Source: Bacilli bacterium (lineage in GTDB: Bacteria > Bacillota_I > Bacilli_A > RFN20 > UBA1709). Taken from it: DNA of 64,000 bases. The stretch spans positions 80,260 to 144,259 of the forward strand of contig JAQUUH010000001.1 of NCBI GenBank assembly GCA_028693955.1, given 5' to 3'. Every line of letters begins with the position of its first letter. Position 1 is the stretch's first letter. The translations under genes were made by a program, and so were the position numbers. The notes beneath the pieces were generated by a model that made no database searches, was not told where the DNA came from, and saw nothing but the letters and a program-made list of their open reading frames with translations. Shown in pieces: positions 1-64,000 of this stretch.

Positions 1-873
1 CCAAATCTAGTGTCGGGCTTATCACTTCCATAACGATTTAATGCATCTTTAAAGCTTATTCTTCTTAGGGGTAAATCAAGTTTATAATTTGTTACATTTA
101 AAAACATATCTTTAAACATTTTTTCAAGAAGTGTCATTATTTCTAATTCACTCATGAATGAAGTCTCAATATCAATTTGAGTAAAATCTGGTTGGCGATC
201 TGCTCTTAAATCTTCATCTCTAAAACAACGAGCAACTTGATAGTATTTTTCAAAACCAGCAATCATTAAAAGTTGTTTGAATAATTGTGGTGATTGTGGT
301 AAAGCATAAAATTTCCCAGGATTTACTCTTGAAGGAACAAGATAATCTCTAGCACCCTCAGGAGTTGTTTTTGCAAGTATTGGTGTTTCTATTTCAATGA
401 AATCTTCATTATCCAAGAATGAACGAAATGCTTTGATTATTTTGTGTCTAGTAATCAAATTCTTTTGCATAACTGGTCTACGTAAATCTAAATAGCGATA
501 TTTCATCCTAGTATCTTCTAAAGCATCAGTTTCATCAGCAATTATTAATGGTGTTAATTCTGATTTATTGACAATAATTACGTTTTCAACATTTATCTCA
601 ATATCTCCTGTTGGAAGAATAGAATTCTTACTTTTTCTTTCAATAACATTTCCTTCAACACTAATAATATATTCATTTTTAATCTTTGAAGCTATTTCAG
701 AAAAGTTTTCATTAAGAACTATTTGAGTAATTCCATATCTATCACGTAAATCTATAAAAACTATTGATCCAAAATTTCTTTTTTTTGATACCCAGCCAAC
801 TAATTGAACATGCTCACCAACATTATTTAATCTTAATTCACCATTATTTTTTGTTCTATACATATATTTATCC
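1..873 (-). CDS. aspS: aspartyl-tRNA synthetase, N-terminal part (C-terminus lies outside the window)
   Basis: Reverse-strand translation from ATG at 873 gives MYRTKNNGELRLNNVGEHVQLVGWVSKKRNFGSIVFIDLRDRYG..., typical of the AspRS N-terminal OB fold and class II core. A GGAGG RBS sits 8 nt upstream. The ORF track omits it because it is partial. It follows hisS as in the B. subtilis hisS-aspS operon. Confidence 0.85.
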
Positions 874-889
874 TCCAATGATAGTTTTT

Positions 890-2314
890 CTACTCATCAT
901 GATGATTATGACAATTGCAAGTATGGCTTTCATCATTATCACATTCACAATTATCTTCACCACAACTACAAGTATGCTCATCTTTATTATGATTATGACA
1001 AGTACATTCGTTATTTTCGTGGTGATGATCATGAGGCTCTTCTTCAATTAAATCATTAGTGAAAAAATCTAAAATTTCTGCTACAGGGATGGTAATTTGA
1101 GTTTTTGTTTTGTTATTTTTTATCGTTACTGTATTAGAAAGCATTTCATCGTTTCCCACTAAAACATTATATTTTGAATTTTTTCTATCGGCAATTTTAA
1201 ATAAAGACTTAATCGACTTTTCACTAAAATCAATATCAGAGGCAATTTGATTAAATCTTAAATACATCACTATTTGGAAAGCATATGAATTAACTGATTT
1301 ATCAAGTGGCATAACATAAGCTAATATTTCATTTTTTATTTCGCTAAATAAGTTTTGTTCTTCCATAATTAATATAATTCTTTCTATTCCAAAAGAATAA
1401 CCAATAGATGAAAGTTGTGGACCACCAAGATCTGCAACCAAATTGTTATAACGGCCTCCACCACCTATTGCACCATAGTTTTGTTTATCTGTTTTGACAT
1501 GTACTTCAAAAACAGTCTCAGAATAATAATCTAAGCCTCTAACTAACGAATCATCAATTTCGTAATCTACTTGATATTCATCTAATATATCAATTAGATT
1601 TTTAAAATAATTTTTAGAATCATCAGATAAAAAATCACTTATTTTTGGTGCTTCTTTAAAATAATCCTTATTAGAGTCTATTTTGCAATCTAAAATTCTA
1701 AGAGGATTTTTTATATACCTTGTTTTACAATCATCACATAAGTCATCCAAATACTTAGAAAAATAATCTTTAAGAGCTTTTCTATATTTAGTGCGACATT
1801 CTTCATCACCAATATTATTTATTTTAAAATAAAGACCTGTGATTCCTAATTCATTTAGTGAATGATACATTTCTAAAATAACCTCAGCATCATGATATAG
1901 AGAATTTATTCCAATTGATTCAATACCAAATTGATTCAGTTGCCTATATCTTCCAGCTTGAGGTCTTTCATAACGAAAGACATCGTAGTTATAATAAACT
2001 TTATATGGAAGATCTGCAGTTGCATATAATTTATTTTCAACAAAAGCTCTAATTATTCCTGCTGTTCCTTCAGGTCTTAAAGTAATAGATCTCTTTCCTC
2101 TATCTAAAAAAGTATACATTTCTTTGTTAACAATGTCACTTGATTCTCCTACCGAACGAGTGAAAACTTCCGTGTTTTCAAACATTGGTGTTTGAATTTC
2201 GTTAAATCCAAAAAAATCAGCTACATTTCTTAACACAAATAAAACATACTCTTTTTTAATAGCTTTATCTGGTAGAATATCTTGTGTGCCTCTTGGCAAA
2301 GTGTATTTTGACAT
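890..2314 (-). CDS. hisS: histidyl-tRNA synthetase with an unusual C-terminal Cys/His-rich tail of about 50 aa
   Basis: The N-terminus MSKYTLPRGTQDILPDK and class II motifs match HisRS. The last ~50 residues (PHDHHHENNECTCHNHNKDEHTCSCGEDNCECDNDESHTCNCHNHHDE) are not part of canonical HisRS. Confidence 0.9.
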   Translation of the reverse strand: MSKYTLPRGTQDILPDKAIKKEYVLFVLRNVADFFGFNEIQTPMFENTEVFTRSVGESSDIVNKEMYTFLDRGKRSITLRPEGTAGIIRAFVENKLYATADLPYKVYYNYDVFRYERPQAGRYRQLNQFGIESIGINSLYHDAEVILEMYHSLNELGITGLYFKINNIGDEECRTKYRKALKDYFSKYLDDLCDDCKTRYIKNPLRILDCKIDSNKDYFKEAPKISDFLSDDSKNYFKNLIDILDEYQVDYEIDDSLVRGLDYYSETVFEVHVKTDKQNYGAIGGGGRYNNLVADLGGPQLSSIGYSFGIERIILIMEEQNLFSEIKNEILAYVMPLDKSVNSYAFQIVMYLRFNQIASDIDFSEKSIKSLFKIADRKNSKYNVLVGNDEMLSNTVTIKNNKTKTQITIPVAEILDFFTNDLIEEEPHDHHHENNECTCHNHNKDEHTCSCGEDNCECDNDESHTCNCHNHHDE

Positions 2315-2589
2315 AAATTTTCCTCCTAATAAAATAAAAAATACGTCCTAAGGACGTATTATTAACGTGGTACCACCTTAGTTCATAAATTATTATAAAT
2401 TTATGCACTTAAGGTTTTAACGCAACTAACGTCAATAGCTAAATAATTCACTATTGCTCCTCCCAAATGTCCCAAATACTTCTTTTAAAGTGTTTCCATC
2501 AATACACTCTTTCTAGATAAAATAGGTATTTTTCTTTTTTTCATTGGATTTCAAAAATATTATAATATTTATATGAATTTATGGCAATA
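2315..2589 (-). promoter_or_regulatory. T-box riboswitch leader of hisS
   Basis: On the minus strand the T-box antiterminator core AAGGTGGTACCACG (plus 2366-2379) is followed by the terminator hairpin AATACGTCC-ttag-GGACGTATT (2340-2360) and a U-run, immediately upstream of the hisS start. Confidence 0.7.
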
Positions 2590-4821
2590 TTAATTTTTAG
2601 TATATCTAATAATTTCATATATATCTGGTATTGAAGATTTTATAGAATTCATAATATCATTTAACTCATTAGCATCTTTAACTTGTATGCATAAATTAAT
2701 AAGTGCAGTGCCTGTAGTATCATGGCTGCTGGCCTTTACAGAGGTAACAGGGACTTTAATGGAACTTAGGTAATTCATTACATCTACAAGTAACATTTGC
2801 CTATCCTTGGCACTTATTTGAATATCCACATAGTGTTTTGAAGTATCGTTACTTATGAAATCATAATCCCATTCAACATCTATTAATCTTTGTGTCTCAT
2901 TTTTTATATTAGGACAATCACTTCGATGTATTTTTACTCCTTGCCCTTTAGAAACATAACCTTTTATTGAATCTCCAGGGATTGGTGAACAACATTGAGA
3001 AAAACTAATTGCAATGCTATCAACTCCAGGAACAATTACACCTATTTTACTGGCATTATGATCTAATACCTTTTTTCTAGATCTTTGTAAAAATTCATTC
3101 TCTCTTTCTTTCTCTTTTTTTAATTTTACTTCTTCAGCTTTTAAATTTTCGATAACACCTTTGATGTTAATTGATTTGTTATAAACAGCTATCAAAAACT
3201 GTTCAATAGTGTCAACATTATGTGAAGACAAAAACTTCTTATCTTCAAAACTTTTAAAAGTATTTTTAACATCAAATTTTTCATTTCTCAGTAATTCTTC
3301 AATATTATTTTTAGAAGTTTCTATTATTTCTTCTCTTTTTTCTATACTATTGTGCTTTATTAAAGCTTTCTTGATTGCATTTTTTGCACTATTTGTCTTT
3401 ACTATTTTGAGCCAACCTTCACTAGGAACACTGTTGTTTTTCGAAGTTTTTATGTCACAAATATCTCCGGTTTTTAAAACCGTATTTAAAGGAACTAAAA
3501 CTCCATTTACAACTGCTCCTACTGTGCTATGCCCGACTTGTGTATGTATTTTGTAGGCAAAATCAAGAGGGGTTGAACCATTTGGTAAATCGATCACCCT
3601 ACCTTTAGGGGTAAGAATGTAAACATTAGCTTCAAAAATATCTTTTTGAAGTGATTCCATATAATTTTGGGCATCATCAGATTCGTTATTTGAAAAAGTA
3701 ACTAATTCCCTAAACCAGGCTAATTTTTCTTCAATTTCTTTTTGAACCTTTGCAGCATCATATTCAATATTTTCTTTATAACGCCAATGAGCAGCAACTC
3801 CACCTTCTGCTATTTGGTCCATCTTTTCAGTTCTAATTTGGATTTCAAAAATACCACCATCATCAGCAATAATTGTAGTATGCAAAGATTGGTACATATT
3901 TGGTTTTGGCATTGCTATATAATCTTTAAACCTACCAGGTATAGGTCGATACATTGCGTGAATATATCCTAAAATTTCATAACAACGTGTTTCTGTATCA
4001 GTAATTATACGTAGAGCTTGTAAATCATAAATTTCTTCAAAAATTCGATTTTTAACATACATTTTTTTATATATACTGTAAATGTTTTTTACTCTACCTG
4101 ACATTCTAAAAGGAATCTCATGTCCTTTTAATAAACTATCAATTTTACCAGACATTATTTTTAAAAATAAATTTCTTTCGCTTTCTTTTCTTTTAAGCAA
4201 AAGACTAATATTATGATATTTTTCAGGTTCAAGGTATTTTAAACTCAAATCCTCAAGTTCACTTTTAATAGTATTAATACCTAACCTATGAGCAATTGGA
4301 CTATAGACATCTAAAGTTTCTTTTGCAATTCTTTTTTGTTTTTCAGTTGGTTGGCCATAAAGAGTTCTCATGTTGTGTAACCTATCAGCAAGTTTTATTA
4401 AAATCACGCGAATATCTTTAGCCATTGCAATAAAAATCTTGCGGTGATTCTCAGCTTGAAATTCTTCTTGAGTCATTGCACTTAATTGTGTAACTTTAGT
4501 AACAGATTCAACAAGAGTTGCAATTTCATCGTTAAATTCTTGAGCAATTTTTTCTTTTGTTAATCCACAATCTTCAATAGTATCATGCAAAAAACCAGCA
4601 ATTATTGTATATGGGCCAACTTGAAGCTCAGCCAATATGTAGGCAACATTAAGAAGATGATTTATATATGGCTCTCCAGTTTTTCTAAATTGCCCTTCAT
4701 GACAAACAGCAGCAAATTTATAAGCTTTTTCAATAAAAACTAATGTCTCTTCATTAGTTAAATATTTCTTGCAAGAAATAAGGACATCATTAAAAGAAAT
4801 ATTTTCATATTTTTTTTCCAT
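2590..4821 (-). CDS. relA: bifunctional (p)ppGpp synthetase/hydrolase RelA/SpoT (Rel)
   Basis: HD-domain motif HLLNVAYIL...FLHDTIED, a synthetase domain and a C-terminal TGS/ACT region are present. The true start is probably ATG at 4821 (MEKKYENI) with an AAAGGAGGG RBS. The track ORF is extended upstream from a TTG. Confidence 0.85.
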   Translation of the reverse strand: MEKKYENISFNDVLISCKKYLTNEETLVFIEKAYKFAAVCHEGQFRKTGEPYINHLLNVAYILAELQVGPYTIIAGFLHDTIEDCGLTKEKIAQEFNDEIATLVESVTKVTQLSAMTQEEFQAENHRKIFIAMAKDIRVILIKLADRLHNMRTLYGQPTEKQKRIAKETLDVYSPIAHRLGINTIKSELEDLSLKYLEPEKYHNISLLLKRKESERNLFLKIMSGKIDSLLKGHEIPFRMSGRVKNIYSIYKKMYVKNRIFEEIYDLQALRIITDTETRCYEILGYIHAMYRPIPGRFKDYIAMPKPNMYQSLHTTIIADDGGIFEIQIRTEKMDQIAEGGVAAHWRYKENIEYDAAKVQKEIEEKLAWFRELVTFSNNESDDAQNYMESLQKDIFEANVYILTPKGRVIDLPNGSTPLDFAYKIHTQVGHSTVGAVVNGVLVPLNTVLKTGDICDIKTSKNNSVPSEGWLKIVKTNSAKNAIKKALIKHNSIEKREEIIETSKNNIEELLRNEKFDVKNTFKSFEDKKFLSSHNVDTIEQFLIAVYNKSINIKGVIENLKAEEVKLKKEKERENEFLQRSRKKVLDHNASKIGVIVPGVDSIAISFSQCCSPIPGDSIKGYVSKGQGVKIHRSDCPNIKNETQRLIDVEWDYDFISNDTSKHYVDIQISAKDRQMLLVDVMNYLSSIKVPVTSVKASSHDTTGTALINLCIQVKDANELNDIMNSIKSSIPDIYEIIRYTKN

Positions 4822-4849
4822 AATATCCCTCCTTTTCAACAAGATAATG

Positions 4850-5365
4850 TTAATATTTCATTAATGTTAAGACATCAACGCCTTCATCTATTTTTGAACG
4901 CCCCTTTAATTCTTCTAATTCAATTAAAAATGCGCATCCAACAACTATACCACCAAGACTTTCGACAAGTTTAATAGTAGCCTCAACTGTTCCTCCAGTT
5001 GCAAGTAAGTCATCAACAATTAGTATTCTTTGACCTTTTTTTATTGCATCTTTATGCATGCAAAGGGTATTAGAACCATATTCAAGAGCATATTTTATCT
5101 CGATTGTCTCTCTAGGCAATTTATTTGGCTTTCTAATTGGAACAAAACCAACTTCAAGAGCATAAGAAATTGGACATCCAAAAATAAAACCTCTAGATTC
5201 TGGACCAACAACAATATCTACATCTTTGCTCTTTGCAAATTCGATTATTTTTTCACAAGCATATTTAAATGCTTCACCATCATTCATAAGTGGTGTAATG
5301 TCTCTAAATAAGATTCCATCAACTGGAAAATCTTTAACGGTAGCAATATAATTTTTAAGATTCAT
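4850..5365 (-). CDS. apt: adenine phosphoribosyltransferase
   Basis: It is 171 aa, with [27 protein letters not shown] and a PRPP-binding motif [10 protein letters not shown]. The apt-relA order matches Firmicutes. Confidence 0.9.
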
Positions 5366-5435
5366 TTTTCTTTTCCCCCATGCATATGCTAATACTAGAA
5401 CATTTTAGCAAATAATGCGAATATTTGCATTATTT

Positions 5436-5464
5436 TTGTTTATAAAAGAGTGATTTCTCACTCT
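5436..5464 (-). terminator. Rho-independent terminator after secDF
   Basis: Hairpin AGAGTGA-ttt-TCACTCT (5447-5464) lies 12 nt past the secDF stop and is followed on the minus strand by a UUUUAUAAA run. Confidence 0.4.
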
Positions 5465-5475
5465 TCTATTTCTTA

Positions 5476-7953
5476 TTAATCATTTATACCATAGAAAGTA
5501 TACTCTTCAGGCTCATTGTTTTTAACAACAGTTTTATGTTTTCTTTTTTCTTTTCTAGAAATCATCAATTTATCTTTTATTTTTTCAAGCCATAGCCAAA
5601 TAACAGGTGCTATAAACATTGAAGAATAAGTTCCAGAAATTAATCCGAATAACATTGCTAAATTGAAATTAAAACTAGCGCTACTTCCAAAAATCAATAA
5701 AGAAATAACTGTTAGTAATGTAGAAATTGTTGTTAAAATAGAACGTCCAACTGTTTGTTGCAAAGATTTGTTTACAAGATCAACTCTGTCGTTATTTGAA
5801 AGTTGAGGAATATTAGATTCTGAAATATTTTCTCTTAATCTATCAAATGTAACTATAGTATCATTTATTGAATAACCAATAATTGCAAGTACTGCAGAAA
5901 CAAATTCAATATTTATTTCTATTCTAAATAGTGAAAACGCTGCAACCATAAACAAAGCATCGTGAATTAAAGCAACAATAGCTGCTGCAGCATATGTAAA
6001 TTTAAATCTCCAAGCTACATATATAATTATGAATCCTGAAGCAATCAATAGTGACCATAAAGCATTTTGTACTGTTTTTGTGGCAACAAGAGGTGAAACA
6101 AAATTCAATGTATAAGAATTGTTATATAAATCAAAGTATTCTATCTTATTTTCACTAAAGTATTCATTTAAATATTCCATAACATCACTTGGAAGTTCCT
6201 GCTTAAAACTTACAGATACAGTATATAGTTTAAGAATATTTTCTGATACATCCGCGTTTATGCTCTCAAGCAAATCTTTGTTAGATTCAATTATTGCTGA
6301 GGAAACCTCTGCACTATCATCACCTATAACTACTAAATCAGGTTTTATAGCAATATCTTCATTATTCAAAAAGAAGGATTCAACCTGTTCTGTTGTTGAA
6401 AAACTAGGATCAGCTGTCTTAAAATATAATTTTGTTCCTTGACTAAATTGCAAACCTAGATTTAAACCACTCCCTAAAGCAAAATGATAAATGATTATCA
6501 TAACCAATCCTAATGTTATAAAACTACTCGAACTAAATGCAACTTTCTTTGCAGGTTTCATAAAATTAGCATTACCAAATTTACCAAAGTATTTTTGTCC
6601 TTCACCTTTTTGAACATCAGGTAAATTATTCTTTTTGACACCAAACCAATTTTGACGATTTTGGAAAACTTTTGATTGACATAATAATGATAATAGAAAT
6701 TTTGCTAAAAATACCATTATAATCATTGTCGCAAAAATAGAAATAATTAACATTGTTGCAAAGCCTTTAACTGTTCTGGTTCCAAATACATATAAAGATA
6801 AAGCGGCAATCAATGTTGTAATATTAGCATCTAAAATAGTAGATAGCGATTTTTTATTACCTTCTAAAAAAGCTTTACGGAGCGATCGTCCTTTATATAA
6901 TTCATCTTTTATTCTTTCAAAAGAAATGATATTAGCATCAACAGCCATACCTATCGCCATTACTGTAGCTGCAATAGTATCAGGGCCATATTCTCCTTTT
7001 AAAAGATTAAAACCAAATAAGGTTGAAATAACATAAACAATTAAAGCAACAGAAGAGGCAACTCCAGCAATACCATAAAATATAATCATAAATACTGATA
7101 CAGCAAGAACTCCAATTAATCCAGCAATTAATGATTTATTAAATGCTTCATTACCATAGGTTGCACCAATTGATGAAACAGAAATTTCTTTTAATGTGAA
7201 ATTAATGGTTCCTGCCCTTATCATATTAGCCATTTTTCCAGCTAATTCATCAGTAAATGAACCTGTTATAATAACATCTCCATAAAAAACTTGACTAACT
7301 GTTGCATCTGAGACTATTTTGTTGGCTGCATCTGGATTTTCTGAAATATCTGCATAACTATCACCAGAGTAACCATATTCATTAACTTCATCATATTGAT
7401 CGTCATATCCTAACCATATAACAATGTGTCGATTATCACTATCTTCTTGAGTAGAAATATATCTTGTAATATCTTCCCATAAAGTAGTGTCTTTTATTTT
7501 CAAACTAACAACAGGATTACCATCACTATAATCAAGAACAGCACCATTATCTTTTAATAATTGATCAGCTGTAGCAAGTAAATTATCATTAACATCTCTA
7601 AAACTTATTTCTGCATTAGATGTTAATAAATCACGAATTGATTTTGTCTCACTTTCATTTTTAGAAGCGACTGTTACACGAATCATGTCATCGCCTTCTG
7701 TAGAAATTTGAGGGTTCTTTACACCAGCTATATCAATACGATTTGAAATAACTTCAGCAGCCGCACTAACAGCACTTTCTTTTTCGCGATCACTATACTC
7801 TATTCCATCTTGATCTAAAACTTGATAGAGTATTTCAAAACCACCCTTAAATTCAATACCTTGATTCATATTATCAGATATTGAAGGTATATTCATAATG
7901 GAAATTGTGAGTAAGGTAACTGTTAACACAATAAAAGCAAATAATCTACGCAT
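5476..7953 (-). CDS. secDF: protein translocase subunit SecDF (fused)
   Basis: It is 825 aa with an N-terminal signal-anchor MRRLFAFIVLTVTLL, a large periplasmic-type domain and two 6-TM bundles typical of the RND-like SecD/SecF fusion. Confidence 0.85.
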   Translation of the reverse strand: MRRLFAFIVLTVTLLTISIMNIPSISDNMNQGIEFKGGFEILYQVLDQDGIEYSDREKESAVSAAAEVISNRIDIAGVKNPQISTEGDDMIRVTVASKNESETKSIRDLLTSNAEISFRDVNDNLLATADQLLKDNGAVLDYSDGNPVVSLKIKDTTLWEDITRYISTQEDSDNRHIVIWLGYDDQYDEVNEYGYSGDSYADISENPDAANKIVSDATVSQVFYGDVIITGSFTDELAGKMANMIRAGTINFTLKEISVSSIGATYGNEAFNKSLIAGLIGVLAVSVFMIIFYGIAGVASSVALIVYVISTLFGFNLLKGEYGPDTIAATVMAIGMAVDANIISFERIKDELYKGRSLRKAFLEGNKKSLSTILDANITTLIAALSLYVFGTRTVKGFATMLIISIFATMIIMVFLAKFLLSLLCQSKVFQNRQNWFGVKKNNLPDVQKGEGQKYFGKFGNANFMKPAKKVAFSSSSFITLGLVMIIIYHFALGSGLNLGLQFSQGTKLYFKTADPSFSTTEQVESFFLNNEDIAIKPDLVVIGDDSAEVSSAIIESNKDLLESINADVSENILKLYTVSVSFKQELPSDVMEYLNEYFSENKIEYFDLYNNSYTLNFVSPLVATKTVQNALWSLLIASGFIIIYVAWRFKFTYAAAAIVALIHDALFMVAAFSLFRIEINIEFVSAVLAIIGYSINDTIVTFDRLRENISESNIPQLSNNDRVDLVNKSLQQTVGRSILTTISTLLTVISLLIFGSSASFNFNLAMLFGLISGTYSSMFIAPVIWLWLEKIKDKLMISRKEKRKHKTVVKNNEPEEYTFYGIND

Positions 7954-8117
7954 TATACCTCTCCTTTTTGTAAATAATTTTTTGTTTTTTTAATAATTAT
8001 ATATAAAAATAATATAAAACTACTATAAAAAAATAAATCAACATTATATGTTGCTCTAATACTTTAGCATTTTAACGAGTAAATTTCAACTTGAAAGGCG
8101 TTCATTTTAAAAATAAT

Positions 8118-8145
8118 TATTAATAAAATTCATAGTAATGAATTT
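8118..8145 (-). terminator. putative terminator overlapping the ruvB stop
   Basis: Hairpin AAATTCAT-agta-ATGAATTT (8126-8145) spans the ruvB stop codon (8130-8132) and is followed on the minus strand by an AT-rich U-containing tract. It is weaker than the other terminators. Confidence 0.3.
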
Positions 8146-9134
8146 TGAAATGACATTTTTAAATGTTTATAGGCTTTTTCAAGAACAACTCTTCCTCTTG
8201 GGGTTCTATTAATCATACCGATTTGTAATAAATATGGTTCACAAACATCTTCTATGGTCATTACTTCTTCACCAATAGCAGCTGCAATTGAATCTACACC
8301 AACAGGACCACCTTTAAAACGTTCAATAATACCTTTAAGGTATTTTATATCAACATTATCAAGACCCATTGAATCTACTTGCAATGAATCCAATGCATAT
8401 TTTGCTGTATCACAATCAATAAATCCATTATTATCGATAGTTGCAAAATCCCTAATTCTTTTGAAGAGTCTATTTGCTACTCTTGGGGTTCCTCGAGAAC
8501 GTTTAGTAATTTCTTTTGCTGCTTCTTCATTTATTGGAACATTATAAACTCTGCCAGTTCTTTCAACAATAGCTTGGATTTCATCATCAGAATAAAAATC
8601 AAGCTTTAAAACAATTCCGAATCTATCTCTTAATGGAGAAGATAAAGATCCTGCACGAGTTGTAGCACCTATCAAAGTAAAAGGTGGCAAATCCAAAGAA
8701 ATTGTTCGAGCACTTGAATCTCTGCCAATAACAACATTTATTTTGAAATCTTCCATTGCAGAATATAAGACTTCTTCAACGATTCTAGGTACTCTATGAA
8801 TTTCATCAATAAATAAAACATCTCCAGCACTTAATGTAGAAAGAATAGCCGCTAGATCTCCTGTTCTTTCCAAACTAGGCCCACTAATAACTTTTATATT
8901 ACCATTCATTTCATTTGCAATAATGTGTGCTAAAGTGGTCTTACCCAATCCTGGAGGTCCATAAAGTAAGACATGATCTAAAGACTCATCACGTTTTTTC
9001 GCAGCCTTTATAAATATTTTTAAATTTTTCTTAGTTTTTGCTTGACCAATATATTCATTTAGTAATCTTGGTCTAAGAGAAATTTCAAAATTTTCCTCAT
9101 CATTTACTAAGTTATTATCAATTAATCTTTCCAT
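8130..9134 (-). CDS. ruvB: Holliday junction branch-migration helicase RuvB
   Basis: Walker [15 protein letters not shown]+ motifs and a winged-helix C-terminus are present. It is 334 aa. Confidence 0.9.
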
Positions 9135-9145
9135 TAATAATTCTC

Positions 9146-9718
9146 CTATCGTTTAAGTAATTTTAGTGCTAATTTCAAAACTTCTTCACTAGATAAATTT
9201 TTATTAGTTATTTTTGCGAAAGCATTGTCAATTTCAGATACTTTGAATCCCAAGGATTTCAAGCCATCTTTTGCATCTTCAAATGAATTATTATCAAGAG
9301 TATTTATATTATTATCATAATTTTCAAATACTAATTTTCCTTTTAAATCTAGAATAATTTGTTGAGCAGCCTTTGGACCAATTCCCGGTAATTTTTTTAG
9401 ATAAGTTGTGTTGGAAGTTTCAATAGCTTGTATAAGTGATTTTGTTGTTGTTTGACTCATCATATTTATTGCAGTTCTGGGACCAATTCCATTGACACTA
9501 ATCAAACGTAAAAAGATTGATTTCTCTTCTTTATTTTCAAATCCATATAGTGAAATATCATCCTCTTTTACATGCATATAAACATTAACTTTTATTTGCT
9601 GGTTTTTAGGAAACCCATCTGGATGTGCTACCACGATATCATAACCTATTCCATTGCATTCTAATACAATTCTATCAATACCAATTTCTATTACATTTCC
9701 CAAAATATAACTAAACAT
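9146..9718 (-). CDS. ruvA: Holliday junction DNA helicase RuvA
   Basis: The N-terminal OB fold and HhH motifs (GIGPKAAQ) are present. The start is probably ATG at 9718 (MFSYI...) with an AAGAGGTGA RBS. The track ORF begins one codon earlier at a TTG. Confidence 0.85.
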
Positions 9719-9728
9719 CAAATCACCT

Positions 9729-9746
9729 CTTTTTAATTATATCACA
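9729..9746 (-). promoter_or_regulatory. candidate sigma-A promoter for ruvAB (extended -10 TGtgaTATAAT)
   Basis: The minus strand reads ...TGTGATATAATTAAAAAGAGGTGATTTGATG. The TATAAT lies at plus 9736-9741, directly after the nadE terminator. The leader is very short. Confidence 0.35.
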
Positions 9747-9748
9747 GG

Positions 9749-9786
9749 AAAAATAAAAATGCCTTGTCATAATTGACAAAGCATTT
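9749..9786 (-). terminator. Rho-independent terminator after nadE
   Basis: A 13-bp stem AAATGCCTTGTCA-taat-TGACAAAGCATTT (9757-9786) starts 5 nt past the nadE stop and is followed on the minus strand by a UUUUUAUUUUU run. Confidence 0.6.
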
Positions 9787-9790
9787 TTTA

Positions 9791-10540
9791 TTATTTTCTT
9801 TTTGGCAATCTAGGAGATTTAGCCATATTACGTTTATGTTCACTTATAGTATGGAGGTGTTCTATTCTATCAATACTTGATTGAGGAATTTTTTTACCAA
9901 GCAAGTAGTCATCAATTTCATCATATGTAACTTTAAGTTCATCTTCATCATAAACATCAACAATCAAGCCAGCCGTTGGTTTGCGTTTTATAATACATTC
10001 TGGAACACCTAAAATTTTTCCAACTTCTCTAACCTCTGTTTTTGTTAAACCAATTATAGGAACAATATCAACTCCACCATCACCAAATTTTGTGAAATAT
10101 CCAGTATACCATTCACAGGCATTATCGGTTCCAACTACTATATAATTTAATGATTTAGCAAGAGAATATAAAGTTGTCATTCTTAGACGAGCTTTGGTAT
10201 TAGCAACTGCTATTTTATAATTTTCACTCTCTTTATTAATAACTTTTAATTCTGAAATAGAAGAAACTAAAGTATCATAAGTATTTGTTAAATCCACTTT
10301 AACATAAGGAATTTTACATTCATTAATTACTTTCATTGCATCATTTTCATCATCTGGATTAGAGTGACAGGGCATAACAACTGCTAAGCATTTTTTGCGC
10401 ATTGCTTTTTTTACTAAGAAGGCACAAACAGCAGAATCTATTCCTCCAGAAATTCCAATAATACATCCCGAAGCATTTGCTTTTTTTACTGTATTTTTTA
10501 TCCATTTGACAAGATAATTTGTATAATCTTCTAGATACAT
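9791..10540 (-). CDS. nadE: NH3-dependent NAD+ synthetase
   Basis: PP-loop motif SGGIDSAV is present. It is 249 aa and matches the NadE family. Confidence 0.9.
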   Translation of the reverse strand: MYLEDYTNYLVKWIKNTVKKANASGCIIGISGGIDSAVCAFLVKKAMRKKCLAVVMPCHSNPDDENDAMKVINECKIPYVKVDLTNTYDTLVSSISELKVINKESENYKIAVANTKARLRMTTLYSLAKSLNYIVVGTDNACEWYTGYFTKFGDGGVDIVPIIGLTKTEVREVGKILGVPECIIKRKPTAGLIVDVYDEDELKVTYDEIDDYLLGKKIPQSSIDRIEHLHTISEHKRNMAKSPRLPKRK

Positions 10541-10599
10541 ACTTTCACCTCTTTCATCATATAATTTTACGCTAAATGATAGAAAAATCTACATTTATT

Positions 10600-12432
10600 T
10601 TAAATAATATTTATTTCTTTTAATCTATCTTCAACAAATTGATTTGTATACAAACGATAATAATATCCATTCAATTGCATCAATTCTTCATGTTTTCCCA
10701 TCTCGGTTATTTGACCATTTTGGATAACCAAAATTAAATCAGAATTTGTTATTGTCGAAAGTCTATGTGCAATTATAAAACTTGTCCTTCCTTTTAAAAG
10801 ATTTCCAATTGCTTTTTGAATTACATATTCTGTTTGAGTATCAATACTAGATGTTGCCTCATCTAAAATTAAAATACTTGGATCAGCAATTATTGCTCTA
10901 GCAAAAGATATTAATTGCTTTTGACCTTGTGACAATCTATTACCACTTTCTCCAACTTCTGTATCATAACCTTTTTCAAGTAATCCAATAAACTCATGGG
11001 CGTTTGCAGCTTTTGCCGCTGCTACAACTTGTTCATCAGTTGCCTCAAGGTTACCAAAACGAATATTTTCCTTAATTGTTCCACTAAATAGATGCGGAGT
11101 TTGCATTACATAACCTAAATTAGCATGTAGCCAACCAATTGATCGCTTTTTGTAGTCAACACCATCAATAAGAATTTGACCATCTGTTGGCTCATAAAAT
11201 CTACTTAATAAATTAACAATTGTAGATTTACCAGCACCTGTTTCTCCAACTAATGCAACAGACATTCCTGGTTTAACATTCAAGTTGAAATTTTTTAAAA
11301 TAGTTGGTCCTGTTGAATATTTAAATGAAACATTCTTAAATTCAATTTCACCTTTTATTTTTTCCCAATTTTCTTTTTTGGGATTTGTGTAATCACCATA
11401 CTTTTGAATTACTTCTTCAGAATCAATTAATTCAGGTTCAATAGCAATTATGTTATATACTCTTTCTGCAGCAACTTGTGCCATTTTCATTTCATTTGAA
11501 ACTCTTGAAACAGTAAGTACTGGATCAAAAAACATCATGGTATAAGAGACAAACATAAATAATATTGCATAATCAAGTCTACCACTAACCACTTCAATTC
11601 CGCCAAAATAGGCCATTGCAGCTATTCCAGCAGCAGCAAGTACAGCAAGTATTTGATAATAACTAGAATTGATAAATGCTGCTTTAATTGAAAAGCGTTT
11701 ATATCTATCAACTATTTTTGAAAAAGCTGACAAATTTTTTTCTTCAAGAACCAAAGATTTTGAAGTCTTAGCACCACTTATTCCTTCATTTAAGGCACTG
11801 CTAACTTGTGAATGAGCTTTTCTAACTTTCCAGGAATATTTCATAACGATTCTTCTAAAAAATATTCCTATAGTTAGAATTGTTGGCACTACAATTATCA
11901 TAATCAACGAAAGTCTTGCATTTGTAACAATCATTATGACTAGTATGAATACTAATTTAAAGACACAAGATATGGCATCCACAAGACCCCAAGAAATAAT
12001 TTCACTAACACGACTTGTATCATTTGTTGTTCTTGAGATTAACCATCCAACGGAATATTTATCAAAAAATGAGTATGACAACTCTTGAAGATGAGCAAAG
12101 CAATTACCAGTAAGTTGTCTATATAAATACATTTCAATTTTTGCTGCTGAAAATACGTATATTTTCACAAATATTACTTCAAAAATTATCATAGCAACCA
12201 TTAACACGATAAATGAAGAAAAACCATCCATTGATTCACCATTAATAAACTTTCCAAACCCATATTCTGAAATAAGTTTCACAAAATATGTCTCAATAAA
12301 TGTCAAGACTGCTACAGCAATTAATCCCCAAATAACAATTTTTTTATACGGGGTCAAACTTTTTATGATTTTTTTCCATAATTTTAAATTTAATTTAGAG
12401 GAAAGATCATAATCATCAAATTCTTCATACAT
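10600..12432 (-). CDS. ABC transporter, fused permease/ATP-binding subunit (exporter type)
   Basis: A 6-TM N-terminal domain is fused to an NBD with Walker A GETGAGKST, signature LSQGQKQL and Walker B ILILDEATS. Confidence 0.8.
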   Translation of the reverse strand: MYEEFDDYDLSSKLNLKLWKKIIKSLTPYKKIVIWGLIAVAVLTFIETYFVKLISEYGFGKFINGESMDGFSSFIVLMVAMIIFEVIFVKIYVFSAAKIEMYLYRQLTGNCFAHLQELSYSFFDKYSVGWLISRTTNDTSRVSEIISWGLVDAISCVFKLVFILVIMIVTNARLSLIMIIVVPTILTIGIFFRRIVMKYSWKVRKAHSQVSSALNEGISGAKTSKSLVLEEKNLSAFSKIVDRYKRFSIKAAFINSSYYQILAVLAAAGIAAMAYFGGIEVVSGRLDYAILFMFVSYTMMFFDPVLTVSRVSNEMKMAQVAAERVYNIIAIEPELIDSEEVIQKYGDYTNPKKENWEKIKGEIEFKNVSFKYSTGPTILKNFNLNVKPGMSVALVGETGAGKSTIVNLLSRFYEPTDGQILIDGVDYKKRSIGWLHANLGYVMQTPHLFSGTIKENIRFGNLEATDEQVVAAAKAANAHEFIGLLEKGYDTEVGESGNRLSQGQKQLISFARAIIADPSILILDEATSSIDTQTEYVIQKAIGNLLKGRTSFIIAHRLSTITNSDLILVIQNGQITEMGKHEELMQLNGYYYRLYTNQFVEDRLKEINII

Positions 12433-12434
12433 AA

Positions 12435-14252
12435 TTATTTCCCCTCACTTTCATTGCTATCACTGGAAACAAAATGATTTTGAATGTTCCATATTTCCTG
12501 ATATAATCCTGGTTTTTTAATCAAATCATCATGAGTTCCTACTTCTGTTATTTCTCCATCTTCCATAACAATAATTCTATCTGCTTCCATAGCAGTTGAT
12601 ATTCTATGAGTAATAATAATTGTTGTTCTATCTTCTTCTTTTGTTTTTAAAGCACTTCTAATTTTTATGTCAGTTTCACTATCGACAGCACTTAAAGAAT
12701 CATCAAAAATTAAAATTGGTTTATATTCTACTAGAGTTCTTGCAATAGCAATTCTTTGCTTTTGACCTCCAGATAAAGTCACTCCTCTTTCACCGACTAT
12801 TGTATTATATCCTTCTTCAAATCTTTCAATATCGTTTGAAACAGCTGCAACTCTTGCAACAGATTTTATTCTGGAAGAAGTTTCCAAATCATTTGCATCA
12901 ATTTTATTCAAAACAATTCCAATATTTTCAGCAATTGTTTTTGAAAAAAGAAATGGTTCTTGTAAAACAATACCGACATTTTTTCTCAAATATTTTTTGT
13001 TAATTTCTTTAATATCTATGCCATCAAGTAATATTTTCCCTGAGGTACAATCTAACATCCTATTGAGCATACTAACAAGAGTGGATTTACCACTTCCAGT
13101 TTTACCAATTAAAGCTATTGTTTCTCCATGATTTATATCAAGATTTATATTTCTAATTGTAGGTGTTGATCCATCTTTAAAAGTAAAAAATACATCTTCA
13201 AATTTTATGTTTCCTTTGATTTTTGGCTTTAATTTACCATCATTTGCAAATTCTGTAGGTTCATCTACTATTTCAAGAATTCTACTACCAGCAATTTTTG
13301 AACGATTCATCTCACCAATTTGTCTACCAAGTATTCTAGTTGGCCATATTATTGATTCTACATATAAAAACATTGATGTAGCTTCATCAAATTTTAAAGC
13401 TCCACTTTTAACAAAATAAACGCTTAAAACAAAGGCAGTTAACATTAATAAGTAAGATATGCCATCCATTATTGAGTAATAAGAAGACATTTTGTTCATT
13501 AATGCATGCCAAGAAGAAATAAATTTATCCATTGCTTTATTAAATTTATTAATCTCATATTTTTCATTTGCAAAAGCCTTAACAACACGTATCCCAGTTA
13601 AATTTTCTTGAACATCTGTTGTTAATGCTCCTTCAGATTCCTCTATATTCGTAAATATATAAGCATTCTTTCTAAAATAAATAACAGCGCCTAAGAATAT
13701 AAGAGGAATAGGAATCAATAAATATATTCCTAAACGAGAGTTTATAAGAAGCATTTGATAAGAATAAATTACTATTTGCAATAAAGCATTGAAACATGCT
13801 GGCAAAATTTGTCCTATAAAACGCTTAACTCTTGTAATATCAGAAATACTTCTTTGTATTAAGTCTCCAGTTTGAGCGTGATTTAAATATGAATATGGTA
13901 ATTCTTGAACGTGGTTATAAAAATCTGTCTGTAAATTATAACCAACGCCTTCACTAACCTCAGCAATTCCAATATCAGCAGATAAATTTGTAATATCTCT
14001 TATTAATGCAGTTCCTACAATACACACTGCAACTAATAACAATTGAGTAACTAAATTTTTCCCAACAAAAATATTATTTATCACATTAGGCAATGTCGAT
14101 TCACTATTTTCGTTTAATATTGCAAAAACCTTACCTACAAATAGTGGAATCAAACTTCTTAAATAATTAAGAAATACTAACGACAATATAACCAATAATA
14201 ATTTTAAAAGATTTCCTTTAATATATCTTTTAAATATCTTATATATCTCCAC
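12435..14252 (-). CDS. ABC transporter, fused permease/ATP-binding subunit (heterodimer partner)
   Basis: It carries a TMD plus an NBD with GKTGSGKST, LSGGQKQR and LIFDDSLSAVD. It is adjacent to the other half-transporter and shares its operon. Confidence 0.8.
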   Translation of the reverse strand: MEIYKIFKRYIKGNLLKLLLVILSLVFLNYLRSLIPLFVGKVFAILNENSESTLPNVINNIFVGKNLVTQLLLVAVCIVGTALIRDITNLSADIGIAEVSEGVGYNLQTDFYNHVQELPYSYLNHAQTGDLIQRSISDITRVKRFIGQILPACFNALLQIVIYSYQMLLINSRLGIYLLIPIPLIFLGAVIYFRKNAYIFTNIEESEGALTTDVQENLTGIRVVKAFANEKYEINKFNKAMDKFISSWHALMNKMSSYYSIMDGISYLLMLTAFVLSVYFVKSGALKFDEATSMFLYVESIIWPTRILGRQIGEMNRSKIAGSRILEIVDEPTEFANDGKLKPKIKGNIKFEDVFFTFKDGSTPTIRNINLDINHGETIALIGKTGSGKSTLVSMLNRMLDCTSGKILLDGIDIKEINKKYLRKNVGIVLQEPFLFSKTIAENIGIVLNKIDANDLETSSRIKSVARVAAVSNDIERFEEGYNTIVGERGVTLSGGQKQRIAIARTLVEYKPILIFDDSLSAVDSETDIKIRSALKTKEEDRTTIIITHRISTAMEADRIIVMEDGEITEVGTHDDLIKKPGLYQEIWNIQNHFVSSDSNESEGK

Positions 14253-14300
14253 AACATCACAACCTTTCTAATAACCAACCATTTATTAACTAATTAACGA

Positions 14301-15584
14301 CTATTCATAGTATGTAAAGGAGAAATCTAGTAGGTTTACAGTGTCTCCATCCTTTGCTCCTTTGTCTTTCAGTGCTTTTTCTATTCCCATTTTTCTCATC
14401 GTAGAAGTTAAATACATGAATCCTTGATCATCGGATATATTAGTCATTTTATAAAGTTTTTCAATTCTTTCTCCTTTTATTTCAAATTGATTCTGACCAG
14501 TTCTCTCAATTACAAATCCAGGAGTATCACCTTTATATTCATATATATATCCTCTAGATTTCTCTTTAACATCTATTAATGAAAATTCAGGAGTTTCAAT
14601 TAATGTGTCTGCGATGTAATAAAGCAAATCATCAAATCCACTCTTTTTCAAGGCGCTAATCGGAAATACTTTATACTTATCTTTATATTTTTTTAAAAAA
14701 CGTTCCAAGTTTTCTTGTGATCCATCTTGATCCATTTTATTTGCGATAACAACCATAGGTCTTTCCATTAATCTCATTTTATAATTTTCAAGTTCATTAT
14801 TAATTATTTCAAAATCTTTTAATGGATCTCTTCCTTCGCTACCAGAAATATCCAAAACATGCAGTAAAATTCTACATCTTTCTATATGTCTCAAAAAACT
14901 TAATCCTAGTCCTTTTCCATTATGAGCTCCCTCTATTAATCCAGGAAGATCAGCTAAAACAAAACTTCTTCCATCTTTTACTTTAACTACACCTATATTG
15001 GGAGATAAAGTAGTGAAATGATAATCTGCAATCTCTGGTTTAGCAGCCGTTACAGAAGCAAGTATTGTCGACTTCCCGACTGATGGAAATCCTACTAAAC
15101 CCGCATCTGCCAATATTTTTAATTCTAAAGTTACATCAATTTCTTCGCCTGGTTCGCCATTTTCTGCAATTCTTGGAACCTGATTAACAGAAGTTGCAAA
15201 TTTTGCATTTCCTCTGCCACCCCTACCACCTTTTGCAATTAATTCTGTTTGACCATTGTTTTTAAAATCAGCAATAATTCTTCCAGAAACATCATCTAAT
15301 ACAATAGTTCCAATAGGTACATTAATAATAATGTCATTTGCATATTTTCCATTACAATTTTTTCCCATTCCCTTGCCACCATCTTCAGCAATGATTTTCC
15401 TCTTATATTTGAAATCAAGCAAAGTAGTTAATCCTGATTTAGCAGTAAAATATACACTTCCACCACGTCCACCATCTCCACCACTCGGACCACCTTTATC
15501 AACATATTTTTCTCTTCTAAAAGCAATCATACCATCTCCGCCTTTGCCTGCTTTTATTCTGACTTTTACTTTATCTATAAACAT
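14301..15584 (-). CDS. obg: GTPase Obg/CgtA
   Basis: The glycine-rich Obg fold (MFIDKVKVRIKAGKGGDG...), G domain GFPSVGKST and a TGS-like C-terminus are present. The true start is ATG at 15584 with a GGAGGTGA RBS. The track ORF is extended upstream. Confidence 0.9.
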   Translation of the reverse strand: MFIDKVKVRIKAGKGGDGMIAFRREKYVDKGGPSGGDGGRGGSVYFTAKSGLTTLLDFKYKRKIIAEDGGKGMGKNCNGKYANDIIINVPIGTIVLDDVSGRIIADFKNNGQTELIAKGGRGGRGNAKFATSVNQVPRIAENGEPGEEIDVTLELKILADAGLVGFPSVGKSTILASVTAAKPEIADYHFTTLSPNIGVVKVKDGRSFVLADLPGLIEGAHNGKGLGLSFLRHIERCRILLHVLDISGSEGRDPLKDFEIINNELENYKMRLMERPMVVIANKMDQDGSQENLERFLKKYKDKYKVFPISALKKSGFDDLLYYIADTLIETPEFSLIDVKEKSRGYIYEYKGDTPGFVIERTGQNQFEIKGERIEKLYKMTNISDDQGFMYLTSTMRKMGIEKALKDKGAKDGDTVNLLDFSFTYYE

Positions 15585-15603
15585 AAAAAATCTCACCTCC
15601 ATT

Positions 15604-15637
15604 TTTTTATAATAAAAACCCCACAAAAAGTGGGGTT
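15604..15637 (-). terminator. Rho-independent terminator after rpmA
   Basis: GC-rich hairpin AACCCCAC-aaaaa-GTGGGGTT (15617-15637) is followed on the minus strand by UUUUAUUAUAAAAAAA. Confidence 0.6.
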
Positions 15638-15649
15638 ATAAGAAACAAA

Positions 15650-15937
15650 TTAAGCTTTAGGATAAACAGAAACCTGAGTTCTTACTTTACCTAATCTCTC
15701 AAATTTAACAACTCCATCTACTAGTGCAAATAAGGTGTCATCTCCGCCTCTACCTACATTCATTCCAGGATGAACTTTTGTTCCTCTTTGACGATAAATA
15801 ATTGAGCCTGCGCTACAAACTTGACCATCACTTAATTTTGACCCCAAACGTTTTGAGTGCGAATCTCTACCATTTTTTGTTGATCCAACACCTTTTTTCG
15901 AAGCAAATAATTGCAGATTTAATTTTAACATCATCAA
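15650..15937 (-). CDS. rpmA: ribosomal protein L27 with a cleavable N-terminal extension
   Basis: [12 protein letters not shown]|[14 protein letters not shown]... shows the Firmicutes-type propeptide that Prp removes before the ASKKG core. Confidence 0.9.
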
Positions 15938-15949
15938 TAAACACCTCCT

Positions 15950-16258
15950 CTATCTTTCTTCAGTTATTTTTATATGCTTTGAATAACTTTCCTCAATTGA
16001 TTCTAATTGAATCAAAGTTACTTTAGCAATAATTTGATTTATTGAATCCTCACTAAATTTAATTAGTAAGTAGCCATCATTAATAATATGTTCTGGCTTT
16101 GTGCCAGTAAATTCATAAATTGCGTTAAGACTTCCAACACTTATTGCACTAACTCCTGCACAAACGATATCTTTGCCGTATTCTGCATAGTCACTATGAC
16201 CACTAACTATAATTTCTTTAACAAAATTTTTCTTATATTTAACTATTATGTTAATCAT
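15950..16258 (-). CDS. prp: ribosomal-processing cysteine protease Prp (YsxB family)
   Basis: It is 102 aa with the conserved GHSDYAEYGKDIVCAGVS His/Cys dyad. It sits between rplU and rpmA as in B. subtilis rplU-ysxB-rpmA. Confidence 0.75.
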   Translation of the reverse strand: MINIIVKYKKNFVKEIIVSGHSDYAEYGKDIVCAGVSAISVGSLNAIYEFTGTKPEHIINDGYLLIKFSEDSINQIIAKVTLIQLESIEESYSKHIKITEER

Positions 16259-16566
16259 TATGAATTAATAGATTCTATAGCAACTTTAGTATATGGTTGA
16301 CGATGACCATACTTTTTACGGTAGTTAGCTTTTGCACGGTATTTAAACACAATAACTTTTTTAGCCTTACCTTGTTTTGCAACTTTTGCAGTAACAGTAA
16401 CACCATTTAAATATGGTGTACCAACTTTTATTTTATCTCCACCTAGCATTAGAACTTTATCAAATGTAATAGTATCTCCTTCGGTGGCTTGAAGCTTTTC
16501 AACAAACACAGTATCTCCTACTTGTACTTTTATTTGCTTACCGCCTGTTTCAATAATTGCATACAT
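16258..16566 (-). CDS. rplU: ribosomal protein L21
   Basis: [18 protein letters not shown] is the canonical L21 N-terminus. The true start is ATG at 16566 with an AGGAGGTG RBS. The track ORF is over-extended by 17 codons. Confidence 0.9.
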
Positions 16567-16705
16567 ATATTTACACCTCCTATTTCTGGATTTAGACTCG
16601 CCATTAAGGTGCAACAAATTTGCTTAGTTACCTATTTTGAGCGGTTGCAACCCTCCATTTAAGGTGCAACAAAGTGATTTTATCACATAGTATTATTTAT
16701 GTCAA
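16567..16705 (-). promoter_or_regulatory. rplU promoter plus candidate L21 leader (autoregulatory 5'UTR)
   Basis: Strong sigma-A promoter: -35 TTGACA (16700-16705), 17-bp spacer, extended -10 TGaTAAAAT (16677-16685). The ~105-nt leader has a duplicated 15-nt motif TTGTTGCACCTTAA(A)TGG and a GUUGCA...UGCAAC stem. Confidence 0.45.
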
Positions 16706-16735
16706 TTATCCTAGATAAAATAAATTATTTTACTG

Positions 16736-17401
16736 TTATAATAATCCATTATCTTTTAATGAAAAATACTTTTCTTCACTAACTATTATATGATCTATTA
16801 ACTTTATTCCCATAATCTCACTTGCTTTTATTAATTCTTTTGTAGTATTCAAATCAGAATTACTTGGAAAAACATCACCGGATGGATGATTATGAATTAT
16901 TATTAAACTTTTGGCATTATTTTTTACAGCTTCTCTAAAAATATCCCTAGGATGAACAATATGAAGATCTAGACTACCAATAAAAAGTTTATTACATGCA
17001 ATTATAATATTTTTTGCATTTAAATATATGGCGAAAAATTGCTCTTGTAGTAAATTTTGAATTTGATCTTTAATAAAGTTAAATACATCCTTTGAAGAAG
17101 TAATTTTTACTATTTCATTTTCTTTAATTCTAGATAAAATGCGTCTTGATATTTCAATTGCAGCAATAATACTACATGCCTTAGCATTTTTTAACCCGTT
17201 AATTTTGAGTAATTCTCCAATTCTAGAATTTGCTAAGCCACTTAACCCATTACATTTTTTTAAAATTTCTCCTGAAAGTTCAACGACGTTCTTATCTTTA
17301 CTACCAGTTCTAATAATAACTGCAATCAATTCTAAATCACTTAAATATTCAATACCTTTTTTTATTATTTTTTCTCTTGGTAATTCGAATGATTTTATCA
17401 T
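16736..17401 (-). CDS. radC: RadC-like JAB/MPN domain protein
   Basis: A C-terminal JAMM motif HNHPSGDVFPSNSD and an N-terminal HhH region are present. It is 221 aa. Confidence 0.85.
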   Translation of the reverse strand: MIKSFELPREKIIKKGIEYLSDLELIAVIIRTGSKDKNVVELSGEILKKCNGLSGLANSRIGELLKINGLKNAKACSIIAAIEISRRILSRIKENEIVKITSSKDVFNFIKDQIQNLLQEQFFAIYLNAKNIIIACNKLFIGSLDLHIVHPRDIFREAVKNNAKSLIIIHNHPSGDVFPSNSDLNTTKELIKASEIMGIKLIDHIIVSEEKYFSLKDNGLL

Positions 17402-17628
17402 TAAAATATCATAGAAATAAAACTATTAAAATATACCCCAGGTGACCATTCAAAATTAAATCCTCCAGGGAAACTTATTTTTCCTTTACCAGAGGTATAT
17501 AATTTCCATACAATAACAGTTAATACAGAAATAGCTAAATATGTTAATACTATAGTTAGGGTAATTGCTTCTCCTCCTTTAATAATCTTTGTCTCTTCAA
17601 TACTTACTGAACGTATATTAGTATCCAT
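17401..17628 (-). CDS. small hydrophobic protein (75 aa, one predicted TM), function unknown
   Basis: It has an AAAGGAGGAA RBS 9 nt upstream of the ATG and a TATAAT hexamer (17653-17658) between it and the valS terminator. The stop overlaps the radC start (ATGA). Residues 22-42 are hydrophobic. Confidence 0.4.
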   Translation of the reverse strand: MDTNIRSVSIEETKIIKGGEAITLTIVLTYLAISVLTVIVWKLYTSGKGKISFPGGFNFEWSPGVYFNSFISMIF

Positions 17629-17659
17629 CTTATTAATTCCTCCTTTTTATTTCATTATA

Positions 17660-17698
17660 AAAGAAATTAAAAAATCCTAATGAACACCATTAGGATTT
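17660..17698 (-). terminator. Rho-independent terminator after valS
   Basis: Hairpin AAAATCCTAATG-aacacc-ATTAGGATTTT (17670-17698) is followed on the minus strand by a UUUUAAUUUCUUUU run. Confidence 0.55.
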
Positions 17699-17710
17699 TC
17701 AATTAACAAA

Positions 17711-20338
17711 TTATTGTCTTAAACTTTTGATTTTACTTAACACGCTTTCTTTTTGCTTTTGATAATTTTCTAGTTTTTCTTTTTCTATATCTATTTTTTG
17801 TTTAGGAGCCTTAGAAATAAAATTTGGATTTGATAACATCCCTTCACATCTTTTAATCTCACTGTTTAACTTATCAACATCATTTAATAATCTAGCAATT
17901 TCTTCTTCAATATTGATTTTTGCATCATGCAAAATGATTATTTCAGCCTCCAATACATTAGCAAAATATCCATTAATATCTTTACTTACTTTCTTACTAA
18001 TATCAATATTATCTGTGAATCCAAAACGCATTATATATTGTTTGTTTTCAATTAATTCTTCATATAATTTTTCATTTTGAATTCCAATTTTTAAATTGAT
18101 TTTTTTGTTTGGAGCAAGTCCATTTTCATTTTTATAATTTCTAATTAATTTAATGATTTCAATGATATATTGCATTGTTTTATTATCTTTATCTTCAAAA
18201 CTAATACATTGTGGCCAATTACTATTTATTAAACTAGATGAATCATCATTAATTAATTTTTGATATATTTCATCACTAACAAATGGCATAAATGGATGAA
18301 TCATTTTTAATATTGCAAGCAAAACATAATATAAAACATTTTTAGTATTTTGTACAACTTGTAAATTATCACTATTTAAATTGATTTTTGACATTTCAAT
18401 GTACCACGAACAAAAATCATCCCAAATAAAATTATATAAGTATGTCCCTGCTACAACAAATTCATATTTTTCCATATTTTCATTAATGGACTTTAAAGCA
18501 GTATTAAGTTTTTCAATAATCCACTTATCATTCAATGATAAATCAAGAAAATTTAAACCTGTAAATTTAAAATTTTCCTCAAGATTCATCATTACAAATC
18601 TTGAAGCATTCCAAATTTTGTTAATAAAATTCCATGATGCTTCAACCTTATCTTCATAATAACGCAAATCCAATCCAGGCGCTGAGTTCGTAGTCAAAAA
18701 ATGTCTTAAAGAATCAGCACCATATTTATCAATTACATCCATAGGATCAATACCATTTCCAAGAGATTTTGACATTTTTTTACCTTGAGAGTCCCTAATT
18801 AATCCATGTATTAAAACATTTTTAAATGGTATTTTACCAGTAAATTCAAGTGACTGAAAAATCATTCTTGAAACCCAGAAAAAGATAATATCATATCCAG
18901 TTACTAGTGCATCAGTAGGAAAATAACGATTATAATCATCAGTATTTTCTGGCCATCCTAATGTTGAAAAAGGCCAAAGAGCGGAAGAAAACCATGTATC
19001 TAAAACATCTTCATCTTGATAATAATCTTCCTTGTTCTTAGGAGGTTGCTTACCTACATACACTGATCCATCGATTTTACTATACCATGCTGGTATTCTA
19101 TGCCCCCACCATAATTGTCTAGAAATACACCAATCTTCTATATTTTCCATCCAATTACAAAATATTTTTTCAAATCTTTCAGGAATAAAATTAACCTTAC
19201 TATTTAATTCTTGATTTTTAAGAGCGTTTTCAGCTAAAGGTTTCATTTTAACAAACCATTGGTTAGAAAGGTATGGTTCAACAATAGCGTGTGACCTTTC
19301 TGAATAACCGACTTGATTAATATGCTTTTCAATTTTTTCAACTAATCCTTGATTTTTTAAATCTTCTACTAGTCTACTGCGACACTCAAATCTATCTAGA
19401 CCAGAAAATTTTCCGCAAATTTCATTCATGGTAGCATCCATATTCATGCAAATTATTTTTGGTAAATCATATTTTTCTCCAAGAACAAAATCATTAGCAT
19501 CGTGAGCTGGTGTGCATTTCATTGCCCCGGTTCCAAAATTAATATCTACATATTCATCCCCTATTATTATAAGTTTCTCACCATTTGCAGGATTTATTAC
19601 TTTTTTTCCAATATATTTTTTATATCGATTATCATTAGGATTAACAACCACACAAACATCACCAAACATTGTCTCTGGTCTTGTAGTAGCAATTATTAAA
19701 TATTCATTTATATTATCAGCAAAAACATATTTAAAGTAATATAAATAACTCTCAGTCTCTTCATAGATTACTTCAATGTTAGAAAGAGCAGTTTTTTGAA
19801 CAGGATCCCAATTTATTATTCTATTTCCTTTATATATTAATCCCTTATTATATAAACTAACAAAAACTTCTACTACAGCATTGTTCAGGCCTTCATCAAG
19901 TGTAAATCTTTCTTTACTATAATCCAAAGCAAGACCCAATTTTGCCCATTGACTACGAATAAAATCGGCATATTCTTTTTTCCATTCCCATGTTTGATCA
20001 AGAAATTTTTCTCTTCCTAAATCATATCTTGAAATACCTTTTTCACGAAGTTTTTGCTCCACCTTTGCTTGTGTAGCAATACCAGCGTGATCCATTCCTG
20101 GAAGCCATAAAGTATCATAGCCATTCATTTTTTTATATCTTATTATCATATCTTGTAGAGTGGAGTCCCAGGCATGACCTAGATGCAATTTGCCTGTAAC
20201 GTTTGGAGGAGGAATCACAATACAAAATGCTGGCTTTGATTTATCGCCACATTTAAAGCAATTATTAGAAAGCCATTTTTCATATTTTCCCGCTTCAACT
20301 TCCTTATGATTATAACGCATTGCTAATTCTTTACTCAT
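17711..20338 (-). CDS. valS: valyl-tRNA synthetase
   Basis: HIGH (PPNVTGKLHLGHA) and KMSKS motifs and a C-terminal coiled coil are present. The true start is probably ATG at 20338 (MSKELAMRYNHKEVE) with an AAGGAGG RBS 8 nt upstream. The track ORF begins at an upstream TTG. Confidence 0.9.
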   Translation of the reverse strand: MSKELAMRYNHKEVEAGKYEKWLSNNCFKCGDKSKPAFCIVIPPPNVTGKLHLGHAWDSTLQDMIIRYKKMNGYDTLWLPGMDHAGIATQAKVEQKLREKGISRYDLGREKFLDQTWEWKKEYADFIRSQWAKLGLALDYSKERFTLDEGLNNAVVEVFVSLYNKGLIYKGNRIINWDPVQKTALSNIEVIYEETESYLYYFKYVFADNINEYLIIATTRPETMFGDVCVVVNPNDNRYKKYIGKKVINPANGEKLIIIGDEYVDINFGTGAMKCTPAHDANDFVLGEKYDLPKIICMNMDATMNEICGKFSGLDRFECRSRLVEDLKNQGLVEKIEKHINQVGYSERSHAIVEPYLSNQWFVKMKPLAENALKNQELNSKVNFIPERFEKIFCNWMENIEDWCISRQLWWGHRIPAWYSKIDGSVYVGKQPPKNKEDYYQDEDVLDTWFSSALWPFSTLGWPENTDDYNRYFPTDALVTGYDIIFFWVSRMIFQSLEFTGKIPFKNVLIHGLIRDSQGKKMSKSLGNGIDPMDVIDKYGADSLRHFLTTNSAPGLDLRYYEDKVEASWNFINKIWNASRFVMMNLEENFKFTGLNFLDLSLNDKWIIEKLNTALKSINENMEKYEFVVAGTYLYNFIWDDFCSWYIEMSKINLNSDNLQVVQNTKNVLYYVLLAILKMIHPFMPFVSDEIYQKLINDDSSSLINSNWPQCISFEDKDNKTMQYIIEIIKLIRNYKNENGLAPNKKINLKIGIQNEKLYEELIENKQYIMRFGFTDNIDISKKVSKDINGYFANVLEAEIIILHDAKINIEEEIARLLNDVDKLNSEIKRCEGMLSNPNFISKAPKQKIDIEKEKLENYQKQKESVLSKIKSLRQ

Positions 20339-20656
20339 AAACAATTCCTCCTTAAAAATAAAAAAACGTCCCTATAAGGACGTAAATAACGCGGTACCAC
20401 CTTAATTTATATCTATCTTGATATACTCTTGAAATCTTTAACGCAGATGTACGGAATAACTACTTAATTTCATTAAACATGCTCCCAAACGACTTCTAGC
20501 ATCTACAATTGTTTCATTCCACCACAAGAAACTCTCTATTAATTTTTAATACTATACTACTTTTGTTCTATGCATATATGAATTATATATAGTTGTGAAT
20601 TAAATGTCAATATTTATAAATAAAACCACCGATTACATGCATCGATGGTTTTATAA
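20339..20656 (-). promoter_or_regulatory. T-box riboswitch leader of valS
   Basis: Antiterminator core TAAGGTGGTACCGCG (plus 20391-20405) is followed by terminator hairpin ACGTCC-ctataa-GGACGT (20368-20385) and a U-run just upstream of the valS RBS. Confidence 0.7.
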
Positions 20657-21241
20657 CTAAATTAATTCATAAATTTTACTAATAACTTTTTCTATCCATA
20701 TAGTTTCTAAATTAGATGATTTAATTAATTCAATTTCTTCACTTATTCCAAATGCCAAAGATATTTTTCTCTTTAATGTTGCTCTTTCAGATTGGTTTAA
20801 TTTATCATATTTAGTTGCTATCATTATAATAGGAATATTGTTATTAACTAAATTGTTATAAATAACTACATCATCTGAATTTGGAGTTCTTCGTGAATCT
20901 AATAAAAACAATGCACCCTTTAAATTACTACGAAGGGATAAATATTCAGACATCATTACAGCAAAATTTTTATCATTTTTTTTAGAAACTCCTGCATATC
21001 CATAACCAGGGGCATCCACTAACCTAAATTCACTATTATTAATGTCAAAAAAATTTAATAATCTTGTTCTTCCTGGAGTAGATGAAACCTTAGCTATCTT
21101 ATTGTTTCCTGTTATTGCATTTATTAGTGTAGATTTTCCTACATTACTTCGACCCAACAAAACAATCTCAGAAATATCATCATCTATCCAAGAATTTTTA
21201 TTTGGTGCTGATAAAACAAATTTTGCATTTTTCAAAATCAT
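20657..21241 (-). CDS. engB: ribosome biogenesis GTPase EngB/YsxC
   Basis: G1 motif GRSNVGKSTLINAIT is present. It is 194 aa. Its position after lon matches B. subtilis lonA-ysxC. Confidence 0.85.
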   Translation of the reverse strand: MILKNAKFVLSAPNKNSWIDDDISEIVLLGRSNVGKSTLINAITGNNKIAKVSSTPGRTRLLNFFDINNSEFRLVDAPGYGYAGVSKKNDKNFAVMMSEYLSLRSNLKGALFLLDSRRTPNSDDVVIYNNLVNNNIPIIMIATKYDKLNQSERATLKRKISLAFGISEEIELIKSSNLETIWIEKVISKIYELI

Positions 21242-21242
21242 A

Positions 21243-23585
21243 CTAATTAGATTTCCCTTTAACTAAAACTTGATCAATAATTTTTTCAACATTGTCAACA
21301 CAAATTATTTTCATATCTTTTCTAATTGATTCTGGAATTTCTTCGATATCTTTCTCATTATCTTTAGGTATAAAAATAGTTGTTATTCCACTTCTATGAG
21401 CTCCAATAGATTTTTCTTTCAAACCTCCTATTGGCAAAACATTACCACGTAATGTTATTTCTCCTGTCATAGCAATATCTAGGCGAACTGGAAAATTGGT
21501 TAAAGCAGATATCAAAGAAGTTGCAATTGTAACTCCTGCGCTTGGACCATCTTTTGGAACTGCGCCCTCTGGACAGTGAATATGAATATCAATTTTTTCA
21601 AAAATAGCAGGATCAATTTTATATTTTCTTGCTTGTGATTTGACATATCCTAAGGCTATTGAGGCGGATTCTTTCATAACATCACCTAAATTACCGGTGA
21701 TATTTATTCTTCCTTTTCCTTCAAAAACAACGACTTCTACTGGGAGAATATCTCCACCATATTGAGTATAAGCAAGCCCAGTTGTCACTCCTACTTGGTT
21801 TTTCTTTTCTTTTTTCGTATAATCAAACTTTTCTTTTCCTAGATATTCCTTAACTTTTTTAATATTTATTATTTGTTTTGTCTTTATATTGTTTTTTACT
21901 ACTCTAACAGCCACTTTTCGACAAATTGCTCCTATATTTCTTTCTAAATTTCTTACACCAGCTTCTCTAGTATAAAAACGGATTATGTGTAAAATAGCAT
22001 CATTTGTAAAGGAAATTTTATTAAGTGGAAGACCATTTTCACTAATTTGCTTTTTCACAAGATGGTTTTGAGCAATATTTAACTTTTCTACTTCTGTATA
22101 TGAAGATAACTCTATAATTTCAAGTCTATCCCTTAAAGGAGAAGGAATATTTTCTAAATAATTCGCTGTAGCAATAAACAAAACATTTGATAAATCATAA
22201 GGCTCTTCTAAATAATTATCACTAAAAGCCATATTTTGCTCTGGATCTAGTACTTCTAATAAAGCATTAGATGGATCTCCTTTATAGTCTGCACCAACTT
22301 TATCAATTTCATCTAGTAAAAAAACTGGATTAATTACTCCTGCTTTTTTCATACCTTGTATAATTCTACCAGGCATTGATCCTAAATAAGTACGACGGTG
22401 ACCTCTGATTTCAGCCTCATCACGAACACCACCTAAAGATACTTTAACAAATTTTCTTCCAAGTGCCTTTGCAATAGAAATAGCAAGCGAAGTCTTACCG
22501 GTTCCTGGTGGCCCACTAAAACATAATATTGGAGCTTTTAAAGAAGAAGTTAATTTTTTAACTGCTAGATATTCCAATATTCTTTCCTTAATTTTTTCAA
22601 GACCATAATGATCCGTGTTTAAAACTACTTCGACATTATTTAAATCATCATTATCATCACTTTTTTGATACCATGGCGTTTTTAATACCCAATCAATATA
22701 AGTTCTTATAACGCTTGATTCAGCACTTGAAGGAGGCATCATATCATATCTTTTTAATTCATCCAAAATCTTACTTTTGATGTTTTCTGGATATGGATTT
22801 TCTTCAATTTGTTTTCTTATATCATCTGTATCATCATCTTTATTTGGGGTATCACCAAGTTCTTCTTTTATAGCTTTAAGTTTTTCTCTTAAAACATATT
22901 CTTTTTGATTTTCATCAATTCTATCTCGAACTTTTTGATTGATTTCACTTTCTAGTTTATTAATTTCTTTTTCTTGAGAAATTGCTCCAATTATAAGTTT
23001 CAATCTCTCATTAACTTCTCTAGTTTCAAGTACTTTTTGTTTTGACTCTAAAGAAATTGGTAAATAATGCGCAATTGAATCTGCCAATTCGTGAGCAGAA
23101 ATTCCTTTAGACATCTCTTGTATTAAATTAACTGGAAATTGTGTGCTTGGAGTATTTGCAAGTTCTTCAATAGTTTTTGCTAGAGAGCGAACAAGTGCAA
23201 CTTCCTCATTTTTGTCACCATAAACATCATCAATTATCTCATAGTTTGCAGAATAATATTCTTCAGAAATATCTAATTTTGTTATTTTTAGACGTAACAA
23301 ACCTTCAAATAGAACTCTTTTTGAGCCATCTGAATTGTTTTTAATGTTTTTTATTTTAACTAATGTACCTACATTATATAAATCTTTTTGTGTTGGATCA
23401 TAAACTTCAGAGTCTTTTTGCGACAAAATAATCAAAAAACTGTCAGCCTTTTCTTGCGAATATGAAATTGCATTCATACTCTTATCTCTTCCTACTTCTA
23501 AAGCCATCTCAATATGAGGGAAAAATACTATCCCTCTAGTACAAACCACAGGAAGAGCCAAACTCGTATTTTCTGGTTGATTCAT
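21243..23585 (-). CDS. lon: ATP-dependent Lon protease
   Basis: An N-terminal LON domain, AAA+ Walker A GPPGTGKTS and a C-terminal Ser-Lys protease domain (PKDGPSAG) are present. It is 780 aa. Confidence 0.9.
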   Translation of the reverse strand: MNQPENTSLALPVVCTRGIVFFPHIEMALEVGRDKSMNAISYSQEKADSFLIILSQKDSEVYDPTQKDLYNVGTLVKIKNIKNNSDGSKRVLFEGLLRLKITKLDISEEYYSANYEIIDDVYGDKNEEVALVRSLAKTIEELANTPSTQFPVNLIQEMSKGISAHELADSIAHYLPISLESKQKVLETREVNERLKLIIGAISQEKEINKLESEINQKVRDRIDENQKEYVLREKLKAIKEELGDTPNKDDDTDDIRKQIEENPYPENIKSKILDELKRYDMMPPSSAESSVIRTYIDWVLKTPWYQKSDDNDDLNNVEVVLNTDHYGLEKIKERILEYLAVKKLTSSLKAPILCFSGPPGTGKTSLAISIAKALGRKFVKVSLGGVRDEAEIRGHRRTYLGSMPGRIIQGMKKAGVINPVFLLDEIDKVGADYKGDPSNALLEVLDPEQNMAFSDNYLEEPYDLSNVLFIATANYLENIPSPLRDRLEIIELSSYTEVEKLNIAQNHLVKKQISENGLPLNKISFTNDAILHIIRFYTREAGVRNLERNIGAICRKVAVRVVKNNIKTKQIINIKKVKEYLGKEKFDYTKKEKKNQVGVTTGLAYTQYGGDILPVEVVVFEGKGRINITGNLGDVMKESASIALGYVKSQARKYKIDPAIFEKIDIHIHCPEGAVPKDGPSAGVTIATSLISALTNFPVRLDIAMTGEITLRGNVLPIGGLKEKSIGAHRSGITTIFIPKDNEKDIEEIPESIRKDMKIICVDNVEKIIDQVLVKGKSN

Positions 23586-23605
23586 ATTAATACCTCCCTT
23601 TGTTA

Positions 23606-23632
23606 GAAAAAAGACGCGCTGCGTCTTTTCAT
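23606..23632 (-). terminator. Rho-independent terminator after tig
   Basis: Hairpin AAAAGACGC-gctg-CGTCTTTT (23608-23629) is followed on the minus strand by UUUUUUCU, then the lon RBS AAAGGGAGGT. Confidence 0.6.
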
Positions 23633-23644
23633 CTACTTATATCA

Positions 23645-24928
23645 TTAAGATAATTTATTAACTGACCTTAAATAATCATTTACTTTTCTTGAGAAAACTT
23701 GATTAGCAATTTCATTAATACGATTACCAAATGCCTTTTTTACATCTTCTGCTGTCATTTTATACTGATCAGCAATTTTTTTGATTTCTTCTTCTATATC
23801 GGCATCTAGAACTTTAATTTCATTTTCTTTTGCTATTTCTGAAAGAACAAAAACTGCTCTTAAATTTTTCTCTACATCAGTTTTTATATTTTCCTTAACT
23901 TTATCTTCAGTCATTCCAGTAACTTCGCAGTATTTGTCAAATGGAATTCCTTTACCTTCAACATCTTTTTTAAATCTTTCAAATCCAGCTTGAGTATCGT
24001 TTTCTATCAAAGTGTTAGGGATAGTTAGTTCGCTTTTAGAAACAATTTGTTCAATTAATAAATTGAATCCTAACTTATCGGCTTCAACACTTTTTTTAGC
24101 AAATAAATCAGCCTTAATCTTTTCTTTTAACTGATCTAAATTATCAACACCCTCCATTTGAGCATCTTTTGCCAAATCATCATCTATAGCTGGAATAGTT
24201 TTAGACTTTATAGAATGAATCAAAATTTTAAATGTTGCATTCTTTCCTGCCAACTCTTTAACATAATTATCAGGAAATTTAACTGCTATTTCACATTTTT
24301 GACCAACTTTTTTACCAATTAATTGTTCTTCAAATCCTGGAACAAACATGTTAGAACCTATTTCTAACTCGTATTTCTCCGCTTTTCCTCCTTCAAAGGC
24401 AACACCATCTGTATAACCTTCAAAATCAAAATTAACAATATCTCCATTTGCTACAATATCGTCCTCTTTTGGACCAACTACCGCAAGATTTTTGGCTAAA
24501 TTTTGAAGTTCTCTATCAATATCTTCATCATTAACAACAACTTCGTGTTTAGAAATCTCAATATCTTTATAAATACCTAATTTAACATTTGGTCGTGATG
24601 TAAGAGTATATGTTACAATTAATTTTTCAGCTGAGACCTCATCAACATTAACATTTGGTCTCACTAATATTTCGAATTTATTTTGCTTTTGAATTTCTTC
24701 AAACCCAGTTGGAATAATGATATCCAAAGCTTCTGTCATTGCCTTTGCTGGCTCAATATGTTTTTTAGCAATATTCAAAGGTGCAGCACCTTTTCTAAAA
24801 CCTTTAACTTCAATTTCTTCAGAAAGTTTTTTATAGGCCTTTTCTTGGGCGGCTACCCATTCTTTTGGGTCAAATTCAATTTTTGCTTCAACGATTGCAT
24901 CGCTGACTTTATTAATACTAATTTTCAT
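23645..24928 (-). CDS. tig: trigger factor
   Basis: MKISINKVSDAIVEAKIEFDPKEW... matches trigger factor, and an FKBP-type PPIase core is present. It is 427 aa. Confidence 0.9.
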   Translation of the reverse strand: MKISINKVSDAIVEAKIEFDPKEWVAAQEKAYKKLSEEIEVKGFRKGAAPLNIAKKHIEPAKAMTEALDIIIPTGFEEIQKQNKFEILVRPNVNVDEVSAEKLIVTYTLTSRPNVKLGIYKDIEISKHEVVVNDEDIDRELQNLAKNLAVVGPKEDDIVANGDIVNFDFEGYTDGVAFEGGKAEKYELEIGSNMFVPGFEEQLIGKKVGQKCEIAVKFPDNYVKELAGKNATFKILIHSIKSKTIPAIDDDLAKDAQMEGVDNLDQLKEKIKADLFAKKSVEADKLGFNLLIEQIVSKSELTIPNTLIENDTQAGFERFKKDVEGKGIPFDKYCEVTGMTEDKVKENIKTDVEKNLRAVFVLSEIAKENEIKVLDADIEEEIKKIADQYKMTAEDVKKAFGNRINEIANQVFSRKVNDYLRSVNKLS

Positions 24929-25004
24929 GATTTTCCTCCTAATATATCAACGTTAGTAATTTTAGCATATTAACTCATTATTATCAAATATAATAATGGT
25001 GTTT

Positions 25005-25928
25005 CTAATATTCATTTACATTACATATTGTATCATAATAAACACTTAAAAACTCTTTTTTTACATCGAATAAATTTGCAACCTCTTCAATGGGTTTTTC
25101 AATATTTGAAAGTGTTAATGCATAGTAATACACACTGGCTGCAACATAACTATATTCATCTTTTGATAAATCTATTGGATAGATACTGGCAAAATAACTT
25201 GTTGATATATTGAAACAATATTCCAACAATGAGATATCATTTTCAACTTTTGCTTCAATTATATTATTAACTTCTATTAATGATTCTCGCTCAAAAAGCG
25301 GAGTAAGTTCGGTAGGAATAACAGATATTGTCATACCATCTTTATTTATAATATCAAGTTCTTCTTCAATATTTTGCTCATTTAAAGACTCTAAAATAAT
25401 TGTTTTTAAAAAATTGGGTTTTTCGCTATTTTTAAGAAATGATTTAATCTCTAGTAAAAAATTTCTAATATTTCTTTTTTGTAATTGATTAACGCATAAA
25501 AGAAGAATCTCTTCTTTTTCATTATTTTCCAATAAACTTTTTATTTCATCGTCATTATAAAGATCATATGGAGAATAATTTTTATTTGCTTGTTTGTGTT
25601 TTTTTATTAATCTATTGTATGTGTCATTAAAAATATTTTCAAATTCTCCTGGAATATAAGGCATAGATAATTCTTCTTCTAGTAATTTAATAGCTGCTTC
25701 ATCTTCTTCAATTTCAACAAGTGAGGCAATATACAAAGATAAAATATCATAATAATAATTACTAGTTTCATTTTGAAGTAACACTCTGGCTAAATTTATA
25801 ACTTTCTCGTGTTTTTTCAAGGAAAAATAACAAATAACTTTTTGCAATCCAGCTATTTCGGAAGTATCATTTTTTAACAAATCAAGAGCTTTTTCATATT
25901 CTTCATTTTCAATTAATTTATCAATCAA
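25005..25928 (-). CDS. hypothetical acidic helical protein (307 aa)
   Basis: The long ORF has an AAAGGAGG RBS 8 nt upstream of a TTG start. I recognise no conserved catalytic motifs. It is Glu/Leu/Asn-rich and predicted helical. Confidence 0.5.
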   Translation of the reverse strand: MIDKLIENEEYEKALDLLKNDTSEIAGLQKVICYFSLKKHEKVINLARVLLQNETSNYYYDILSLYIASLVEIEEDEAAIKLLEEELSMPYIPGEFENIFNDTYNRLIKKHKQANKNYSPYDLYNDDEIKSLLENNEKEEILLLCVNQLQKRNIRNFLLEIKSFLKNSEKPNFLKTIILESLNEQNIEEELDIINKDGMTISVIPTELTPLFERESLIEVNNIIEAKVENDISLLEYCFNISTSYFASIYPIDLSKDEYSYVAASVYYYALTLSNIEKPIEEVANLFDVKKEFLSVYYDTICNVNEY

Positions 25929-25957
25929 ATATAATTCCTCCTTTACGATAAAAAAAT

Positions 25958-26033
25958 GGCGTCCACGAAAGGATTCGAACCTTCGACCTACGGCTTAGAA
26001 GGCCGTTGCTCTATCCAGCTGAGCTACGTGGAC
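25958..26033 (-). tRNA. tRNA-Arg (anticodon TCT)
   Basis: Cloverleaf: acceptor GTCCACG/CGTGGAC, U8-A9, D-arm GCTC-AGCTGGATA-GAGC, anticodon stem ACGGC/GCCGT with loop CTTCTAA, T-arm with TTCGAAT, discriminator G and an encoded CCA. A U-run follows. Confidence 0.85.
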
Positions 26034-26092
26034 ACGCGTATTTATAATATAATATTATCACTAATTTATCAACACATTTTAGAAAAAAATAA

Positions 26093-28537
26093 TTAACTGA
26101 TGTACTTATAAATAACTTTCCTCAATTTAGTGCTACCTTTAACCAACAATGGTAATAAAACTAGTGAATATTGACAAATAACAACTACTAACAATATATT
26201 TGGTACTCCTAACATAATCATATCAAAAAATCCATTGAAAAGAACCAAAGCTCCAGCAAACAATACACACATAGAAATAAATAATAATCTTCTACCAGCA
26301 TTAAATGGTTTACATACTCTATATAATACTAATAAACCCACGTATGTAGTAATAAATACCGTAGATGTTGAAATTTCGGCATAACTTAAATTCAAATATT
26401 TACCAACAACAATTAAGACCAAGTAATTTAAGACAACAAGTAGGCCTCCAGGAAGAGCACTTGTTAATATGTTAAGCAAAAATCTTCCACGGACTTGATT
26501 ATTGTTTGGTTCAACAGCTAAATACAATGATGGTACACCTATAACAAGAAAATCAAAAAACATTAATTGAATCGTTTGAATAGGATAAGGATAATGTAAT
26601 GCAATAACGAGCACTGAGATTAAAAATGAAAATATTGTTTTTGTGAGATATAAAGTGGCAACACGTTGAATATTATTAATTACTCTTCTTCCTTCTTTTA
26701 CAACTTGAGGCATTGATGAAAAATTAGAATCAAGCAAAACTAAATGAGAAACATTTCTTGCTGCTTCTGACCCATTTGCCATTGCTATTGAGCAATCAGC
26801 TTCCTTTAAAGCCAAAATATCATTAACTCCATCTCCAGTCATTGCAACAACATTTCTTTTCTTTTTTAGTAATTTAACTAAAACTCTTTTTTGAGATGGG
26901 GAAACTCTACCAAATACAGTATATTCATTAACAAGCAAACTCAATTCTTCATCAGTTTTACCATCCAAGCTCACATATTTATTAGCATTTTCAATGCCAG
27001 CTCTTTTTGCTATTTTTGAAACAGTTAATGGATTATCACCAGAAATTACACGGACATCTACTCCGCTTTGTTTGAAATAATTAATAGTTTCAATGGCATC
27101 TTTTCTAATTGTATCTTCAATACAAATTAAGGCTAAAGGAGTCATTAATTGTTCATCCATTGATTGTTGATTATTTGTAATCACTTCTTCACTACTGGCT
27201 AAAAGTAACACTCTATAACCTAATTCGGCATATTTTTCAACCTCATCACTTATTTCTTTATATCTATTTTTAAAAATAAATTCTGGAGCGCCAAGAACAA
27301 AAGCAAGTTTTAATTCTTTGTAACTTGCAGCACTATATTTTCTAGCACTTGAAAATGGAATAATAGCTGATGGTTTTGTTTTTGAATTCTTACCAAATCT
27401 TTTTTGTAAAGCTATTGCTGTTGCATTATTTTCCTTAAATGAACCTTGTAATAAAGATATAATTTGCTTTGTTGTAAGCCCTGTTTTATTCTCAAATTCT
27501 ATAACATCTCTAACTTTCATTGTACCATCTGTAATAGTTCCTGTTTTATCTAAGCACAAAACATTCACTCTTGCTAACATTTCAATACAATAAAGATCTT
27601 GCACTAAAGTATTATAACTACCAAGTTTTATTACACCATAAGCAAGAGAAAGTGATGTAAGAAGAAATAATCCTGAAGGAATCATTCCAATTATTCCCCC
27701 TGCAGTTCCAATAACTGAACTTACGTAATCATAATCTTGTATAACATATTGATTTATAAATAAAGCTGCCCCTACAAGAATTACTATAACTGTTACTATT
27801 TTGATTAGCATTCTTAAGGAATTCATTATTTCAGATTTTGGCTTACGGTATTTTTTCGCTTGCATTACTAATTTTTGAATATAATTATCTTCACCAACTT
27901 TAGTAACTTGAGCATAACATTCACCAGAAACAACAAAACTTCCAGAATATAAAACACTACCTGGCTCTTTTACTACCGCATCAGATTCTCCAGTTAACAA
28001 GGATTCATTAACTTCAATTGTTCCGCTACTAACTACAGAATCAGCACAAATTTGCTTTCCTAATGTTAAATAAACAATATCATCTATTACTATATCCTCA
28101 CTAGAAATATTTTTTATTTCTCCATCTCTTAATACTTCAACAATAGGAGCTGAAAAGAGTGATAATTTTTCAATAGTTCTTTTGGCCTTTAATTCTTGAA
28201 ATATTCCAATTATTGTATTTATTATAATTACAGACATAAAGGTTAAATTTTTAAATGAATTAACCGTAATTAGCCATATTGCAATTGACAAATTTAGCAA
28301 ATTAAAAATAGTCAAAATATTTGACTTAAAAATTTCTTTTTTAGTTTTTGAAGTTCTATTTGAAGTAAAATTAGTTAAACCTTTTTCTAAGCGATCATTG
28401 ACTTCTTTTACAGATAAACCATTACTTGTAGAAGTTCTTTTTATTGTTCTTTTAACTTGCTTTTTTGAGTTTTTATCATTATTAGCAAGGGGTTTTTTAT
28501 TATCTTTAGATTTTTTTTCATTATTTTTTTTCATCAT
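26093..28537 (-). CDS. cation-transporting P-type ATPase (type II/III, Ca2+/Mg2+-like)
   Basis: TGES (LTGESDAV), phosphorylation site DKTGTIT, hinge MTGDGVND and 10 predicted TM helices are present. It is 814 aa. Confidence 0.85.
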   Translation of the reverse strand: MMKKNNEKKSKDNKKPLANNDKNSKKQVKRTIKRTSTSNGLSVKEVNDRLEKGLTNFTSNRTSKTKKEIFKSNILTIFNLLNLSIAIWLITVNSFKNLTFMSVIIINTIIGIFQELKAKRTIEKLSLFSAPIVEVLRDGEIKNISSEDIVIDDIVYLTLGKQICADSVVSSGTIEVNESLLTGESDAVVKEPGSVLYSGSFVVSGECYAQVTKVGEDNYIQKLVMQAKKYRKPKSEIMNSLRMLIKIVTVIVILVGAALFINQYVIQDYDYVSSVIGTAGGIIGMIPSGLFLLTSLSLAYGVIKLGSYNTLVQDLYCIEMLARVNVLCLDKTGTITDGTMKVRDVIEFENKTGLTTKQIISLLQGSFKENNATAIALQKRFGKNSKTKPSAIIPFSSARKYSAASYKELKLAFVLGAPEFIFKNRYKEISDEVEKYAELGYRVLLLASSEEVITNNQQSMDEQLMTPLALICIEDTIRKDAIETINYFKQSGVDVRVISGDNPLTVSKIAKRAGIENANKYVSLDGKTDEELSLLVNEYTVFGRVSPSQKRVLVKLLKKKRNVVAMTGDGVNDILALKEADCSIAMANGSEAARNVSHLVLLDSNFSSMPQVVKEGRRVINNIQRVATLYLTKTIFSFLISVLVIALHYPYPIQTIQLMFFDFLVIGVPSLYLAVEPNNNQVRGRFLLNILTSALPGGLLVVLNYLVLIVVGKYLNLSYAEISTSTVFITTYVGLLVLYRVCKPFNAGRRLLFISMCVLFAGALVLFNGFFDMIMLGVPNILLVVVICQYSLVLLPLLVKGSTKLRKVIYKYIS

Positions 28538-28605
28538 TACCCCTCGCTTTTCTTGTAATAATTATAACTTTTACTATTGTAAAAAACAATTATAAATAAG
28601 AATAC

Positions 28606-30375
28606 CTATTCATCTTTTATATTTTCTAATTTACGATAAATATTAATAGCAACTTTTTCTGGAACATATTGCTGTAATTCTTCAATTGATGCATTTTTTA
28701 TTTTAGAAATGCTACCATAATTTTTTAAAAGGTTTTCTATTCTTTTACTTCCTAATCCTTTAATATCATCAAGAATTGATTTTGTCATTGTTCTATTACG
28801 CAAATTACGATGATAATTAATGGCAAATCTATGAACTTCATCTTGCATTCTTGTTAAAAGAAAAAATAAAGGCTTAGATTTACTAATATCATATTCATTT
28901 CCGTTTTGATCTATCAACGCTCTTGTTGTATGTTTATCATCTTTTACAAGACCATATACTGGTATTTCTATCATTAAATCTTTTAATGCTTTTTTTGCTG
29001 CATTTACTTGATTTATACCCCCATCAATTAGTATTAAATTAGAAAACTCATTTTTTTCAGTCAATTTTCTATAATATCTTCTATATATTACTTCATTAAT
29101 TGAAGCAACATCATTACCAGAAATATCATCACTCAATTTATATTTCCTATACATTTTTTTATTTGGTATACCATTTTGAAACACTACTACTGCACTAACA
29201 GCATTTTCTCCTGAAAGATGAGAATTATCAATTAACTCAATTAACCGTAATGAATTAATACCCAAAATACCTTTAAAATAGTCTAAAGTTTTATTCAAAT
29301 CCGAATCTTCAACAGAAGATAATACATTTTGTTCTTCCAATGCTTTTATTGCATTTTTAGCACACATACTCAAAATATCCATTTTATTTCCTTTTTTTGG
29401 AGAATATATTTTTATCTTTAATGCATCTTCAAGTAAATCAAGATCATCGAGGCTTGGGATGATTATTTCTTTTGGCAAAATATTTTTTTCATAAAATTGT
29501 ATTATATAAGAAAAGAACTCATCAATCTCGTTTCCATAAAGAGGAATTACATTATTAATTCTATTTATTAAATTTCCTTGACGAAAAATAAGAGTTGAAA
29601 TAGATATATAATCATCAGAAGAATGAAATGCAAAAACATCTCTATCAATTTTTTCTGTTGAAACTACATTGGCTTTATTACCAACATATTCAATGTTTTC
29701 TAAAATTTTCTTATACTCACCTGCAAGTTCAAATTTTAATTCTTTTGCTGCTTTCTTCATTTTTTCATTTATTTCTTTTATAACATTTTTATTGTTTCCA
29801 CCAATGAAACTTCGAATATCTTTAATTATTTTAGAATATGTTTCAGAAGAAACTTCATTTATACAAGGAGCTAAACATTGCCCTAAATGATAATATAGGC
29901 AAGGTTTTTTAGGAATTTTTTGACATTTACGTAAAGGAAATATTTGATTTAATAAATCTACTATTTCATAGGCAGTAGAAGAACTAGGATATGGTCCAAA
30001 ATATATAGATTTTTTATCATTTATTTTCCTAGATATAATTATTTTAGGGTTTTTTTCTCCTTTTATTTGAATATAAGGATAAGATTTATCATCTTTCAAC
30101 AAAACATTATATTTTGGCAAATACTCATGAATTAAGTTTATTTCTAAAAGCAATGCATCCTTTTCAGAATTTGTTATTATAAAATCAAAATCATCAACAT
30201 CATTAACCATTTTTTGAGTTTTACCACTATGAGGCTTTGTAAAATATTGAGTTACTCTATTGATTAAATTCTTTGCTTTACCAACATAAATGACTTCTAA
30301 CTCTTGATTTTTCATTATATAAACTCCAGAAACTGCATCTAGTAGCTTTAATTTTTCGGAAATTTTTTGTTTCAT
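28606..30375 (-). CDS. uvrC: excinuclease ABC subunit C
   Basis: An N-terminal GIY-YIG domain (GVYIMKNQELEVIYVGKAKNL), a UvrBC-interacting region and a C-terminal RNaseH-like/HhH region are present. It is 589 aa. Confidence 0.9.
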   Translation of the reverse strand: MKQKISEKLKLLDAVSGVYIMKNQELEVIYVGKAKNLINRVTQYFTKPHSGKTQKMVNDVDDFDFIITNSEKDALLLEINLIHEYLPKYNVLLKDDKSYPYIQIKGEKNPKIIISRKINDKKSIYFGPYPSSSTAYEIVDLLNQIFPLRKCQKIPKKPCLYYHLGQCLAPCINEVSSETYSKIIKDIRSFIGGNNKNVIKEINEKMKKAAKELKFELAGEYKKILENIEYVGNKANVVSTEKIDRDVFAFHSSDDYISISTLIFRQGNLINRINNVIPLYGNEIDEFFSYIIQFYEKNILPKEIIIPSLDDLDLLEDALKIKIYSPKKGNKMDILSMCAKNAIKALEEQNVLSSVEDSDLNKTLDYFKGILGINSLRLIELIDNSHLSGENAVSAVVVFQNGIPNKKMYRKYKLSDDISGNDVASINEVIYRRYYRKLTEKNEFSNLILIDGGINQVNAAKKALKDLMIEIPVYGLVKDDKHTTRALIDQNGNEYDISKSKPLFFLLTRMQDEVHRFAINYHRNLRNRTMTKSILDDIKGLGSKRIENLLKNYGSISKIKNASIEELQQYVPEKVAINIYRKLENIKDE

Positions 30376-30376
30376 T

Positions 30377-32695
30377 TTATTGTTTAAATGTGACTACAGT
30401 CGCACCTACTCCTCCTTCACCTGCTCCTCCAAGACGATATGATTCAATAAAGTTTTTATTATCTAAAAATTTGTGAACAGCCTTGCGTAAGACTCCTGTT
30501 CCAGACCCATGAATAATTCTAACAAATTTATAGTGCATTAAAAGAGCATCATCTAAGTATTTATCAAGAACTACTAATGCTTCATCTATATGCATTCCTA
30601 TTAAATTACATTCACTTAAAGTTTTTTCTTTTTTTGCCTTGCTTACAATAGTAATTTTAGGTTTTTCTAATTTTTTATTGTACTTTTGAAGTTGATTTTT
30701 ATTAATGTTTAACATAACATTACCAACCTCTACTCCATAATCATCCTTGTTAATTCTAACAACTCTAGCAGTTTTATTCAGCATGGGCAAAAAAACAATT
30801 TCATTAATACTAAAATCTTCATTTGATTTTGGAATATCACTTTCATTAGTGTCTATCATGTTTTTTATGCGATGTTTTGTTTGAATCCACTGGTGCATTT
30901 TAATTTCATCATTAGGAATACTTTTTAATTCATTTATAATTTTGTTTATTTCTTCTTCTGCATTACTTACTATTTTTTTTATTTCCTCATTGGATTCTTC
31001 TTTTATTTTCTCTTTTTCCTTCGATAATTCTTGTAATTTCAAATTATATTCAATAATTTTGTCATTCAATTCACTTTTTTCAATCTCTATATTTCTTTTT
31101 TGAGAATCAACCTCAGAAACTGCTTCTTCTAATTTTTCAATCATAATATCACTTTGAGAAGAATATTTTTTATAATATTTTAATGCCTCTTCAATAATAC
31201 TTTTCCTAAGTCCTAAACGTTGAGAAATTTCAAATGCATATGATTTACCAGAAACATCATATATTAATTTATATTTTGGCTCAATTTTATCAGAATCGAA
31301 CATTAATGATGCATTTGCTATATATCCTTCATCAATGGCAAATTTTTTTAAATTTGAATAATGAGTAGTTGCTAAAACAAGAGCATTCTTGCCATGAAAA
31401 TAATCTAAAATTGACATTGCTAGTGCCTCGCCTTGTCTAGGATCTGTTCCTCCACCTAATTCATCTACAATAATTAATGAATTTTCATCAACAGCATCTA
31501 CAATATTAATTATTTTTCTTAGATGTGAAGAGAAAGTCGATAATGATTGCTCAATTGACTGTTCATCTCCAATATCTACAAATATATTACTAAATACACT
31601 TAATTTTGCTTCAAAATCAACTGGAATAGCTAGTCCAGCTTGATTCATCATTACTAATAAACCAACAGTTTTTAAAGATACTGTTTTACCTCCGGTATTT
31701 GGACCTGTTACAAGAAGTATATTCTTAAAATTGTTTCCTATTTTAAAATCATTTGCTATTACTTTTTTAAAATCTAATAAAGGATGCCTTGCTTTAATTA
31801 GAAAAATCTCTTTATTATTAGATAATTCAGCTATTTTTGCATTGATTTGCTTACCATATGCACCTTTTGCAAACAAGAAATCTAACTCAACAATAAGTTC
31901 AAAATTTCTTTTGAAATCCTCGTAATTTTTTCTAACAATATCTGTTAATCCTTGAATTATTTTTTCAATTTCTTCACTTTCTTTATGTTTCAAAACCTGT
32001 AGCTTAGAATTTATACTAACAACTTCCTCGGGTTCAACAAAAAAAGTTTGGCCACTATCAGACTGATCATGAATAATTCCTCCAAATGCGTACTTATGAG
32101 CACTTTTAACTGGAATGACTAATCTATCATTTCTTATTGTTATAAGTAAATCGCTTAAATAATCTTCATTATTTTTAAGATATTTATTAAGAGTCTTTCT
32201 TATCTCATTTTCTTTATTTTTAATCTCTTTTCGAATATTGCTTAAAACTGATGAAGCATTGTCGTAAATTGTTAGTGTAGGAGAAATACAACGCTCTACT
32301 TCTTTTTTTAATTCCATAATTGGATTTAATGAATTGCATATGTAGTTAAAATTATCTATATTTGTCATTTCAATTGATTTAGCAAAAGATTTAATTCTAC
32401 TTATTCCTTCTGCCTGAATAGAAATATGATATAATTCCTCGATAGATAAATTTCCTCCTTTATAGGCTCTATCAAGTGATGGTAAAATCTCATGTATAAA
32501 GTCTATAGGACATTTTCCATATTTGTATGTTATATTCAAAATTTCTTCAGTTTTTTTAAGTTCTTCTTCAATATAGTAATAATCAGTACTAACTTCTAAA
32601 TTTATAATTTTAGTTTTAGCAGACAAAGTGACTGCAAAATTAGCAAGTTTTTCTAAAACAGTATTAAATTCTAAAATCTCGTTTATGCTACGCAT
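30377..32695 (-). CDS. mutS2: endonuclease MutS2
   Basis: A MutS domain with Walker A GPNTGGKT, a long coiled coil and a C-terminal Smr domain are present. The true start is ATG at 32695 (MRSINEILEF) with an AGAGGTGA RBS. The track ORF is over-extended. Confidence 0.85.
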   Translation of the reverse strand: MRSINEILEFNTVLEKLANFAVTLSAKTKIINLEVSTDYYYIEEELKKTEEILNITYKYGKCPIDFIHEILPSLDRAYKGGNLSIEELYHISIQAEGISRIKSFAKSIEMTNIDNFNYICNSLNPIMELKKEVERCISPTLTIYDNASSVLSNIRKEIKNKENEIRKTLNKYLKNNEDYLSDLLITIRNDRLVIPVKSAHKYAFGGIIHDQSDSGQTFFVEPEEVVSINSKLQVLKHKESEEIEKIIQGLTDIVRKNYEDFKRNFELIVELDFLFAKGAYGKQINAKIAELSNNKEIFLIKARHPLLDFKKVIANDFKIGNNFKNILLVTGPNTGGKTVSLKTVGLLVMMNQAGLAIPVDFEAKLSVFSNIFVDIGDEQSIEQSLSTFSSHLRKIINIVDAVDENSLIIVDELGGGTDPRQGEALAMSILDYFHGKNALVLATTHYSNLKKFAIDEGYIANASLMFDSDKIEPKYKLIYDVSGKSYAFEISQRLGLRKSIIEEALKYYKKYSSQSDIMIEKLEEAVSEVDSQKRNIEIEKSELNDKIIEYNLKLQELSKEKEKIKEESNEEIKKIVSNAEEEINKIINELKSIPNDEIKMHQWIQTKHRIKNMIDTNESDIPKSNEDFSINEIVFLPMLNKTARVVRINKDDYGVEVGNVMLNINKNQLQKYNKKLEKPKITIVSKAKKEKTLSECNLIGMHIDEALVVLDKYLDDALLMHYKFVRIIHGSGTGVLRKAVHKFLDNKNFIESYRLGGAGEGGVGATVVTFKQ

Positions 32696-32750
32696 TTTGC
32701 TCACCTCTTTATTATGATAGCAAAATCTTCTTATTTTTAACATAAAAATG

Positions 32751-32759
32751 TGATATAAT
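32751..32759 (+). promoter_or_regulatory. candidate extended -10 promoter for rnhC
   Basis: TGaTATAAT lies at 32751-32759, 20 nt upstream of the AAAGGAAG RBS and the ATG at 32780, in the divergent mutS2/rnhC intergenic region. Confidence 0.35.
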
Positions 32760-32779
32760 GTATTAAAAGGAAGAAGATT

Positions 32780-33670
32780 ATGATAAGAAATACTTTTACT
32801 ATTTTGGTTGATAAAGCAACTATTGAAAAAATGCGCAAATTATATCAAGAATGCATTGTTGAGAATGAAAATGAATATCTTGATTTTTTTGCTAAGAATG
32901 AAAATTGTTCAATAAGTGTATATAAATCTGGAAAAGTTGTATTTCAAGGAAACAAAGCCATTTATGAAGCATCAATATGGGAACCAGAAATTATTAATGC
33001 CCCATTAAAAGATAATGAATTTACATTTGAAGGTTCACACGCTGGGAGTGATGAGGTTGGCACAGGAGATTTTTTTGGACCAATTATTGTTGTAGCAGCA
33101 TATGTTGATGAAAAATATTTTAACGCTTTAACTAATTTAGGAGTTAAAGATTCAAAAAAATTAACAGATCAAAAGATAAAAGTGATTGGACATGAGCTAT
33201 TAAAGTTCATACCTTATTCTCATTTGCGTTTAAATAATGAAAAATATAATGAAATGGTTGAAAAAGGTTATAATATGAATAAATTGAAAGCTTATCTTCA
33301 TAACAAAGCTCTTATTAATTTAGAAAAAAAACTAAATAAAAAGATAGAATATAGTGTAATAGATCAATTTACTCCTGAAAATCTCTACTATGCTTATTTA
33401 AAAGATGAAATAATTGTTGAAAAAAATATAAAATTTATTACAAAAGGAGAAATTCATTCAATTGCAGTTGCCGCTGCATCAATAATTGCTCGCTACTCCT
33501 TTCTTATTTGCCTTGAAAAAATTGAAAAAGAATATCAAATTAAATTATTAAAAGGAGCTAGTAAGCAGGTTGATGTCAGAGCAAAAGAGATATATAAGAA
33601 AATAGGGAAAGATAATTTCCGAAAAATTGCTAAATTAAATTTTAAAAATTATGAAAGACTAGAATCTTAA
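32780..33670 (+). CDS. rnhC: ribonuclease HIII
   Basis: An N-terminal DUF3378-type domain and an RNase HII-fold catalytic core (DEVGTGDFFGPIIVVAAYV) are present. It is 296 aa. Confidence 0.8.
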   Translation: MIRNTFTILVDKATIEKMRKLYQECIVENENEYLDFFAKNENCSISVYKSGKVVFQGNKAIYEASIWEPEIINAPLKDNEFTFEGSHAGSDEVGTGDFFGPIIVVAAYVDEKYFNALTNLGVKDSKKLTDQKIKVIGHELLKFIPYSHLRLNNEKYNEMVEKGYNMNKLKAYLHNKALINLEKKLNKKIEYSVIDQFTPENLYYAYLKDEIIVEKNIKFITKGEIHSIAVAAASIIARYSFLICLEKIEKEYQIKLLKGASKQVDVRAKEIYKKIGKDNFRKIAKLNFKNYERLES

Positions 33671-33690
33671 AATAATTATTCTGGTCTTTT

Positions 33691-34296
33691 TTAATATTGG
33701 AATATTTTTATTTTTTTAAATGTTAAAAGAAAAAAATCAACAAGAGGACCGATTGTTATAATTGCTATTATTGAACCAAATCCAACTATTCCTCCCAATA
33801 AGTATCCAATTATAAATAATATTGCATCAAAAATAATTTTTACATACCTAAAATGAGTCTTTAGTTTTTCTTGAATTGCAACTACAACGGATTCAAAAGG
33901 AGATAGTCCTAATTTCATGGAAATATAAATAGCAATTCCTAATGCTGCCAATATAATTCCTAATATTAACATTAGAATTTTTAAATGAATTTTGTCAGGA
34001 GTTGTTAAAAGAGAAATACTTGTAAAAAAATTAACTATTGGACCAATTAATAATGACATAAATGTTCCATAACTTATTAGATCTTTTCTTAAAAAAAGCA
34101 TAACTAATATGAAAAAAGAATTAGTAATTATTATTCCATAACCAAAATCCAAGCCTAAAAATGTAGCAACTCCTTGATTAAAGACAGTTAAAGCATCACT
34201 ACCAATGTTTGCAGTGACAAAAAAATAGCCACCAAGACCTAGTAAAACTACACTAATAAAAACCCAAAACAATCTATAAAAAAATCTATTTTTCAT
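33691..34296 (-). CDS. integral membrane protein (about 6 TM), function unknown
   Basis: It is 201 aa and very hydrophobic. It overlaps the upstream deaminase gene by 11 nt, so the two are co-transcribed. Confidence 0.5.
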   Translation of the reverse strand: MKNRFFYRLFWVFISVVLLGLGGYFFVTANIGSDALTVFNQGVATFLGLDFGYGIIITNSFFILVMLFLRKDLISYGTFMSLLIGPIVNFFTSISLLTTPDKIHLKILMLILGIILAALGIAIYISMKLGLSPFESVVVAIQEKLKTHFRYVKIIFDAILFIIGYLLGGIVGFGSIIAIITIGPLVDFFLLTFKKIKIFQY

Positions 34297-34756
34297 TTAT
34301 AAAATTTATTCCTATTTTATCAATTTTTCTATAATTCACACCAGCAGAATCTAACATTTTTTTAGATGCAATGACGCTATCAGAATCCGCATATTTATCT
34401 TCCATATAAACAATCTCTTTAATACCACTTTGTATTATTGCTTTTGCACATTCATTACATGGGAAAAGAGAAACATATATTCTACAATCATCCAAAGCTT
34501 TTATGCTATTCAAAATAGCATTTAATTCAGCATGAACCACATATGGATACTTTGTATCAGCAAATTTACCTGAATTACACCATGGAAAATCCGCATCTTC
34601 GCAACCTTTAGGAAATCCATTATAACCCGTCCCAACAATACGATTATTTTTATTTACTATACATGCACCAACTTGAGTATTAGGATCTTTAGAACGCATA
34701 CCAGAAAGTAAAGAAACTCCCATGAAGTATTCATCCCAATTAATAATTTTTCCCAT
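34286..34756 (-). CDS. comEB: dCMP/cytidine deaminase (ComEB-like)
   Basis: The zinc-binding motifs HAELNAI and PCNECAKAI are present. It is 156 aa. Confidence 0.8.
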   Translation of the reverse strand: MGKIINWDEYFMGVSLLSGMRSKDPNTQVGACIVNKNNRIVGTGYNGFPKGCEDADFPWCNSGKFADTKYPYVVHAELNAILNSIKALDDCRIYVSLFPCNECAKAIIQSGIKEIVYMEDKYADSDSVIASKKMLDSAGVNYRKIDKIGINFINEK

Positions 34757-34824
34757 AATAATTTTCTCCTTATCACAAATAAAAGTATATTTTAAAAACT
34801 AAACTATTGCAAACTTAAAATCTT

Positions 34825-35748
34825 TTATAAAGTTCCTTTGTTTTTCAAAATATTTAAAACATTAACAAAATAATCTGGCAAATCACATTCAAATTTCATT
34901 TTTTTGTTACTTACTGGATGATTTAAAATTAAGCATTTTGCATGCAAAAGTTGACCATTTAGAAATTCAAACTTTTTACCACCATACAATAAATCTCCTA
35001 TAATTGGGTGATGAATGTACGCCATATGGACTCTTATTTGATGAGTACGACCTGTTTCCAATTTACATTCAATCAATGTATAACCATTGAATCTTTCTAT
35101 AACTTTAAAATGTGTGACTGCGTTTTTTCCAGAACTAACAACTGCCATTTTTTTACGATTGTTGAGATGTCTTCCTATTGGAGCAATTATTTCTCCCTCA
35201 CTATGCTCCATTTCACCACCAACAATTGCATAATATACCCTTGATGCTGTTTTATTTTTCAATTGCTCAGCTAATTTTTCATGAGCAAAATCATTTTTTG
35301 CAACCATCAATAGACCACTTGTATCCTTATCAATTCTATGAACAATTCCTGGACGAATACTACCATTAATAGAACTTAAGTTGTTCTCGAAATGATATAA
35401 TAAAGCATTTGCTAAAGTGCCACTATAGTGTCCATTTGCTGGATGTACTACCATCCCTTGAGGTTTATCAATAATTATTAAATCATCATCTTCATAAATT
35501 ATCTTTAATGGAATATTTTCTGGTGTAATTTTAGAATCACTTATCGGGATAATTTCGATTGTGATAACATCACCTGCAGATGTTTTGTAAGATGGTTTTA
35601 CTTCTTTATCATTAACTAAAATATCTCCATTATTTATCATATTCTGGATTCTAGTCCTTGAAAATGAAGAATAAATGTTAGAAATAAATTTATCTATTCT
35701 AGTACTTTCCATATTACTTTCAACAACAATTGTTAATAAATCATCCAT
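34825..35748 (-). CDS. rluD: RluA-family 23S rRNA pseudouridine synthase (RluD-like)
   Basis: An N-terminal S4 domain and the catalytic motif HRIDKDTSGLLMVAK are present. It is 307 aa. Confidence 0.8.
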   Translation of the reverse strand: MDDLLTIVVESNMESTRIDKFISNIYSSFSRTRIQNMINNGDILVNDKEVKPSYKTSAGDVITIEIIPISDSKITPENIPLKIIYEDDDLIIIDKPQGMVVHPANGHYSGTLANALLYHFENNLSSINGSIRPGIVHRIDKDTSGLLMVAKNDFAHEKLAEQLKNKTASRVYYAIVGGEMEHSEGEIIAPIGRHLNNRKKMAVVSSGKNAVTHFKVIERFNGYTLIECKLETGRTHQIRVHMAYIHHPIIGDLLYGGKKFEFLNGQLLHAKCLILNHPVSNKKMKFECDLPDYFVNVLNILKNKGTL

Positions 35749-36220
35749 TTTTTACCTTCTTTTCATCAATATACATGAATAGAATTAACGCTATAGTTCC
35801 ACAAACTACACAAATGTCTGCAAAATTAAAAACCGGAAAATTATAACCAAAAACATAGAAATCTAAAAAATCTACAACTCTTCCATAAAAAAGTCTATCA
35901 ATCCAATTTCCAATAGCTCCACCAATTATTAAAATAATTGATATATTGCCAAAAACTGAACGATTTTTTTGATATTTGAAATAGTATATGCTAAATCCTA
36001 TTGCAGTAATTGTTGATATTCCTACAAGAAGCCACCTACTATTTGAAAAACTAGACCATGCAGCACCCGTATTATAAATTAAAGTAAAATAGAAAAAATT
36101 ATTAATTATTTCAATAGGATTTCCTTCAATCAAATTAACTTCAGCTATATACTTTGTTAATTGGTCAACTACTATCAGCAATGGTACTAACAAAAATAGA
36201 AATACTTTTCTTCTATTCAC
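35741..36220 (-). CDS. lspA: lipoprotein signal peptidase II
   Basis: It is 159 aa with 4 TM helices and conserved Asp/Asn residues of the LspA family. It overlaps rluD by 8 nt. Confidence 0.85.
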   Translation of the reverse strand: MNRRKVFLFLLVPLLIVVDQLTKYIAEVNLIEGNPIEIINNFFYFTLIYNTGAAWSSFSNSRWLLVGISTITAIGFSIYYFKYQKNRSVFGNISIILIIGGAIGNWIDRLFYGRVVDFLDFYVFGYNFPVFNFADICVVCGTIALILFMYIDEKKVKNG

Positions 36221-38990
36221 CAGTTTTTCCTCCCCATTTTATTGCTTTTGATACTGCTTCTTGACATCTTGGGCATATATTTTGATTATTTAATTGTCCT
36301 TTAGGAAATCTATTCCAGCATCTTTCACATTTGTCTCCGCTATCTTTTGTTACCAAAACTTTACATACATCATAATGAACTGCTTGTAAATCACTTACTT
36401 CGTTCAATGATGATACGATAAATAATCTTATTTTTTCTTGGTAAGAGAATTTTTCAAAAACTTTTTTTACATCATTATTTATTATTTCTAGTTTTAAACT
36501 TGCTTCTTGACTAGAACCAATAAATGCTGCTGTTCTTGCCTCTTCAAGAGCTTTTAAAATATCGCTTCTTAATTTCATAATTAATGAATATTCTTTTAAT
36601 AAGTCCTCATTAATTACTGCTTCTTTTTTAGGCATATTTAAAAGATGAACAGATTCCTTGGTTTTATCATACCATAAATCATATACTTCTTCACAAGTAT
36701 GAGGTAAAATCGGAGATAATAATCTTACTAAAACATATAAAGTTTTATTTAATACTGTTTGGACTTGTCTTCTTCTATGAGAGTCATATTCATCACAATA
36801 TAAGATATCCTTTGTTAAATCCAAATAAAATGAACTTAAATCAATTGACATAAAATTTATTACCTCTGATGTAACAGTTGAAAAATCATAATTATCATAT
36901 GCAAATAAGCAATTATTTACAACAACTTTTAGTTTTTCTAATATATATGTATCAACGACATCAAAATCTTGAACACTATCTTTTTCAGCATCAAAATATC
37001 CTAATGTATTTTTAACTCCTAGATTGCCTATTAAGAATCTAAAAGTGTTTCTAATCTTTCTATATTGCTCTGCTGATTGTTTAATTATCTCATTTGATAT
37101 TCTCACATCTGCTTGATAATCAACGCTTGCGACCCATAACCTTAAAATATCTGCTCCAGAATTTGCAATAATCTTATTAGGATCTATTGTATTTCCTAAA
37201 GATTTAGACATTTTATTGCCTTTACCATCTAATACAAAGCCATGAGAAACACATGTTTTGTATGGTGAGCAATCATTGACTGCAGTTCCAATAATTAATG
37301 ATGAGTTAAACCATCCGCGATATTGATCACTACCTTCAAGATATAAATCAAATGGATACTTATAACCTCTTTCTACCAAAACACTAGTATGTGATGATCC
37401 AGAATCAAACCAAACATCCATTATATCTGTTTCTTTCTTATATTTACCATTTGGAGATAATGGATTACTATATCCTTCTGGTAAAAGTTCTTCTGCTGTT
37501 TTTTCAAACCAAACGTTTGAACCATATTTTCTAAATAATTCAACAAAATGATTAAAAAGTTTTTTATCAAAAATAGGTGTACCATCTTCAGCATAGATAA
37601 TAGTAATTGGAACTCCCCACGCTCTTTGACGCGATATACACCAATCACCACGATTAGCAATCATGTTTGCAAGTCTAACTTCTCCCCAAGCAGGATACCA
37701 TTTAATTTTTTTAATTTCTGAAAGTAACTTATCTCTTATTTTATCTATAGAACAAAACCATTGATCAGTTGCTCTAAAAATAACTGGTTTTTTTGTTCTC
37801 CAATCATGAGGATAAGAGTGAACCATTTTTTCGCTTCCAAGTAACGCTCCACAATTAGCTAGCATTTCCAAGACTTTTTCATTAGCCTTTTCATAAAATA
37901 GTCCTTCTAATTCAGGTCCTGCATCTTTCATCATAAACCCTCTAGAATCAACAGGACAATAAGTTGGTAATCCATATTTTTGTGCTACAAAAAAATCATC
38001 TTCTCCATGACCAGGTGCTGTATGCACACAACCACTACCAGCATCATTTGTGACATGATTACCCAATATAACTAAAGAATTCCTATCATAAAATGGATGT
38101 TTTGTTTCTACATACTCCAAATCTTTTCCTTTTAATACTTTTCGTAATTTTAAAATTTTGAATCCTAGCTTTTCTTTTAAAGAATCGGCAAATTCCTTTA
38201 AAAATATAAAAACACCTTTATCAGTTTCATAAACACCATACTCATAATTAGGATTTAAGCAAATAGCAAGATTCGCGGGGATTGTCCATGGAGTTGTAGT
38301 CCATATAATAAAGGACTCATCTCCTATTAATAAATCATTCTTTTTAATGACTTTAAATGCAACATATATTGAATATGATGTGACATCTTTATATTCAATT
38401 TCTGCTTCTGCTAGTGCAGATTCACTAGAAGGAGACCAAAATACAGGCTTTTTACCTTTAAAAATAAATCCTGACATTGCCATATCAGCAAAAACCTTAA
38501 TTTGTGCTGCTTCAAAACTATGCTGTAATGTCATATATGAATTTTCATAATCACCTAAAACAGCAAGTTTTAAAAATTGATTTTTTTGTTTTTCAACTTG
38601 TTCAAGTGCATATTTTTCGCATAGCTTTCTATAATCCACTATATTTATTTCTTTTCTATTTATTCCCTTTTTTTGTAAAACAGTTTCAATAGGAAGACCA
38701 TGAGTATCCCACCCAGGTATAAATGGCGTGTAAAATCCTGACATACTTTTATATCTAATAACAAAGTCTTTTAGTACTTTGTTCATAGCATGCCCGCAAT
38801 GAATATCTCCATTTGCATATGGTGGTCCATCATGAAGCATAAATCTAGTCTTGCCTAAATTTTTTTTCAAAATTTGATCATATAATTTCATTTTATCCCA
38901 TCTTTTTTGAAATTCTGGTTCCTTTTTAGGTAAATTACCTCTCATTTCAAAAGAAGTTTTGGGCATTGTAAGTGTATCTTTTAATTCCAT
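36213..38990 (-). CDS. ileS: isoleucyl-tRNA synthetase
   Basis: HIGH (PPYANGDIHCGHA), KMSKS and C-terminal zinc-finger Cys pairs are present. The true start is ATG at 38990 (MELKDTLTMPKTSFEMRG) with a GAAGGG RBS. The track ORF runs 21 codons upstream into the T-box terminator. Confidence 0.9.
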   Translation of the reverse strand: MELKDTLTMPKTSFEMRGNLPKKEPEFQKRWDKMKLYDQILKKNLGKTRFMLHDGPPYANGDIHCGHAMNKVLKDFVIRYKSMSGFYTPFIPGWDTHGLPIETVLQKKGINRKEINIVDYRKLCEKYALEQVEKQKNQFLKLAVLGDYENSYMTLQHSFEAAQIKVFADMAMSGFIFKGKKPVFWSPSSESALAEAEIEYKDVTSYSIYVAFKVIKKNDLLIGDESFIIWTTTPWTIPANLAICLNPNYEYGVYETDKGVFIFLKEFADSLKEKLGFKILKLRKVLKGKDLEYVETKHPFYDRNSLVILGNHVTNDAGSGCVHTAPGHGEDDFFVAQKYGLPTYCPVDSRGFMMKDAGPELEGLFYEKANEKVLEMLANCGALLGSEKMVHSYPHDWRTKKPVIFRATDQWFCSIDKIRDKLLSEIKKIKWYPAWGEVRLANMIANRGDWCISRQRAWGVPITIIYAEDGTPIFDKKLFNHFVELFRKYGSNVWFEKTAEELLPEGYSNPLSPNGKYKKETDIMDVWFDSGSSHTSVLVERGYKYPFDLYLEGSDQYRGWFNSSLIIGTAVNDCSPYKTCVSHGFVLDGKGNKMSKSLGNTIDPNKIIANSGADILRLWVASVDYQADVRISNEIIKQSAEQYRKIRNTFRFLIGNLGVKNTLGYFDAEKDSVQDFDVVDTYILEKLKVVVNNCLFAYDNYDFSTVTSEVINFMSIDLSSFYLDLTKDILYCDEYDSHRRRQVQTVLNKTLYVLVRLLSPILPHTCEEVYDLWYDKTKESVHLLNMPKKEAVINEDLLKEYSLIMKLRSDILKALEEARTAAFIGSSQEASLKLEIINNDVKKVFEKFSYQEKIRLFIVSSLNEVSDLQAVHYDVCKVLVTKDSGDKCERCWNRFPKGQLNNQNICPRCQEAVSKAIKWGGKTGE

Positions 38991-39316
38991 TTTAATCATC
39001 CCTTCATAAATAAAAAAAGTTCCTAACATAGGAACGAAAAACCGTGGTACCATCCTGATTCGCGAAAAAAATCACGCACTAATATGTGTTAACGCCACCA
39101 ACGGAAATTCTTACTAATTTCAGAATATCGCTCAGAAGTGATAAAACAATAGGTCAACAGAGGTTTTTCACCATACAACCACTCTCTAAATGAATTACTA
39201 CATTTCATTTCTTCATCAACGTTTTCTAATATTTCTTAATATAAATTAAGATAGGAAAATTTTGGCATACATCTTGATATTTGTCAACCAAATATTAATA
39301 TATTAAAACATATTCA
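38991..39316 (-). promoter_or_regulatory. T-box riboswitch leader of ileS
   Basis: Antiterminator core AGGATGGTACCACGG (plus 39042-39056) is followed by terminator hairpin GTTCC-taacata-GGAAC (39019-39035) and a 7-U run before the RBS. Confidence 0.7.
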
Positions 39317-39823
39317 CTAAATATTTCTTCGAAGTGAATTGTCCATATTTTCATTTTTTATCATAGGACTAAAAATGAAAGTTGAATTATTTATTCTTTT
39401 TACATCGGCTTTTAAAGCATAAGCGACTCCACACAAAAAATCAATTATACGTGTCGCACTGTGATTTTTTGAGTCATTTCTTATTAAGACTTCCAAATTA
39501 ACAATAACGACTTTACCATTCATTATTTCTTTTGAAATTTTCTCAGCCTCTTCATAAGCAGAAGGAGTATATACAGCAGCACTTGATAGACTTGAATCAT
39601 TAAATTGTGTAGTATAATTTTGATTTTTATTGTTATCAAAATCATATTTACTCTTTGGAGATGTAAAATCACTAAAATCATCTTTTGATTGAACTACTGG
39701 TCCTCTTGGTACTTGAGGATTATTTCCAAAATATGATTTTTCAGATTCAGAAGTTTTCATCATATCAGATAATGAATTTTCTTCTGTTGGAAATAAAAAT
39801 CTCTTTAATTTATCTCCTGCCAT
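39317..39823 (-). CDS. sepF: cell division protein SepF
   Basis: It is 168 aa. The C-terminal core KEIMNGKVVIVNLEVL...IIDFLCGVAYAL resembles the SepF/YlmF fold. It lies immediately downstream of ftsZ. Confidence 0.7.
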   Translation of the reverse strand: MAGDKLKRFLFPTEENSLSDMMKTSESEKSYFGNNPQVPRGPVVQSKDDFSDFTSPKSKYDFDNNKNQNYTTQFNDSSLSSAAVYTPSAYEEAEKISKEIMNGKVVIVNLEVLIRNDSKNHSATRIIDFLCGVAYALKADVKRINNSTFIFSPMIKNENMDNSLRRNI

Positions 39824-39859
39824 ATAACCTACCTCCTTTCAATAATGACATTGCTCAAA

Positions 39860-41038
39860 TTAATCTACTCTTTTTTTCCTTAAAAATGAAGGAATCAAAG
39901 TTGTATCTTCAATATTTGGTTCTTTATTGTTTTTATTATCCAAATTTTCGATTTCTGGTTGTTGTTTGACAGTTTTTAAAGAATTTGGATCAAGTTTAGA
40001 AATAGTGTTATTAATTTGCGAAGAATTCATACCTTTTGTTTGGTTATTACCATAAATTTTCGTTTCAATTCTATGCATATCAGAGCCTATAAATTCTGTT
40101 GCAATAACGGTAACAAACATTCTATCACCAAGAGACTCATCATAAGAAACTCCAAATATTACATTAATATCGTTATCTCCTGCTGCACTTCTAACAATAT
40201 CTACAGCATCATTAGCATCTACCAAAGTCATTGAAGATCCTCCTGATACATTTACTATTGCATTTTTAGCACCTTTAATTGAAGCTTCTAGTAAAGGTGA
40301 AGAAACTGCTGCAGTTGCTGCATCTCTTGCTCTATTATCACCATCTCCATACCCCATACCAATAAGTGCGGTTCCTTTATCTTTCATTATATTATAAACA
40401 TCAGCAAAATCTAGATTGATTATTGAAGGTTTAAGTATCAAATCTGTTATTGTTTTAACAGAATGACATAAAACATTATCAGCTTCTTTAAATGAATCCT
40501 TCAATGGTATTCCACCACTCATTTGTAATAATTGATCATTAGAAACAACAATTAGTGAATCAACATAATTACGTAGTTTTTGCAAACCTTCAACAGCATT
40601 AGCATTTCTTATTTTGCCTTCAAAATTAAACGGACGAGTAACAATACCTATTGTTAATGCCCCTAATTCTTTAGCAATCCTTGCAATTACAGGTGCAGCA
40701 CCAGTACCAGTGCCACCTCCCATACCAGCAGCAATAAACACCATATCAGCACCTCTAAGATTATTCCTAATGGTATCTTCACTAGCTTCTGCCGCTTTAA
40801 ATCCTACCTCTGGGTTAGCTCCTGCACCTAATCCTTTAGTGATTTCATAACCAAGAGGAAATCTATTTTGACATTTGGAAACAAACAAAACTTGAGCATC
40901 AGTATTTGTAACCCAAAACTCTACTCCTTCTATATTTTCATCAATCATTCTATTGACAGCGTTATTTCCGCCACCACCAACTCCAATGACTTTTATGTTA
41001 GCGACATATTCAGATATCGAATTTTCCCTATTATCCAT
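39860..41038 (-). CDS. ftsZ: cell division GTPase FtsZ
   Basis: The tubulin signature GGGTGTGAAPVIA and the T7 loop are present. It is 392 aa. Confidence 0.95.
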   Translation of the reverse strand: MDNRENSISEYVANIKVIGVGGGGNNAVNRMIDENIEGVEFWVTNTDAQVLFVSKCQNRFPLGYEITKGLGAGANPEVGFKAAEASEDTIRNNLRGADMVFIAAGMGGGTGTGAAPVIARIAKELGALTIGIVTRPFNFEGKIRNANAVEGLQKLRNYVDSLIVVSNDQLLQMSGGIPLKDSFKEADNVLCHSVKTITDLILKPSIINLDFADVYNIMKDKGTALIGMGYGDGDNRARDAATAAVSSPLLEASIKGAKNAIVNVSGGSSMTLVDANDAVDIVRSAAGDNDINVIFGVSYDESLGDRMFVTVIATEFIGSDMHRIETKIYGNNQTKGMNSSQINNTISKLDPNSLKTVKQQPEIENLDNKNNKEPNIEDTTLIPSFLRKKRVD

Positions 41039-41055
41039 AACAATTCCTCCTGTCT

Positions 41056-42195
41056 CTAAACATTGCTAAGTTCACGTTCGACTTTTGAAAATTTCTCAAT
41101 ATAAGAAATTATTGCACCAAAACAAGCATAATAACTAGCATCACTTCCACCTACTATATCAAATTTTCTAAGTATTACATCATCGTTTAAAGCCAATCTA
41201 AATTTTTCTTGTATTTTTTCAGTGTTTGCAACACCACCAGTTAATATAATTGGTAGATGATTATTTTTTGTTAAATATAAAATAGATTTTGATACTTCAT
41301 CTATAATTACATTTAACGACCTATCAACAATTTCAACAATTTCCTTTTCTTTTACCATCTTACCCGAAGTTTTGTTTTTATATACTTCAATATTTGTTGC
41401 TGAATTTAAATCAGCACTACCATATTTAACTTTAATAATTTCAGCTTGTTTTTTATCATTATCGAGAAAACTTGCTAATTCACTTGTAATAAATGTTCCT
41501 CCTGTTTTTCCTTGACGATATCCACAAAATAAATTCTTATAAAAGAAAGAAACAGAATTGTGAGCTCCACCTAGATCAGCAATTAAAACGCCATTTTTAC
41601 CCTCTTGTTCTTTTATTAAGGCATTAAATAGAGCAATTGGTAATGGTATGACATCCAGTATTTCAATTTCTAATTCTTGAATTGCATCAACTATTCCTTT
41701 TGCCAAACTTTGTGGAGAAGAAACCACAAACGCATCTAGTTCAATAGTATTTCCCCTATATCCTATTGGTTCATCCTCTACACTTTCACCATCTAAAGTA
41801 TATTGAATTGGATATATCCCAATTACCATTTCTCCAGTCATGATTTGATGAGAAGCACAAGCGTTTTTCAATAATTCAATGTCTCGAGAAGAAACAACTT
41901 TATTGACACTTGTAACATTATTACTTGCCTTTTTTCTATAAACATTCATGTTACTTGAAGGCAAAACAATTATCAACTTATGTATATCAAAATCTAAGGC
42001 TTTAGCTTTTTCAAGAAGACCTATCACTGTTCTTTGAATTTCATTTTTCGATGAAACATCTCCTGATGATATGCCTTGAGTTTCAGAATTAAAAATAGCA
42101 CAAATATTAAACTTATCACTATTAACAGTTCCAATAACAAGTTTTGAAGACCATTCGCCTATATCGATTGCAGCATATATTTTCTCAGAAATCAC
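41056..42195 (-). CDS. ftsA: cell division protein FtsA
   Basis: It has an actin/Hsp70-fold ATPase (DIGEWSSKLVIG...GGGTFIT) and is 379 aa. It is directly upstream of ftsZ. Confidence 0.85.
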   Translation of the reverse strand: MISEKIYAAIDIGEWSSKLVIGTVNSDKFNICAIFNSETQGISSGDVSSKNEIQRTVIGLLEKAKALDFDIHKLIIVLPSSNMNVYRKKASNNVTSVNKVVSSRDIELLKNACASHQIMTGEMVIGIYPIQYTLDGESVEDEPIGYRGNTIELDAFVVSSPQSLAKGIVDAIQELEIEILDVIPLPIALFNALIKEQEGKNGVLIADLGGAHNSVSFFYKNLFCGYRQGKTGGTFITSELASFLDNDKKQAEIIKVKYGSADLNSATNIEVYKNKTSGKMVKEKEIVEIVDRSLNVIIDEVSKSILYLTKNNHLPIILTGGVANTEKIQEKFRLALNDDVILRKFDIVGGSDASYYACFGAIISYIEKFSKVERELSNV

Positions 42196-42232
42196 TAAAA
42201 ATCACCCTCTTTTTTTATATTATCATATTACA

Positions 42233-43078
42233 TTAATCACATGGAAGAGCATAATCAGCAGCTCTATATATATAGCAATATTTACCATCTTTTAAACTTG
42301 GAGAAGAAGTAGAAATAGAGTTGCGTATCACATCAATATTTTCTTTTGTTAATTTTTTATCTACTGATCCTAAGTCAATTACTAATAATAAGTCATTATC
42401 AATATTTAAATCTTGGCCACTAAATACAAAGTCCACGACAGTCGTTGTTGATATACTATTTTTTGATATAGATAAAATTTCATTTCTAATTTCCCTTTTT
42501 GTTTTGCCAAGCAAATCTAATAACAGCAAAAATTGCTCACTTGTATATTGATTCTCATCAAAAAGAAAAGGAATATCACCAAATTGGGCAATATGTTTAA
42601 CATCAATAGCCTTGAAATTATTTAACCCATTAACTTCGTTTCCATTGCTCAAATAATAAATACAGTCATCACCATAATTGTCACAATAATTTCCTTTTTT
42701 TCCTACAACACTTACTTCATTAAGGGCTATTTTAACACCTAGTGGCGATAGATCAACTGTTGCACTATCTATATATTGATAATCATTCAACTTATTTTCA
42801 ATCTCCACACTATTAATGGACCATAAAAATGTTGAATTTGAAAAATCAGCAATATTGTATATATCTTCACTATTTAATATAGAAGTATTTCCTGATAAAT
42901 CAATGATTCTAGCCTTAGATAAAGGAGAAATTAAATAAGAAATTATTAAGACCCAAAAAACTAGGATAACAAAAAATCTTTTCTTTATGTTATCTAATCT
43001 TTTTTTTCTCGCATTTTTACATCTTGCTTTAAACGTAGATGTATTATTGTTTTCAATAGAACTATTAATAAAATCCAT
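42233..43078 (-). CDS. ftsQ: FtsQ/DivIB-like bitopic division protein (POTRA)
   Basis: A basic cytoplasmic tail and a single TM (FFVILVFWVLIISYLI) are followed by a POTRA-like ARIIDLSGNTSILNSEDIYNIA. It sits in the position of ftsQ/divIB upstream of ftsA. Confidence 0.5.
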   Translation of the reverse strand: MDFINSSIENNNTSTFKARCKNARKKRLDNIKKRFFVILVFWVLIISYLISPLSKARIIDLSGNTSILNSEDIYNIADFSNSTFLWSINSVEIENKLNDYQYIDSATVDLSPLGVKIALNEVSVVGKKGNYCDNYGDDCIYYLSNGNEVNGLNNFKAIDVKHIAQFGDIPFLFDENQYTSEQFLLLLDLLGKTKREIRNEILSISKNSISTTTVVDFVFSGQDLNIDNDLLLVIDLGSVDKKLTKENIDVIRNSISTSSPSLKDGKYCYIYRAADYALPCD

Positions 43079-43230
43079 CTACTAATTCTCTCCTATCTTT
43101 AAATTTATAATATAATTATACACATTAGTTTTAGTGTATTCAATTATACTTTGAAAAAAGACTTAAAAAAATCATATATAACGACTATATAATTACTAAT
43201 ATAATACTAAACAGTGCTTTTTGGTAATTG

Positions 43231-43264
43231 TTTTCAAAAAAAGTCTACACATAAAAGTGTAGAC
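43231..43264 (-). terminator. Rho-independent terminator after ftsL, inside the division cluster
   Basis: Hairpin GTCTACAC-ataaaa-GTGTAGAC (43243-43264) is followed on the minus strand by UUUUUUUGAAAA. Confidence 0.5.
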
Positions 43265-43295
43265 ATATACATAGAATAGAATATAAAAAGGGGGA

Positions 43296-43538
43296 TTAAT
43301 TATTATCTGTACTCATCGTAGTTGTTGGATTCAATAGTTCTTCTATGTCTCTTTTTAGTGTTTCGTTACGTGTAGATATTTGTGCTATTTCATCATTCAG
43401 CAAATAATTTCCTTCTTTTAATTCATTAGTCATTGGTTGAAGGAATATAAAAGCAAAAACAAACAAAACAACACTCACACAAAATAACACCCTTGATAAA
43501 TAGTCAAACTGTCTCATATTCCTTTTTTTAAGTTTCAT
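43296..43538 (-). CDS. ftsL: FtsL-like small bitopic coiled-coil protein
   Basis: It is 80 aa with a basic N-terminus, one TM (VLFCVSVVLFVFAFIFL) and a heptad-like C-terminus. It is directly downstream of rsmH, as ftsL is. Confidence 0.45.
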   Translation of the reverse strand: MKLKKRNMRQFDYLSRVLFCVSVVLFVFAFIFLQPMTNELKEGNYLLNDEIAQISTRNETLKRDIEELLNPTTTMSTDNN

Positions 43539-43551
43539 TGTTCTTACCTCC

Positions 43552-44487
43552 TTATATTTTCTGTATTATTCTTAATTTCGCACTGTGTGCCCTATTATTG
43601 TTTTCAATTTCTTGAGTACTTGGAATAATTGGCTTTCTTGTTATTAAATTGTATTGTATATCCTTTTTTTTAAGATCTATTGGCATAAATCTATTTCTAC
43701 TTTCTTCAGTTGTATATTTTTTAAAAACTTCTTTAACAATTCTATCTTCCAAAGAATGAAAAGTTATTACACAAACCCTACCTCCAGAATTTAATAATTT
43801 AATAGCCACTTCTAGTGTTTTACTAAGTATTCCCAATTCATCATTGACATATATTCTTAATGCTTGGAAAGTCCTTTTAGCTGGATGACCTCCAGTTATT
43901 TTGCTTTTTGTTGGAATTGATTTTTTGATTATTTCTACCAATTCATGTGTTGTTAATATCTCTTTTTTTGTTCTTTCTTTAACAATATTCCTAGCAATAT
44001 TTCTAGAATATTTTTCTTCTCCATATTTATATATAATATTTGCTATATCTTCTTCTTTATATGAATTAATTACTTCTTTTGCGGTCAAACTCTGGGTTTG
44101 ATCCATTCTCATATCTAAAAGGGCATCATGATTATAAGAAAATCCACGACTCCCTTCATCTAATTGAAAGGAAGAGACACCTAAATCGAAAATAATACCA
44201 TCTACTTTTTTTACATTGCATTCTTCAAGCTTTTCTTTTAAAAATCGAAAATTTGAATGAATTAATGTGAAGTTGTTGAGAGAGAGAGTTTGTAGATGCT
44301 CTTTGGATGCCTCAATTGCAGCTTCATCTTGATCAAAACAATATAGATGACCTGCATAATCTAAACGCTTCAATATTTGATAACTATGTCCTCCACCACC
44401 TGTAGTAGCATCGACATAAATACCGGACTTTTTAATTGCTAATCCTTCTATGCTTTCATTCAATAATACTGATTTGTGCTCATACAT
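43552..44487 (-). CDS. rsmH: 16S rRNA (cytosine1402-N4)-methyltransferase
   Basis: MYEHKSVLLNESIEGLAIKKSGIYVDATTGGGGHS matches the MraW SAM-binding N-terminus. It is 311 aa. Confidence 0.9.
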   Translation of the reverse strand: MYEHKSVLLNESIEGLAIKKSGIYVDATTGGGGHSYQILKRLDYAGHLYCFDQDEAAIEASKEHLQTLSLNNFTLIHSNFRFLKEKLEECNVKKVDGIIFDLGVSSFQLDEGSRGFSYNHDALLDMRMDQTQSLTAKEVINSYKEEDIANIIYKYGEEKYSRNIARNIVKERTKKEILTTHELVEIIKKSIPTKSKITGGHPAKRTFQALRIYVNDELGILSKTLEVAIKLLNSGGRVCVITFHSLEDRIVKEVFKKYTTEESRNRFMPIDLKKKDIQYNLITRKPIIPSTQEIENNNRAHSAKLRIIQKI

Positions 44488-44495
44488 ATGATGAC

Positions 44496-44912
44496 CTACA
44501 ATTTTTCAGCGACTTTATCAAATGTTTCTAATGCTTCTTGTTCATACTTTTGCCAATTCTCTTTTGACCAAATTTCAATATGATTTATTGTTCCTACTAA
44601 AACAACATCCTTATTGATATTTGCATGAGTCAAGAGATTTTGTGGGATTATTACCCTTCCATGAGAATCACATGAACAATCAGAAGCACTTCCAGCAAAC
44701 ATTCTTAAATGCTTTCTTGCATCAGAAGAATTAGTGTTTAAAGTAAGGAGTTTTTCTTGGAGTTTACTCCATTCATCATTAGTGTAGATAGAAATACATT
44801 CATCAAATCCAATAGTCATTACAGCATCTGAGCCAATTTTATCTCTAAATTTTGCTGGTATTGTTAATCTACTTTTATCATCAATAGTATGACTATATTG
44901 TCCAATAAACAT
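44496..44912 (-). CDS. mraZ: transcriptional regulator MraZ
   Basis: It has two tandem MraZ (SpoVT/AbrB-like) repeats, MFIGQYSHTIDDKSRLTIPAKFR... and ...SHGRVIIP. It is 138 aa. Confidence 0.9.
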   Translation of the reverse strand: MFIGQYSHTIDDKSRLTIPAKFRDKIGSDAVMTIGFDECISIYTNDEWSKLQEKLLTLNTNSSDARKHLRMFAGSASDCSCDSHGRVIIPQNLLTHANINKDVVLVGTINHIEIWSKENWQKYEQEALETFDKVAEKL

Positions 44913-44920
44913 ATTTTACA

Positions 44921-44986
44921 CCCCACTTTCTCCCACTTTAATACATCTTCTACCACAATTATACATAAAGGCACAATATTTGTAAA
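44921..44986 (-). promoter_or_regulatory. mraZ promoter with a GTGGG direct-repeat operator (candidate MraZ autoregulation site)
   Basis: The minus strand carries -35 TTTACA (44981-44986), a 17-bp spacer and -10 TATAAT (44958-44963). Downstream are GTGGT (44952-44956), GTGGG (44932-44936) and GTGGGG (44921-44926). The last two are exactly 10 bp apart, and the final one also serves as the SD. Confidence 0.5.
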
Positions 44987-45022
44987 CAAAAAAAAACAGA
45001 ATTTTATAAAAATCTGTTTTTT
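44985..45022. terminator. bidirectional Rho-independent terminator after rpmF
   Basis: Hairpin CAGAATTTT-ataa-AAAATCTG (44997-45016) is flanked by an A9 run on one side and a T6 run on the other. Confidence 0.5.
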
Positions 45023-45060
45023 AAAATATAACTATTCAATTAAAACTCAATTAAATTTTC

Positions 45061-45228
45061 TTATTTTACTTTTCTTCCATCATAAAAGCCACACTTACCG
45101 CATACGTGATGAGGTAAAATCATTTCACCACAATTTGGACAAGCAACCAACGTTACTTTTGCCAATTTAATGCCTGATCTACGCAAGGCTTTTCTTGTTT
45201 TTGAAGTTTTCCTCTTTGGTACTGCCAT
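45061..45228 (-). CDS. rpmF: ribosomal protein L32 (zinc-ribbon form)
   Basis: It is below the ORF-track size cutoff. Reverse translation gives [55 protein letters not shown], with a GGAGGTG RBS 5 nt upstream. It carries the CxxC...CxxC zinc ribbon. Confidence 0.85.
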
Positions 45229-45239
45229 AATTACACCTC

Positions 45240-45776
45240 CTATTTTTTTTTGAAATAATCTTTCAATTTCTCTAGTCGAGGATCAATTTGTTGCTTTGAT
45301 TTTTTTGAAATAGCAAGTTCATCCTCACTAACAAAACGCCAATTTTCACCAGAATTAGGGAGTTTTGCACCTTTTTTTACTACTTTTAGCGGCACGGAAA
45401 CACTAATGAGCTCCCAAACCAACGAAATAATATCCAACTCTCCACCTTTGACCACACTTAATTCTTGTGTGTCATGTAATTCTTCATCAAAAGAAAAATA
45501 ATCTTCGTATTCAATGGAAAACGGATAATCAACCGGCTCTAAACTCATCGCGCATGGAACAATCATAATTCCGGTAATCTTGAAATCAAGTTTAACTTGC
45601 TCTTCTTCGCTTTCAAAGTAACCATTACCAAATATTCTAACATCTTTCAAGCCGAGTAGTTTTTTATTTGACTTTATCAATTTATCGTCATATACAATTC
45701 TTTCATCAAAGGTGAAACTTGGTTGGGCATTCTGGTTTAACCAGGATAATGTCCATTTCATATGCAACACCTCCAC
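45240..45776 (-). CDS. yceD: YceD/DUF177 family protein (large-subunit rRNA accumulation protein)
   Basis: It is 178 aa and acidic. Its position immediately upstream of rpmF matches the conserved yceD-rpmF (ylbN-rpmF) pair. The start may be the internal Met (MKWTL). Confidence 0.65.
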
Positions 45777-45923
45777 CTAAAAAGACATACACTATTATAG
45801 TGAATAAGCGCTAAAATGTCAATGCTTTTTATAACGCTTACATAATATTGAAAAATGAACATCTATACAACAATAAAGTTGACTTGTATAATATAAATAA
45901 CATCAATATTAGGAGGAATTACA

Positions 45924-47066
45924 ATGAAAGTCGTGGGCGTTGTTGTTGAATACAATCCATTCCATTATGGACACCTTTATCATTTGAAAACGGCAAAATC
46001 TTTAACAAATGCTGACCTCATAATAGGTGTGATTTCAACATATTTTGTTCAAAGAGGAGAACCTTCTATTCTTCCATTACATAAAAGAATTAGTGATGCT
46101 TTGGATAGTGGAGTAAATTTAATTGTCGAATTGCCATTCATATACAGCGTAGAATCTGCTGATATTTTTGCCAAATACTCTTTGCAAATACTTGAGGCTT
46201 TAAAATGTAATGAATTTGTCTTTGGTAGTGAAAGTGGCGATACAAAAGAATTTATGAAAAAGTATAACTCTAAAACGTTTACCTCACCTAGAATTGATGA
46301 GATTATTAAAAAATATCTTAAAGAAGGCTATTCTTATCCAAAGGCAAGTAGTTTAGCTCATTTTGAAATAAGCAACTACTATCTTGACACTCCAAATGAT
46401 ATCCTTGGAAACTCATATATAAAAGCTATTGAAAAATATAAATACAATTTGTCACCAATTATCATTAAAAGAATAAATGAAAAAAATTGCTCTTCTGCAA
46501 GCAAAATAAGAAAATTAATGATTAAAAACGAAAAAGCACAAGTTACGAAATATACTCCTATTAAATATTTATTTGAAGATGTTCATGATTTCGAAAAATA
46601 TTTTCCGCTACTAAAATACAAATTACAAACAAGTTCTTCAAAAGAACTAGAAAACATACATTTAATATCCGAAGGAATACATAATCTTTTTAAAAAAAAT
46701 ATCGATTCTTCAAATTCAATGGAAGAATTCATTAGTAAATGTACTTCAAAAAGATATAGTTCAGCTAGAATTAAAAGGACAATAATACATATATTAGTAA
46801 GCACTCCAAAAGAAGATGCAAAAACTTTTTTACAAGAAAAAATTCCTTTTGTAAGAGTTTTAGGCTTTGATAAACTAGGACAAAAATACTTAAACAAAAT
46901 AAGAAAAGAAGTAGCGATTCCGATAATATCCAATTTTGCTGGAAAAGACTCTAAAATACACCAATTAGAAAAAAAAGCAGTAAATGTTTATTATTCTATT
47001 GATAAAGAACCTCAAAAAACCATTAATCAAAATAAATATTTGCATATTTTCCCAATTATTAAGTAG
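45924..47066 (+). CDS. tmcAL: tRNA(Met) cytidine acetate ligase TmcAL-like nucleotidyltransferase (YlbM/UPF0348)
   Basis: The N-terminal HxGH nucleotidyltransferase motif VVVEYNPFHYGHLYHL is present. It is 380 aa. Its divergent position next to yceD-rpmF matches the B. subtilis ylbM-ylbN-rpmF neighbourhood. An AGGAGG RBS is present. Confidence 0.6.
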   Translation: MKVVGVVVEYNPFHYGHLYHLKTAKSLTNADLIIGVISTYFVQRGEPSILPLHKRISDALDSGVNLIVELPFIYSVESADIFAKYSLQILEALKCNEFVFGSESGDTKEFMKKYNSKTFTSPRIDEIIKKYLKEGYSYPKASSLAHFEISNYYLDTPNDILGNSYIKAIEKYKYNLSPIIIKRINEKNCSSASKIRKLMIKNEKAQVTKYTPIKYLFEDVHDFEKYFPLLKYKLQTSSSKELENIHLISEGIHNLFKKNIDSSNSMEEFISKCTSKRYSSARIKRTIIHILVSTPKEDAKTFLQEKIPFVRVLGFDKLGQKYLNKIRKEVAIPIISNFAGKDSKIHQLEKKAVNVYYSIDKEPQKTINQNKYLHIFPIIK

Positions 47067-47103
47067 TTTTACCTTATTTTTTATGGAAGTAGTTATAGTT
47101 ATT

Positions 47104-47112
47104 TGATATAAT
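47104..47112 (+). promoter_or_regulatory. candidate extended -10 promoter of the jetABC-like operon
   Basis: TGaTATAAT lies at 47104-47112, about 20 nt upstream of the AAAGGAG RBS. No terminator separates it from tmcAL. Confidence 0.35.
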
Positions 47113-47140
47113 TAATTATACGTACAAAGGAGAAATGCTA

Positions 47141-48550
47141 ATGGATTTATACGATGTAATTCCAAACAATTTATTTACAGTACTAACAAGCAAAAATAGA
47201 AGTATTTATGCAAAAAGTTTACTGATAATTTATAATTTTTTTAAAGAAAATATTATTATTGATAAAGATATAGTTGTAGCACATTTAATTAATGAGTTGC
47301 AATCTGACATTTTTGATATTGATACAAATGTTGATGAAGAAACATTTGAGGCTTCGCAAAAGGATGCTACATCTTTAGCAAAATACATTATGAGGCGACT
47401 TTTTGATACTGGATGGATTGATATTGAATATGAAAGTTATAGTAAACTTCAAGAATATGTTTCACTTCCTCCATACTCTATAAAACTTATCAGTACTATT
47501 TCAGAAATATCAACTAATGAAGTTAAAGAATATGATTCATTTATGTATTCTATGTATTCATCCTTGCTAAACTCAGATCAAAATTATAATGATTTTAGAT
47601 TTACTGCCCTTAATAATGTTTACGATAAAATGCATGAATTTGAAGAGTCATTAAAAACTTTATTTCATAATCTAAAACGCCGCTACACAAACCTTATTTC
47701 ATTAAAAACTGTTAATCAAATATTAAGTGAGCACTTTGATTCATATCAAAAAGATGTAATTATGCAAATATACCTTCCTTTAAAAACAAAAGATTCAATA
47801 ACTAGATTTAAAGGCAGCATATTTAATATTCTCATAAAATGGATGAGAGATGAAAAAATTATTAACTCGATGATTGCACAAGCTATGGTCCAGAATCGCT
47901 TTCAAGATGATGATGAAGCAAAATTGGATATACTTAATAAAATTAACTACATAGTAGATAAACTAAACGATCTTGATGAATTAGTTGATTTGATTGATAG
48001 CCGTAATTCTACATATATAAGTGCTGCAACAGAAAAAATGCACCACTTATTGAGTAATGATCGTTCAATCACAGGTAAAATGACAAAAATAATTGCAACC
48101 ATAGCCAAAGATGAATTTAATGGATATGACAATAATTTACATATATGTGAGAATTTTTTATTCTTACAAAAACAAGAATATCTAAATGAAGAATCTTTAT
48201 TTAATCGCGCTCAAAGTATACATAAATATCTAAACAACGAACCTTCAGAAATACTTTATGTAGATGAACAAATAGTTCAAAAACTTAAATCAACATTTGA
48301 AGAATCTACAAATAACCGATTTTCATATCGAAATGTTATAAACTATATGAAAGAACAACTTGAAAATACTAAAAACATTTCAACAAAAGATATTGTTATA
48401 GAAAATAGCGATGATTTCTTGTTGTTATTACATTCATTTATTCATGGATTTGATAATAATGTTTTTTATAGTTTAAAACTATATAAGGGCAATATTATAA
48501 ATAATAATTATTCGCTTCCTAATTTAGAATTTGTAAGAAGGAGAATTTAA
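47141..48550 (+). CDS. JetA/MksF-like kleisin-family protein (putative, DUF3375-like)
   Basis: It is 469 aa and helical. It is the first gene of a 3-gene cassette whose third gene is an unmistakable MukB/JetC-type ATPase. Its size and position match JetA/MksF. The start is ATG at 47141 (MDLYDV, 8 nt from AAGGAG). The track began 2 codons earlier. Confidence 0.5.
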   Translation: MDLYDVIPNNLFTVLTSKNRSIYAKSLLIIYNFFKENIIIDKDIVVAHLINELQSDIFDIDTNVDEETFEASQKDATSLAKYIMRRLFDTGWIDIEYESYSKLQEYVSLPPYSIKLISTISEISTNEVKEYDSFMYSMYSSLLNSDQNYNDFRFTALNNVYDKMHEFEESLKTLFHNLKRRYTNLISLKTVNQILSEHFDSYQKDVIMQIYLPLKTKDSITRFKGSIFNILIKWMRDEKIINSMIAQAMVQNRFQDDDEAKLDILNKINYIVDKLNDLDELVDLIDSRNSTYISAATEKMHHLLSNDRSITGKMTKIIATIAKDEFNGYDNNLHICENFLFLQKQEYLNEESLFNRAQSIHKYLNNEPSEILYVDEQIVQKLKSTFEESTNNRFSYRNVINYMKEQLENTKNISTKDIVIENSDDFLLLLHSFIHGFDNNVFYSLKLYKGNIINNNYSLPNLEFVRRRI

Positions 48551-48551
48551 T

Positions 48552-49184
48552 ATGTGGAATGAAAAATACGATTTATTAACTAATAGCGAAAAAGAAAGAT
48601 TTACCAAAATTGTTAACTATATTTTAAATAAAACTTTCCTTCTTCGAGAAACATACGAAGAAAAAGATAGAATAGGTAAAATTTCTGCCGATTATAGATT
48701 TTTTGAACGTAATTATGAACTATTTCAAGATTATTTAGAAATTGCTGGATATTCTATATCAAAAGATGATTCTGAAGGAATAATATCTATATCTAACATT
48801 TATTTTACAAATATATTAAGACTTGATAAGTTTACTACCTTATTTTTGCTAATATTAAGACAAATATATGATGAGGAAAAAGAAAAAGCTCCTTCTGGCA
48901 ACGTTGTTTTTGTAAAAGGCAGTGAAATTGTTGTCAAAATGATTGATAACAAACTACTAACAAAAAAACCAACAATTAAAGATATGACTGATGTCTTACG
49001 TTTATTAATTCGTCACAATATTATTGCAAAATTTGATGGAAATATAGAAGATAGCAATGTTACTTTAACAATATATCCAACAATCTTAAAAGTTGTTTCT
49101 AATGAAAAAATAACAGCAATATATGATAACATGTTTAAAAAAGATGAAGAAGCAATAAAAAACGACATCTCATTTGAGGCATAA
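48552..49184 (+). CDS. JetB/MksE-like protein (putative, DUF4194-like)
   Basis: It is 210 aa and acidic. The motif YRFFERNYELFQDYLEIAGYSISKDDSEGIISI resembles the conserved YxFxxRHxxxLxxYFxxxGxxLxxDExEG block of JetB/MksE. It starts 2 nt after the preceding stop. Confidence 0.55.
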   Translation: MWNEKYDLLTNSEKERFTKIVNYILNKTFLLRETYEEKDRIGKISADYRFFERNYELFQDYLEIAGYSISKDDSEGIISISNIYFTNILRLDKFTTLFLLILRQIYDEEKEKAPSGNVVFVKGSEIVVKMIDNKLLTKKPTIKDMTDVLRLLIRHNIIAKFDGNIEDSNVTLTIYPTILKVVSNEKITAIYDNMFKKDEEAIKNDISFEA

Positions 49185-49198
49185 AAGGAGAAAACAAA

Positions 49199-52100
49199 AT
49201 GAAAAAACTTAAAAAATTATTACTTATAAATTGGCATTATTTTTCTTTCCAAATAATGAATTTTGATGACATAAATTTTTTGACAGGTAAAAATGCCTCT
49301 GGTAAAACAACAATAATTGATGCCATACAACTATTAATCCTTGGAGATACAACAGGTCACTTTTTCAATAAATCCGCCTCAGACAAATCAACAAGATCTT
49401 TAAAAGGATACTTAAGGTGTGAATTTGGTGATAGTGAAGATGGCTCGATTATGTATTTAAGAAATGGTAGATTTTCAAGTTATGTAGTTCTTGAATTTGA
49501 AGATGACATTACGAAATCTTCTTTTGTTGTGGGTATTGTTTTTGATAATTATGATGATAATTCTTACGACTATAAATTCTTTTATTATAATGATAAAATT
49601 TCTGAGAATAACTTTATTGTTAATAACATACCTATGGATCAAAAAGCTCTACGTATTTTTTTAATGCAAAACAATATAGATAATAAATTTTTTGAAACAA
49701 ATTCCTCTTATCGTGATTTTGTTAAAGTGTTATTTGGCAATTTAAATAATAATTTTTTCTCTTTATTCAAAAAATCCATACCTTTTTCACCAATAACAAA
49801 TATTGAACAATTTATTACAGAATATGTTTGTGATGTAAAAAACAATATAGATATTTCTTCTATGCAAGAAAATATTCGTAACTACAAAAAATTAGAAATC
49901 GAGAGCAACGAAATTGAAAAAAAAGTTAATGAATTAAAAACTTTAAATGATGCCTACGATTCATGGCACACTGATTTCAATAAAATAGCATTACAAAAAT
50001 ATCTTATAAATCGAAGCGATTTATATTTCACAAATAAAAATATTGAAAAACTTAATGATGAAATTGAAGATTTAAAAAATGAAATTATTGATAAAACTAA
50101 TATATTAAAAAGCTGCGAAGAGAAAATAAAAAATTTCAATTTGCAAAGAGATCAGCTTAATAAAGAAAAATTTGAATCCGATATTTACAAACAAAAAGCC
50201 GTTTATGATGAAAAAGCATTGCAAATTGAAAAGAAAATAAAAAATCTTGAAGATTCTATTTTAAATATTAAATCTAGCCTTGTAATTTACTGTGATTCTT
50301 GGATTAAAGCAGTAAATGATTTACTAAAAAGCAATAACGATATTCTTCCAGTTGAGTTTCTTTCAATTTCAAAAGAGTTTAAAAACAAACTAATCACTTT
50401 TAAAAACGAATCAATAATTAGTGAAAAATTATTAAATAATTTCCAACAACTTATCCAAGACTACTCTTCTAAAATTAGTAATATTTCTTTTTTAATTAAT
50501 AGTAAAAGTTATGAATTAAGAAATTCAATTAGTAATCTAAAAAAAGAAATTTCTATATTAGAAAGTGGTAACAAAGCTTATAATCCTAATCTTTTAAGTT
50601 TCAAGAAAATGATGGAAAATGAATTATCTAAAAAATATAACAAAAACATAGAAGTTCATTTTCTTGCTGATTTAGCTGATATTAAAACCCCTGAGTGGAG
50701 AATGGCCATTGAAACTTTTTTATACACTCAACGCTTCTACTTAATTGTTGAACCTCAATATGTAGATAGCGCTATATCAATATATGAAAAAATAAAAAAA
50801 GAATATAATTTTTCAGAGTTTGGGATATTAGACACAGAAAAAATTTCTAATAGCAATTTTACTCATTTACCTAATTCTATTGTTGAAGAAATATCTTGTA
50901 ATAATGATATTGTGAAAAAATATTTAAACAGTTTAATGGGAAATCTTATCAAATGTGAAAGGATAGAAAACCTAAGAAAACACAATCGCTCCATAACAAA
51001 ATCAGGAATGCTTTATCAAGGATTTGTTGCAAGACAATTGAATTTTAAAAAGACTTCACCATTTATTGGAAATGGATTTGCAAAAGATCAATTAGAATAC
51101 AAAAAAGAACAATTGCAAAACTATGATAAAGAATTTATGGAATTATCAGCTACTACAAGTTACATAAATATTTTTAGTAGCCTTGAATATTTCAATTCAA
51201 ATGAAGTAAAAACCTCAACCCAAACCTTGGAAGAGGCAAGTATTTTACCAGAATTACATAATGAACTTGAAGAAATAAAGAATCTTTTAAAAGCATTTAA
51301 CGATAAATATTTAGAGAATTTGGAGAAAAATATCAGAAAATGTGAAATTTCTATTGGTGAGCTTGAAGGCGAAAAAATAGAATTAAATAAAGATATAATT
51401 CAATGCACTCTTGAAATACAAAAAAATGAGAAAGACAAAATACCTGCCCTTAATTTACAACTTGAAAAATTAAAAGAACAAATTAAAACCCAATTTGAAA
51501 GAGATTGGATAATTAATGTCGGAGAACCAGAATTTGTTAATATTTCTATTTCTCGTAAAGAATTACAACTATATATTCAAAACATCAAAAATAGTTTGAA
51601 TACTACAAATGCAATGACTAATAGCAAATGGAATAGTCTTGTCGAAAAACGAATTAAATATAATACTATTTATAATACTACCAATGATGCACTTGCTCTT
51701 AATAATGATTATTACGAGCAGCAATATAAAGAACTTGCAGACACTAAGTTAGTAGAGTATAAATCAAAAATAATAATTGCTAAAAATAATGCAATGAATC
51801 AATTTAAAAATGATTTTTTGAGTAAATTAAAATCGAATTTTGATGTTGTAATAGCTCAAATGGAGAATTTAAATGATGCATTGGAATCTTCTACTTTTGG
51901 AGAAGATAGTTACCATTTTGTTGTTATTCCTAGACCAGAATACAAAAAATATTATGAAATGATAAATGATAAATTATTACTTCTTGGAAACGATATAAAT
52001 TCCAGCGATTTTCAAAATAAATATGGAGAAGCTATCGAGGATTTATTTAGACAAATAACATTTGTCGATTCTGAAATAAATGCTGATTTTAGAATAGAAT

Positions 52101-52528
52101 TAGAAAAAAATATTGAAAAATTTACTGACTATAGAAGTTATCTACAATTTGACTTAATAGTAACTAATCAATATGGGAACAAACAATCTCTTTCTAGAAA
52201 TCTTTTGAAAAAATCAGGTGGAGAAACCCAAACACCTTTTTACATTTCAGTATTGGCATCTTTTGCTCAAGCATATAGAGTAAAACTTGAAGGCGATAAA
52301 TTCAACTCAATTAGACTAATAATTTTTGATGAGGCATTTTCAAAAATGGATTCTGAAAGAATAACAGAAAGCATCAAATTATTGCGTCAGTTTGGATTAC
52401 AAGCAATTCTTAGTGCTCCACCCGAAAAAATTGCAGATATTTCAAACCTTGTAGATAAAACATTATGCGTTGTTAGAAATAACACTGTTTCTATAGTTTC
52501 AGAATTTAAAGAACTAAAAAACATTTAA
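49199..52528 (+). CDS. JetC/MksB-like SMC-family ATPase (MukB-type head, long coiled-coil arms)
   Basis: The N-terminus LLLINWHYFSF...FLTGKNASGKTTIIDAIQLLILGD parallels MukB (LTLINWNGFF...LSGGNGAGKST...LIPD). The C-terminus has the signature KSGGETQ, Walker B LIIFDEAFSKMD and a D-loop, with about 800 aa of heptad-rich coiled coil between. It is 1109 aa. Confidence 0.75.
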   Translation: MKKLKKLLLINWHYFSFQIMNFDDINFLTGKNASGKTTIIDAIQLLILGDTTGHFFNKSASDKSTRSLKGYLRCEFGDSEDGSIMYLRNGRFSSYVVLEFEDDITKSSFVVGIVFDNYDDNSYDYKFFYYNDKISENNFIVNNIPMDQKALRIFLMQNNIDNKFFETNSSYRDFVKVLFGNLNNNFFSLFKKSIPFSPITNIEQFITEYVCDVKNNIDISSMQENIRNYKKLEIESNEIEKKVNELKTLNDAYDSWHTDFNKIALQKYLINRSDLYFTNKNIEKLNDEIEDLKNEIIDKTNILKSCEEKIKNFNLQRDQLNKEKFESDIYKQKAVYDEKALQIEKKIKNLEDSILNIKSSLVIYCDSWIKAVNDLLKSNNDILPVEFLSISKEFKNKLITFKNESIISEKLLNNFQQLIQDYSSKISNISFLINSKSYELRNSISNLKKEISILESGNKAYNPNLLSFKKMMENELSKKYNKNIEVHFLADLADIKTPEWRMAIETFLYTQRFYLIVEPQYVDSAISIYEKIKKEYNFSEFGILDTEKISNSNFTHLPNSIVEEISCNNDIVKKYLNSLMGNLIKCERIENLRKHNRSITKSGMLYQGFVARQLNFKKTSPFIGNGFAKDQLEYKKEQLQNYDKEFMELSATTSYINIFSSLEYFNSNEVKTSTQTLEEASILPELHNELEEIKNLLKAFNDKYLENLEKNIRKCEISIGELEGEKIELNKDIIQCTLEIQKNEKDKIPALNLQLEKLKEQIKTQFERDWIINVGEPEFVNISISRKELQLYIQNIKNSLNTTNAMTNSKWNSLVEKRIKYNTIYNTTNDALALNNDYYEQQYKELADTKLVEYKSKIIIAKNNAMNQFKNDFLSKLKSNFDVVIAQMENLNDALESSTFGEDSYHFVVIPRPEYKKYYEMINDKLLLLGNDINSSDFQNKYGEAIEDLFRQITFVDSEINADFRIELEKNIEKFTDYRSYLQFDLIVTNQYGNKQSLSRNLLKKSGGETQTPFYISVLASFAQAYRVKLEGDKFNSIRLIIFDEAFSKMDSERITESIKLLRQFGLQAILSAPPEKIADISNLVDKTLCVVRNNTVSIVSEFKELKNI

Positions 52529-52546
52529 TTTTAAGGAGAAAAAATT

Positions 52547-53470
52547 GTGAAAAAATTATTAAAAGCATTATTTATAATAACACTAATTGTTCCTTTTATT
52601 TCATCATGTTCAAGTGAATACGATGGAGATTATATGGCTAGTGGAATAATTGTTACCATTAAAGATGGAGCTTATGTAATAACAACCTCAAGCGCAATTC
52701 TTACAAATGATAAAGTAATTCGTGATGTTAGTATAGATGTCGTTGTTATTCCTTTTTATGGCATGAGGAAAAATGGTACACCTGACTATCCTGCTGGAAT
52801 TAGTATATTAAATTCTTCTACAGATGATAGCACTGATATTTATGCTTATGTAAGAGATGCTGGAGATAACCTAGTAAATAGTAAAAAGATATTAGGTGCT
52901 AATTACAAAATGGCTTCTACTTTAGAACATCGTATTTGGTCTTCTCAAGTTGAAAGAATTGAAGATTATCTTGTTGGAAAAGATTATAATTCACTTATTA
53001 GAAATATTTGCACTCCATCATCTGGTTATACTACATGTACTAGTTTACTAGATGATAGTGTTTCAGTTAATGAAGGAGCACTACTTGATTTTTATGGATT
53101 TGATAAAGTAATGGGAGCAACAATATCAATAGCGAACAATGGCTATGATTCCATCGCTGGTTCTCTTATCGAAATGTTTAATAGCAATTTAAAAGAAATA
53201 TCTGAAAATTTTGAAAATATTAGTAGTAATTTTTCATATTCTGTTTCTTTTGAAAATAATATTTTAAAAGTGGTCTTCACAAATATTATAAACTCTAAAG
53301 AAAAAATAATAGATTATGTGGAAATACCATTAAAAATATCTAATAAAGCTATTTTATACAATGATACCAAAACATACATAATTCCCGATTCATCTTATAA
53401 ACAAGTATATAAAAATTTAGAAACAATTGATTTAGATACCGACTTGTTAAAGTCTAGTTACGAAAAATAA
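52547..53470 (+). CDS. predicted lipoprotein of unknown function, fourth gene of the jetABC-like operon
   Basis: Signal peptide MKKLLKALFIITLIVPFISS with lipobox F-I-S-S-C is present. It has a GTG start with an AAGGAG RBS 8 nt upstream and lies 18 nt after jetC-like with no intervening terminator. It has no P-loop or Toprim features. Confidence 0.55.
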   Translation: MKKLLKALFIITLIVPFISSCSSEYDGDYMASGIIVTIKDGAYVITTSSAILTNDKVIRDVSIDVVVIPFYGMRKNGTPDYPAGISILNSSTDDSTDIYAYVRDAGDNLVNSKKILGANYKMASTLEHRIWSSQVERIEDYLVGKDYNSLIRNICTPSSGYTTCTSLLDDSVSVNEGALLDFYGFDKVMGATISIANNGYDSIAGSLIEMFNSNLKEISENFENISSNFSYSVSFENNILKVVFTNIINSKEKIIDYVEIPLKISNKAILYNDTKTYIIPDSSYKQVYKNLETIDLDTDLLKSSYEK

Positions 53471-53500
53471 AGCTTAGAAAATATTTTCTAAGCTTTTTTC
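53470..53500. terminator. bidirectional Rho-independent terminator (perfect palindrome) between convergent operons
   Basis: AAGCTTAGAAAAT|ATTTTCTAAGCTT (53470-53495) forms a 12-bp perfect stem and is followed by TTTTT on the plus strand and a U-run on the minus strand. The minus-strand acyltransferase stop codon (53488-53490) lies inside the stem. Confidence 0.6.
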
Positions 53501-54768
53501 TTGTTTTTAATAAATTTATACATTTCCTCAGCCGCAAAATGAAGTTTGGTAACAATATTTTTTTTATTTATAGGAAATAAATAATAAGTATCATTTAGTG
53601 TAGATAAACTAAAGCAATCACCTTTACCAAAATAATCATATTCAATATGAATTGAATATGTTGAAAGAGGATCTTTTAATAATTCAAAATTTCCACCTTC
53701 TAGATCTGCTTTTATACTAAATCCTGACTCATCATGTTTTACATGTCCAAGTCCCAAACGATAAAATCCTTTACTATTTGGTAAAGAATCAATATATACA
53801 TCTTCTTCAAATTTGTAATTACCATTTTCAATTTCTTTTCTTACTTCACTTCTTTCCCATTCAAACCAATCTGGTATATGAGAAAAACGGGCTTTTTTGC
53901 CATCTATTCTTTTAAGTTCTCCAATGGTAGTAAGTTCCCATATGCTATTGCAATTATTACATTTTAAATAAGTACCATAACTAGTCATTTTTTCTTCATT
54001 ACCACATTCACAGCATTTATATAATGGTTTATGAAGGTTTCTAGCACGATTAGGATTATCAATTATAATATTATTATCTTTCTGCCATTTGTATTCATCA
54101 TATATAAAAGCATTATTTATTCTATCATTAATAGTATCAATATCAAGTTTACTAATTTCTTCTTTGGTAATAATTTGTGTCATATCTGCAGTTATATTAT
54201 TATTGCGACTTTGCAAATTCCAAACTGGACTACTTAAGTGATTGCCATGCATATTAAGAACTACAACTGGTACATCTAAATACTTACAAAGCTTACCAAG
54301 AGATTCTGGAAGTATTGCGTTTGTTCCTACAATTGAATATCTAGCTTCCGGATAAATACACAATATATCTTTATAATCATTAACAACTTTTTTTAAATGT
54401 TTAACCAAAACCAAATCATTAGTGAACTTCCTTTTACAAATTCCACCGGCATTTCGCAAAATCATCTCTCGATTAATAAATCCATCTATAGCAACTACAT
54501 AACTTGCTCTATGGGGAAAAATGGCCATAGTTGTAACTTTAAAATCAACAAATGCATGATGAGTACATAATAAAAGATATGGTTTTTTCAATCCTTCCAT
54601 TCCAATACGAGTAATTTTCAAATGACGCTTCCTGGTTTCAAAAAACGATATTAGCCAAGTAAGTGGCTTTAGTATTGTTCTTTGTCTTTTGGGAGTTACC
54701 TCAAGTTTAAAGCGATGCATCCTATTTACTTCATCAAGTTTTTTATATTCTATTTTAGATATTTTCAT
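53488..54768 (-). CDS. PlsC-family acyltransferase with a C-terminal zinc ribbon
   Basis: The HX4D acyltransferase motif LLCTHHAFVDF and a second block IYPEARYS are present. The C-terminus has CCECG...CNNCN. The probable start is ATG at 54768 (MKISKIEY), 7 nt after the pheT stop with GAGGT just upstream. An alternative start at 54804 would overlap pheT by 29 nt. Confidence 0.55.
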   Translation of the reverse strand: MKISKIEYKKLDEVNRMHRFKLEVTPKRQRTILKPLTWLISFFETRKRHLKITRIGMEGLKKPYLLLCTHHAFVDFKVTTMAIFPHRASYVVAIDGFINREMILRNAGGICKRKFTNDLVLVKHLKKVVNDYKDILCIYPEARYSIVGTNAILPESLGKLCKYLDVPVVVLNMHGNHLSSPVWNLQSRNNNITADMTQIITKEEISKLDIDTINDRINNAFIYDEYKWQKDNNIIIDNPNRARNLHKPLYKCCECGNEEKMTSYGTYLKCNNCNSIWELTTIGELKRIDGKKARFSHIPDWFEWERSEVRKEIENGNYKFEEDVYIDSLPNSKGFYRLGLGHVKHDESGFSIKADLEGGNFELLKDPLSTYSIHIEYDYFGKGDCFSLSTLNDTYYLFPINKKNIVTKLHFAAEEMYKFIKNKKKA

Positions 54769-54775
54769 ATTTACC

Positions 54776-57178
54776 TCATGAGCGAAGTTTTGCATTGAAT
54801 GCATCTTCTAAATCTTTAATAATTTTATTATGAATTTCTAAAACTTCATCTTCTTTTAACGTTCTTTCTTTATCTTGATAAACAATATTAATAGCAATAG
54901 ATTTATATCCACTTTCTAAATTTTGGCCTTCATAAATATCAAATACTTCAGCACTGCGAACTATTTTCTTTCCAATTTTTTTAATTGATTTAATAAGTTC
55001 AATAGACATAACATCACTTTTTACTAATAATGCAATATCTCTACTTATTGAAGGATACATTGAAGGTGCCTCAAATTTTGTAATTGAATTTTTAAGCGAA
55101 AAAATATAATCTAAATCTAATTCACAAACGATTGTATCTTTTATATCATATTTATTATTCATTAATGGGTGAACTTCACCAACAACACCAAAAATTTTCT
55201 TTCCACAAACTAAATAAGCACTTCTACCTGGATGATAATACATATTATCATTTTCTATTCTAATAAAACTATATCTATTAGCATCAATTCCAAGTAATTC
55301 TAGAATTCCAGTAACTAAACCTTTAACAGTATAAAAGTCTACAACTTTACCTTTTTGCCATTTAGTATTATTAATATTTCCACTAATAGCTATCGCTAAA
55401 TGTTCATGCTCTAAATTACTGTAATACATTTTAGAAATTTCAAATAATTTAATATCATTTATTTTTCTGAAATTATTATAATTAACTGACCTTAACAAAG
55501 AAGGTATTAAGCTTTGTCTTAAGTACATTCTATCTTCTGTCATTGGAGATAATACATTAATTACCTCACAATTTTTGTTTTCATTCAATACGCAAAAATC
55601 ACCAATACTTTTTTTGCTTTCAAGAGTATAACTTAGTGCTTCATATATTCCATTTGAAACCAAGTAATCACGAATAATTTTTCTTTTATGTTGAATAGAA
55701 GAATATCCTCCAAATGTTGATATTTTAGGATTTGTTTCTTGCAAGTTTTCGAAACCTAAAATTCTAATGATTTCCTCAATTAAATCTTCTTCAATTAATA
55801 TGTCATTTCTATAACTAGGAATTTCTACAACAAAGACACCATCAAATTCATTAAACTTAAACTTCAATCTATCAAATACACTTGCAATAGCAAATGTAGA
55901 AAAATTAGTTCCTAAAACATCATTAACTTTTTTTGCTGATAGAGTTATTTTGGTAGGTATAAAATCATAATTACCATAAGTAACTATCTCTTCAATAATT
56001 TTTGCATCTGCATATTTTTCTAACATTTTTGCTGCTAAATCTAAAGCATATAAACTGCGAGTATAATCTATTCCTCTAATAAATCTATTTGAAGCTTCAG
56101 AAAATAATTGTAATCTTCTTGAAGTTTTACGCAATTGCACTCCACTAAATTCAGCAGATTCAATTACAATATTTTTAGTGTTATTATCAATCTCTGTTGA
56201 TTTAGATCCCATTATTCCTGCTAAACAACACAATTGATTACTTGATGTTACTAATAAATCATCTTTATCTAAATTATACTTTATATCATCTAAAGCAATA
56301 AATTCTCCACTAATTCCTTCTTTTACAATAATCTTATTATCACTTAATTTATTAGCATCATACATATGTAAAGGCTGCCCTAATAAAATCATAATATAAT
56401 TTCCAATATCTACTATATTGTTAATTGATCTAATTCCACAACTTCTTAATACTTGAATAAGCCAATTTGGAGATTCTTTAACTTTTATATTGCTAATGCC
56501 TCTAACAGCAAATCTTTGACATTTCTTTGTTTCACTAGAAACTAAATAAGAGGATTTAGTTAATTTATTAAAAGATATGCTTTCAAGAGATTTTTTAATT
56601 GGTTTATCTAAAACTGCACTAACCTCATAAATAAAAGAAATCATTGAAAGAACATCGCCTCTATTAGGAGTAGGCTTTAATTCAAAAATCACATCATCAA
56701 GACCTAAATATGCCAAAGGATTTTTATCTCCAATGGGTGCATCATTTCCAAGAATTTCAATTCCATCTTTTTGTTCTTGTGATAAATATTTTTCATCAAC
56801 ACCTAATTCCAATAAAGAACAAATCATACCATTTGATTCTTGATTACGAATATTCCCTTTTTTAATGATAACTCCTTTTGCTGGAAGATTGGCTCCTGGT
56901 AAAGCAACGATTACTTTTTGATTTTTATCAACATTTGGAGCACCACAAACAATTTGAATAATTTCATTCCCAATATTAACCTTACAAACACTTAAGTGAT
57001 CAGAATCTGGATGGTCTATTCTTTCTTCAACAAAACCAATTATTAAATTACTACCACTTGCCATATGAATAATTTCTTCTACTTCAACTCCTGCAATAGT
57101 AATCTTTTCGGCTAATTTTTCTGGACTATATTCATCAATATCCACATATTGTTTTAACCAATTTAAACTTATTCTCAT
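54776..57178 (-). CDS. pheT: phenylalanyl-tRNA synthetase beta subunit
   Basis: It is 800 aa with an N-terminal tRNA-binding OB fold (MRISLNWLKQYVDI...), B3/4, B5 and C-terminal FDX-ACB domains. Confidence 0.9.
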   Translation of the reverse strand: MRISLNWLKQYVDIDEYSPEKLAEKITIAGVEVEEIIHMASGSNLIIGFVEERIDHPDSDHLSVCKVNIGNEIIQIVCGAPNVDKNQKVIVALPGANLPAKGVIIKKGNIRNQESNGMICSLLELGVDEKYLSQEQKDGIEILGNDAPIGDKNPLAYLGLDDVIFELKPTPNRGDVLSMISFIYEVSAVLDKPIKKSLESISFNKLTKSSYLVSSETKKCQRFAVRGISNIKVKESPNWLIQVLRSCGIRSINNIVDIGNYIMILLGQPLHMYDANKLSDNKIIVKEGISGEFIALDDIKYNLDKDDLLVTSSNQLCCLAGIMGSKSTEIDNNTKNIVIESAEFSGVQLRKTSRRLQLFSEASNRFIRGIDYTRSLYALDLAAKMLEKYADAKIIEEIVTYGNYDFIPTKITLSAKKVNDVLGTNFSTFAIASVFDRLKFKFNEFDGVFVVEIPSYRNDILIEEDLIEEIIRILGFENLQETNPKISTFGGYSSIQHKRKIIRDYLVSNGIYEALSYTLESKKSIGDFCVLNENKNCEVINVLSPMTEDRMYLRQSLIPSLLRSVNYNNFRKINDIKLFEISKMYYSNLEHEHLAIAISGNINNTKWQKGKVVDFYTVKGLVTGILELLGIDANRYSFIRIENDNMYYHPGRSAYLVCGKKIFGVVGEVHPLMNNKYDIKDTIVCELDLDYIFSLKNSITKFEAPSMYPSISRDIALLVKSDVMSIELIKSIKKIGKKIVRSAEVFDIYEGQNLESGYKSIAINIVYQDKERTLKEDEVLEIHNKIIKDLEDAFNAKLRS

Positions 57179-57188
57179 TTGTTAAGAC

Positions 57189-58220
57189 CTACCTTTCTTT
57201 TTTAAACTGAGACAATACTCTTATATCATTAGAATAAATATGTCTCATATCATCTATGCCATACCTAAGCATTGCTATTCTCTCTACGCCTATACCAAAA
57301 GCATATCCTCTATATATTTTAGGATCAAATCCAGACATTTTTAAAACATTTGGATGAACCATTCCTGCTCCCAATATTTCTATCCAACCACTATTTTTGC
57401 ATACATTACATCCCTTGCCATTGCAATTATAACACGAAACATCTACCTCTACTGAAGGCTCTGTAAAAGGAAAAAATGATGATCTCAACCTTATAGTTCT
57501 TTTCTCACCAAACATTTTCCTAGCAAATAGCAATAATATGCCTTTTAAATCGCTCATTGTAATGTTTTTATCAACTACCAATCCTTCTATTTGCATAAAT
57601 TGGTGAGAGTGGGTAGCATCATCATCATCTCTTCTATATACTTTTCCTGGACACAATATTTTTACTGGACCTTCTCCATTATGAGATAATAAAGTCCTTA
57701 CTTGTACTGGAGATGTTTGAGATCTTAATAATTCATTATCATTAATATAAAATGTATCTTGCATATCTCTTGCTGGATGATCTTTTGGTAAGTTTAGCAT
57801 TTCAAAATTATAATGATCATTTTCCACTTCTGGACCTTCGGCTATAGAAAATCCAATTCCTATTCCAATGTTACATATCTCATCAACTATGCCACCAATA
57901 ATCCCATATGAAGCAGAAGAAAAATCATCACCGTCTAAACTAATATCTATTGTTTCATTTTGCAATCTTTCATTTAATTCAATTATTTCCAAATTATTTT
58001 TTTGTTCATCTAATAAATAATTTAAATCTTGTTTCAAAGTATTAATATACTTACCAAAAGCAACTCTTTCTTCTGGAGACAGTTTCGCCATTTTACTCAT
58101 TGATTGATTTAATAAACTTTTTTTACCAAGATAAAAAATTCTTAAATCATTTAATTGTTTTAAATTCTTGCATTCTAATATTAATTTTTTGGCTTCATCT
58201 AAATTAATAATTTTTTCCAT
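57189..58220 (-). CDS. pheS: phenylalanyl-tRNA synthetase alpha subunit
   Basis: It is 343 aa with class II core motifs (FRYERPQ-like, [10 protein letters not shown]) and an AAAGGTGGGA RBS. Confidence 0.9.
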
Positions 58221-58492
58221 AAATATCCCACCTTTTTAACAACAAAAAAAATCGTCCTCAAGGAACGATTAAATATCGCGGTACCATCCTGGTTCATGAT
58301 AAATCATGCACTCAATTTGCTATAACGGAGCTGCCGTCATTTTTTAAATGAACTCCAAGGTGAATTCCACAATACTTTTCTTAAAGAACTTACAATCATG
58401 GTTCTTATTCCCTACAAGAAAGACAATGTGTACTACTCCTTTTCAACGCTTTACTACTTAATTATAAGTAATTAAAAAGAAAATCACAACAC
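58221..58492 (-). promoter_or_regulatory. T-box riboswitch leader of pheST
   Basis: Antiterminator core CCAGGATGGTACCGCG (plus 58277-58292) is followed by terminator hairpin AATCGTTCC-ttga-GGACGATT (58250-58270) and an 8-U run before the pheS RBS. Confidence 0.7.
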
Positions 58493-59536
58493 TTATTTTA
58501 AAAAGAAAGATATGATATCATCACTAACTTCCTGATAATATTTTGAACCGAATAAATTATGCTCATCTGTAGGATATGAAATAATTTTCTTGCTATCTAG
58601 GGGAAACTTTTCTAAAAGTCTATCAATATTAGAATTCATTAACTCCTTATCATTTCTTCCCTCAATAATTAATACCTTAGCATAGATAGAAGAAGTATAT
58701 TTATCACAATATGCCAAAAGCTTTAACATATTATAAACTGAATCATATGTTAAATTAACAAAATCAGGAGGAAGAATTCTTTTTATTTGTCTGAAAACTG
58801 AATTAACAAATTTATTCTCTTTTTGCTGTTTTTCTTCATTATATTTATCAATTTCTGTAGATGTTTTATCATTTGTTGCAAATATAACATCCTCATCTGT
58901 AAAATCAAATTCCTCATATTTTGCCCTTGTAATCTTATTAACTACTTTAGCAGTAAAAGAATCTATTGTTTGAATCTCATCTTCAAACAAGGTATATATA
59001 GGAAGAAGCAAAATATTAACAGGTCTCATCAATGGGCCAATTCTAACTCTAAATAATTGTCCTAATTTTTGCTTTGGATGTTTCAAGAATTCTCCAATAT
59101 ATTTTAATGACTTTATTGAGTTAAGAGGATCATTTTTGCCTCTTGATATTATTGTGCTTCTTACCATTCTTGCAACACTTGTTGTAGCATCATCAAAAGT
59201 TGCGTAGTTAAAAACTGGTGATAAAAGAATTAATTTATCTGCTTTAAACTTATCTGCAAAATAGCAAGCCGGAACAGAACCTATAGAAAACCCAACTATA
59301 ATTAGATTTTTTACCCTTTCTCTCATTTTTTGAATATTTTCATTATTAAATTTTAACCATTCATTATAAGGTAAATAATCTTTTAATGATATATCATTAG
59401 GATCACCTGGAAGGGAAATAATCATTAATTCCTGATGATGTTTTAGATAAGGCATTATTGTTTCAAAATCACTATTATTACTAGTAAATCCATTAATTAA
59501 TACTATACCTGTACTTTTAGGGATTTTATTATTCAT
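58493..59536 (-). CDS. alpha/beta-fold hydrolase (esterase/lipase-like)
   Basis: Nucleophile elbow GFSIG is present. It is 347 aa. It overlaps the upstream methyltransferase gene by 8 nt and is co-transcribed with it. Confidence 0.5.
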   Translation of the reverse strand: MNNKIPKSTGIVLINGFTSNNSDFETIMPYLKHHQELMIISLPGDPNDISLKDYLPYNEWLKFNNENIQKMRERVKNLIIVGFSIGSVPACYFADKFKADKLILLSPVFNYATFDDATTSVARMVRSTIISRGKNDPLNSIKSLKYIGEFLKHPKQKLGQLFRVRIGPLMRPVNILLLPIYTLFEDEIQTIDSFTAKVVNKITRAKYEEFDFTDEDVIFATNDKTSTEIDKYNEEKQQKENKFVNSVFRQIKRILPPDFVNLTYDSVYNMLKLLAYCDKYTSSIYAKVLIIEGRNDKELMNSNIDRLLEKFPLDSKKIISYPTDEHNLFGSKYYQEVSDDIISFFLK

Positions 59537-60287
59537 TTTTTAATAACTTCCCTTCAAAAATATGATGCATTATTATTGATGCAGCAACTCCAACATTAAG
59601 TGATTCAACCTTCGAATTCATATTAATTTTTAAAATATAATCAGAAATACCAATTATATTTTGGCTTACACCATTTCCTTCTGATCCAACAACAACTACA
59701 AATTTATCTAAAAAAGGTAACTCTTCAATATTAATGCTATCATTATTCAAATCAGCACTAATGATTTTATAACCATCATTTTTTAATTTTATTAAACTTT
59801 CATATAAATCTACTTTTAAAACTGGTAAATTAAAAAATGCTCCCATTGTAGCTCTAATAAATTTTGTATTATATTGATCAAATGAATTTAAAGAAATTAA
59901 CATACCTTTAAATCCAAAAGCTAGTGCAGATCTTAATATTGTTCCTCCATTGCCAGGATCTTGAACATCATCAAGAGCTATATATGAATCTATATTTTGT
60001 AAACTACCTTTAGTATAATTACATACTCCAATTATATTTTTGAAATTGGAAACATTAGATATTTTCTTCATTATTTCATTTGTTACTTGATATTTATTAG
60101 AAAAACTCTCTAATTCTTTTGGTAAAAAATCATTGTAAATTAGCGTATCTAAGCAATTTAATTTAAATGCTTCTATTACTAAATGGTCACCATCTACGAT
60201 ATATTTTTTATTTTTAACTCTTTGGGAAGGCAAATTGAGAGAATTCCAAAATTTAACTTTTTCATTTGTTAGTGAAGTAATCTTCAT
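59529..60287 (-). CDS. SpoU/TrmH-family RNA 2'-O-methyltransferase (YsgA/RlmB-like)
   Basis: SPOUT motifs GSEGNGVS and LNVGVAASIIMH are present. The true start is ATG at 60287 (MKITSLTNEKVK) with an AAGGAGGG RBS. The track ORF is over-extended. A ysgA homologue upstream of pheS matches B. subtilis. Confidence 0.75.
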   Translation of the reverse strand: MKITSLTNEKVKFWNSLNLPSQRVKNKKYIVDGDHLVIEAFKLNCLDTLIYNDFLPKELESFSNKYQVTNEIMKKISNVSNFKNIIGVCNYTKGSLQNIDSYIALDDVQDPGNGGTILRSALAFGFKGMLISLNSFDQYNTKFIRATMGAFFNLPVLKVDLYESLIKLKNDGYKIISADLNNDSINIEELPFLDKFVVVVGSEGNGVSQNIIGISDYILKINMNSKVESLNVGVAASIIMHHIFEGKLLKNE

Positions 60288-60981
60288 AATGAATTCCCTC
60301 CTTTTTAAGCCTTTTTTGTAAAATTTTATAATTAGGTAATATTTTTGCAATCTCTAAATAAAACTCAGGCTTATGATTAAAAACCTTCATGTGTGCTAAT
60401 TCATGTACTATTACATATTCTATTAATTCTTCATCTAAAAATACTAACAAATAATTTAACAATATTTCATTTTTTATTTTGTTGTAATGACCAAATTTTG
60501 ATTTTAATAACTTATATCTCAATCTAGGAAAGTCATCAATATTATACCCAAATTTATCATAATAATAAATTACTTTATTTTTTACAAAATCTTCAAACAT
60601 TCTTTTTGATATATTTAATAAACTATTTTTTAAATTATATCTATCTAAATAAATATTATTCCCATCAAAAAATGATTTATCATCATAGATAATGTAGTAA
60701 TCATTTCCAAGCAAACTAATTAGTGTGCCCTCACTAAGATTTATATTATTAATTCTATTACCATCTTTTTGGATTAATTCAAGAATTTTATCATGCTTTT
60801 CAACAAATAAGCTATTAATTTTCTTAAGACTAGTTCCTTTAGGAGCGGAAACCAAAAAATTACCGCTCTTATAGCGAATATATATTCTTTTTATTCTTTT
60901 ATAAGTTACAAAACAATTGTATTCAATCTTATCAATATAAATTTTAAAATTAAACATTAAATCACCAAAAATATTATACAA
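60262..60981 (-). CDS. DUF45/YgjP-like HExxH metal-dependent hydrolase
   Basis: The C-terminal motif YVIVHELAHMKVFNHKPEFYLE matches the M48-like WLM/DUF45 zinc-hydrolase signature. It is 239 aa. Its 3' end overlaps the methyltransferase start by 26 nt. Confidence 0.55.
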   Translation of the reverse strand: MYNIFGDLMFNFKIYIDKIEYNCFVTYKRIKRIYIRYKSGNFLVSAPKGTSLKKINSLFVEKHDKILELIQKDGNRINNINLSEGTLISLLGNDYYIIYDDKSFFDGNNIYLDRYNLKNSLLNISKRMFEDFVKNKVIYYYDKFGYNIDDFPRLRYKLLKSKFGHYNKIKNEILLNYLLVFLDEELIEYVIVHELAHMKVFNHKPEFYLEIAKILPNYKILQKRLKKEGIHYEDYFTNK

Positions 60982-61029
60982 TATATTGATAATATTATAA
61001 AACTTTAGATTTTATTATTTTTTATAATT

Positions 61030-61680
61030 CTATTTTTTGTCCATTAGTTCTAATAAGTCGCGTTTTCTTCCTGCAATTAATAAGTGCTCATCCACATTAA
61101 AAATATGATTAGCACTAGTAACTGGTATAACATCATTTTTAACTTTGCGCCCAATAACATTTATATTATGACGTGAACGAATATCTAATTCTTTCAATGT
61201 TTTCCCAATCCAATTTTCTGGAATCTTTATTTCAAATATCGCATATTCTGGAGTTAATTCAATATAATCAAATGCATTTTTTGCACTATATTTTATTGCC
61301 GTTCTTTGAGCCATATCTCTTTCAGGATAAATAACATCATCTGCTCCAATTTTCAATAAAAACTTGGCATGAATATCTCTATTTGTTTTAGAAATAACCA
61401 TTTGAGCTCCTAACTCTTTTAATAGTGAAGTTATTTCTAGTGAAGATTGAAAATCATCACTGATACAAACAAAGCAAACATCAAAATTGGAAACACCAAG
61501 ACTTTGAAGAACATCTTTTTCCATACAATCTCCAATTTGAGCACGCGTAACTAAAGAAGCTATTTCAGTAACGGAATCTTCATCTTTATCAACAACCATT
61601 ACTTCATTTCCTAATTCCATTAACTTCAAAGCTAAATGTTTACCAAATCGACCAAGACCAATAACCAACATTGATTGCAT
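61030..61680 (-). CDS. ktrA: K+ uptake system regulatory subunit KtrA/TrkA (RCK domain)
   Basis: Rossmann motif VIGLGRFGKHLALKL and a C-terminal RCK_C domain are present. It is 216 aa. Confidence 0.75.
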   Translation of the reverse strand: MQSMLVIGLGRFGKHLALKLMELGNEVMVVDKDEDSVTEIASLVTRAQIGDCMEKDVLQSLGVSNFDVCFVCISDDFQSSLEITSLLKELGAQMVISKTNRDIHAKFLLKIGADDVIYPERDMAQRTAIKYSAKNAFDYIELTPEYAIFEIKIPENWIGKTLKELDIRSRHNINVIGRKVKNDVIPVTSANHIFNVDEHLLIAGRKRDLLELMDKK

Positions 61681-61694
61681 ATTTTTTTCCTCCT

Positions 61695-63029
61695 TTATCC
61701 AATAATAACTTTATCTACTGGATTATGTAATAGCGTTTTTCTTCTACTTTTTGTTACCGCAATGATTAATGTCAAACTACTTATTCTTCCAGAATACATT
61801 AATATAATTATAACTATTTTAGAAACAACGCCAAGACCAGCCGTAATCCCCATTGATAATCCTACTGTACCTAACGCTGAAAAAACTTCAAAAAATACAT
61901 CTTTTAAAGAAAATAATTCTACAGAAGAAATAATTGCCACACCACACATCGCTAAAACAAAATAAAATACTGTACTTGTAAAAGCCCTTCTAACAATTTG
62001 AGGTTCAATTCTTCTTTGGAAAATATCAACATCTTCTTTCCCTTTCATATATGAGATAACCGCAAGAACCATAACGACAAAAGTACTAATCTTAATACCA
62101 CCAGCTGCAGATCCTGGTCCTGCACCTATGAACATTAAAATAATTGTTAACAAAGTTCCAGTATTTGATAGTGTTGAAATATTTACACTATTAAACCCTG
62201 CAGTACGTGAAGTAATGGCTTGAAAGAAAGAAGCTAATATTCTATTTGAAGAGTTCATCCCTATCATCGATGCATTACTTTCTGTTAAAAAGAAAACCAA
62301 TGCAGAACCAATAATTAATATAAATGTAGTTGATAAAATAACTTTTGTATGTAATGCATATTTACGCCATTTTAGTCCATTGCTTATAATATCATTCCAA
62401 ACAATAAATCCAATACCACCAACAACAATTAAGACCATAATCACCCCATTAACTAAAATATCACCTGAAAATGGAGCAAGTGATGAATATGGCCCCAAAA
62501 CGCCCATCAAATCAAAACCAGCATTACAAAAAGCTGATATTGAGTGAAATACTGAATACCATATTCCTTGCCAAAAACCAAAATAAGGACAAAATCGTAT
62601 CGCTAGTAAAATCATACCTCCAAGTTCAAATATTAATGTTCCAATCAATATTCTTCTAACAAGTTTTATTATTCCACCTATTTTCAATGAACTAAAAGAA
62701 TTCGTTAAAAATGTTCTTTCTCTAAGACCTATTCTTTTCTTTAAAGCAAAAGAAAACAAAACTGCAAATGTCATGAAACCCAATCCACCAATTTGAATAA
62801 GTATTAAAATAACTATTTGACCAAAAAGAGTGAATTGACTCCAAGTATCAAAAACAACTAAACCAGTTACGCATGTAGCGGATGTAGATGTAAACAATGC
62901 ATTAAGGAAAGAAATGCTATTACCACTTTTATTAGAAATTGGCAACATTAATAATATTGTTCCAATTAATATGATAAGCGCAAACCCGAAAGCTATTGCT
63001 TGTGCTGCCGACATCCTTCTAGTAGACAT
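61695..63029 (-). CDS. ktrB: K+ transporter membrane subunit KtrB/TrkH
   Basis: It is 444 aa with four M1-P-M2 repeats carrying glycine-containing selectivity-filter-like loops (e.g. IQIGGLGF, GFNSVNIS). Confidence 0.8.
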   Translation of the reverse strand: MSTRRMSAAQAIAFGFALIILIGTILLMLPISNKSGNSISFLNALFTSTSATCVTGLVVFDTWSQFTLFGQIVILILIQIGGLGFMTFAVLFSFALKKRIGLRERTFLTNSFSSLKIGGIIKLVRRILIGTLIFELGGMILLAIRFCPYFGFWQGIWYSVFHSISAFCNAGFDLMGVLGPYSSLAPFSGDILVNGVIMVLIVVGGIGFIVWNDIISNGLKWRKYALHTKVILSTTFILIIGSALVFFLTESNASMIGMNSSNRILASFFQAITSRTAGFNSVNISTLSNTGTLLTIILMFIGAGPGSAAGGIKISTFVVMVLAVISYMKGKEDVDIFQRRIEPQIVRRAFTSTVFYFVLAMCGVAIISSVELFSLKDVFFEVFSALGTVGLSMGITAGLGVVSKIVIIILMYSGRISSLTLIIAVTKSRRKTLLHNPVDKVIIG

Positions 63030-63478
63030 TAATATTCAACCAGCCTTTCAATATCACAAAAAAATTATTTATACTTCTATAATCTTTCATAAATGAATGT
63101 GAATTTATTAGATTTTAATAGGATTTGATATTCTTATTTTGAATAAAATATTATTTATTAAAAATTTGCTTTCTTTTTCTAATTACTAATATATGTTTTT
63201 TTAGTTACTATTGAAATTAAAATTTTGTCGATATTTATAATTACATAATAGTTAAACATTAAAACACTAGAAATAATGAAACCAATAATAAATAATTGTA
63301 TTTATCTCCTATTACAATGTATATAATAGAACAAAAAGTGCTAAAAATGAACTCTTTTTTTGAAAAGACTTAAATAAAAGGGTAATAAATTAGGATTATT
63401 GATAAGAAAAATAGTTCAAAATACTAGATTTAAACTCAATTTTATGTAAGATTTCTAATTTATTAATAAATTATTAAA

Positions 63479-64000
63479 CTATTCCCACTCTATTGTTGAA
63501 GGCGGTTTTGAAGTAATATCAAAAACAACTCTATTTACTTCCTTAATTTCATTTACTATTCTTCTACTTATAATATCTAGAACATCATAAGGAATTCTTG
63601 CCCAATCAGCGGTCATTCCATCTAATGAAGTTACTGCTCGTATTGCAAGAACATAAGAGTATGTTCTTTGATCTCCCATAACTCCTACACTTTTCATATT
63701 TGATAACACTGTAAAATATTGCCAAACATCATTTTCAAGATGGGCATTAATTATTTCTTGTCTAAGTATATAATCAGAGTCTTGAACTATTTTTATTTTT
63801 TCTTTTGTAATGTCACCAATAATTCTTATTGCAAGCCCAGGTCCAGGAAATGGTTGACGCCAAACAATTTCCTTTGGAATACCAAGTTCAGTACCAACTT
63901 TTCTAACTTCATCTTTAAAAAGAGTCTTTAGAGGCTCAATTAGCTTGAAATTAAGGTCTTTTGGTAGTCCCCCTACATTATGATGAGATTTTATTGTTTG
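63479..64000 (-). CDS. guaA: GMP synthase, C-terminal part (N-terminus lies outside the window)
   Basis: Continuous reverse-frame translation gives ...[58 protein letters not shown]...[19 protein letters not shown]...[17 protein letters not shown], the conserved GuaA dimerisation/C-terminal domain. Confidence 0.85.

Follow-up and report, generated by a model that had tools for sequence, protein, structure and literature searches.

What becomes of a Wadjet plasmid-defence motor once the nuclease that normally accompanies it is gone? MukBEF and MksBEF have been proposed by SMC researchers to be Wadjet systems domesticated for chromosome maintenance, with nuclease loss as the locking step, and the known cases have diverged too far to reveal how this domestication happened. 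The question is raised afresh by a stretch of Bacilli DNA, 64 kb in length and referred to below as the window, in which jetA, jetB and jetC are followed by a lipoprotein gene in the place where jetD would be expected. Based on the analysis described here, the cassette looks like a plasmid-defence system turned chromosome-handling machine.

Results

The cassette encodes a type I Jet motor

Four tightly packed ORFs lie on the plus strand (Table 1), and JetA-JetB-JetC span window positions 47141-52528. ORF calling confirmed the sizes (469, 210 and 1109 aa) and order given for the three genes in the first-pass annotation, and its assignment of their products to JetA, JetB and JetC agreed with both Pfam and PADLOC profile searches, specifically for type I. 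JetA matched Pfam PF18982 over profile positions 2-434 of 434 (E=1.8e-82) and PADLOC JetA1 at 4e-116. JetB matched PF13835 (DUF4194/JetB) at 7.5e-19 and JetB1 at 4.1e-68 (positions 1-204 of 214), while JetC matched JetC1 over positions 1-1089 of 1097 (E=0, 1096 bits), in addition to AAA_29 (9e-15) and SbcC_Walker_B (1e-24). An upstream ATG at 47135, the first of the jetA ORF, would give a protein of 471 aa; the start at 47141 was preferred because its distance from an AAGGAGA ribosome-binding site is appropriate and because the ENA record uses it, calling jetA as 469 aa with PF18982.

Table 1. Features of the cassette and its surroundings, in window coordinates
Feature	Position	Strand	Description
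lspA	35741-36220		within the window
TGaTATAAT	47104-47112	+	extended -10-like motif read in the sequence; 29 nt upstream of the jetA start
jetA	47141-48550	+	kleisin subunit, 469 aa; PF18982, PADLOC JetA1
jetB	48552-49184	+	KITE subunit, 210 aa; PF13835 DUF4194/JetB, PADLOC JetB1
jetC	49199-52528	+	SMC-type ABC ATPase, 1109 aa; PADLOC JetC1, AAA_29, SbcC_Walker_B
Lipoprotein gene	52547-53470	+	orphan, 307 aa, GTG start; signal peptide and lipobox
Hairpin	53469-53496	both	bidirectional intrinsic-terminator-like; 12-bp perfect stem, 4-nt loop

The MukB-type head, SGGE signature and Walker B motif previously read in the third gene were all located in the 1109-aa protein. Its N-terminus carries LLLINWHYF...LTGKNASGKTT and its C-terminus KKSGGETQTPF and IRLIIFDEAFSKMD, which supply the Walker A (GKNASGKTT), signature (SGGE) and Walker B (LIIFDEAF) motifs, and long coiled coils and a hinge-like central region are also present. 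The residues of the ATPase motifs do not vary among 11 clade members. The best matches of JetC among solved structures in the PDB are the type I JetC proteins of E. coli GF4-3 and P. aeruginosa PA14. Single-sequence searches with JetA and JetB found nothing among PDB structures, and a profile of 20 JetB sequences did not reach the proteobacterial JetB there.

Membership of other SMC families was considered and rejected. JetC scored 18.2 bits against the MukB N-terminal family PF04310, under its 23-bit cut-off, and MukE and MukF were unmatched in a Pfam search of the cassette proteins, which excludes MukBEF. Canonical Smc-ScpAB is out because the SMC_N (29.3 bits, cut-off 40) and SMC hinge (18.1 bits, cut-off 22.5) scores are both below threshold and the partners are JetA and JetB. 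Within Lamassu and the other SMC-like defence ATPases (LmuB, MADS3, AriA), LmuB reached 1.7e-9 and mad3 1e-7, compared with E=0 for JetC1. The window JetB matched DUF4194/JetB only and gave no match to Pfam MksE (PF21980), to which a weak match was seen in a single relative (L011). Judged by family identity and ATPase motifs, the cassette is an intact and complete type I Wadjet JetA-JetB-JetC motor.

Transcription signals

The first-pass annotation had credited the cassette with its own extended -10 promoter, a claim that could not be substantiated. The TGaTATAAT motif has no acceptable -35 and was missed by a two-hexamer scan; the region as a whole holds 53 promoter-like matches, compared with 67 expected from shuffles. 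Given the missing -35 and the lack of enrichment over shuffles, we treat it as a motif and not as evidence for a private promoter. It is a possible promoter of jetA, and since the gap between tmcAL and jetA is short (~70 nt) and terminator-free, read-through from tmcAL is equally possible. The perfect bidirectional terminator, in contrast, is real at the sequence level: the hairpin is flanked by T-tracts on both sides, is called as a terminator on both strands, and is shared by two convergent units, jet-lipoprotein on one side and ORF438-pheTS on the other.

JetD is absent from the window and from the jetABC loci of its clade

The lack of a JetD/MksG nuclease, noted earlier for the cassette, extends to the whole 64 kb. 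When all six frames were scanned with a profile derived from the JetD ORFs of related loci (60 sequences), neither JetD nor a remnant was found (best E=2.3); as a positive control, the JetD of locus L012 scored as JetD1 at 2.5e-124. In a Pfam scan of every window ORF of at least 150 aa, the surroundings of the cassette were purely housekeeping. No jetD was present within ~10 kb of jetABC in at least 36 loci of the clade. Outside this JetD-less clade, jetD abuts or overlaps jetC in 50 of 53 loci, mostly of Clostridia, and the three loci without it are sporadic.

An N-terminal "IFDR" motif of JetB is cited in a review as the site of JetD docking (PMC10586767). A literal IFDR is absent from the JetB N-termini of JetD-bearing and JetD-less loci alike, where its position could not be mapped, and both groups show a similar pattern, M-[WF]-x-E-x-[YF]-x-x-L.

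The cassette occupies a fixed place and diverges with PheT

The window arrangement, with jetABC between yceD-rpmF(/tmcAL) and the convergent pheTS and without jetD within 10 kb, recurs in seven further species-level loci (L002, L004, L005, L007, L009, L011 and L095), whose JetC proteins are 43-62% identical to that of the window. In an additional locus, L097, the lipoprotein gene and jetC adjoin pheT up to the contig end; L095 and L097 were retrieved via PheT, independently of Jet. A PheT-anchored metagenome scan yielded only two loci, near-identical or short. What had been described as an accessory block is thus conserved synteny in relatives. The corresponding slot is empty in the walled relative L096 (PheT 52% identical), which keeps the pheTS...tmcAL...yceD synteny and has no jet genes or remnants, indicating that at least one related lineage manages without JetABC.

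In a second sub-clade of about 21 loci, jetABC lies between rlmN-stp-prkC-rpe and glgC-glgD-glgA-leuS-coaX. The genes 3' of jetC were considered as alternative effectors there and rejected on their identity as glgC, glgD, glgA, leuS and coaX. The flanks of these loci gave no defence-family matches, and neither of the two conserved neighbourhoods contains a conserved candidate nuclease.

The host had been supposed to be wall-less, and the gene content of the window supports this. Its dcw cluster (mraZ-rsmH-ftsL-like-ftsQ-ftsA-ftsZ-sepF) is devoid of pbp and mur genes, whereas in L096 the corresponding place holds pbp and murE, and no mreBCD follows radC in the window. All organisms of the clade are uncultured MAGs.

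Over 15 genome pairs, JetC identity follows PheT identity closely (r=0.94), and the ranges (43-74% for JetC, 48-67% for the essential PheT) indicate about equal conservation. In an 88-taxon JetC tree, the JetD-less sub-clade of the window has a bootstrap of 100/100, and all 36 JetD-less loci of the clade unite at only 62/100; the nearest JetD-bearing relatives have JetC proteins ~40-43% identical. More than 36 loci retain JetA, JetB and JetC ORFs at full length. Per-site conservation of the three proteins in the JetD-less clade is equal to or above that of JetD-bearing loci in every domain, with a mean JetC entropy of 1.73 versus 1.97, and neither a region of relaxed constraint nor clade-specific substitutions following JetD loss were found in JetA, JetB or JetC. 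Such unchanged constraint is neutral, fitting equally a motor that has no partner and one whose partner is still bound or acts in trans. These sequence comparisons point to vertical inheritance of the cassette at a position fixed in the core genome.

The lipoprotein is a neighbour of the motor

The secreted lipoprotein read earlier as the fourth gene was borne out. Its ORF follows the jetC stop by 18 nt, is preceded by AAGGAGA and encodes a signal peptide and a lipobox, FISS|C, whose Cys21 is invariant among homologues. The protein has no match in Pfam, PADLOC or NCBIfam and no nuclease or other domain. A search of 5.8 billion proteins found only 20 members of its family, every one from a Bacilli MAG, and an AF2 model based on a 6-sequence alignment was unusable (pLDDT 37.7). 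The gene is probably co-transcribed with jetABC.

Could this protein be a replacement fourth subunit or an effector filling the JetD slot, as the first-pass annotation had suggested? Its closeness to jetC, its own ribosome-binding site and its position before the shared terminator would fit such a role, as would the adjacency to jetC kept in five species-level loci (the window, L002/L003, L004, L095 and L097). However, the gene is missing from L005, L007, L009, L011 and the whole second sub-clade, in all of which jetABC is intact, and its occurrence in only part of the clade marks it as a neighbour instead of an effector. Export to the outward-facing side of the membrane, topologically separated from the cytoplasmic SMC complex and its DNA, is predicted from the signal peptide and lipobox together with the presence of lspA. 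As the protein also has no nuclease or other domain and belongs to a small orphan family, an effector role is scarcely credible, and the lipoprotein is a co-oriented neighbour of the Jet system, neither an integral part nor an effector of it.

Discussion

We consider the cassette to be most likely, with a probability of about 0.55, a domesticated and nuclease-free JetABC: a type I Wadjet motor that lost JetD long ago and now belongs to a vertically inherited core gene set for handling chromosomal DNA. The lineage would have lost the JetD Toprim nuclease early and passed jetABC down in its core chromosome ever since. By homology with solved JetABC complexes, JetA, JetB and JetC would assemble into two SMC motors bridged by the kleisin, and this dimer, as a member of the family, may use ATP for DNA loop extrusion. 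Without JetD, the complex would scan DNA but be unable to cut it. Its most likely job would be nuclease-free compaction, organisation or segregation of the host chromosome, like that of P. aeruginosa MksBEF. We infer this action on the chromosome from synteny, vertical descent, constraint and the MksBEF precedent, that is, from evolutionary behaviour and a known parallel. The first-pass annotation had left the choice between a Wadjet-derived system with a different or absent effector and an MksBEF-type complex; the latter is favoured because of vertical inheritance, the fixed core position and conservation like that of PheT.

A bolder version, in which nuclease-free JetABC replaced Smc-ScpAB as the main or only condensin of a wall-less Bacilli lineage with a ~1-Mb genome, appears quite unlikely. 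Approximate B. subtilis Smc, ScpA and ScpB queries gave no real match among the ORFs of ~1.9 Mb of loci with 10-kb flanks, a result that is neutral on this point given the short flanks. If true, such a replacement would be a second case, independent and evolutionarily young, of the takeover achieved by MukBEF in gamma-proteobacteria, and, as the nuclease-bearing sisters are still ~40% identical, the transition from Wadjet to condensin could be reconstructed step by step.

Other readings keep the motor in defence. Defence genes are typically patchy, mobile and fast-evolving. The cassette, unlike these, is syntenic, co-diverges with PheT and has only housekeeping flanks, which counts against a nuclease-independent anti-plasmid system that would recognise small circular DNA through complete loop extrusion and then, with no cutting, compact, silence or mis-segregate it, as eukaryotic Smc5/6 does with episomes. 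In the tested Wadjet systems, moreover, restriction is reported to need each of the four subunits, JetD with its catalytic Glu among them (bioRxiv 10.1101/2022.10.04.510915). Nevertheless, the motor is intact with the same conservation profile as JetD-bearing systems, entrapment and compaction have been considered as an SMC immunity mode (PMC10586767), and plasmid control may remain useful to gut or rumen bacteria with reduced genomes. We regard this reading as unlikely, though plausible. An ordinary Wadjet system split in two, with jetD or a non-homologous nuclease elsewhere in the genome still cleaving plasmids together with JetABC, is distinctly improbable. Our view covers 64 kb of this genome and ~10-kb flanks in relatives, and a docking surface may persist, as the JetB N-termini and all JetC regions are conserved as in JetD-bearing loci. 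On the other hand, given the contact of jetD with jetC in 50 of 53 outside loci, such a separation would be unprecedented and yet stable over at least 36 diverged loci, with no conserved candidate nuclease in either neighbourhood and no JetD-like sequence in the 64 kb. A decaying remnant of a Wadjet island en route to loss could account for the missing JetD and the empty site in one relative, but this is refuted by three full-length ORFs in more than 36 loci, invariant ATPase motifs and conservation at or above that of JetD-bearing systems and similar to that of PheT; we give it almost no credence.

Compared with type I Wadjet (JetABCD/MksBEFG/EptABCD of E. coli GF4-3, P. aeruginosa PA14 and C. 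glutamicum), the clade has the same jetA-jetB-jetC families in the same order. It differs in having no adjacent JetD nuclease and in a fixed housekeeping context with vertical inheritance and PheT-like conservation, whereas Wadjet loci lie in defence islands or next to prophages (compare L012). In Pseudomonas aeruginosa PAO1, MksBEF is likewise a kleisin-KITE-SMC three-gene operon without the nuclease (MksG), and is considered to have arisen from JetABCD when JetD was lost and to have a chromosomal function (PMC10586767; bioRxiv 10.1101/2020.05.18.101659). The clade would represent an independent event in a different phylum, with proteins, known from sequence alone, that fall within type I Jet profiles and remain closely related to nuclease-bearing sisters. 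The superfamily architecture is also common to MukBEF of Enterobacteria, for which the same route is proposed, namely a domesticated Wadjet-like system replacing or joining Smc-ScpAB, but the gene order and sequences of the clade are Jet-like and not Muk-like.

The clade therefore offers a JetABC that is clearly Wadjet by sequence, has JetD-bearing sister groups, is without a nuclease and holds a fixed core-genome place, evolving about as fast as a subunit of an aminoacyl-tRNA synthetase in many Bacilli species with reduced genomes, part of them wall-less. This makes the Wadjet-domestication hypothesis testable by comparative genomics (Smc-ScpAB co-occurrence), biochemistry (docking of sister-clade JetD) and heterologous complementation. 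Defence-system annotators that demand all four jet genes are likely to miss such loci, and those content with three may misclassify them as immune functions. Two papers, one on OMM12 Hi-C and one on Bulleidia, were considered as possible prior descriptions, and neither reports a JetD-less Bacilli clade; Bulleidia extructa has the full jetABCD.

Gene content and family assignment

Four tightly packed plus-strand ORFs, three of them jetABC, occupy 47.1-53.5 kb of the window and are listed below with the other features discussed. For jetA, an in-frame upstream ATG at 47135 would give a protein of 471 aa; the later start is preferred, on the strength of its spacing from the ribosome-binding site and because the public record calls the gene there.

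Features of the window discussed in the text
Feature	Position	Strand	Size	Remarks
radC	16736-17401
ORF without Pfam family at E<=1e-5	25005-25928	-	307 aa
ORF without Pfam family at E<=1e-5	33691-34296	-	201 aa
dcw cluster	39317-44912			mraZ-rsmH-(80-aa ftsL-like)-ftsQ/POTRA-ftsA-ftsZ-sepF
TGnTATAAT motif	47104-47112			no -35 partner
jetA	47141-48550	+	469 aa	kleisin
jetB	48552-49184	+	210 aa	KITE
jetC	49199-52528	+	1109 aa	SMC-type ABC ATPase
fourth ORF	52547-53470	+	307 aa	lipoprotein
terminator-like hairpin	53469-53496	both strands		12-bp perfect stem, flanking T-tracts
ORF overlapping pheT start	53488-54804	-	438 aa	29-nt overlap

Profile searches gave unambiguous support to the JetA-JetB-JetC assignment of the first-pass annotation, and all the motifs that it quoted were found in the 1109-aa protein. 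In Pfam, JetA covers the whole JetA profile (E=1.8e-82), JetB matches DUF4194/JetB (7.5e-19) and JetC matches AAA_29 and SbcC_Walker_B. The PADLOC matches are JetA1 (4e-116), JetB1 (4e-68) and, end to end, JetC1 (E=0, 1096 bits). Among rival SMC-like families, MukB (18.2 bits against a cut-off of 23) and SMC_N (29.3 against 40) stay below threshold on JetC, and LmuB (1.7e-9) is far weaker than JetC1. Among solved structures, those closest to the 1109-aa protein are the type I JetC proteins of E. coli GF4-3 and P. aeruginosa PA14.

The bidirectional terminator reported at the end of the cassette was recovered as a perfect hairpin. The motif read as the cassette's own extended -10 promoter is real, but it lacks a -35 partner, and since a promoter scan found no enrichment of promoter-like matches in this AT-rich DNA, a dedicated promoter is unproven. 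The window as a whole has a plus-strand GC skew of about -0.2 to -0.3, the cassette (46001-54000) one of about 0 to +0.06 together with a slightly lower GC content (24-26% against 27-32%). Because tmcAL, jetABC and the lipoprotein gene are oriented opposite to almost all their neighbours, this block is probably head-on to replication.

Surroundings and absence of JetD

A Pfam scan of every window ORF of at least 150 aa returned core housekeeping functions throughout the DNA outside the cassette: hisS, relA, apt, secDF, ruvBA, nadE, two ABC exporters and obg; radC, valS, engB, lon, tig, a P-type ATPase, uvrC, mutS2 and rnhC; rluD, lspA, ileS, sepF-ftsZ-ftsA-ftsQ-(ftsL-like)-rsmH-mraZ, rpmF-yceD and tmcAL; and, downstream of the cassette, pheTS, a SpoU methylase, ygjP and trkAH. 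Two minus-strand ORFs among these genes have no Pfam family. The 438-aa ORF likewise has no significant Pfam match, and its counterpart is absent from all related loci. It carries an HxxxxD motif (THHAFVD) resembling PlsC-type acyltransferases and a CxxC...CxxC zinc-ribbon-like stretch, and its stop codon falls within the shared terminator hairpin.

The reported lack of the nuclease gene was confirmed for the window. JetD ORFs from related loci, 60 in all, were made into a profile, which detected no JetD in an unfiltered six-frame scan of the 64 kb (best E=2.3), and no jetD lies within 10 kb of the cassettes of six relatives that share its slot (L002, L004, L005, L007, L009 and L011).

Conserved position and vertical descent

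In these six loci, whose JetC proteins are 43-62% identical to that of the window, the cassette follows yceD-rpmF, and in most cases tmcAL as well, and runs convergently to pheTS. Two further loci were retrieved by way of PheT without any use of Jet: L095 has the same yceD-rpmF/tmcAL - jetABC - pheTS arrangement, and in L097 the contig, as far as it reaches, has the lipoprotein gene and jetC beside pheT. Within the window's sub-clade, JetC and PheT identities are correlated (r=0.94 over 15 genome pairs) and similar in range (43-74% and 48-67%). Since JetC divergence tracks that of PheT at comparable conservation, the cassette, judged by sequence comparison, is behaving like a vertically inherited core gene and unlike a mobile defence island; its earlier description as an accessory block does not hold in view of this syntenic housekeeping slot. 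The cassette is not universal. It is absent from the walled relative L096 (PheT 52% identical), which keeps the pheTS...tmcAL...yceD-rpmF-mraZ synteny; its pheT-yceD interval (L096 12477-16348) contains an ApbE-like gene, tmcAL and a cardiolipin synthase gene, and shows neither jet genes nor, in six frames, a Jet remnant.

A JetD-less clade in the JetC tree

A scan of genome collections added 80 loci; all loci were profile-scored and placed in a JetC tree. Trees were built by neighbour-joining on protein distances, and all sources are metagenome-assembled. Thirty-six loci without jetD cluster in this tree, under record titles naming Bacilli, Erysipelotrichaceae, Mollicutes, 'Bacillales UBA' and Candidatus Onthovivens MAGs. 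In 50 loci, from Clostridia, Peptococcaceae, Alicyclobacillus, Negativicutes, spirochaetes and others, jetD directly follows jetC. Only three sporadic loci outside the clade lack it: L049, L054 and L089 have no jetD within 5-10 kb downstream, and may represent recent losses or have jetD elsewhere. The window's sub-clade has a bootstrap value of 100/100, the union of all JetD-less loci one of 62/100. The pattern fits a single ancient loss of JetD, with a few losses also allowed. Three clade loci (L053, L064 and L078) come from 'cleanbin' isolates titled Slackia isoflavoniconvertens, Parabacteroides goldsteinii and Lachnospiraceae bacterium GAM79; these bins are probably mislabelled or contaminated.

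The second sub-clade, of about 21 loci (L046, L041 and about 19 others), carries jetABC in another housekeeping slot, with rlmN-stp-prkC-rpe upstream and glgC-glgD-glgA-leuS-coaX downstream, and no flanking gene there matches a defence family. PrkC in this sub-clade is only about 298 aa long; its Pfam match is confined to the kinase domain, and extracellular PASTA repeats would apparently not fit.

The nearest JetD-bearing relative is L012, from a spore-former, with a JetC homologue 42% identical and a canonical jetD that overlaps jetC and scores as JetD1 (2.5e-124). In this locus (L012 1-7461) jetABCD lies immediately downstream of prophage baseplate and tail genes, a defence-island-like setting as opposed to the housekeeping setting of the JetD-less clade.

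Interpretation of the cassette

Based on solved type I JetABC complexes (bioRxiv 10.1101/2022.10.04.510915; bioRxiv 10.1101/2023.11.03.565488), an N-terminal JetA dimer would bridge two JetC dimers, JetB dimers would bind the kleisin JetA, and the assembly would translocate on and extrude DNA, driven by ATP. In canonical systems JetD binds the stalled complex and cuts the DNA left over once a small circle has been fully extruded; here, without JetD, that cutting step would be gone. The evolutionary pattern is read most economically as retention of the motor for work on the host chromosome, as with P. aeruginosa MksBEF (PMC10586767); we give this reading a probability of roughly 55%.

A cassette in decay is scarcely credible. 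Across 11 clade members JetC is invariant in its Walker A, signature and Walker B motifs and at many further positions of the head and hinge, and per-site entropy of JetC, JetA and JetB is no higher than in JetD-bearing loci in any region, which argues that the motor is intact and under purifying selection. For the same reason, a release of the JetD-docking surface cannot be inferred; clade-specific substitutions are essentially none, and the published JetB N-terminal 'IFDR' contact is unmappable here because the Firmicute JetB of these loci is too distant from the solved proteobacterial protein. An intact motor might instead control plasmids without a nuclease, which we consider possible but rather doubtful, or depend on a nuclease encoded elsewhere in the genome, which is unlikely.

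That the fourth gene supplies the effector is highly improbable. Its lipoprotein nature stands (signal peptide and an invariant lipobox cysteine), but its proposed role in the JetD slot does not: it directly follows jetC in five species-level loci and is missing from L005, L007, L009, L011 and the entire second sub-clade. As a predicted exported protein, it cannot contact a cytoplasmic SMC complex, and it was rejected as a JetD substitute on both grounds. No domain was found in Pfam, PADLOC or NCBIfam, fold prediction (pLDDT 37.7) yielded no fold, and the family comprises no more than 20 proteins in a set of 5.8 billion, every one from a Bacilli MAG. The gene is a lineage-specific neighbour, perhaps on the same transcript.

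Retention of JetABC for chromosome work would have precedent: it has been put forward explicitly that nuclease loss can convert Wadjet into a chromosome-maintenance complex (bioRxiv 10.1101/2025.03.10.642339), and MksBEF is named as a probable outcome of such loss. Our full-text literature search turned up no account of a JetD-less type I clade among Bacilli, Erysipelotrichia or Mollicutes-like bacteria; Bulleidia extructa, the one Erysipelotrichales genome discussed there, has all four jet genes. By membership the cassette belongs to type I Wadjet minus its defining nuclease; as found in the window it is not a complete Wadjet system. Its behaviour recalls MksBEF, and annotation as an active defence system would be inappropriate.

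Cell wall and division genes

The wall-less character proposed for this genome is a reasonable reading of its gene order. The division cluster has no pbp, mur, mraY or ftsW genes, and mreBCD was not found after radC; in contrast, L096 has PBP and MurE genes at the corresponding place, directly after the ftsL-like gene. The lineage would thus have retained FtsZ, FtsA and SepF.

Follow-up and report, generated by a model that had tools for sequence, protein, structure and literature searches.

The open reading frame (ORF) that follows jetC on the forward strand, at positions 52547-53470 of the 64-kb window (the whole stretch of DNA that we analyzed), is a real and conserved lipoprotein gene. The best explanation for the locus as a whole, which we consider probable, is that this gene encodes a surface lipoprotein of a flavin-related family and rides as a transcriptional passenger on a jetABC operon without jetD. 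The ORF encodes 307 amino acids from a GTG start codon, and the starts of its orthologues (ATG or GTG) align at the same MKK position, which backs this choice of start. Since the gene has a dN/dS of 0.085 relative to an 88%-identical orthologue, and since further orthologues are found at 40 to 48% identity, it is not a chance ORF. The elements on which the initial annotation had built its description, namely, the ORF, the GTG, the ribosome binding site (RBS), the 18-nucleotide (nt) gap, the terminator, and the lipobox, are all present. Another 307-amino-acid ORF without a Pfam match, at 25005-25928 (−), was considered as a paralogue; it encodes an unrelated, cytoplasmic-looking protein.

The first 20 residues form a predicted lipoprotein signal peptide that ends at the lipobox cysteine, Cys21 (52547-52609 [+]; MKKLLKALFIITLIVPFISS|C, with Cys21 encoded by the TGT at 52607-52609). 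We judged this region by eye for a basic n-region, a hydrophobic h-region, and a lipobox of the form [LVI][ASTVI][GAS]C, and all three are present as MKKLLK, ALFIITLIVPF, and ISS|C21 (lipobox FISS|C21), respectively. The lipobox cysteine is invariant in nine orthologues, whose lipoboxes read LVAC, LSSC, LTSC, or TTAC/ATAC, and the earlier claim that the product is a lipoprotein is borne out by this retention of both signal peptide and lipobox. Processing machinery for such proteins is present in the organism in the form of LspA (signal peptidase II; PF01252, E value of 4.5e-42), encoded within the window at 35741-36220 (−). The mature protein is thus predicted to be a membrane-anchored, extracytoplasmic lipoprotein. 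A very different reading would make the protein cytoplasmic, its hydrophobic N terminus a start codon artifact, and its function that of a nuclease replacing JetD. Gene position speaks for this idea, and nothing more. In contrast, all orthologues and an entire sister family (see below) keep this start together with a signal peptide and lipobox cysteine, a conserved cysteine pair in the mature protein is typical of extracytoplasmic proteins, and neither a Toprim nor a JetD nor any other nuclease match was found. We regard the cytoplasmic-nuclease reading as effectively refuted, with next to no probability left to it.

Judging from the layout of the DNA, the lipoprotein gene is very probably cotranscribed with jetABC. 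The TAA stop codon of jetC (52526-52528) is followed by an 18-nt junction (52529-52546 [+]) that holds the RBS AAGGAG (52533-52538, with a spacing of 8 nt to the GTG), contains no terminator, and shows no RNA structure upon folding (−3 kcal/mol, z of −0.04). Orthologous jetC-lipoprotein gene junctions are either gaps of 11 to 18 nt or, at loci L007 and L008, a 4-nt overlap. Downstream of the gene lies a bidirectional intrinsic terminator hairpin (53469-53496, both strands) with a 12-bp stem and a T-run on each strand; it is strongly terminator-like (−14.7 kcal/mol, z of −3.67) and is common to the convergent gene at 53488-54804 (−). The short gap, the lack of a hairpin between the genes, and the terminator after them uphold the operon membership that the initial annotation had proposed. 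Upstream of jetA, a possible extended −10 promoter element, TGATATAAT, can be read from the sequence at 47104-47112 (+). It has no −35 match and is absent from the list produced by the consensus promoter scan, and we infer only that it would be a candidate start of the jetABC-lipoprotein transcript.

It is conceivable, though improbable, that operon membership is only apparent and that the lipoprotein gene has its own promoter within the 3′ portion of jetC. A sigma-70-like match (TTGTTA-16-TATAGT, 9 of 12 positions) does lie at 52470-52497, 50 nt upstream of the GTG. However, shuffled sequence yields more such matches than this region does (62 expected versus 47 found), this one falls in coding sequence under protein constraint, and both the overlap of the two genes at L007 and L008 and the absence of a terminator between them argue for a single transcript. 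An internal promoter would, moreover, be compatible with read-through cotranscription.

The initial annotation could not assign the mature domain to any family, and the query on its own indeed matched no family in Pfam, PADLOC, or NCBIfam (a bacterioferritin match at an E value of 0.019 in the direct family scans was noise). When the orthologue profile (A1) was searched against PDB sequences, the matches were likewise noise (E values of 0.09 and 0.6), and a PDB search with P0021, which belongs to a Firmicute lipoprotein family that has no annotation, returned nothing. The query nevertheless matches P0021 itself in phmmer (E value of 1e-3). In hhalign, the comparison of the query with the P0021 family gave 96.7% at full length, and that of the mature regions only with the repeats of this family gave a probability of 98.1% (E value of 1e-13, 103 columns). 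By these alignments, the mature protein is homologous to this unannotated family of two-repeat Firmicute lipoproteins and appears as a divergent member of it. The domain can therefore be placed after all, in an apbE/eetB-linked lipoprotein family with a remote link to FMN_bind.

Repeat 1, the FMN_bind-related lipoprotein domain, spans residues ~25 to 213 (52619-53185 [+]; hhalign, alignments A3 to A5) and carries a clade-specific insertion of ~35 residues with an invariant Cys155/Cys164 pair just before the motif described below. The C-terminal region (residues ~225 to 307; 53219-53467 [+]) is tentatively a truncated second repeat that would end before its own motif, based on global alignment with the two-repeat family and on AF2 strands. 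Within it, IIDYVEIPL resembles IDVVVIPF of repeat 1, the AF2 strands at residues 227 to 236, 239 to 248, and 252 to 261 mirror those at 29 to 39, 42 to 52, and 58 to 69, and hhalign gives the second repeat an E value of only 0.011. A first AF2 model from nine orthologues was unusable (pLDDT of 44). The second, built from a 30-sequence family alignment, was mediocre overall (pLDDT of 59, pTM of 0.64), with the three-strand sheet and helices of repeat 1 reaching pLDDT values of 70 to 91; a Foldseek search of this model against the PDB returned GFP-like barrels alone, with E values of >0.1 and a TM score of ~0.13, which is meaningless.

The same alignments dispose of a faint resemblance to the HtrA/trypsin family that had been noted for the N-terminal stretch GIIVTIKDGAYVITTSSAILTND. 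This stretch aligns to β-strands 1 and 2 of the FMN_bind-related lipoprotein family, and the likeness amounts to a β-strand segment rich in Gly, Ile, Val, and Thr. There is no Trypsin or Trypsin_2 match at an E value of ≤0.1 for the query or of ≤10 for the family, nor is there a catalytic His; for comparison, a true HtrA gene downstream of a JetD-less jetC at locus L037 scores 7e-36 against Trypsin_2. A suggested nuclease activity, modeled on the membrane nucleases of Mollicutes, found no support either. The query has the lipoprotein anchor in common with those enzymes but matches no nuclease or DNA-binding family in Pfam, PADLOC, or NCBIfam.

The connection to flavin runs through the sister family. 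In four of six loci (L088, L089, L090, and L091), P0021-family genes lie directly after apbE, a NusG_II gene that would correspond to eetA of Listeria, and eetB (PF07456); the other two sister-family genes do not adjoin apbE. PF07456 is EetB, a FAD exporter for flavinylation, described in the one paper that our literature search on the apbE-NusG_II-PF07456 cluster found (PMC9973259). The combined domain profile of the family matches PDB 2KZX (E value of 3e-4) across Y.M..W.EQ...GK...D..SGATI, the helix-helix-motif segment, and 2KZX is a member of Pfam FMN_bind (PMC4348036). A permissive Pfam scan gave weak FMN_bind (PF04205) matches in 2 of 30 family members (best E value, 0.0022); lipoprotein-signal models aside, FMN_bind was the sole functional domain family to recur. 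Since the query alone matches neither Pfam FMN_bind nor any PDB chain, and FMN_bind is reached through the sister family, the link between the two is transitive.

The flavinylation motif of ApbE substrates is D-x-x-[S/T]-G-A-[S/T] (PMC12052999). The query carries a near-consensus version, D186-K-V-M-G-A-T192 (53102-53122 [+]), in which the Asp, Gly, Ala, and acceptor Thr are present, position 4 is Met instead of Ser/Thr, and T192 is the candidate FMN acceptor. The motifs of its orthologues read DNQTGAT (a full match), DGINGVT, and SEITGMS. Across the four lineages, the Gly and the acceptor Ser/Thr are therefore found in all four and the Asp at −6 in three; two orthologue motifs carry Val or Met for Ala, and one lacks the Asp. 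The query motif aligns with TGATI, TGCTI, and xVSIT of the apbE-linked family, whose motif in turn aligns with SGATI of 2KZX, and variant motifs of the sister family take the forms [ST]-x-C-T and [ST]-x-V-[ST]. A tblastn search of the 64-kb window and of the orthologous loci L001 to L008 detected no ApbE-like or eetB ORF. Based on the motif and the family relationship, the most likely role of the protein is that of an extracytoplasmic flavin-carrying, or formerly flavin-carrying, surface redox or binding protein, and the query itself may be flavinylated.

A surface protein without flavin chemistry, of a solute-binding, adhesin, or antigen type and with only ancient FMN_bind ancestry, is an unlikely alternative but one of some weight; here, too, the gene would be an operon passenger unrelated to JetABC. 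The lack of a direct FMN_bind match for the query and of apbE in the window and related loci fits this view, as do a motif that is imperfect and varies among orthologues (MGAT, NGVT, and TGMS), the clade-specific insertion with its cysteine pair just before the motif, and a second repeat that stops short of its own motif. Conversely, none of the four lineages has lost the Gly or the acceptor Ser/Thr of the motif, three of them also keep the Asp at −6, DNQTGAT of one orthologue matches the consensus exactly, and the gene is under strong purifying selection. On balance, we continue to prefer the flavin-related reading.

The closest known counterpart is PplA of Listeria monocytogenes, an extracellular electron transfer (EET) lipoprotein with two FMN-binding domains that are flavinylated by ApbE/FmnB. 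The comparison is one of features and gene position. PplA and the query have a lipoprotein anchor and an extracytoplasmic location in common, the tandem-repeat architecture recurs in the query's sister family, and the D-x-x-x-G-A-T motif of the query occupies the corresponding place in the repeat. Sister-family genes, furthermore, follow apbE and eetB, like pplA in the EET locus (PMC9973259). The query differs from PplA in that its gene is not beside apbE or eetB, position 4 of its motif is Met, the putative second repeat is cut before any motif, it carries the ~35-residue insertion with the Cys pair, and it has no Pfam FMN_bind match. FMN_bind (PF04205) includes NqrC and RnfG, as well as PDB entries 2KZX and 3O6U from clostridia. 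The topology predicted for the query, a three-strand sheet followed by helices, fits the minimal FMN_bind scaffold (PMC4348036), although the query family alone reaches neither FMN_bind nor the PDB, Foldseek with the model found nothing, and the signature SKKxLGxxYxM...W..Q...E.Y.VGK is specific to the query's lipoprotein family. Overall, the query is most likely a divergent PplA-like surface lipoprotein and a passenger on a JetD-less, MksBEF-like jetABC operon.

The operon itself encodes JetA (47135-48550 [+]; kleisin-like subunit of 471 amino acids; PF18982, 1.8e-82; PADLOC JetA1, 4e-116), JetB (48552-49184 [+]; MukE-like DUF4194 protein of 210 amino acids; PF13835, 7.5e-19; PADLOC JetB1, 4.1e-68), and JetC (49199-52528 [+]; SMC-type ATPase of 1,109 amino acids; PADLOC JetC1, E value of 0, 1,096 bits). 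In the JetC translation, the Walker A (GKNASGKTT), signature (SGGETQ), and Walker B (IIFDEAF) motifs are intact, and its Pfam matches are AAA_29, SbcC_Walker_B, and a weak SMC_hinge. JetA, JetB, and JetC thus lie in one operon, as in type I Wadjet systems. JetD (MksG), the Toprim nuclease subunit of Wadjet, contains the JetD_C domain (PF09983), and its gene abuts jetC in 45 of 59 related cassettes and is lacking in the other 14. The lipoprotein gene does occupy this usual jetD slot, as had been claimed, and position (directly after jetC, on the same strand, with tight spacing) is all that it shares with jetD. It has no sequence similarity to JetD, its product is ~100 amino acids shorter, and it would be a secreted lipoprotein versus a cytoplasmic nuclease. 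The ORF matches none of the Pfam or PADLOC JetD families at an E value of ≤0.1, whereas true JetD proteins at related loci score 4e-26 and 1e-31, and tblastn with three JetD proteins found none in the 64-kb window or the orthologous loci.

Several properties mark jetABC in these small-genome Bacilli as a core, slowly evolving operon. Its dN/dS values (0.039 for jetA relative to L002, 0.043 for jetB, and 0.051 for jetC) compare with 0.085 for the lipoprotein gene and 0.040 to 0.088 for pheST, its GC content is 25 to 27.5% versus 28% for the window, it is surrounded by core genes, and in every relative tmcAL and pheST flank the jetABC unit. It has what characterizes a nuclease-free SMC system, that is, SMC, kleisin, and KITE subunits without a nuclease, a place in the core chromosome, and vertical inheritance, and at least three lineages have a jetABC that lacks jetD. 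MksBEF of Pseudomonas aeruginosa is a nuclease-free Wadjet derivative that acts in chromosome organization. The jetABC operon studied here likewise lacks JetD, sits among core genes with a genome-typical GC content, and matches pheST in the strength of purifying selection; unlike MksBEF, it would represent an independent loss in Bacillota, has type I JetABC sequences (PADLOC JetA1, JetB1, and JetC1), and has an unrelated lipoprotein gene appended to it. From these sequence features, JetABC may have a condensin-like role.

Whether the lipoprotein is a partner of this complex or a passenger on its operon can be judged from its distribution. The protein is rare, forming only 4 clusters at 50% identity among 1.84 billion representatives and having 17 matches in a collection of 5.8 billion, and its carriers belong to one clade of Bacilli MAGs. 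On every contig examined, jetABC is immediately upstream of the lipoprotein gene, even though the flanks change (L005 to L008 lack a 438-amino-acid gene, and L007 and L008 have an inserted Peptidase_C69 gene upstream). Since the whole neighborhood is syntenic within the clade, this linkage is poorly informative either way. Outside the clade, no lipoprotein homologue was detected by tblastn in the JetD-less cassettes (among 14 in all). Seven JetD-less Bacilli cassettes whose JetC proteins are 45 to 49% identical lack the gene, and at L010, which is JetD-less and at the same pheST-adjacent locus, a terminator hairpin directly follows jetC. The neighbors of JetD-less cassettes are mutually unrelated, including genes for a UvrD-like helicase, Acyl_transf_3, a Na/Pi cotransporter, HtrA, and thioredoxin-like and RlpA-like proteins.

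The initial annotation had raised the prospect of an extracytoplasmic JetABC partner in the JetD slot and had named absence of the gene from otherwise identical cassettes of relatives as a refuting outcome; similar JetD-less cassettes of relatives do lack it. We consider it very unlikely that the lipoprotein is a true component of a four-gene JetABC system, taking the place of JetD as an effector or sensor outside the cytoplasm and, for example, coupling surface events to the SMC complex. Strict co-occurrence, the tight spacing to jetC in all four lineages (11 to 18 nt or a 4-nt overlap), the occupation of the JetD position, and a linkage that outlasts changes in flanking genes would suit such a component. 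However, a cleaved lipoprotein lies outside the membrane while JetABC acts on cytoplasmic DNA, and the unit encodes no membrane-spanning partner; sister JetD-less cassettes, one at the same locus, do without the lipoprotein, and its homologues occur in flavinylation gene clusters rather than DNA-related ones. In addition, no nuclease or DNA-binding domain was detected, and the lipoprotein evolves faster than JetABC (40 to 43% versus 55 to 62% identity in L005 and L007). Less likely still is that the four genes form one module, with a JetD-less SMC complex coupled to an extracytoplasmic, possibly flavinylated lipoprotein. A surface redox or DNA uptake signal tied to plasmid or chromosome handling would be one example. 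The unbroken linkage to jetC within the clade, with the 4-nt overlap among its forms, leaves this reading a small probability; if it is true, a Wadjet-derived system would for the first time have one of its components outside the membrane.

The evidence instead points to the lipoprotein being an operon passenger and not a new partner of a DNA-handling complex, and its function is probably independent of JetABC. In the history that we propose, the loss of JetD would have affected a broader set of Bacilli and left them with an MksBEF-like JetABC complex free of the nuclease, and in one subclade the lipoprotein gene would have come to lie behind jetC. It would now be the last gene of a jetA-jetB-jetC-lipoprotein unit, set in the core chromosome of a Bacilli MAG that has a small genome and is probably wall-less, and would use the promoter and terminator of jetABC, such that the link would be transcriptional and not mechanistic.

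Because passenger status explains the lipoprotein best, an extracytoplasmic SMC partner need not be invoked, and for Wadjet biology the lipoprotein finding matters little. Together with its sister proteins, the query makes up a lipoprotein family without direct Pfam, NCBIfam, or PDB coverage, and the canonical sister members are candidates for ApbE substrates not yet recognized in gut and anaerobic Firmicutes. The JetD-less jetABC operon, for its part, looks like an independent domestication of the MksBEF type, in which a defense system became a housekeeping SMC complex.

The open reading frame at 52547-53470 on the forward strand, which encodes a 307-aa protein directly downstream of jetA, jetB, and jetC (47135-52528), is genuine, as the initial annotation had claimed, with GTG as its start codon. 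An AAGGAG ribosome binding site (52533-52538, forward strand) lies 8 nt before this GTG, which is 18 nt from the jetC stop codon (TAA, 52526-52528, forward strand). RNA folding revealed no structure at the jetC-lipoprotein junction (-3 kcal/mol, z = -0.04), and a bidirectional terminator hairpin with a 12-bp stem and T-run follows the lipoprotein stop codon (53469-53496; -14.7 kcal/mol, z = -3.67). A promoter immediately before jetA, where a putative extended -10 element, TGATATAAT, is located (47104-47112, forward strand), probably drives jetABC and the lipoprotein gene as one unit, and their transcript would stop at this hairpin. The hairpin also terminates the convergent gene at 53488-54804 on the reverse strand, the stop codon of which falls inside it; the 438-aa product of this gene belongs to no Pfam or NCBIfam family and contains an HHAFVD motif (HX4D, acyltransferase-like) and a CxxC...CxxC pair.

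The proposed lipoprotein signal was likewise borne out, as the N-terminal MKKLLKALFIITLIVPFISS immediately preceding the lipobox Cys constitutes a standard signal, and this Cys is invariant across 9 orthologues. The start position is also conserved among orthologues (with ATG in 3 lineages), and a dN/dS of 0.085 relative to an 88%-identical orthologue indicates purifying selection. Since signal peptidase II is encoded in the window (lspA, 35741-36220, reverse strand; PF01252, 4.5e-42), the organism is able to process lipoproteins; after export and lipidation, the protein would be exposed on the outside of the membrane. lspA lies in the classic order ileS-lspA-rluD (34825-39053, reverse strand). 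Because the division cluster (mraZ, rsmH, a small ORF, an ftsQ-like POTRA gene, ftsA, ftsZ, and sepF; 39317-44912, reverse strand) contains no mur, pbp, or ftsW genes, its composition suggests a wall-less, Mollicute-like Bacilli lineage. The organism uses the standard genetic code with TGA as a stop codon, since no long ORF is broken when read with table 11. Two other ORFs on the reverse strand belong to no Pfam family: one, which starts with TTG (25005-25928), encodes a soluble 307-aa protein, and the other (33691-34296) encodes a 201-aa polytopic membrane protein.

The lipoprotein is extremely restricted in its distribution. A HMMER search of 1.84 billion representatives recovered 4 clusters at 50% identity (sharing 87, 48, 42, and 41% identity with the query) plus 2 marginal hits, and a search of 5.8 billion proteins recovered 17, every one from "Bacilli bacterium" type MAGs. 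In every orthologue-bearing contig examined (L001 to L009), the interval from tmcAL to pheST holds jetABC and then this gene, with gaps of 11 to 18 nt after jetC (a 4-nt overlap in L007 and L008). This linkage persists despite changes in the flanks: L007 and L008 have an inserted peptidase C69 gene upstream of the unit, and the convergent 438-aa gene is present in L001 to L004 and missing from L005 to L008.

The three genes upstream of the lipoprotein encode JetA, JetB, and JetC of type I Wadjet according to Pfam and PADLOC, and the ATPase motifs of JetC are intact. The lipoprotein matched no JetD model in Pfam, PADLOC, and NCBIfam scans, and tblastn with 3 JetD proteins as queries found no JetD within the 64-kb window. 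Core genes flank jetABC (rpmF, yceD, and tmcAL on one side and pheST on the other), with ileS, valS, ftsZ, lon, and secDF elsewhere in the window. The GC content of jetABC is genome-typical, its dN/dS of 0.04 to 0.05 is a rate as slow as that of pheS and pheT, and its proteins are 55 to 62% identical where PheT is 56 to 57% identical. Given the lack of a nuclease, the core-gene setting, the typical GC content, and the slow evolution, the window jetABC fits a nuclease-free, MksBEF-like SMC complex, a route described for Pseudomonas aeruginosa MksBEF (review, PMC10586767).

The initial annotation had placed the lipoprotein in the JetD slot and raised an extracytoplasmic partner of JetABC; the protein could also be read as a replacement for JetD. 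Scanning a JetC alignment against one genome per GTDB species yielded 79 loci, and counts were restricted to the 59 with at least 1.2 kb downstream of jetC. A 402- to 458-aa gene that was JetD-like by tblastn abutted or overlapped the jetC stop codon in 45 of the 59; two examples scanned against Pfam matched PF09983 (4e-26 and 1e-31). The 14 JetD-less cassettes fell into at least three lineages, comprising the lipoprotein clade, 7 other Bacilli loci (JetC 45 to 49% identical), 5 Peptococcaceae/Desulfocucumis loci, and 1 spirochaete MAG. No homologue of the query was detected by tblastn in the JetD-less loci outside the lipoprotein clade (L010 to L014, L030, L032, L033, L035, L037, L060, L061, and L083), so the absence from similar cassettes in relatives that the initial annotation had named as refuting its proposal was indeed observed. 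The genes 3' of JetD-less jetC instead vary, encoding a UvrD-like helicase, an Acyl_transf_3 membrane protein, a Na/Pi cotransporter, an HtrA protease, a thioredoxin-like lipoprotein, or an RlpA-like protein. In L010, jetABC is likewise next to pheST, at the locus that it occupies in the window; PheS identity is 68% (the distance also seen for the lipoprotein-bearing L005 and L007), and a GC-rich hairpin directly follows the jetC stop codon, followed by a convergent gene. As judged from these arrangements, three genes make up the whole working cassette in close relatives, and the "JetD slot" is not consistently filled by anything; the replacement or partner reading is therefore unsupported, and we consider it very improbable. 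The recurrence of jetABC without jetD suggests that a Wadjet system was domesticated independently, in the manner of MksBEF.

Several of these loci had other features. In L010 (3541-4102), the convergent gene is the sole gene between jetC and pheT; its 179-aa thioredoxin-like (CSIC) product has a signal peptide and a lipobox-like LSAC and is another, different extracytoplasmic protein in this position. The 693-aa UvrD-like helicases of L014 (11520-13601) and L030 (11519-13600) are encoded on the same strand ~158 nt after jetC and may be alternative partners of JetABC or simple neighbors, and 2 JetD-less Bacilli loci are on contigs of just 0.86 and 1.03 Mb. A true HtrA (Trypsin_2, 7e-36, plus PDZ) is encoded 86 nt downstream of the JetD-less jetC in a Desulfocucumaceae MAG (L037, 11059-12168); it is unrelated in sequence to the window lipoprotein and only coincidental to an earlier remark on HtrA resemblance. 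Both the HtrA and the nuclease leads for the lipoprotein were rejected.

The mature domain, previously assigned to no family, could be placed by remote homology. A marginal hit (E = 1e-3) was P0021, a lipoprotein of 351 aa that contains two internal repeats. Between the query family and P0021, profile-profile comparison gave 96.7% probability, rising to 98.1% (E = 1e-13, 103 columns) against the repeats of the P0021 family with signal peptides removed. Both families share three beta-strands ending in (I/V)D..Q.P, then DAGD..V.SKK.LG..Y.M and W..Q...E.Y.VGK, and, ahead of a helix, x-G-(A/C/V)-(T/S)-I.

No member of the P0021 family (~25 clusters) has a Pfam domain, and a permissive Pfam scan of 30 family sequences, lipoprotein-signal models aside, returned FMN_bind (PF04205) as the sole functional domain family in more than one (2 members, best E = 0.0022). 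The repeat profile matched PDB 2KZX, an FMN_bind protein (PMC4348036), at E = 3e-4, with the alignment running through ...TDAISGATIKV. Members of this family (among P0021 to P0046) directly follow apbE, a NusG_II-domain gene, and a PF07456 gene at L088 and L089 (both 8001-9149), L090 (8001-9092), and L091 (5001-6032), the locus position of Listeria PplA; 2 other members are located elsewhere. PF07456 is EetB, the ECF-S-like FAD exporter subunit that serves extracytosolic flavinylation in Listeria, and eetB and apbE colocalize in 2,169 genomes (PMC9973259). The residue to which ApbE couples FMN is the final one in D-x-x-[S/T]-G-A-[S/T] (PMC12052999; PMC8238504), and P0021 to P0046 carry T-G-A-T, [ST]-x-C-T, and [ST]-x-V-[ST] variants. 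Based on the apbE/eetB neighbors, the 2KZX match, and the FMN_bind hits, this sister family is best read as PplA-like, ApbE-flavinylated lipoproteins, and its proteins are candidate new ApbE substrates overlooked by Pfam FMN_bind.

The query carries D186-K-V-M-G-A-T192 at the corresponding position. The exact consensus is found in one orthologue (DNQTGAT), DGINGVT and SEITGMS are found in two others, and the Gly and acceptor Ser/Thr are kept in all. Compared with the sister family, the query contains an extra ~35 residues holding an invariant Cys155/Cys164 pair, which could form an extracellular disulfide. Its C-terminal part tentatively matches just the first half of repeat 2 (hhalign E = 0.011), and the three-strand pattern is repeated there in the AlphaFold2 model. 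The query alone matched neither FMN_bind nor any PDB chain, its best model had a pLDDT of 59 and found nothing in Foldseek, and apbE and eetB were both absent from the window and the related loci searched. Because of these results, we regard homology to the apbE-linked family as well supported, a relationship to FMN_bind as probable, and the query itself as a candidate for flavinylation.

By homology, the protein is thus a putative divergent lipoprotein related to PplA and FMN_bind, with its gene added to the end of a jetABC operon that lacks jetD. Its role, independent of JetABC, would be in redox chemistry or binding, as a flavin-carrying or flavin-derived protein; operons of mixed function are a common feature of reduced genomes. 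The recurrent loss of JetD with apparent domestication deserves more attention than the original claim, as does the unannotated apbE-linked lipoprotein family.
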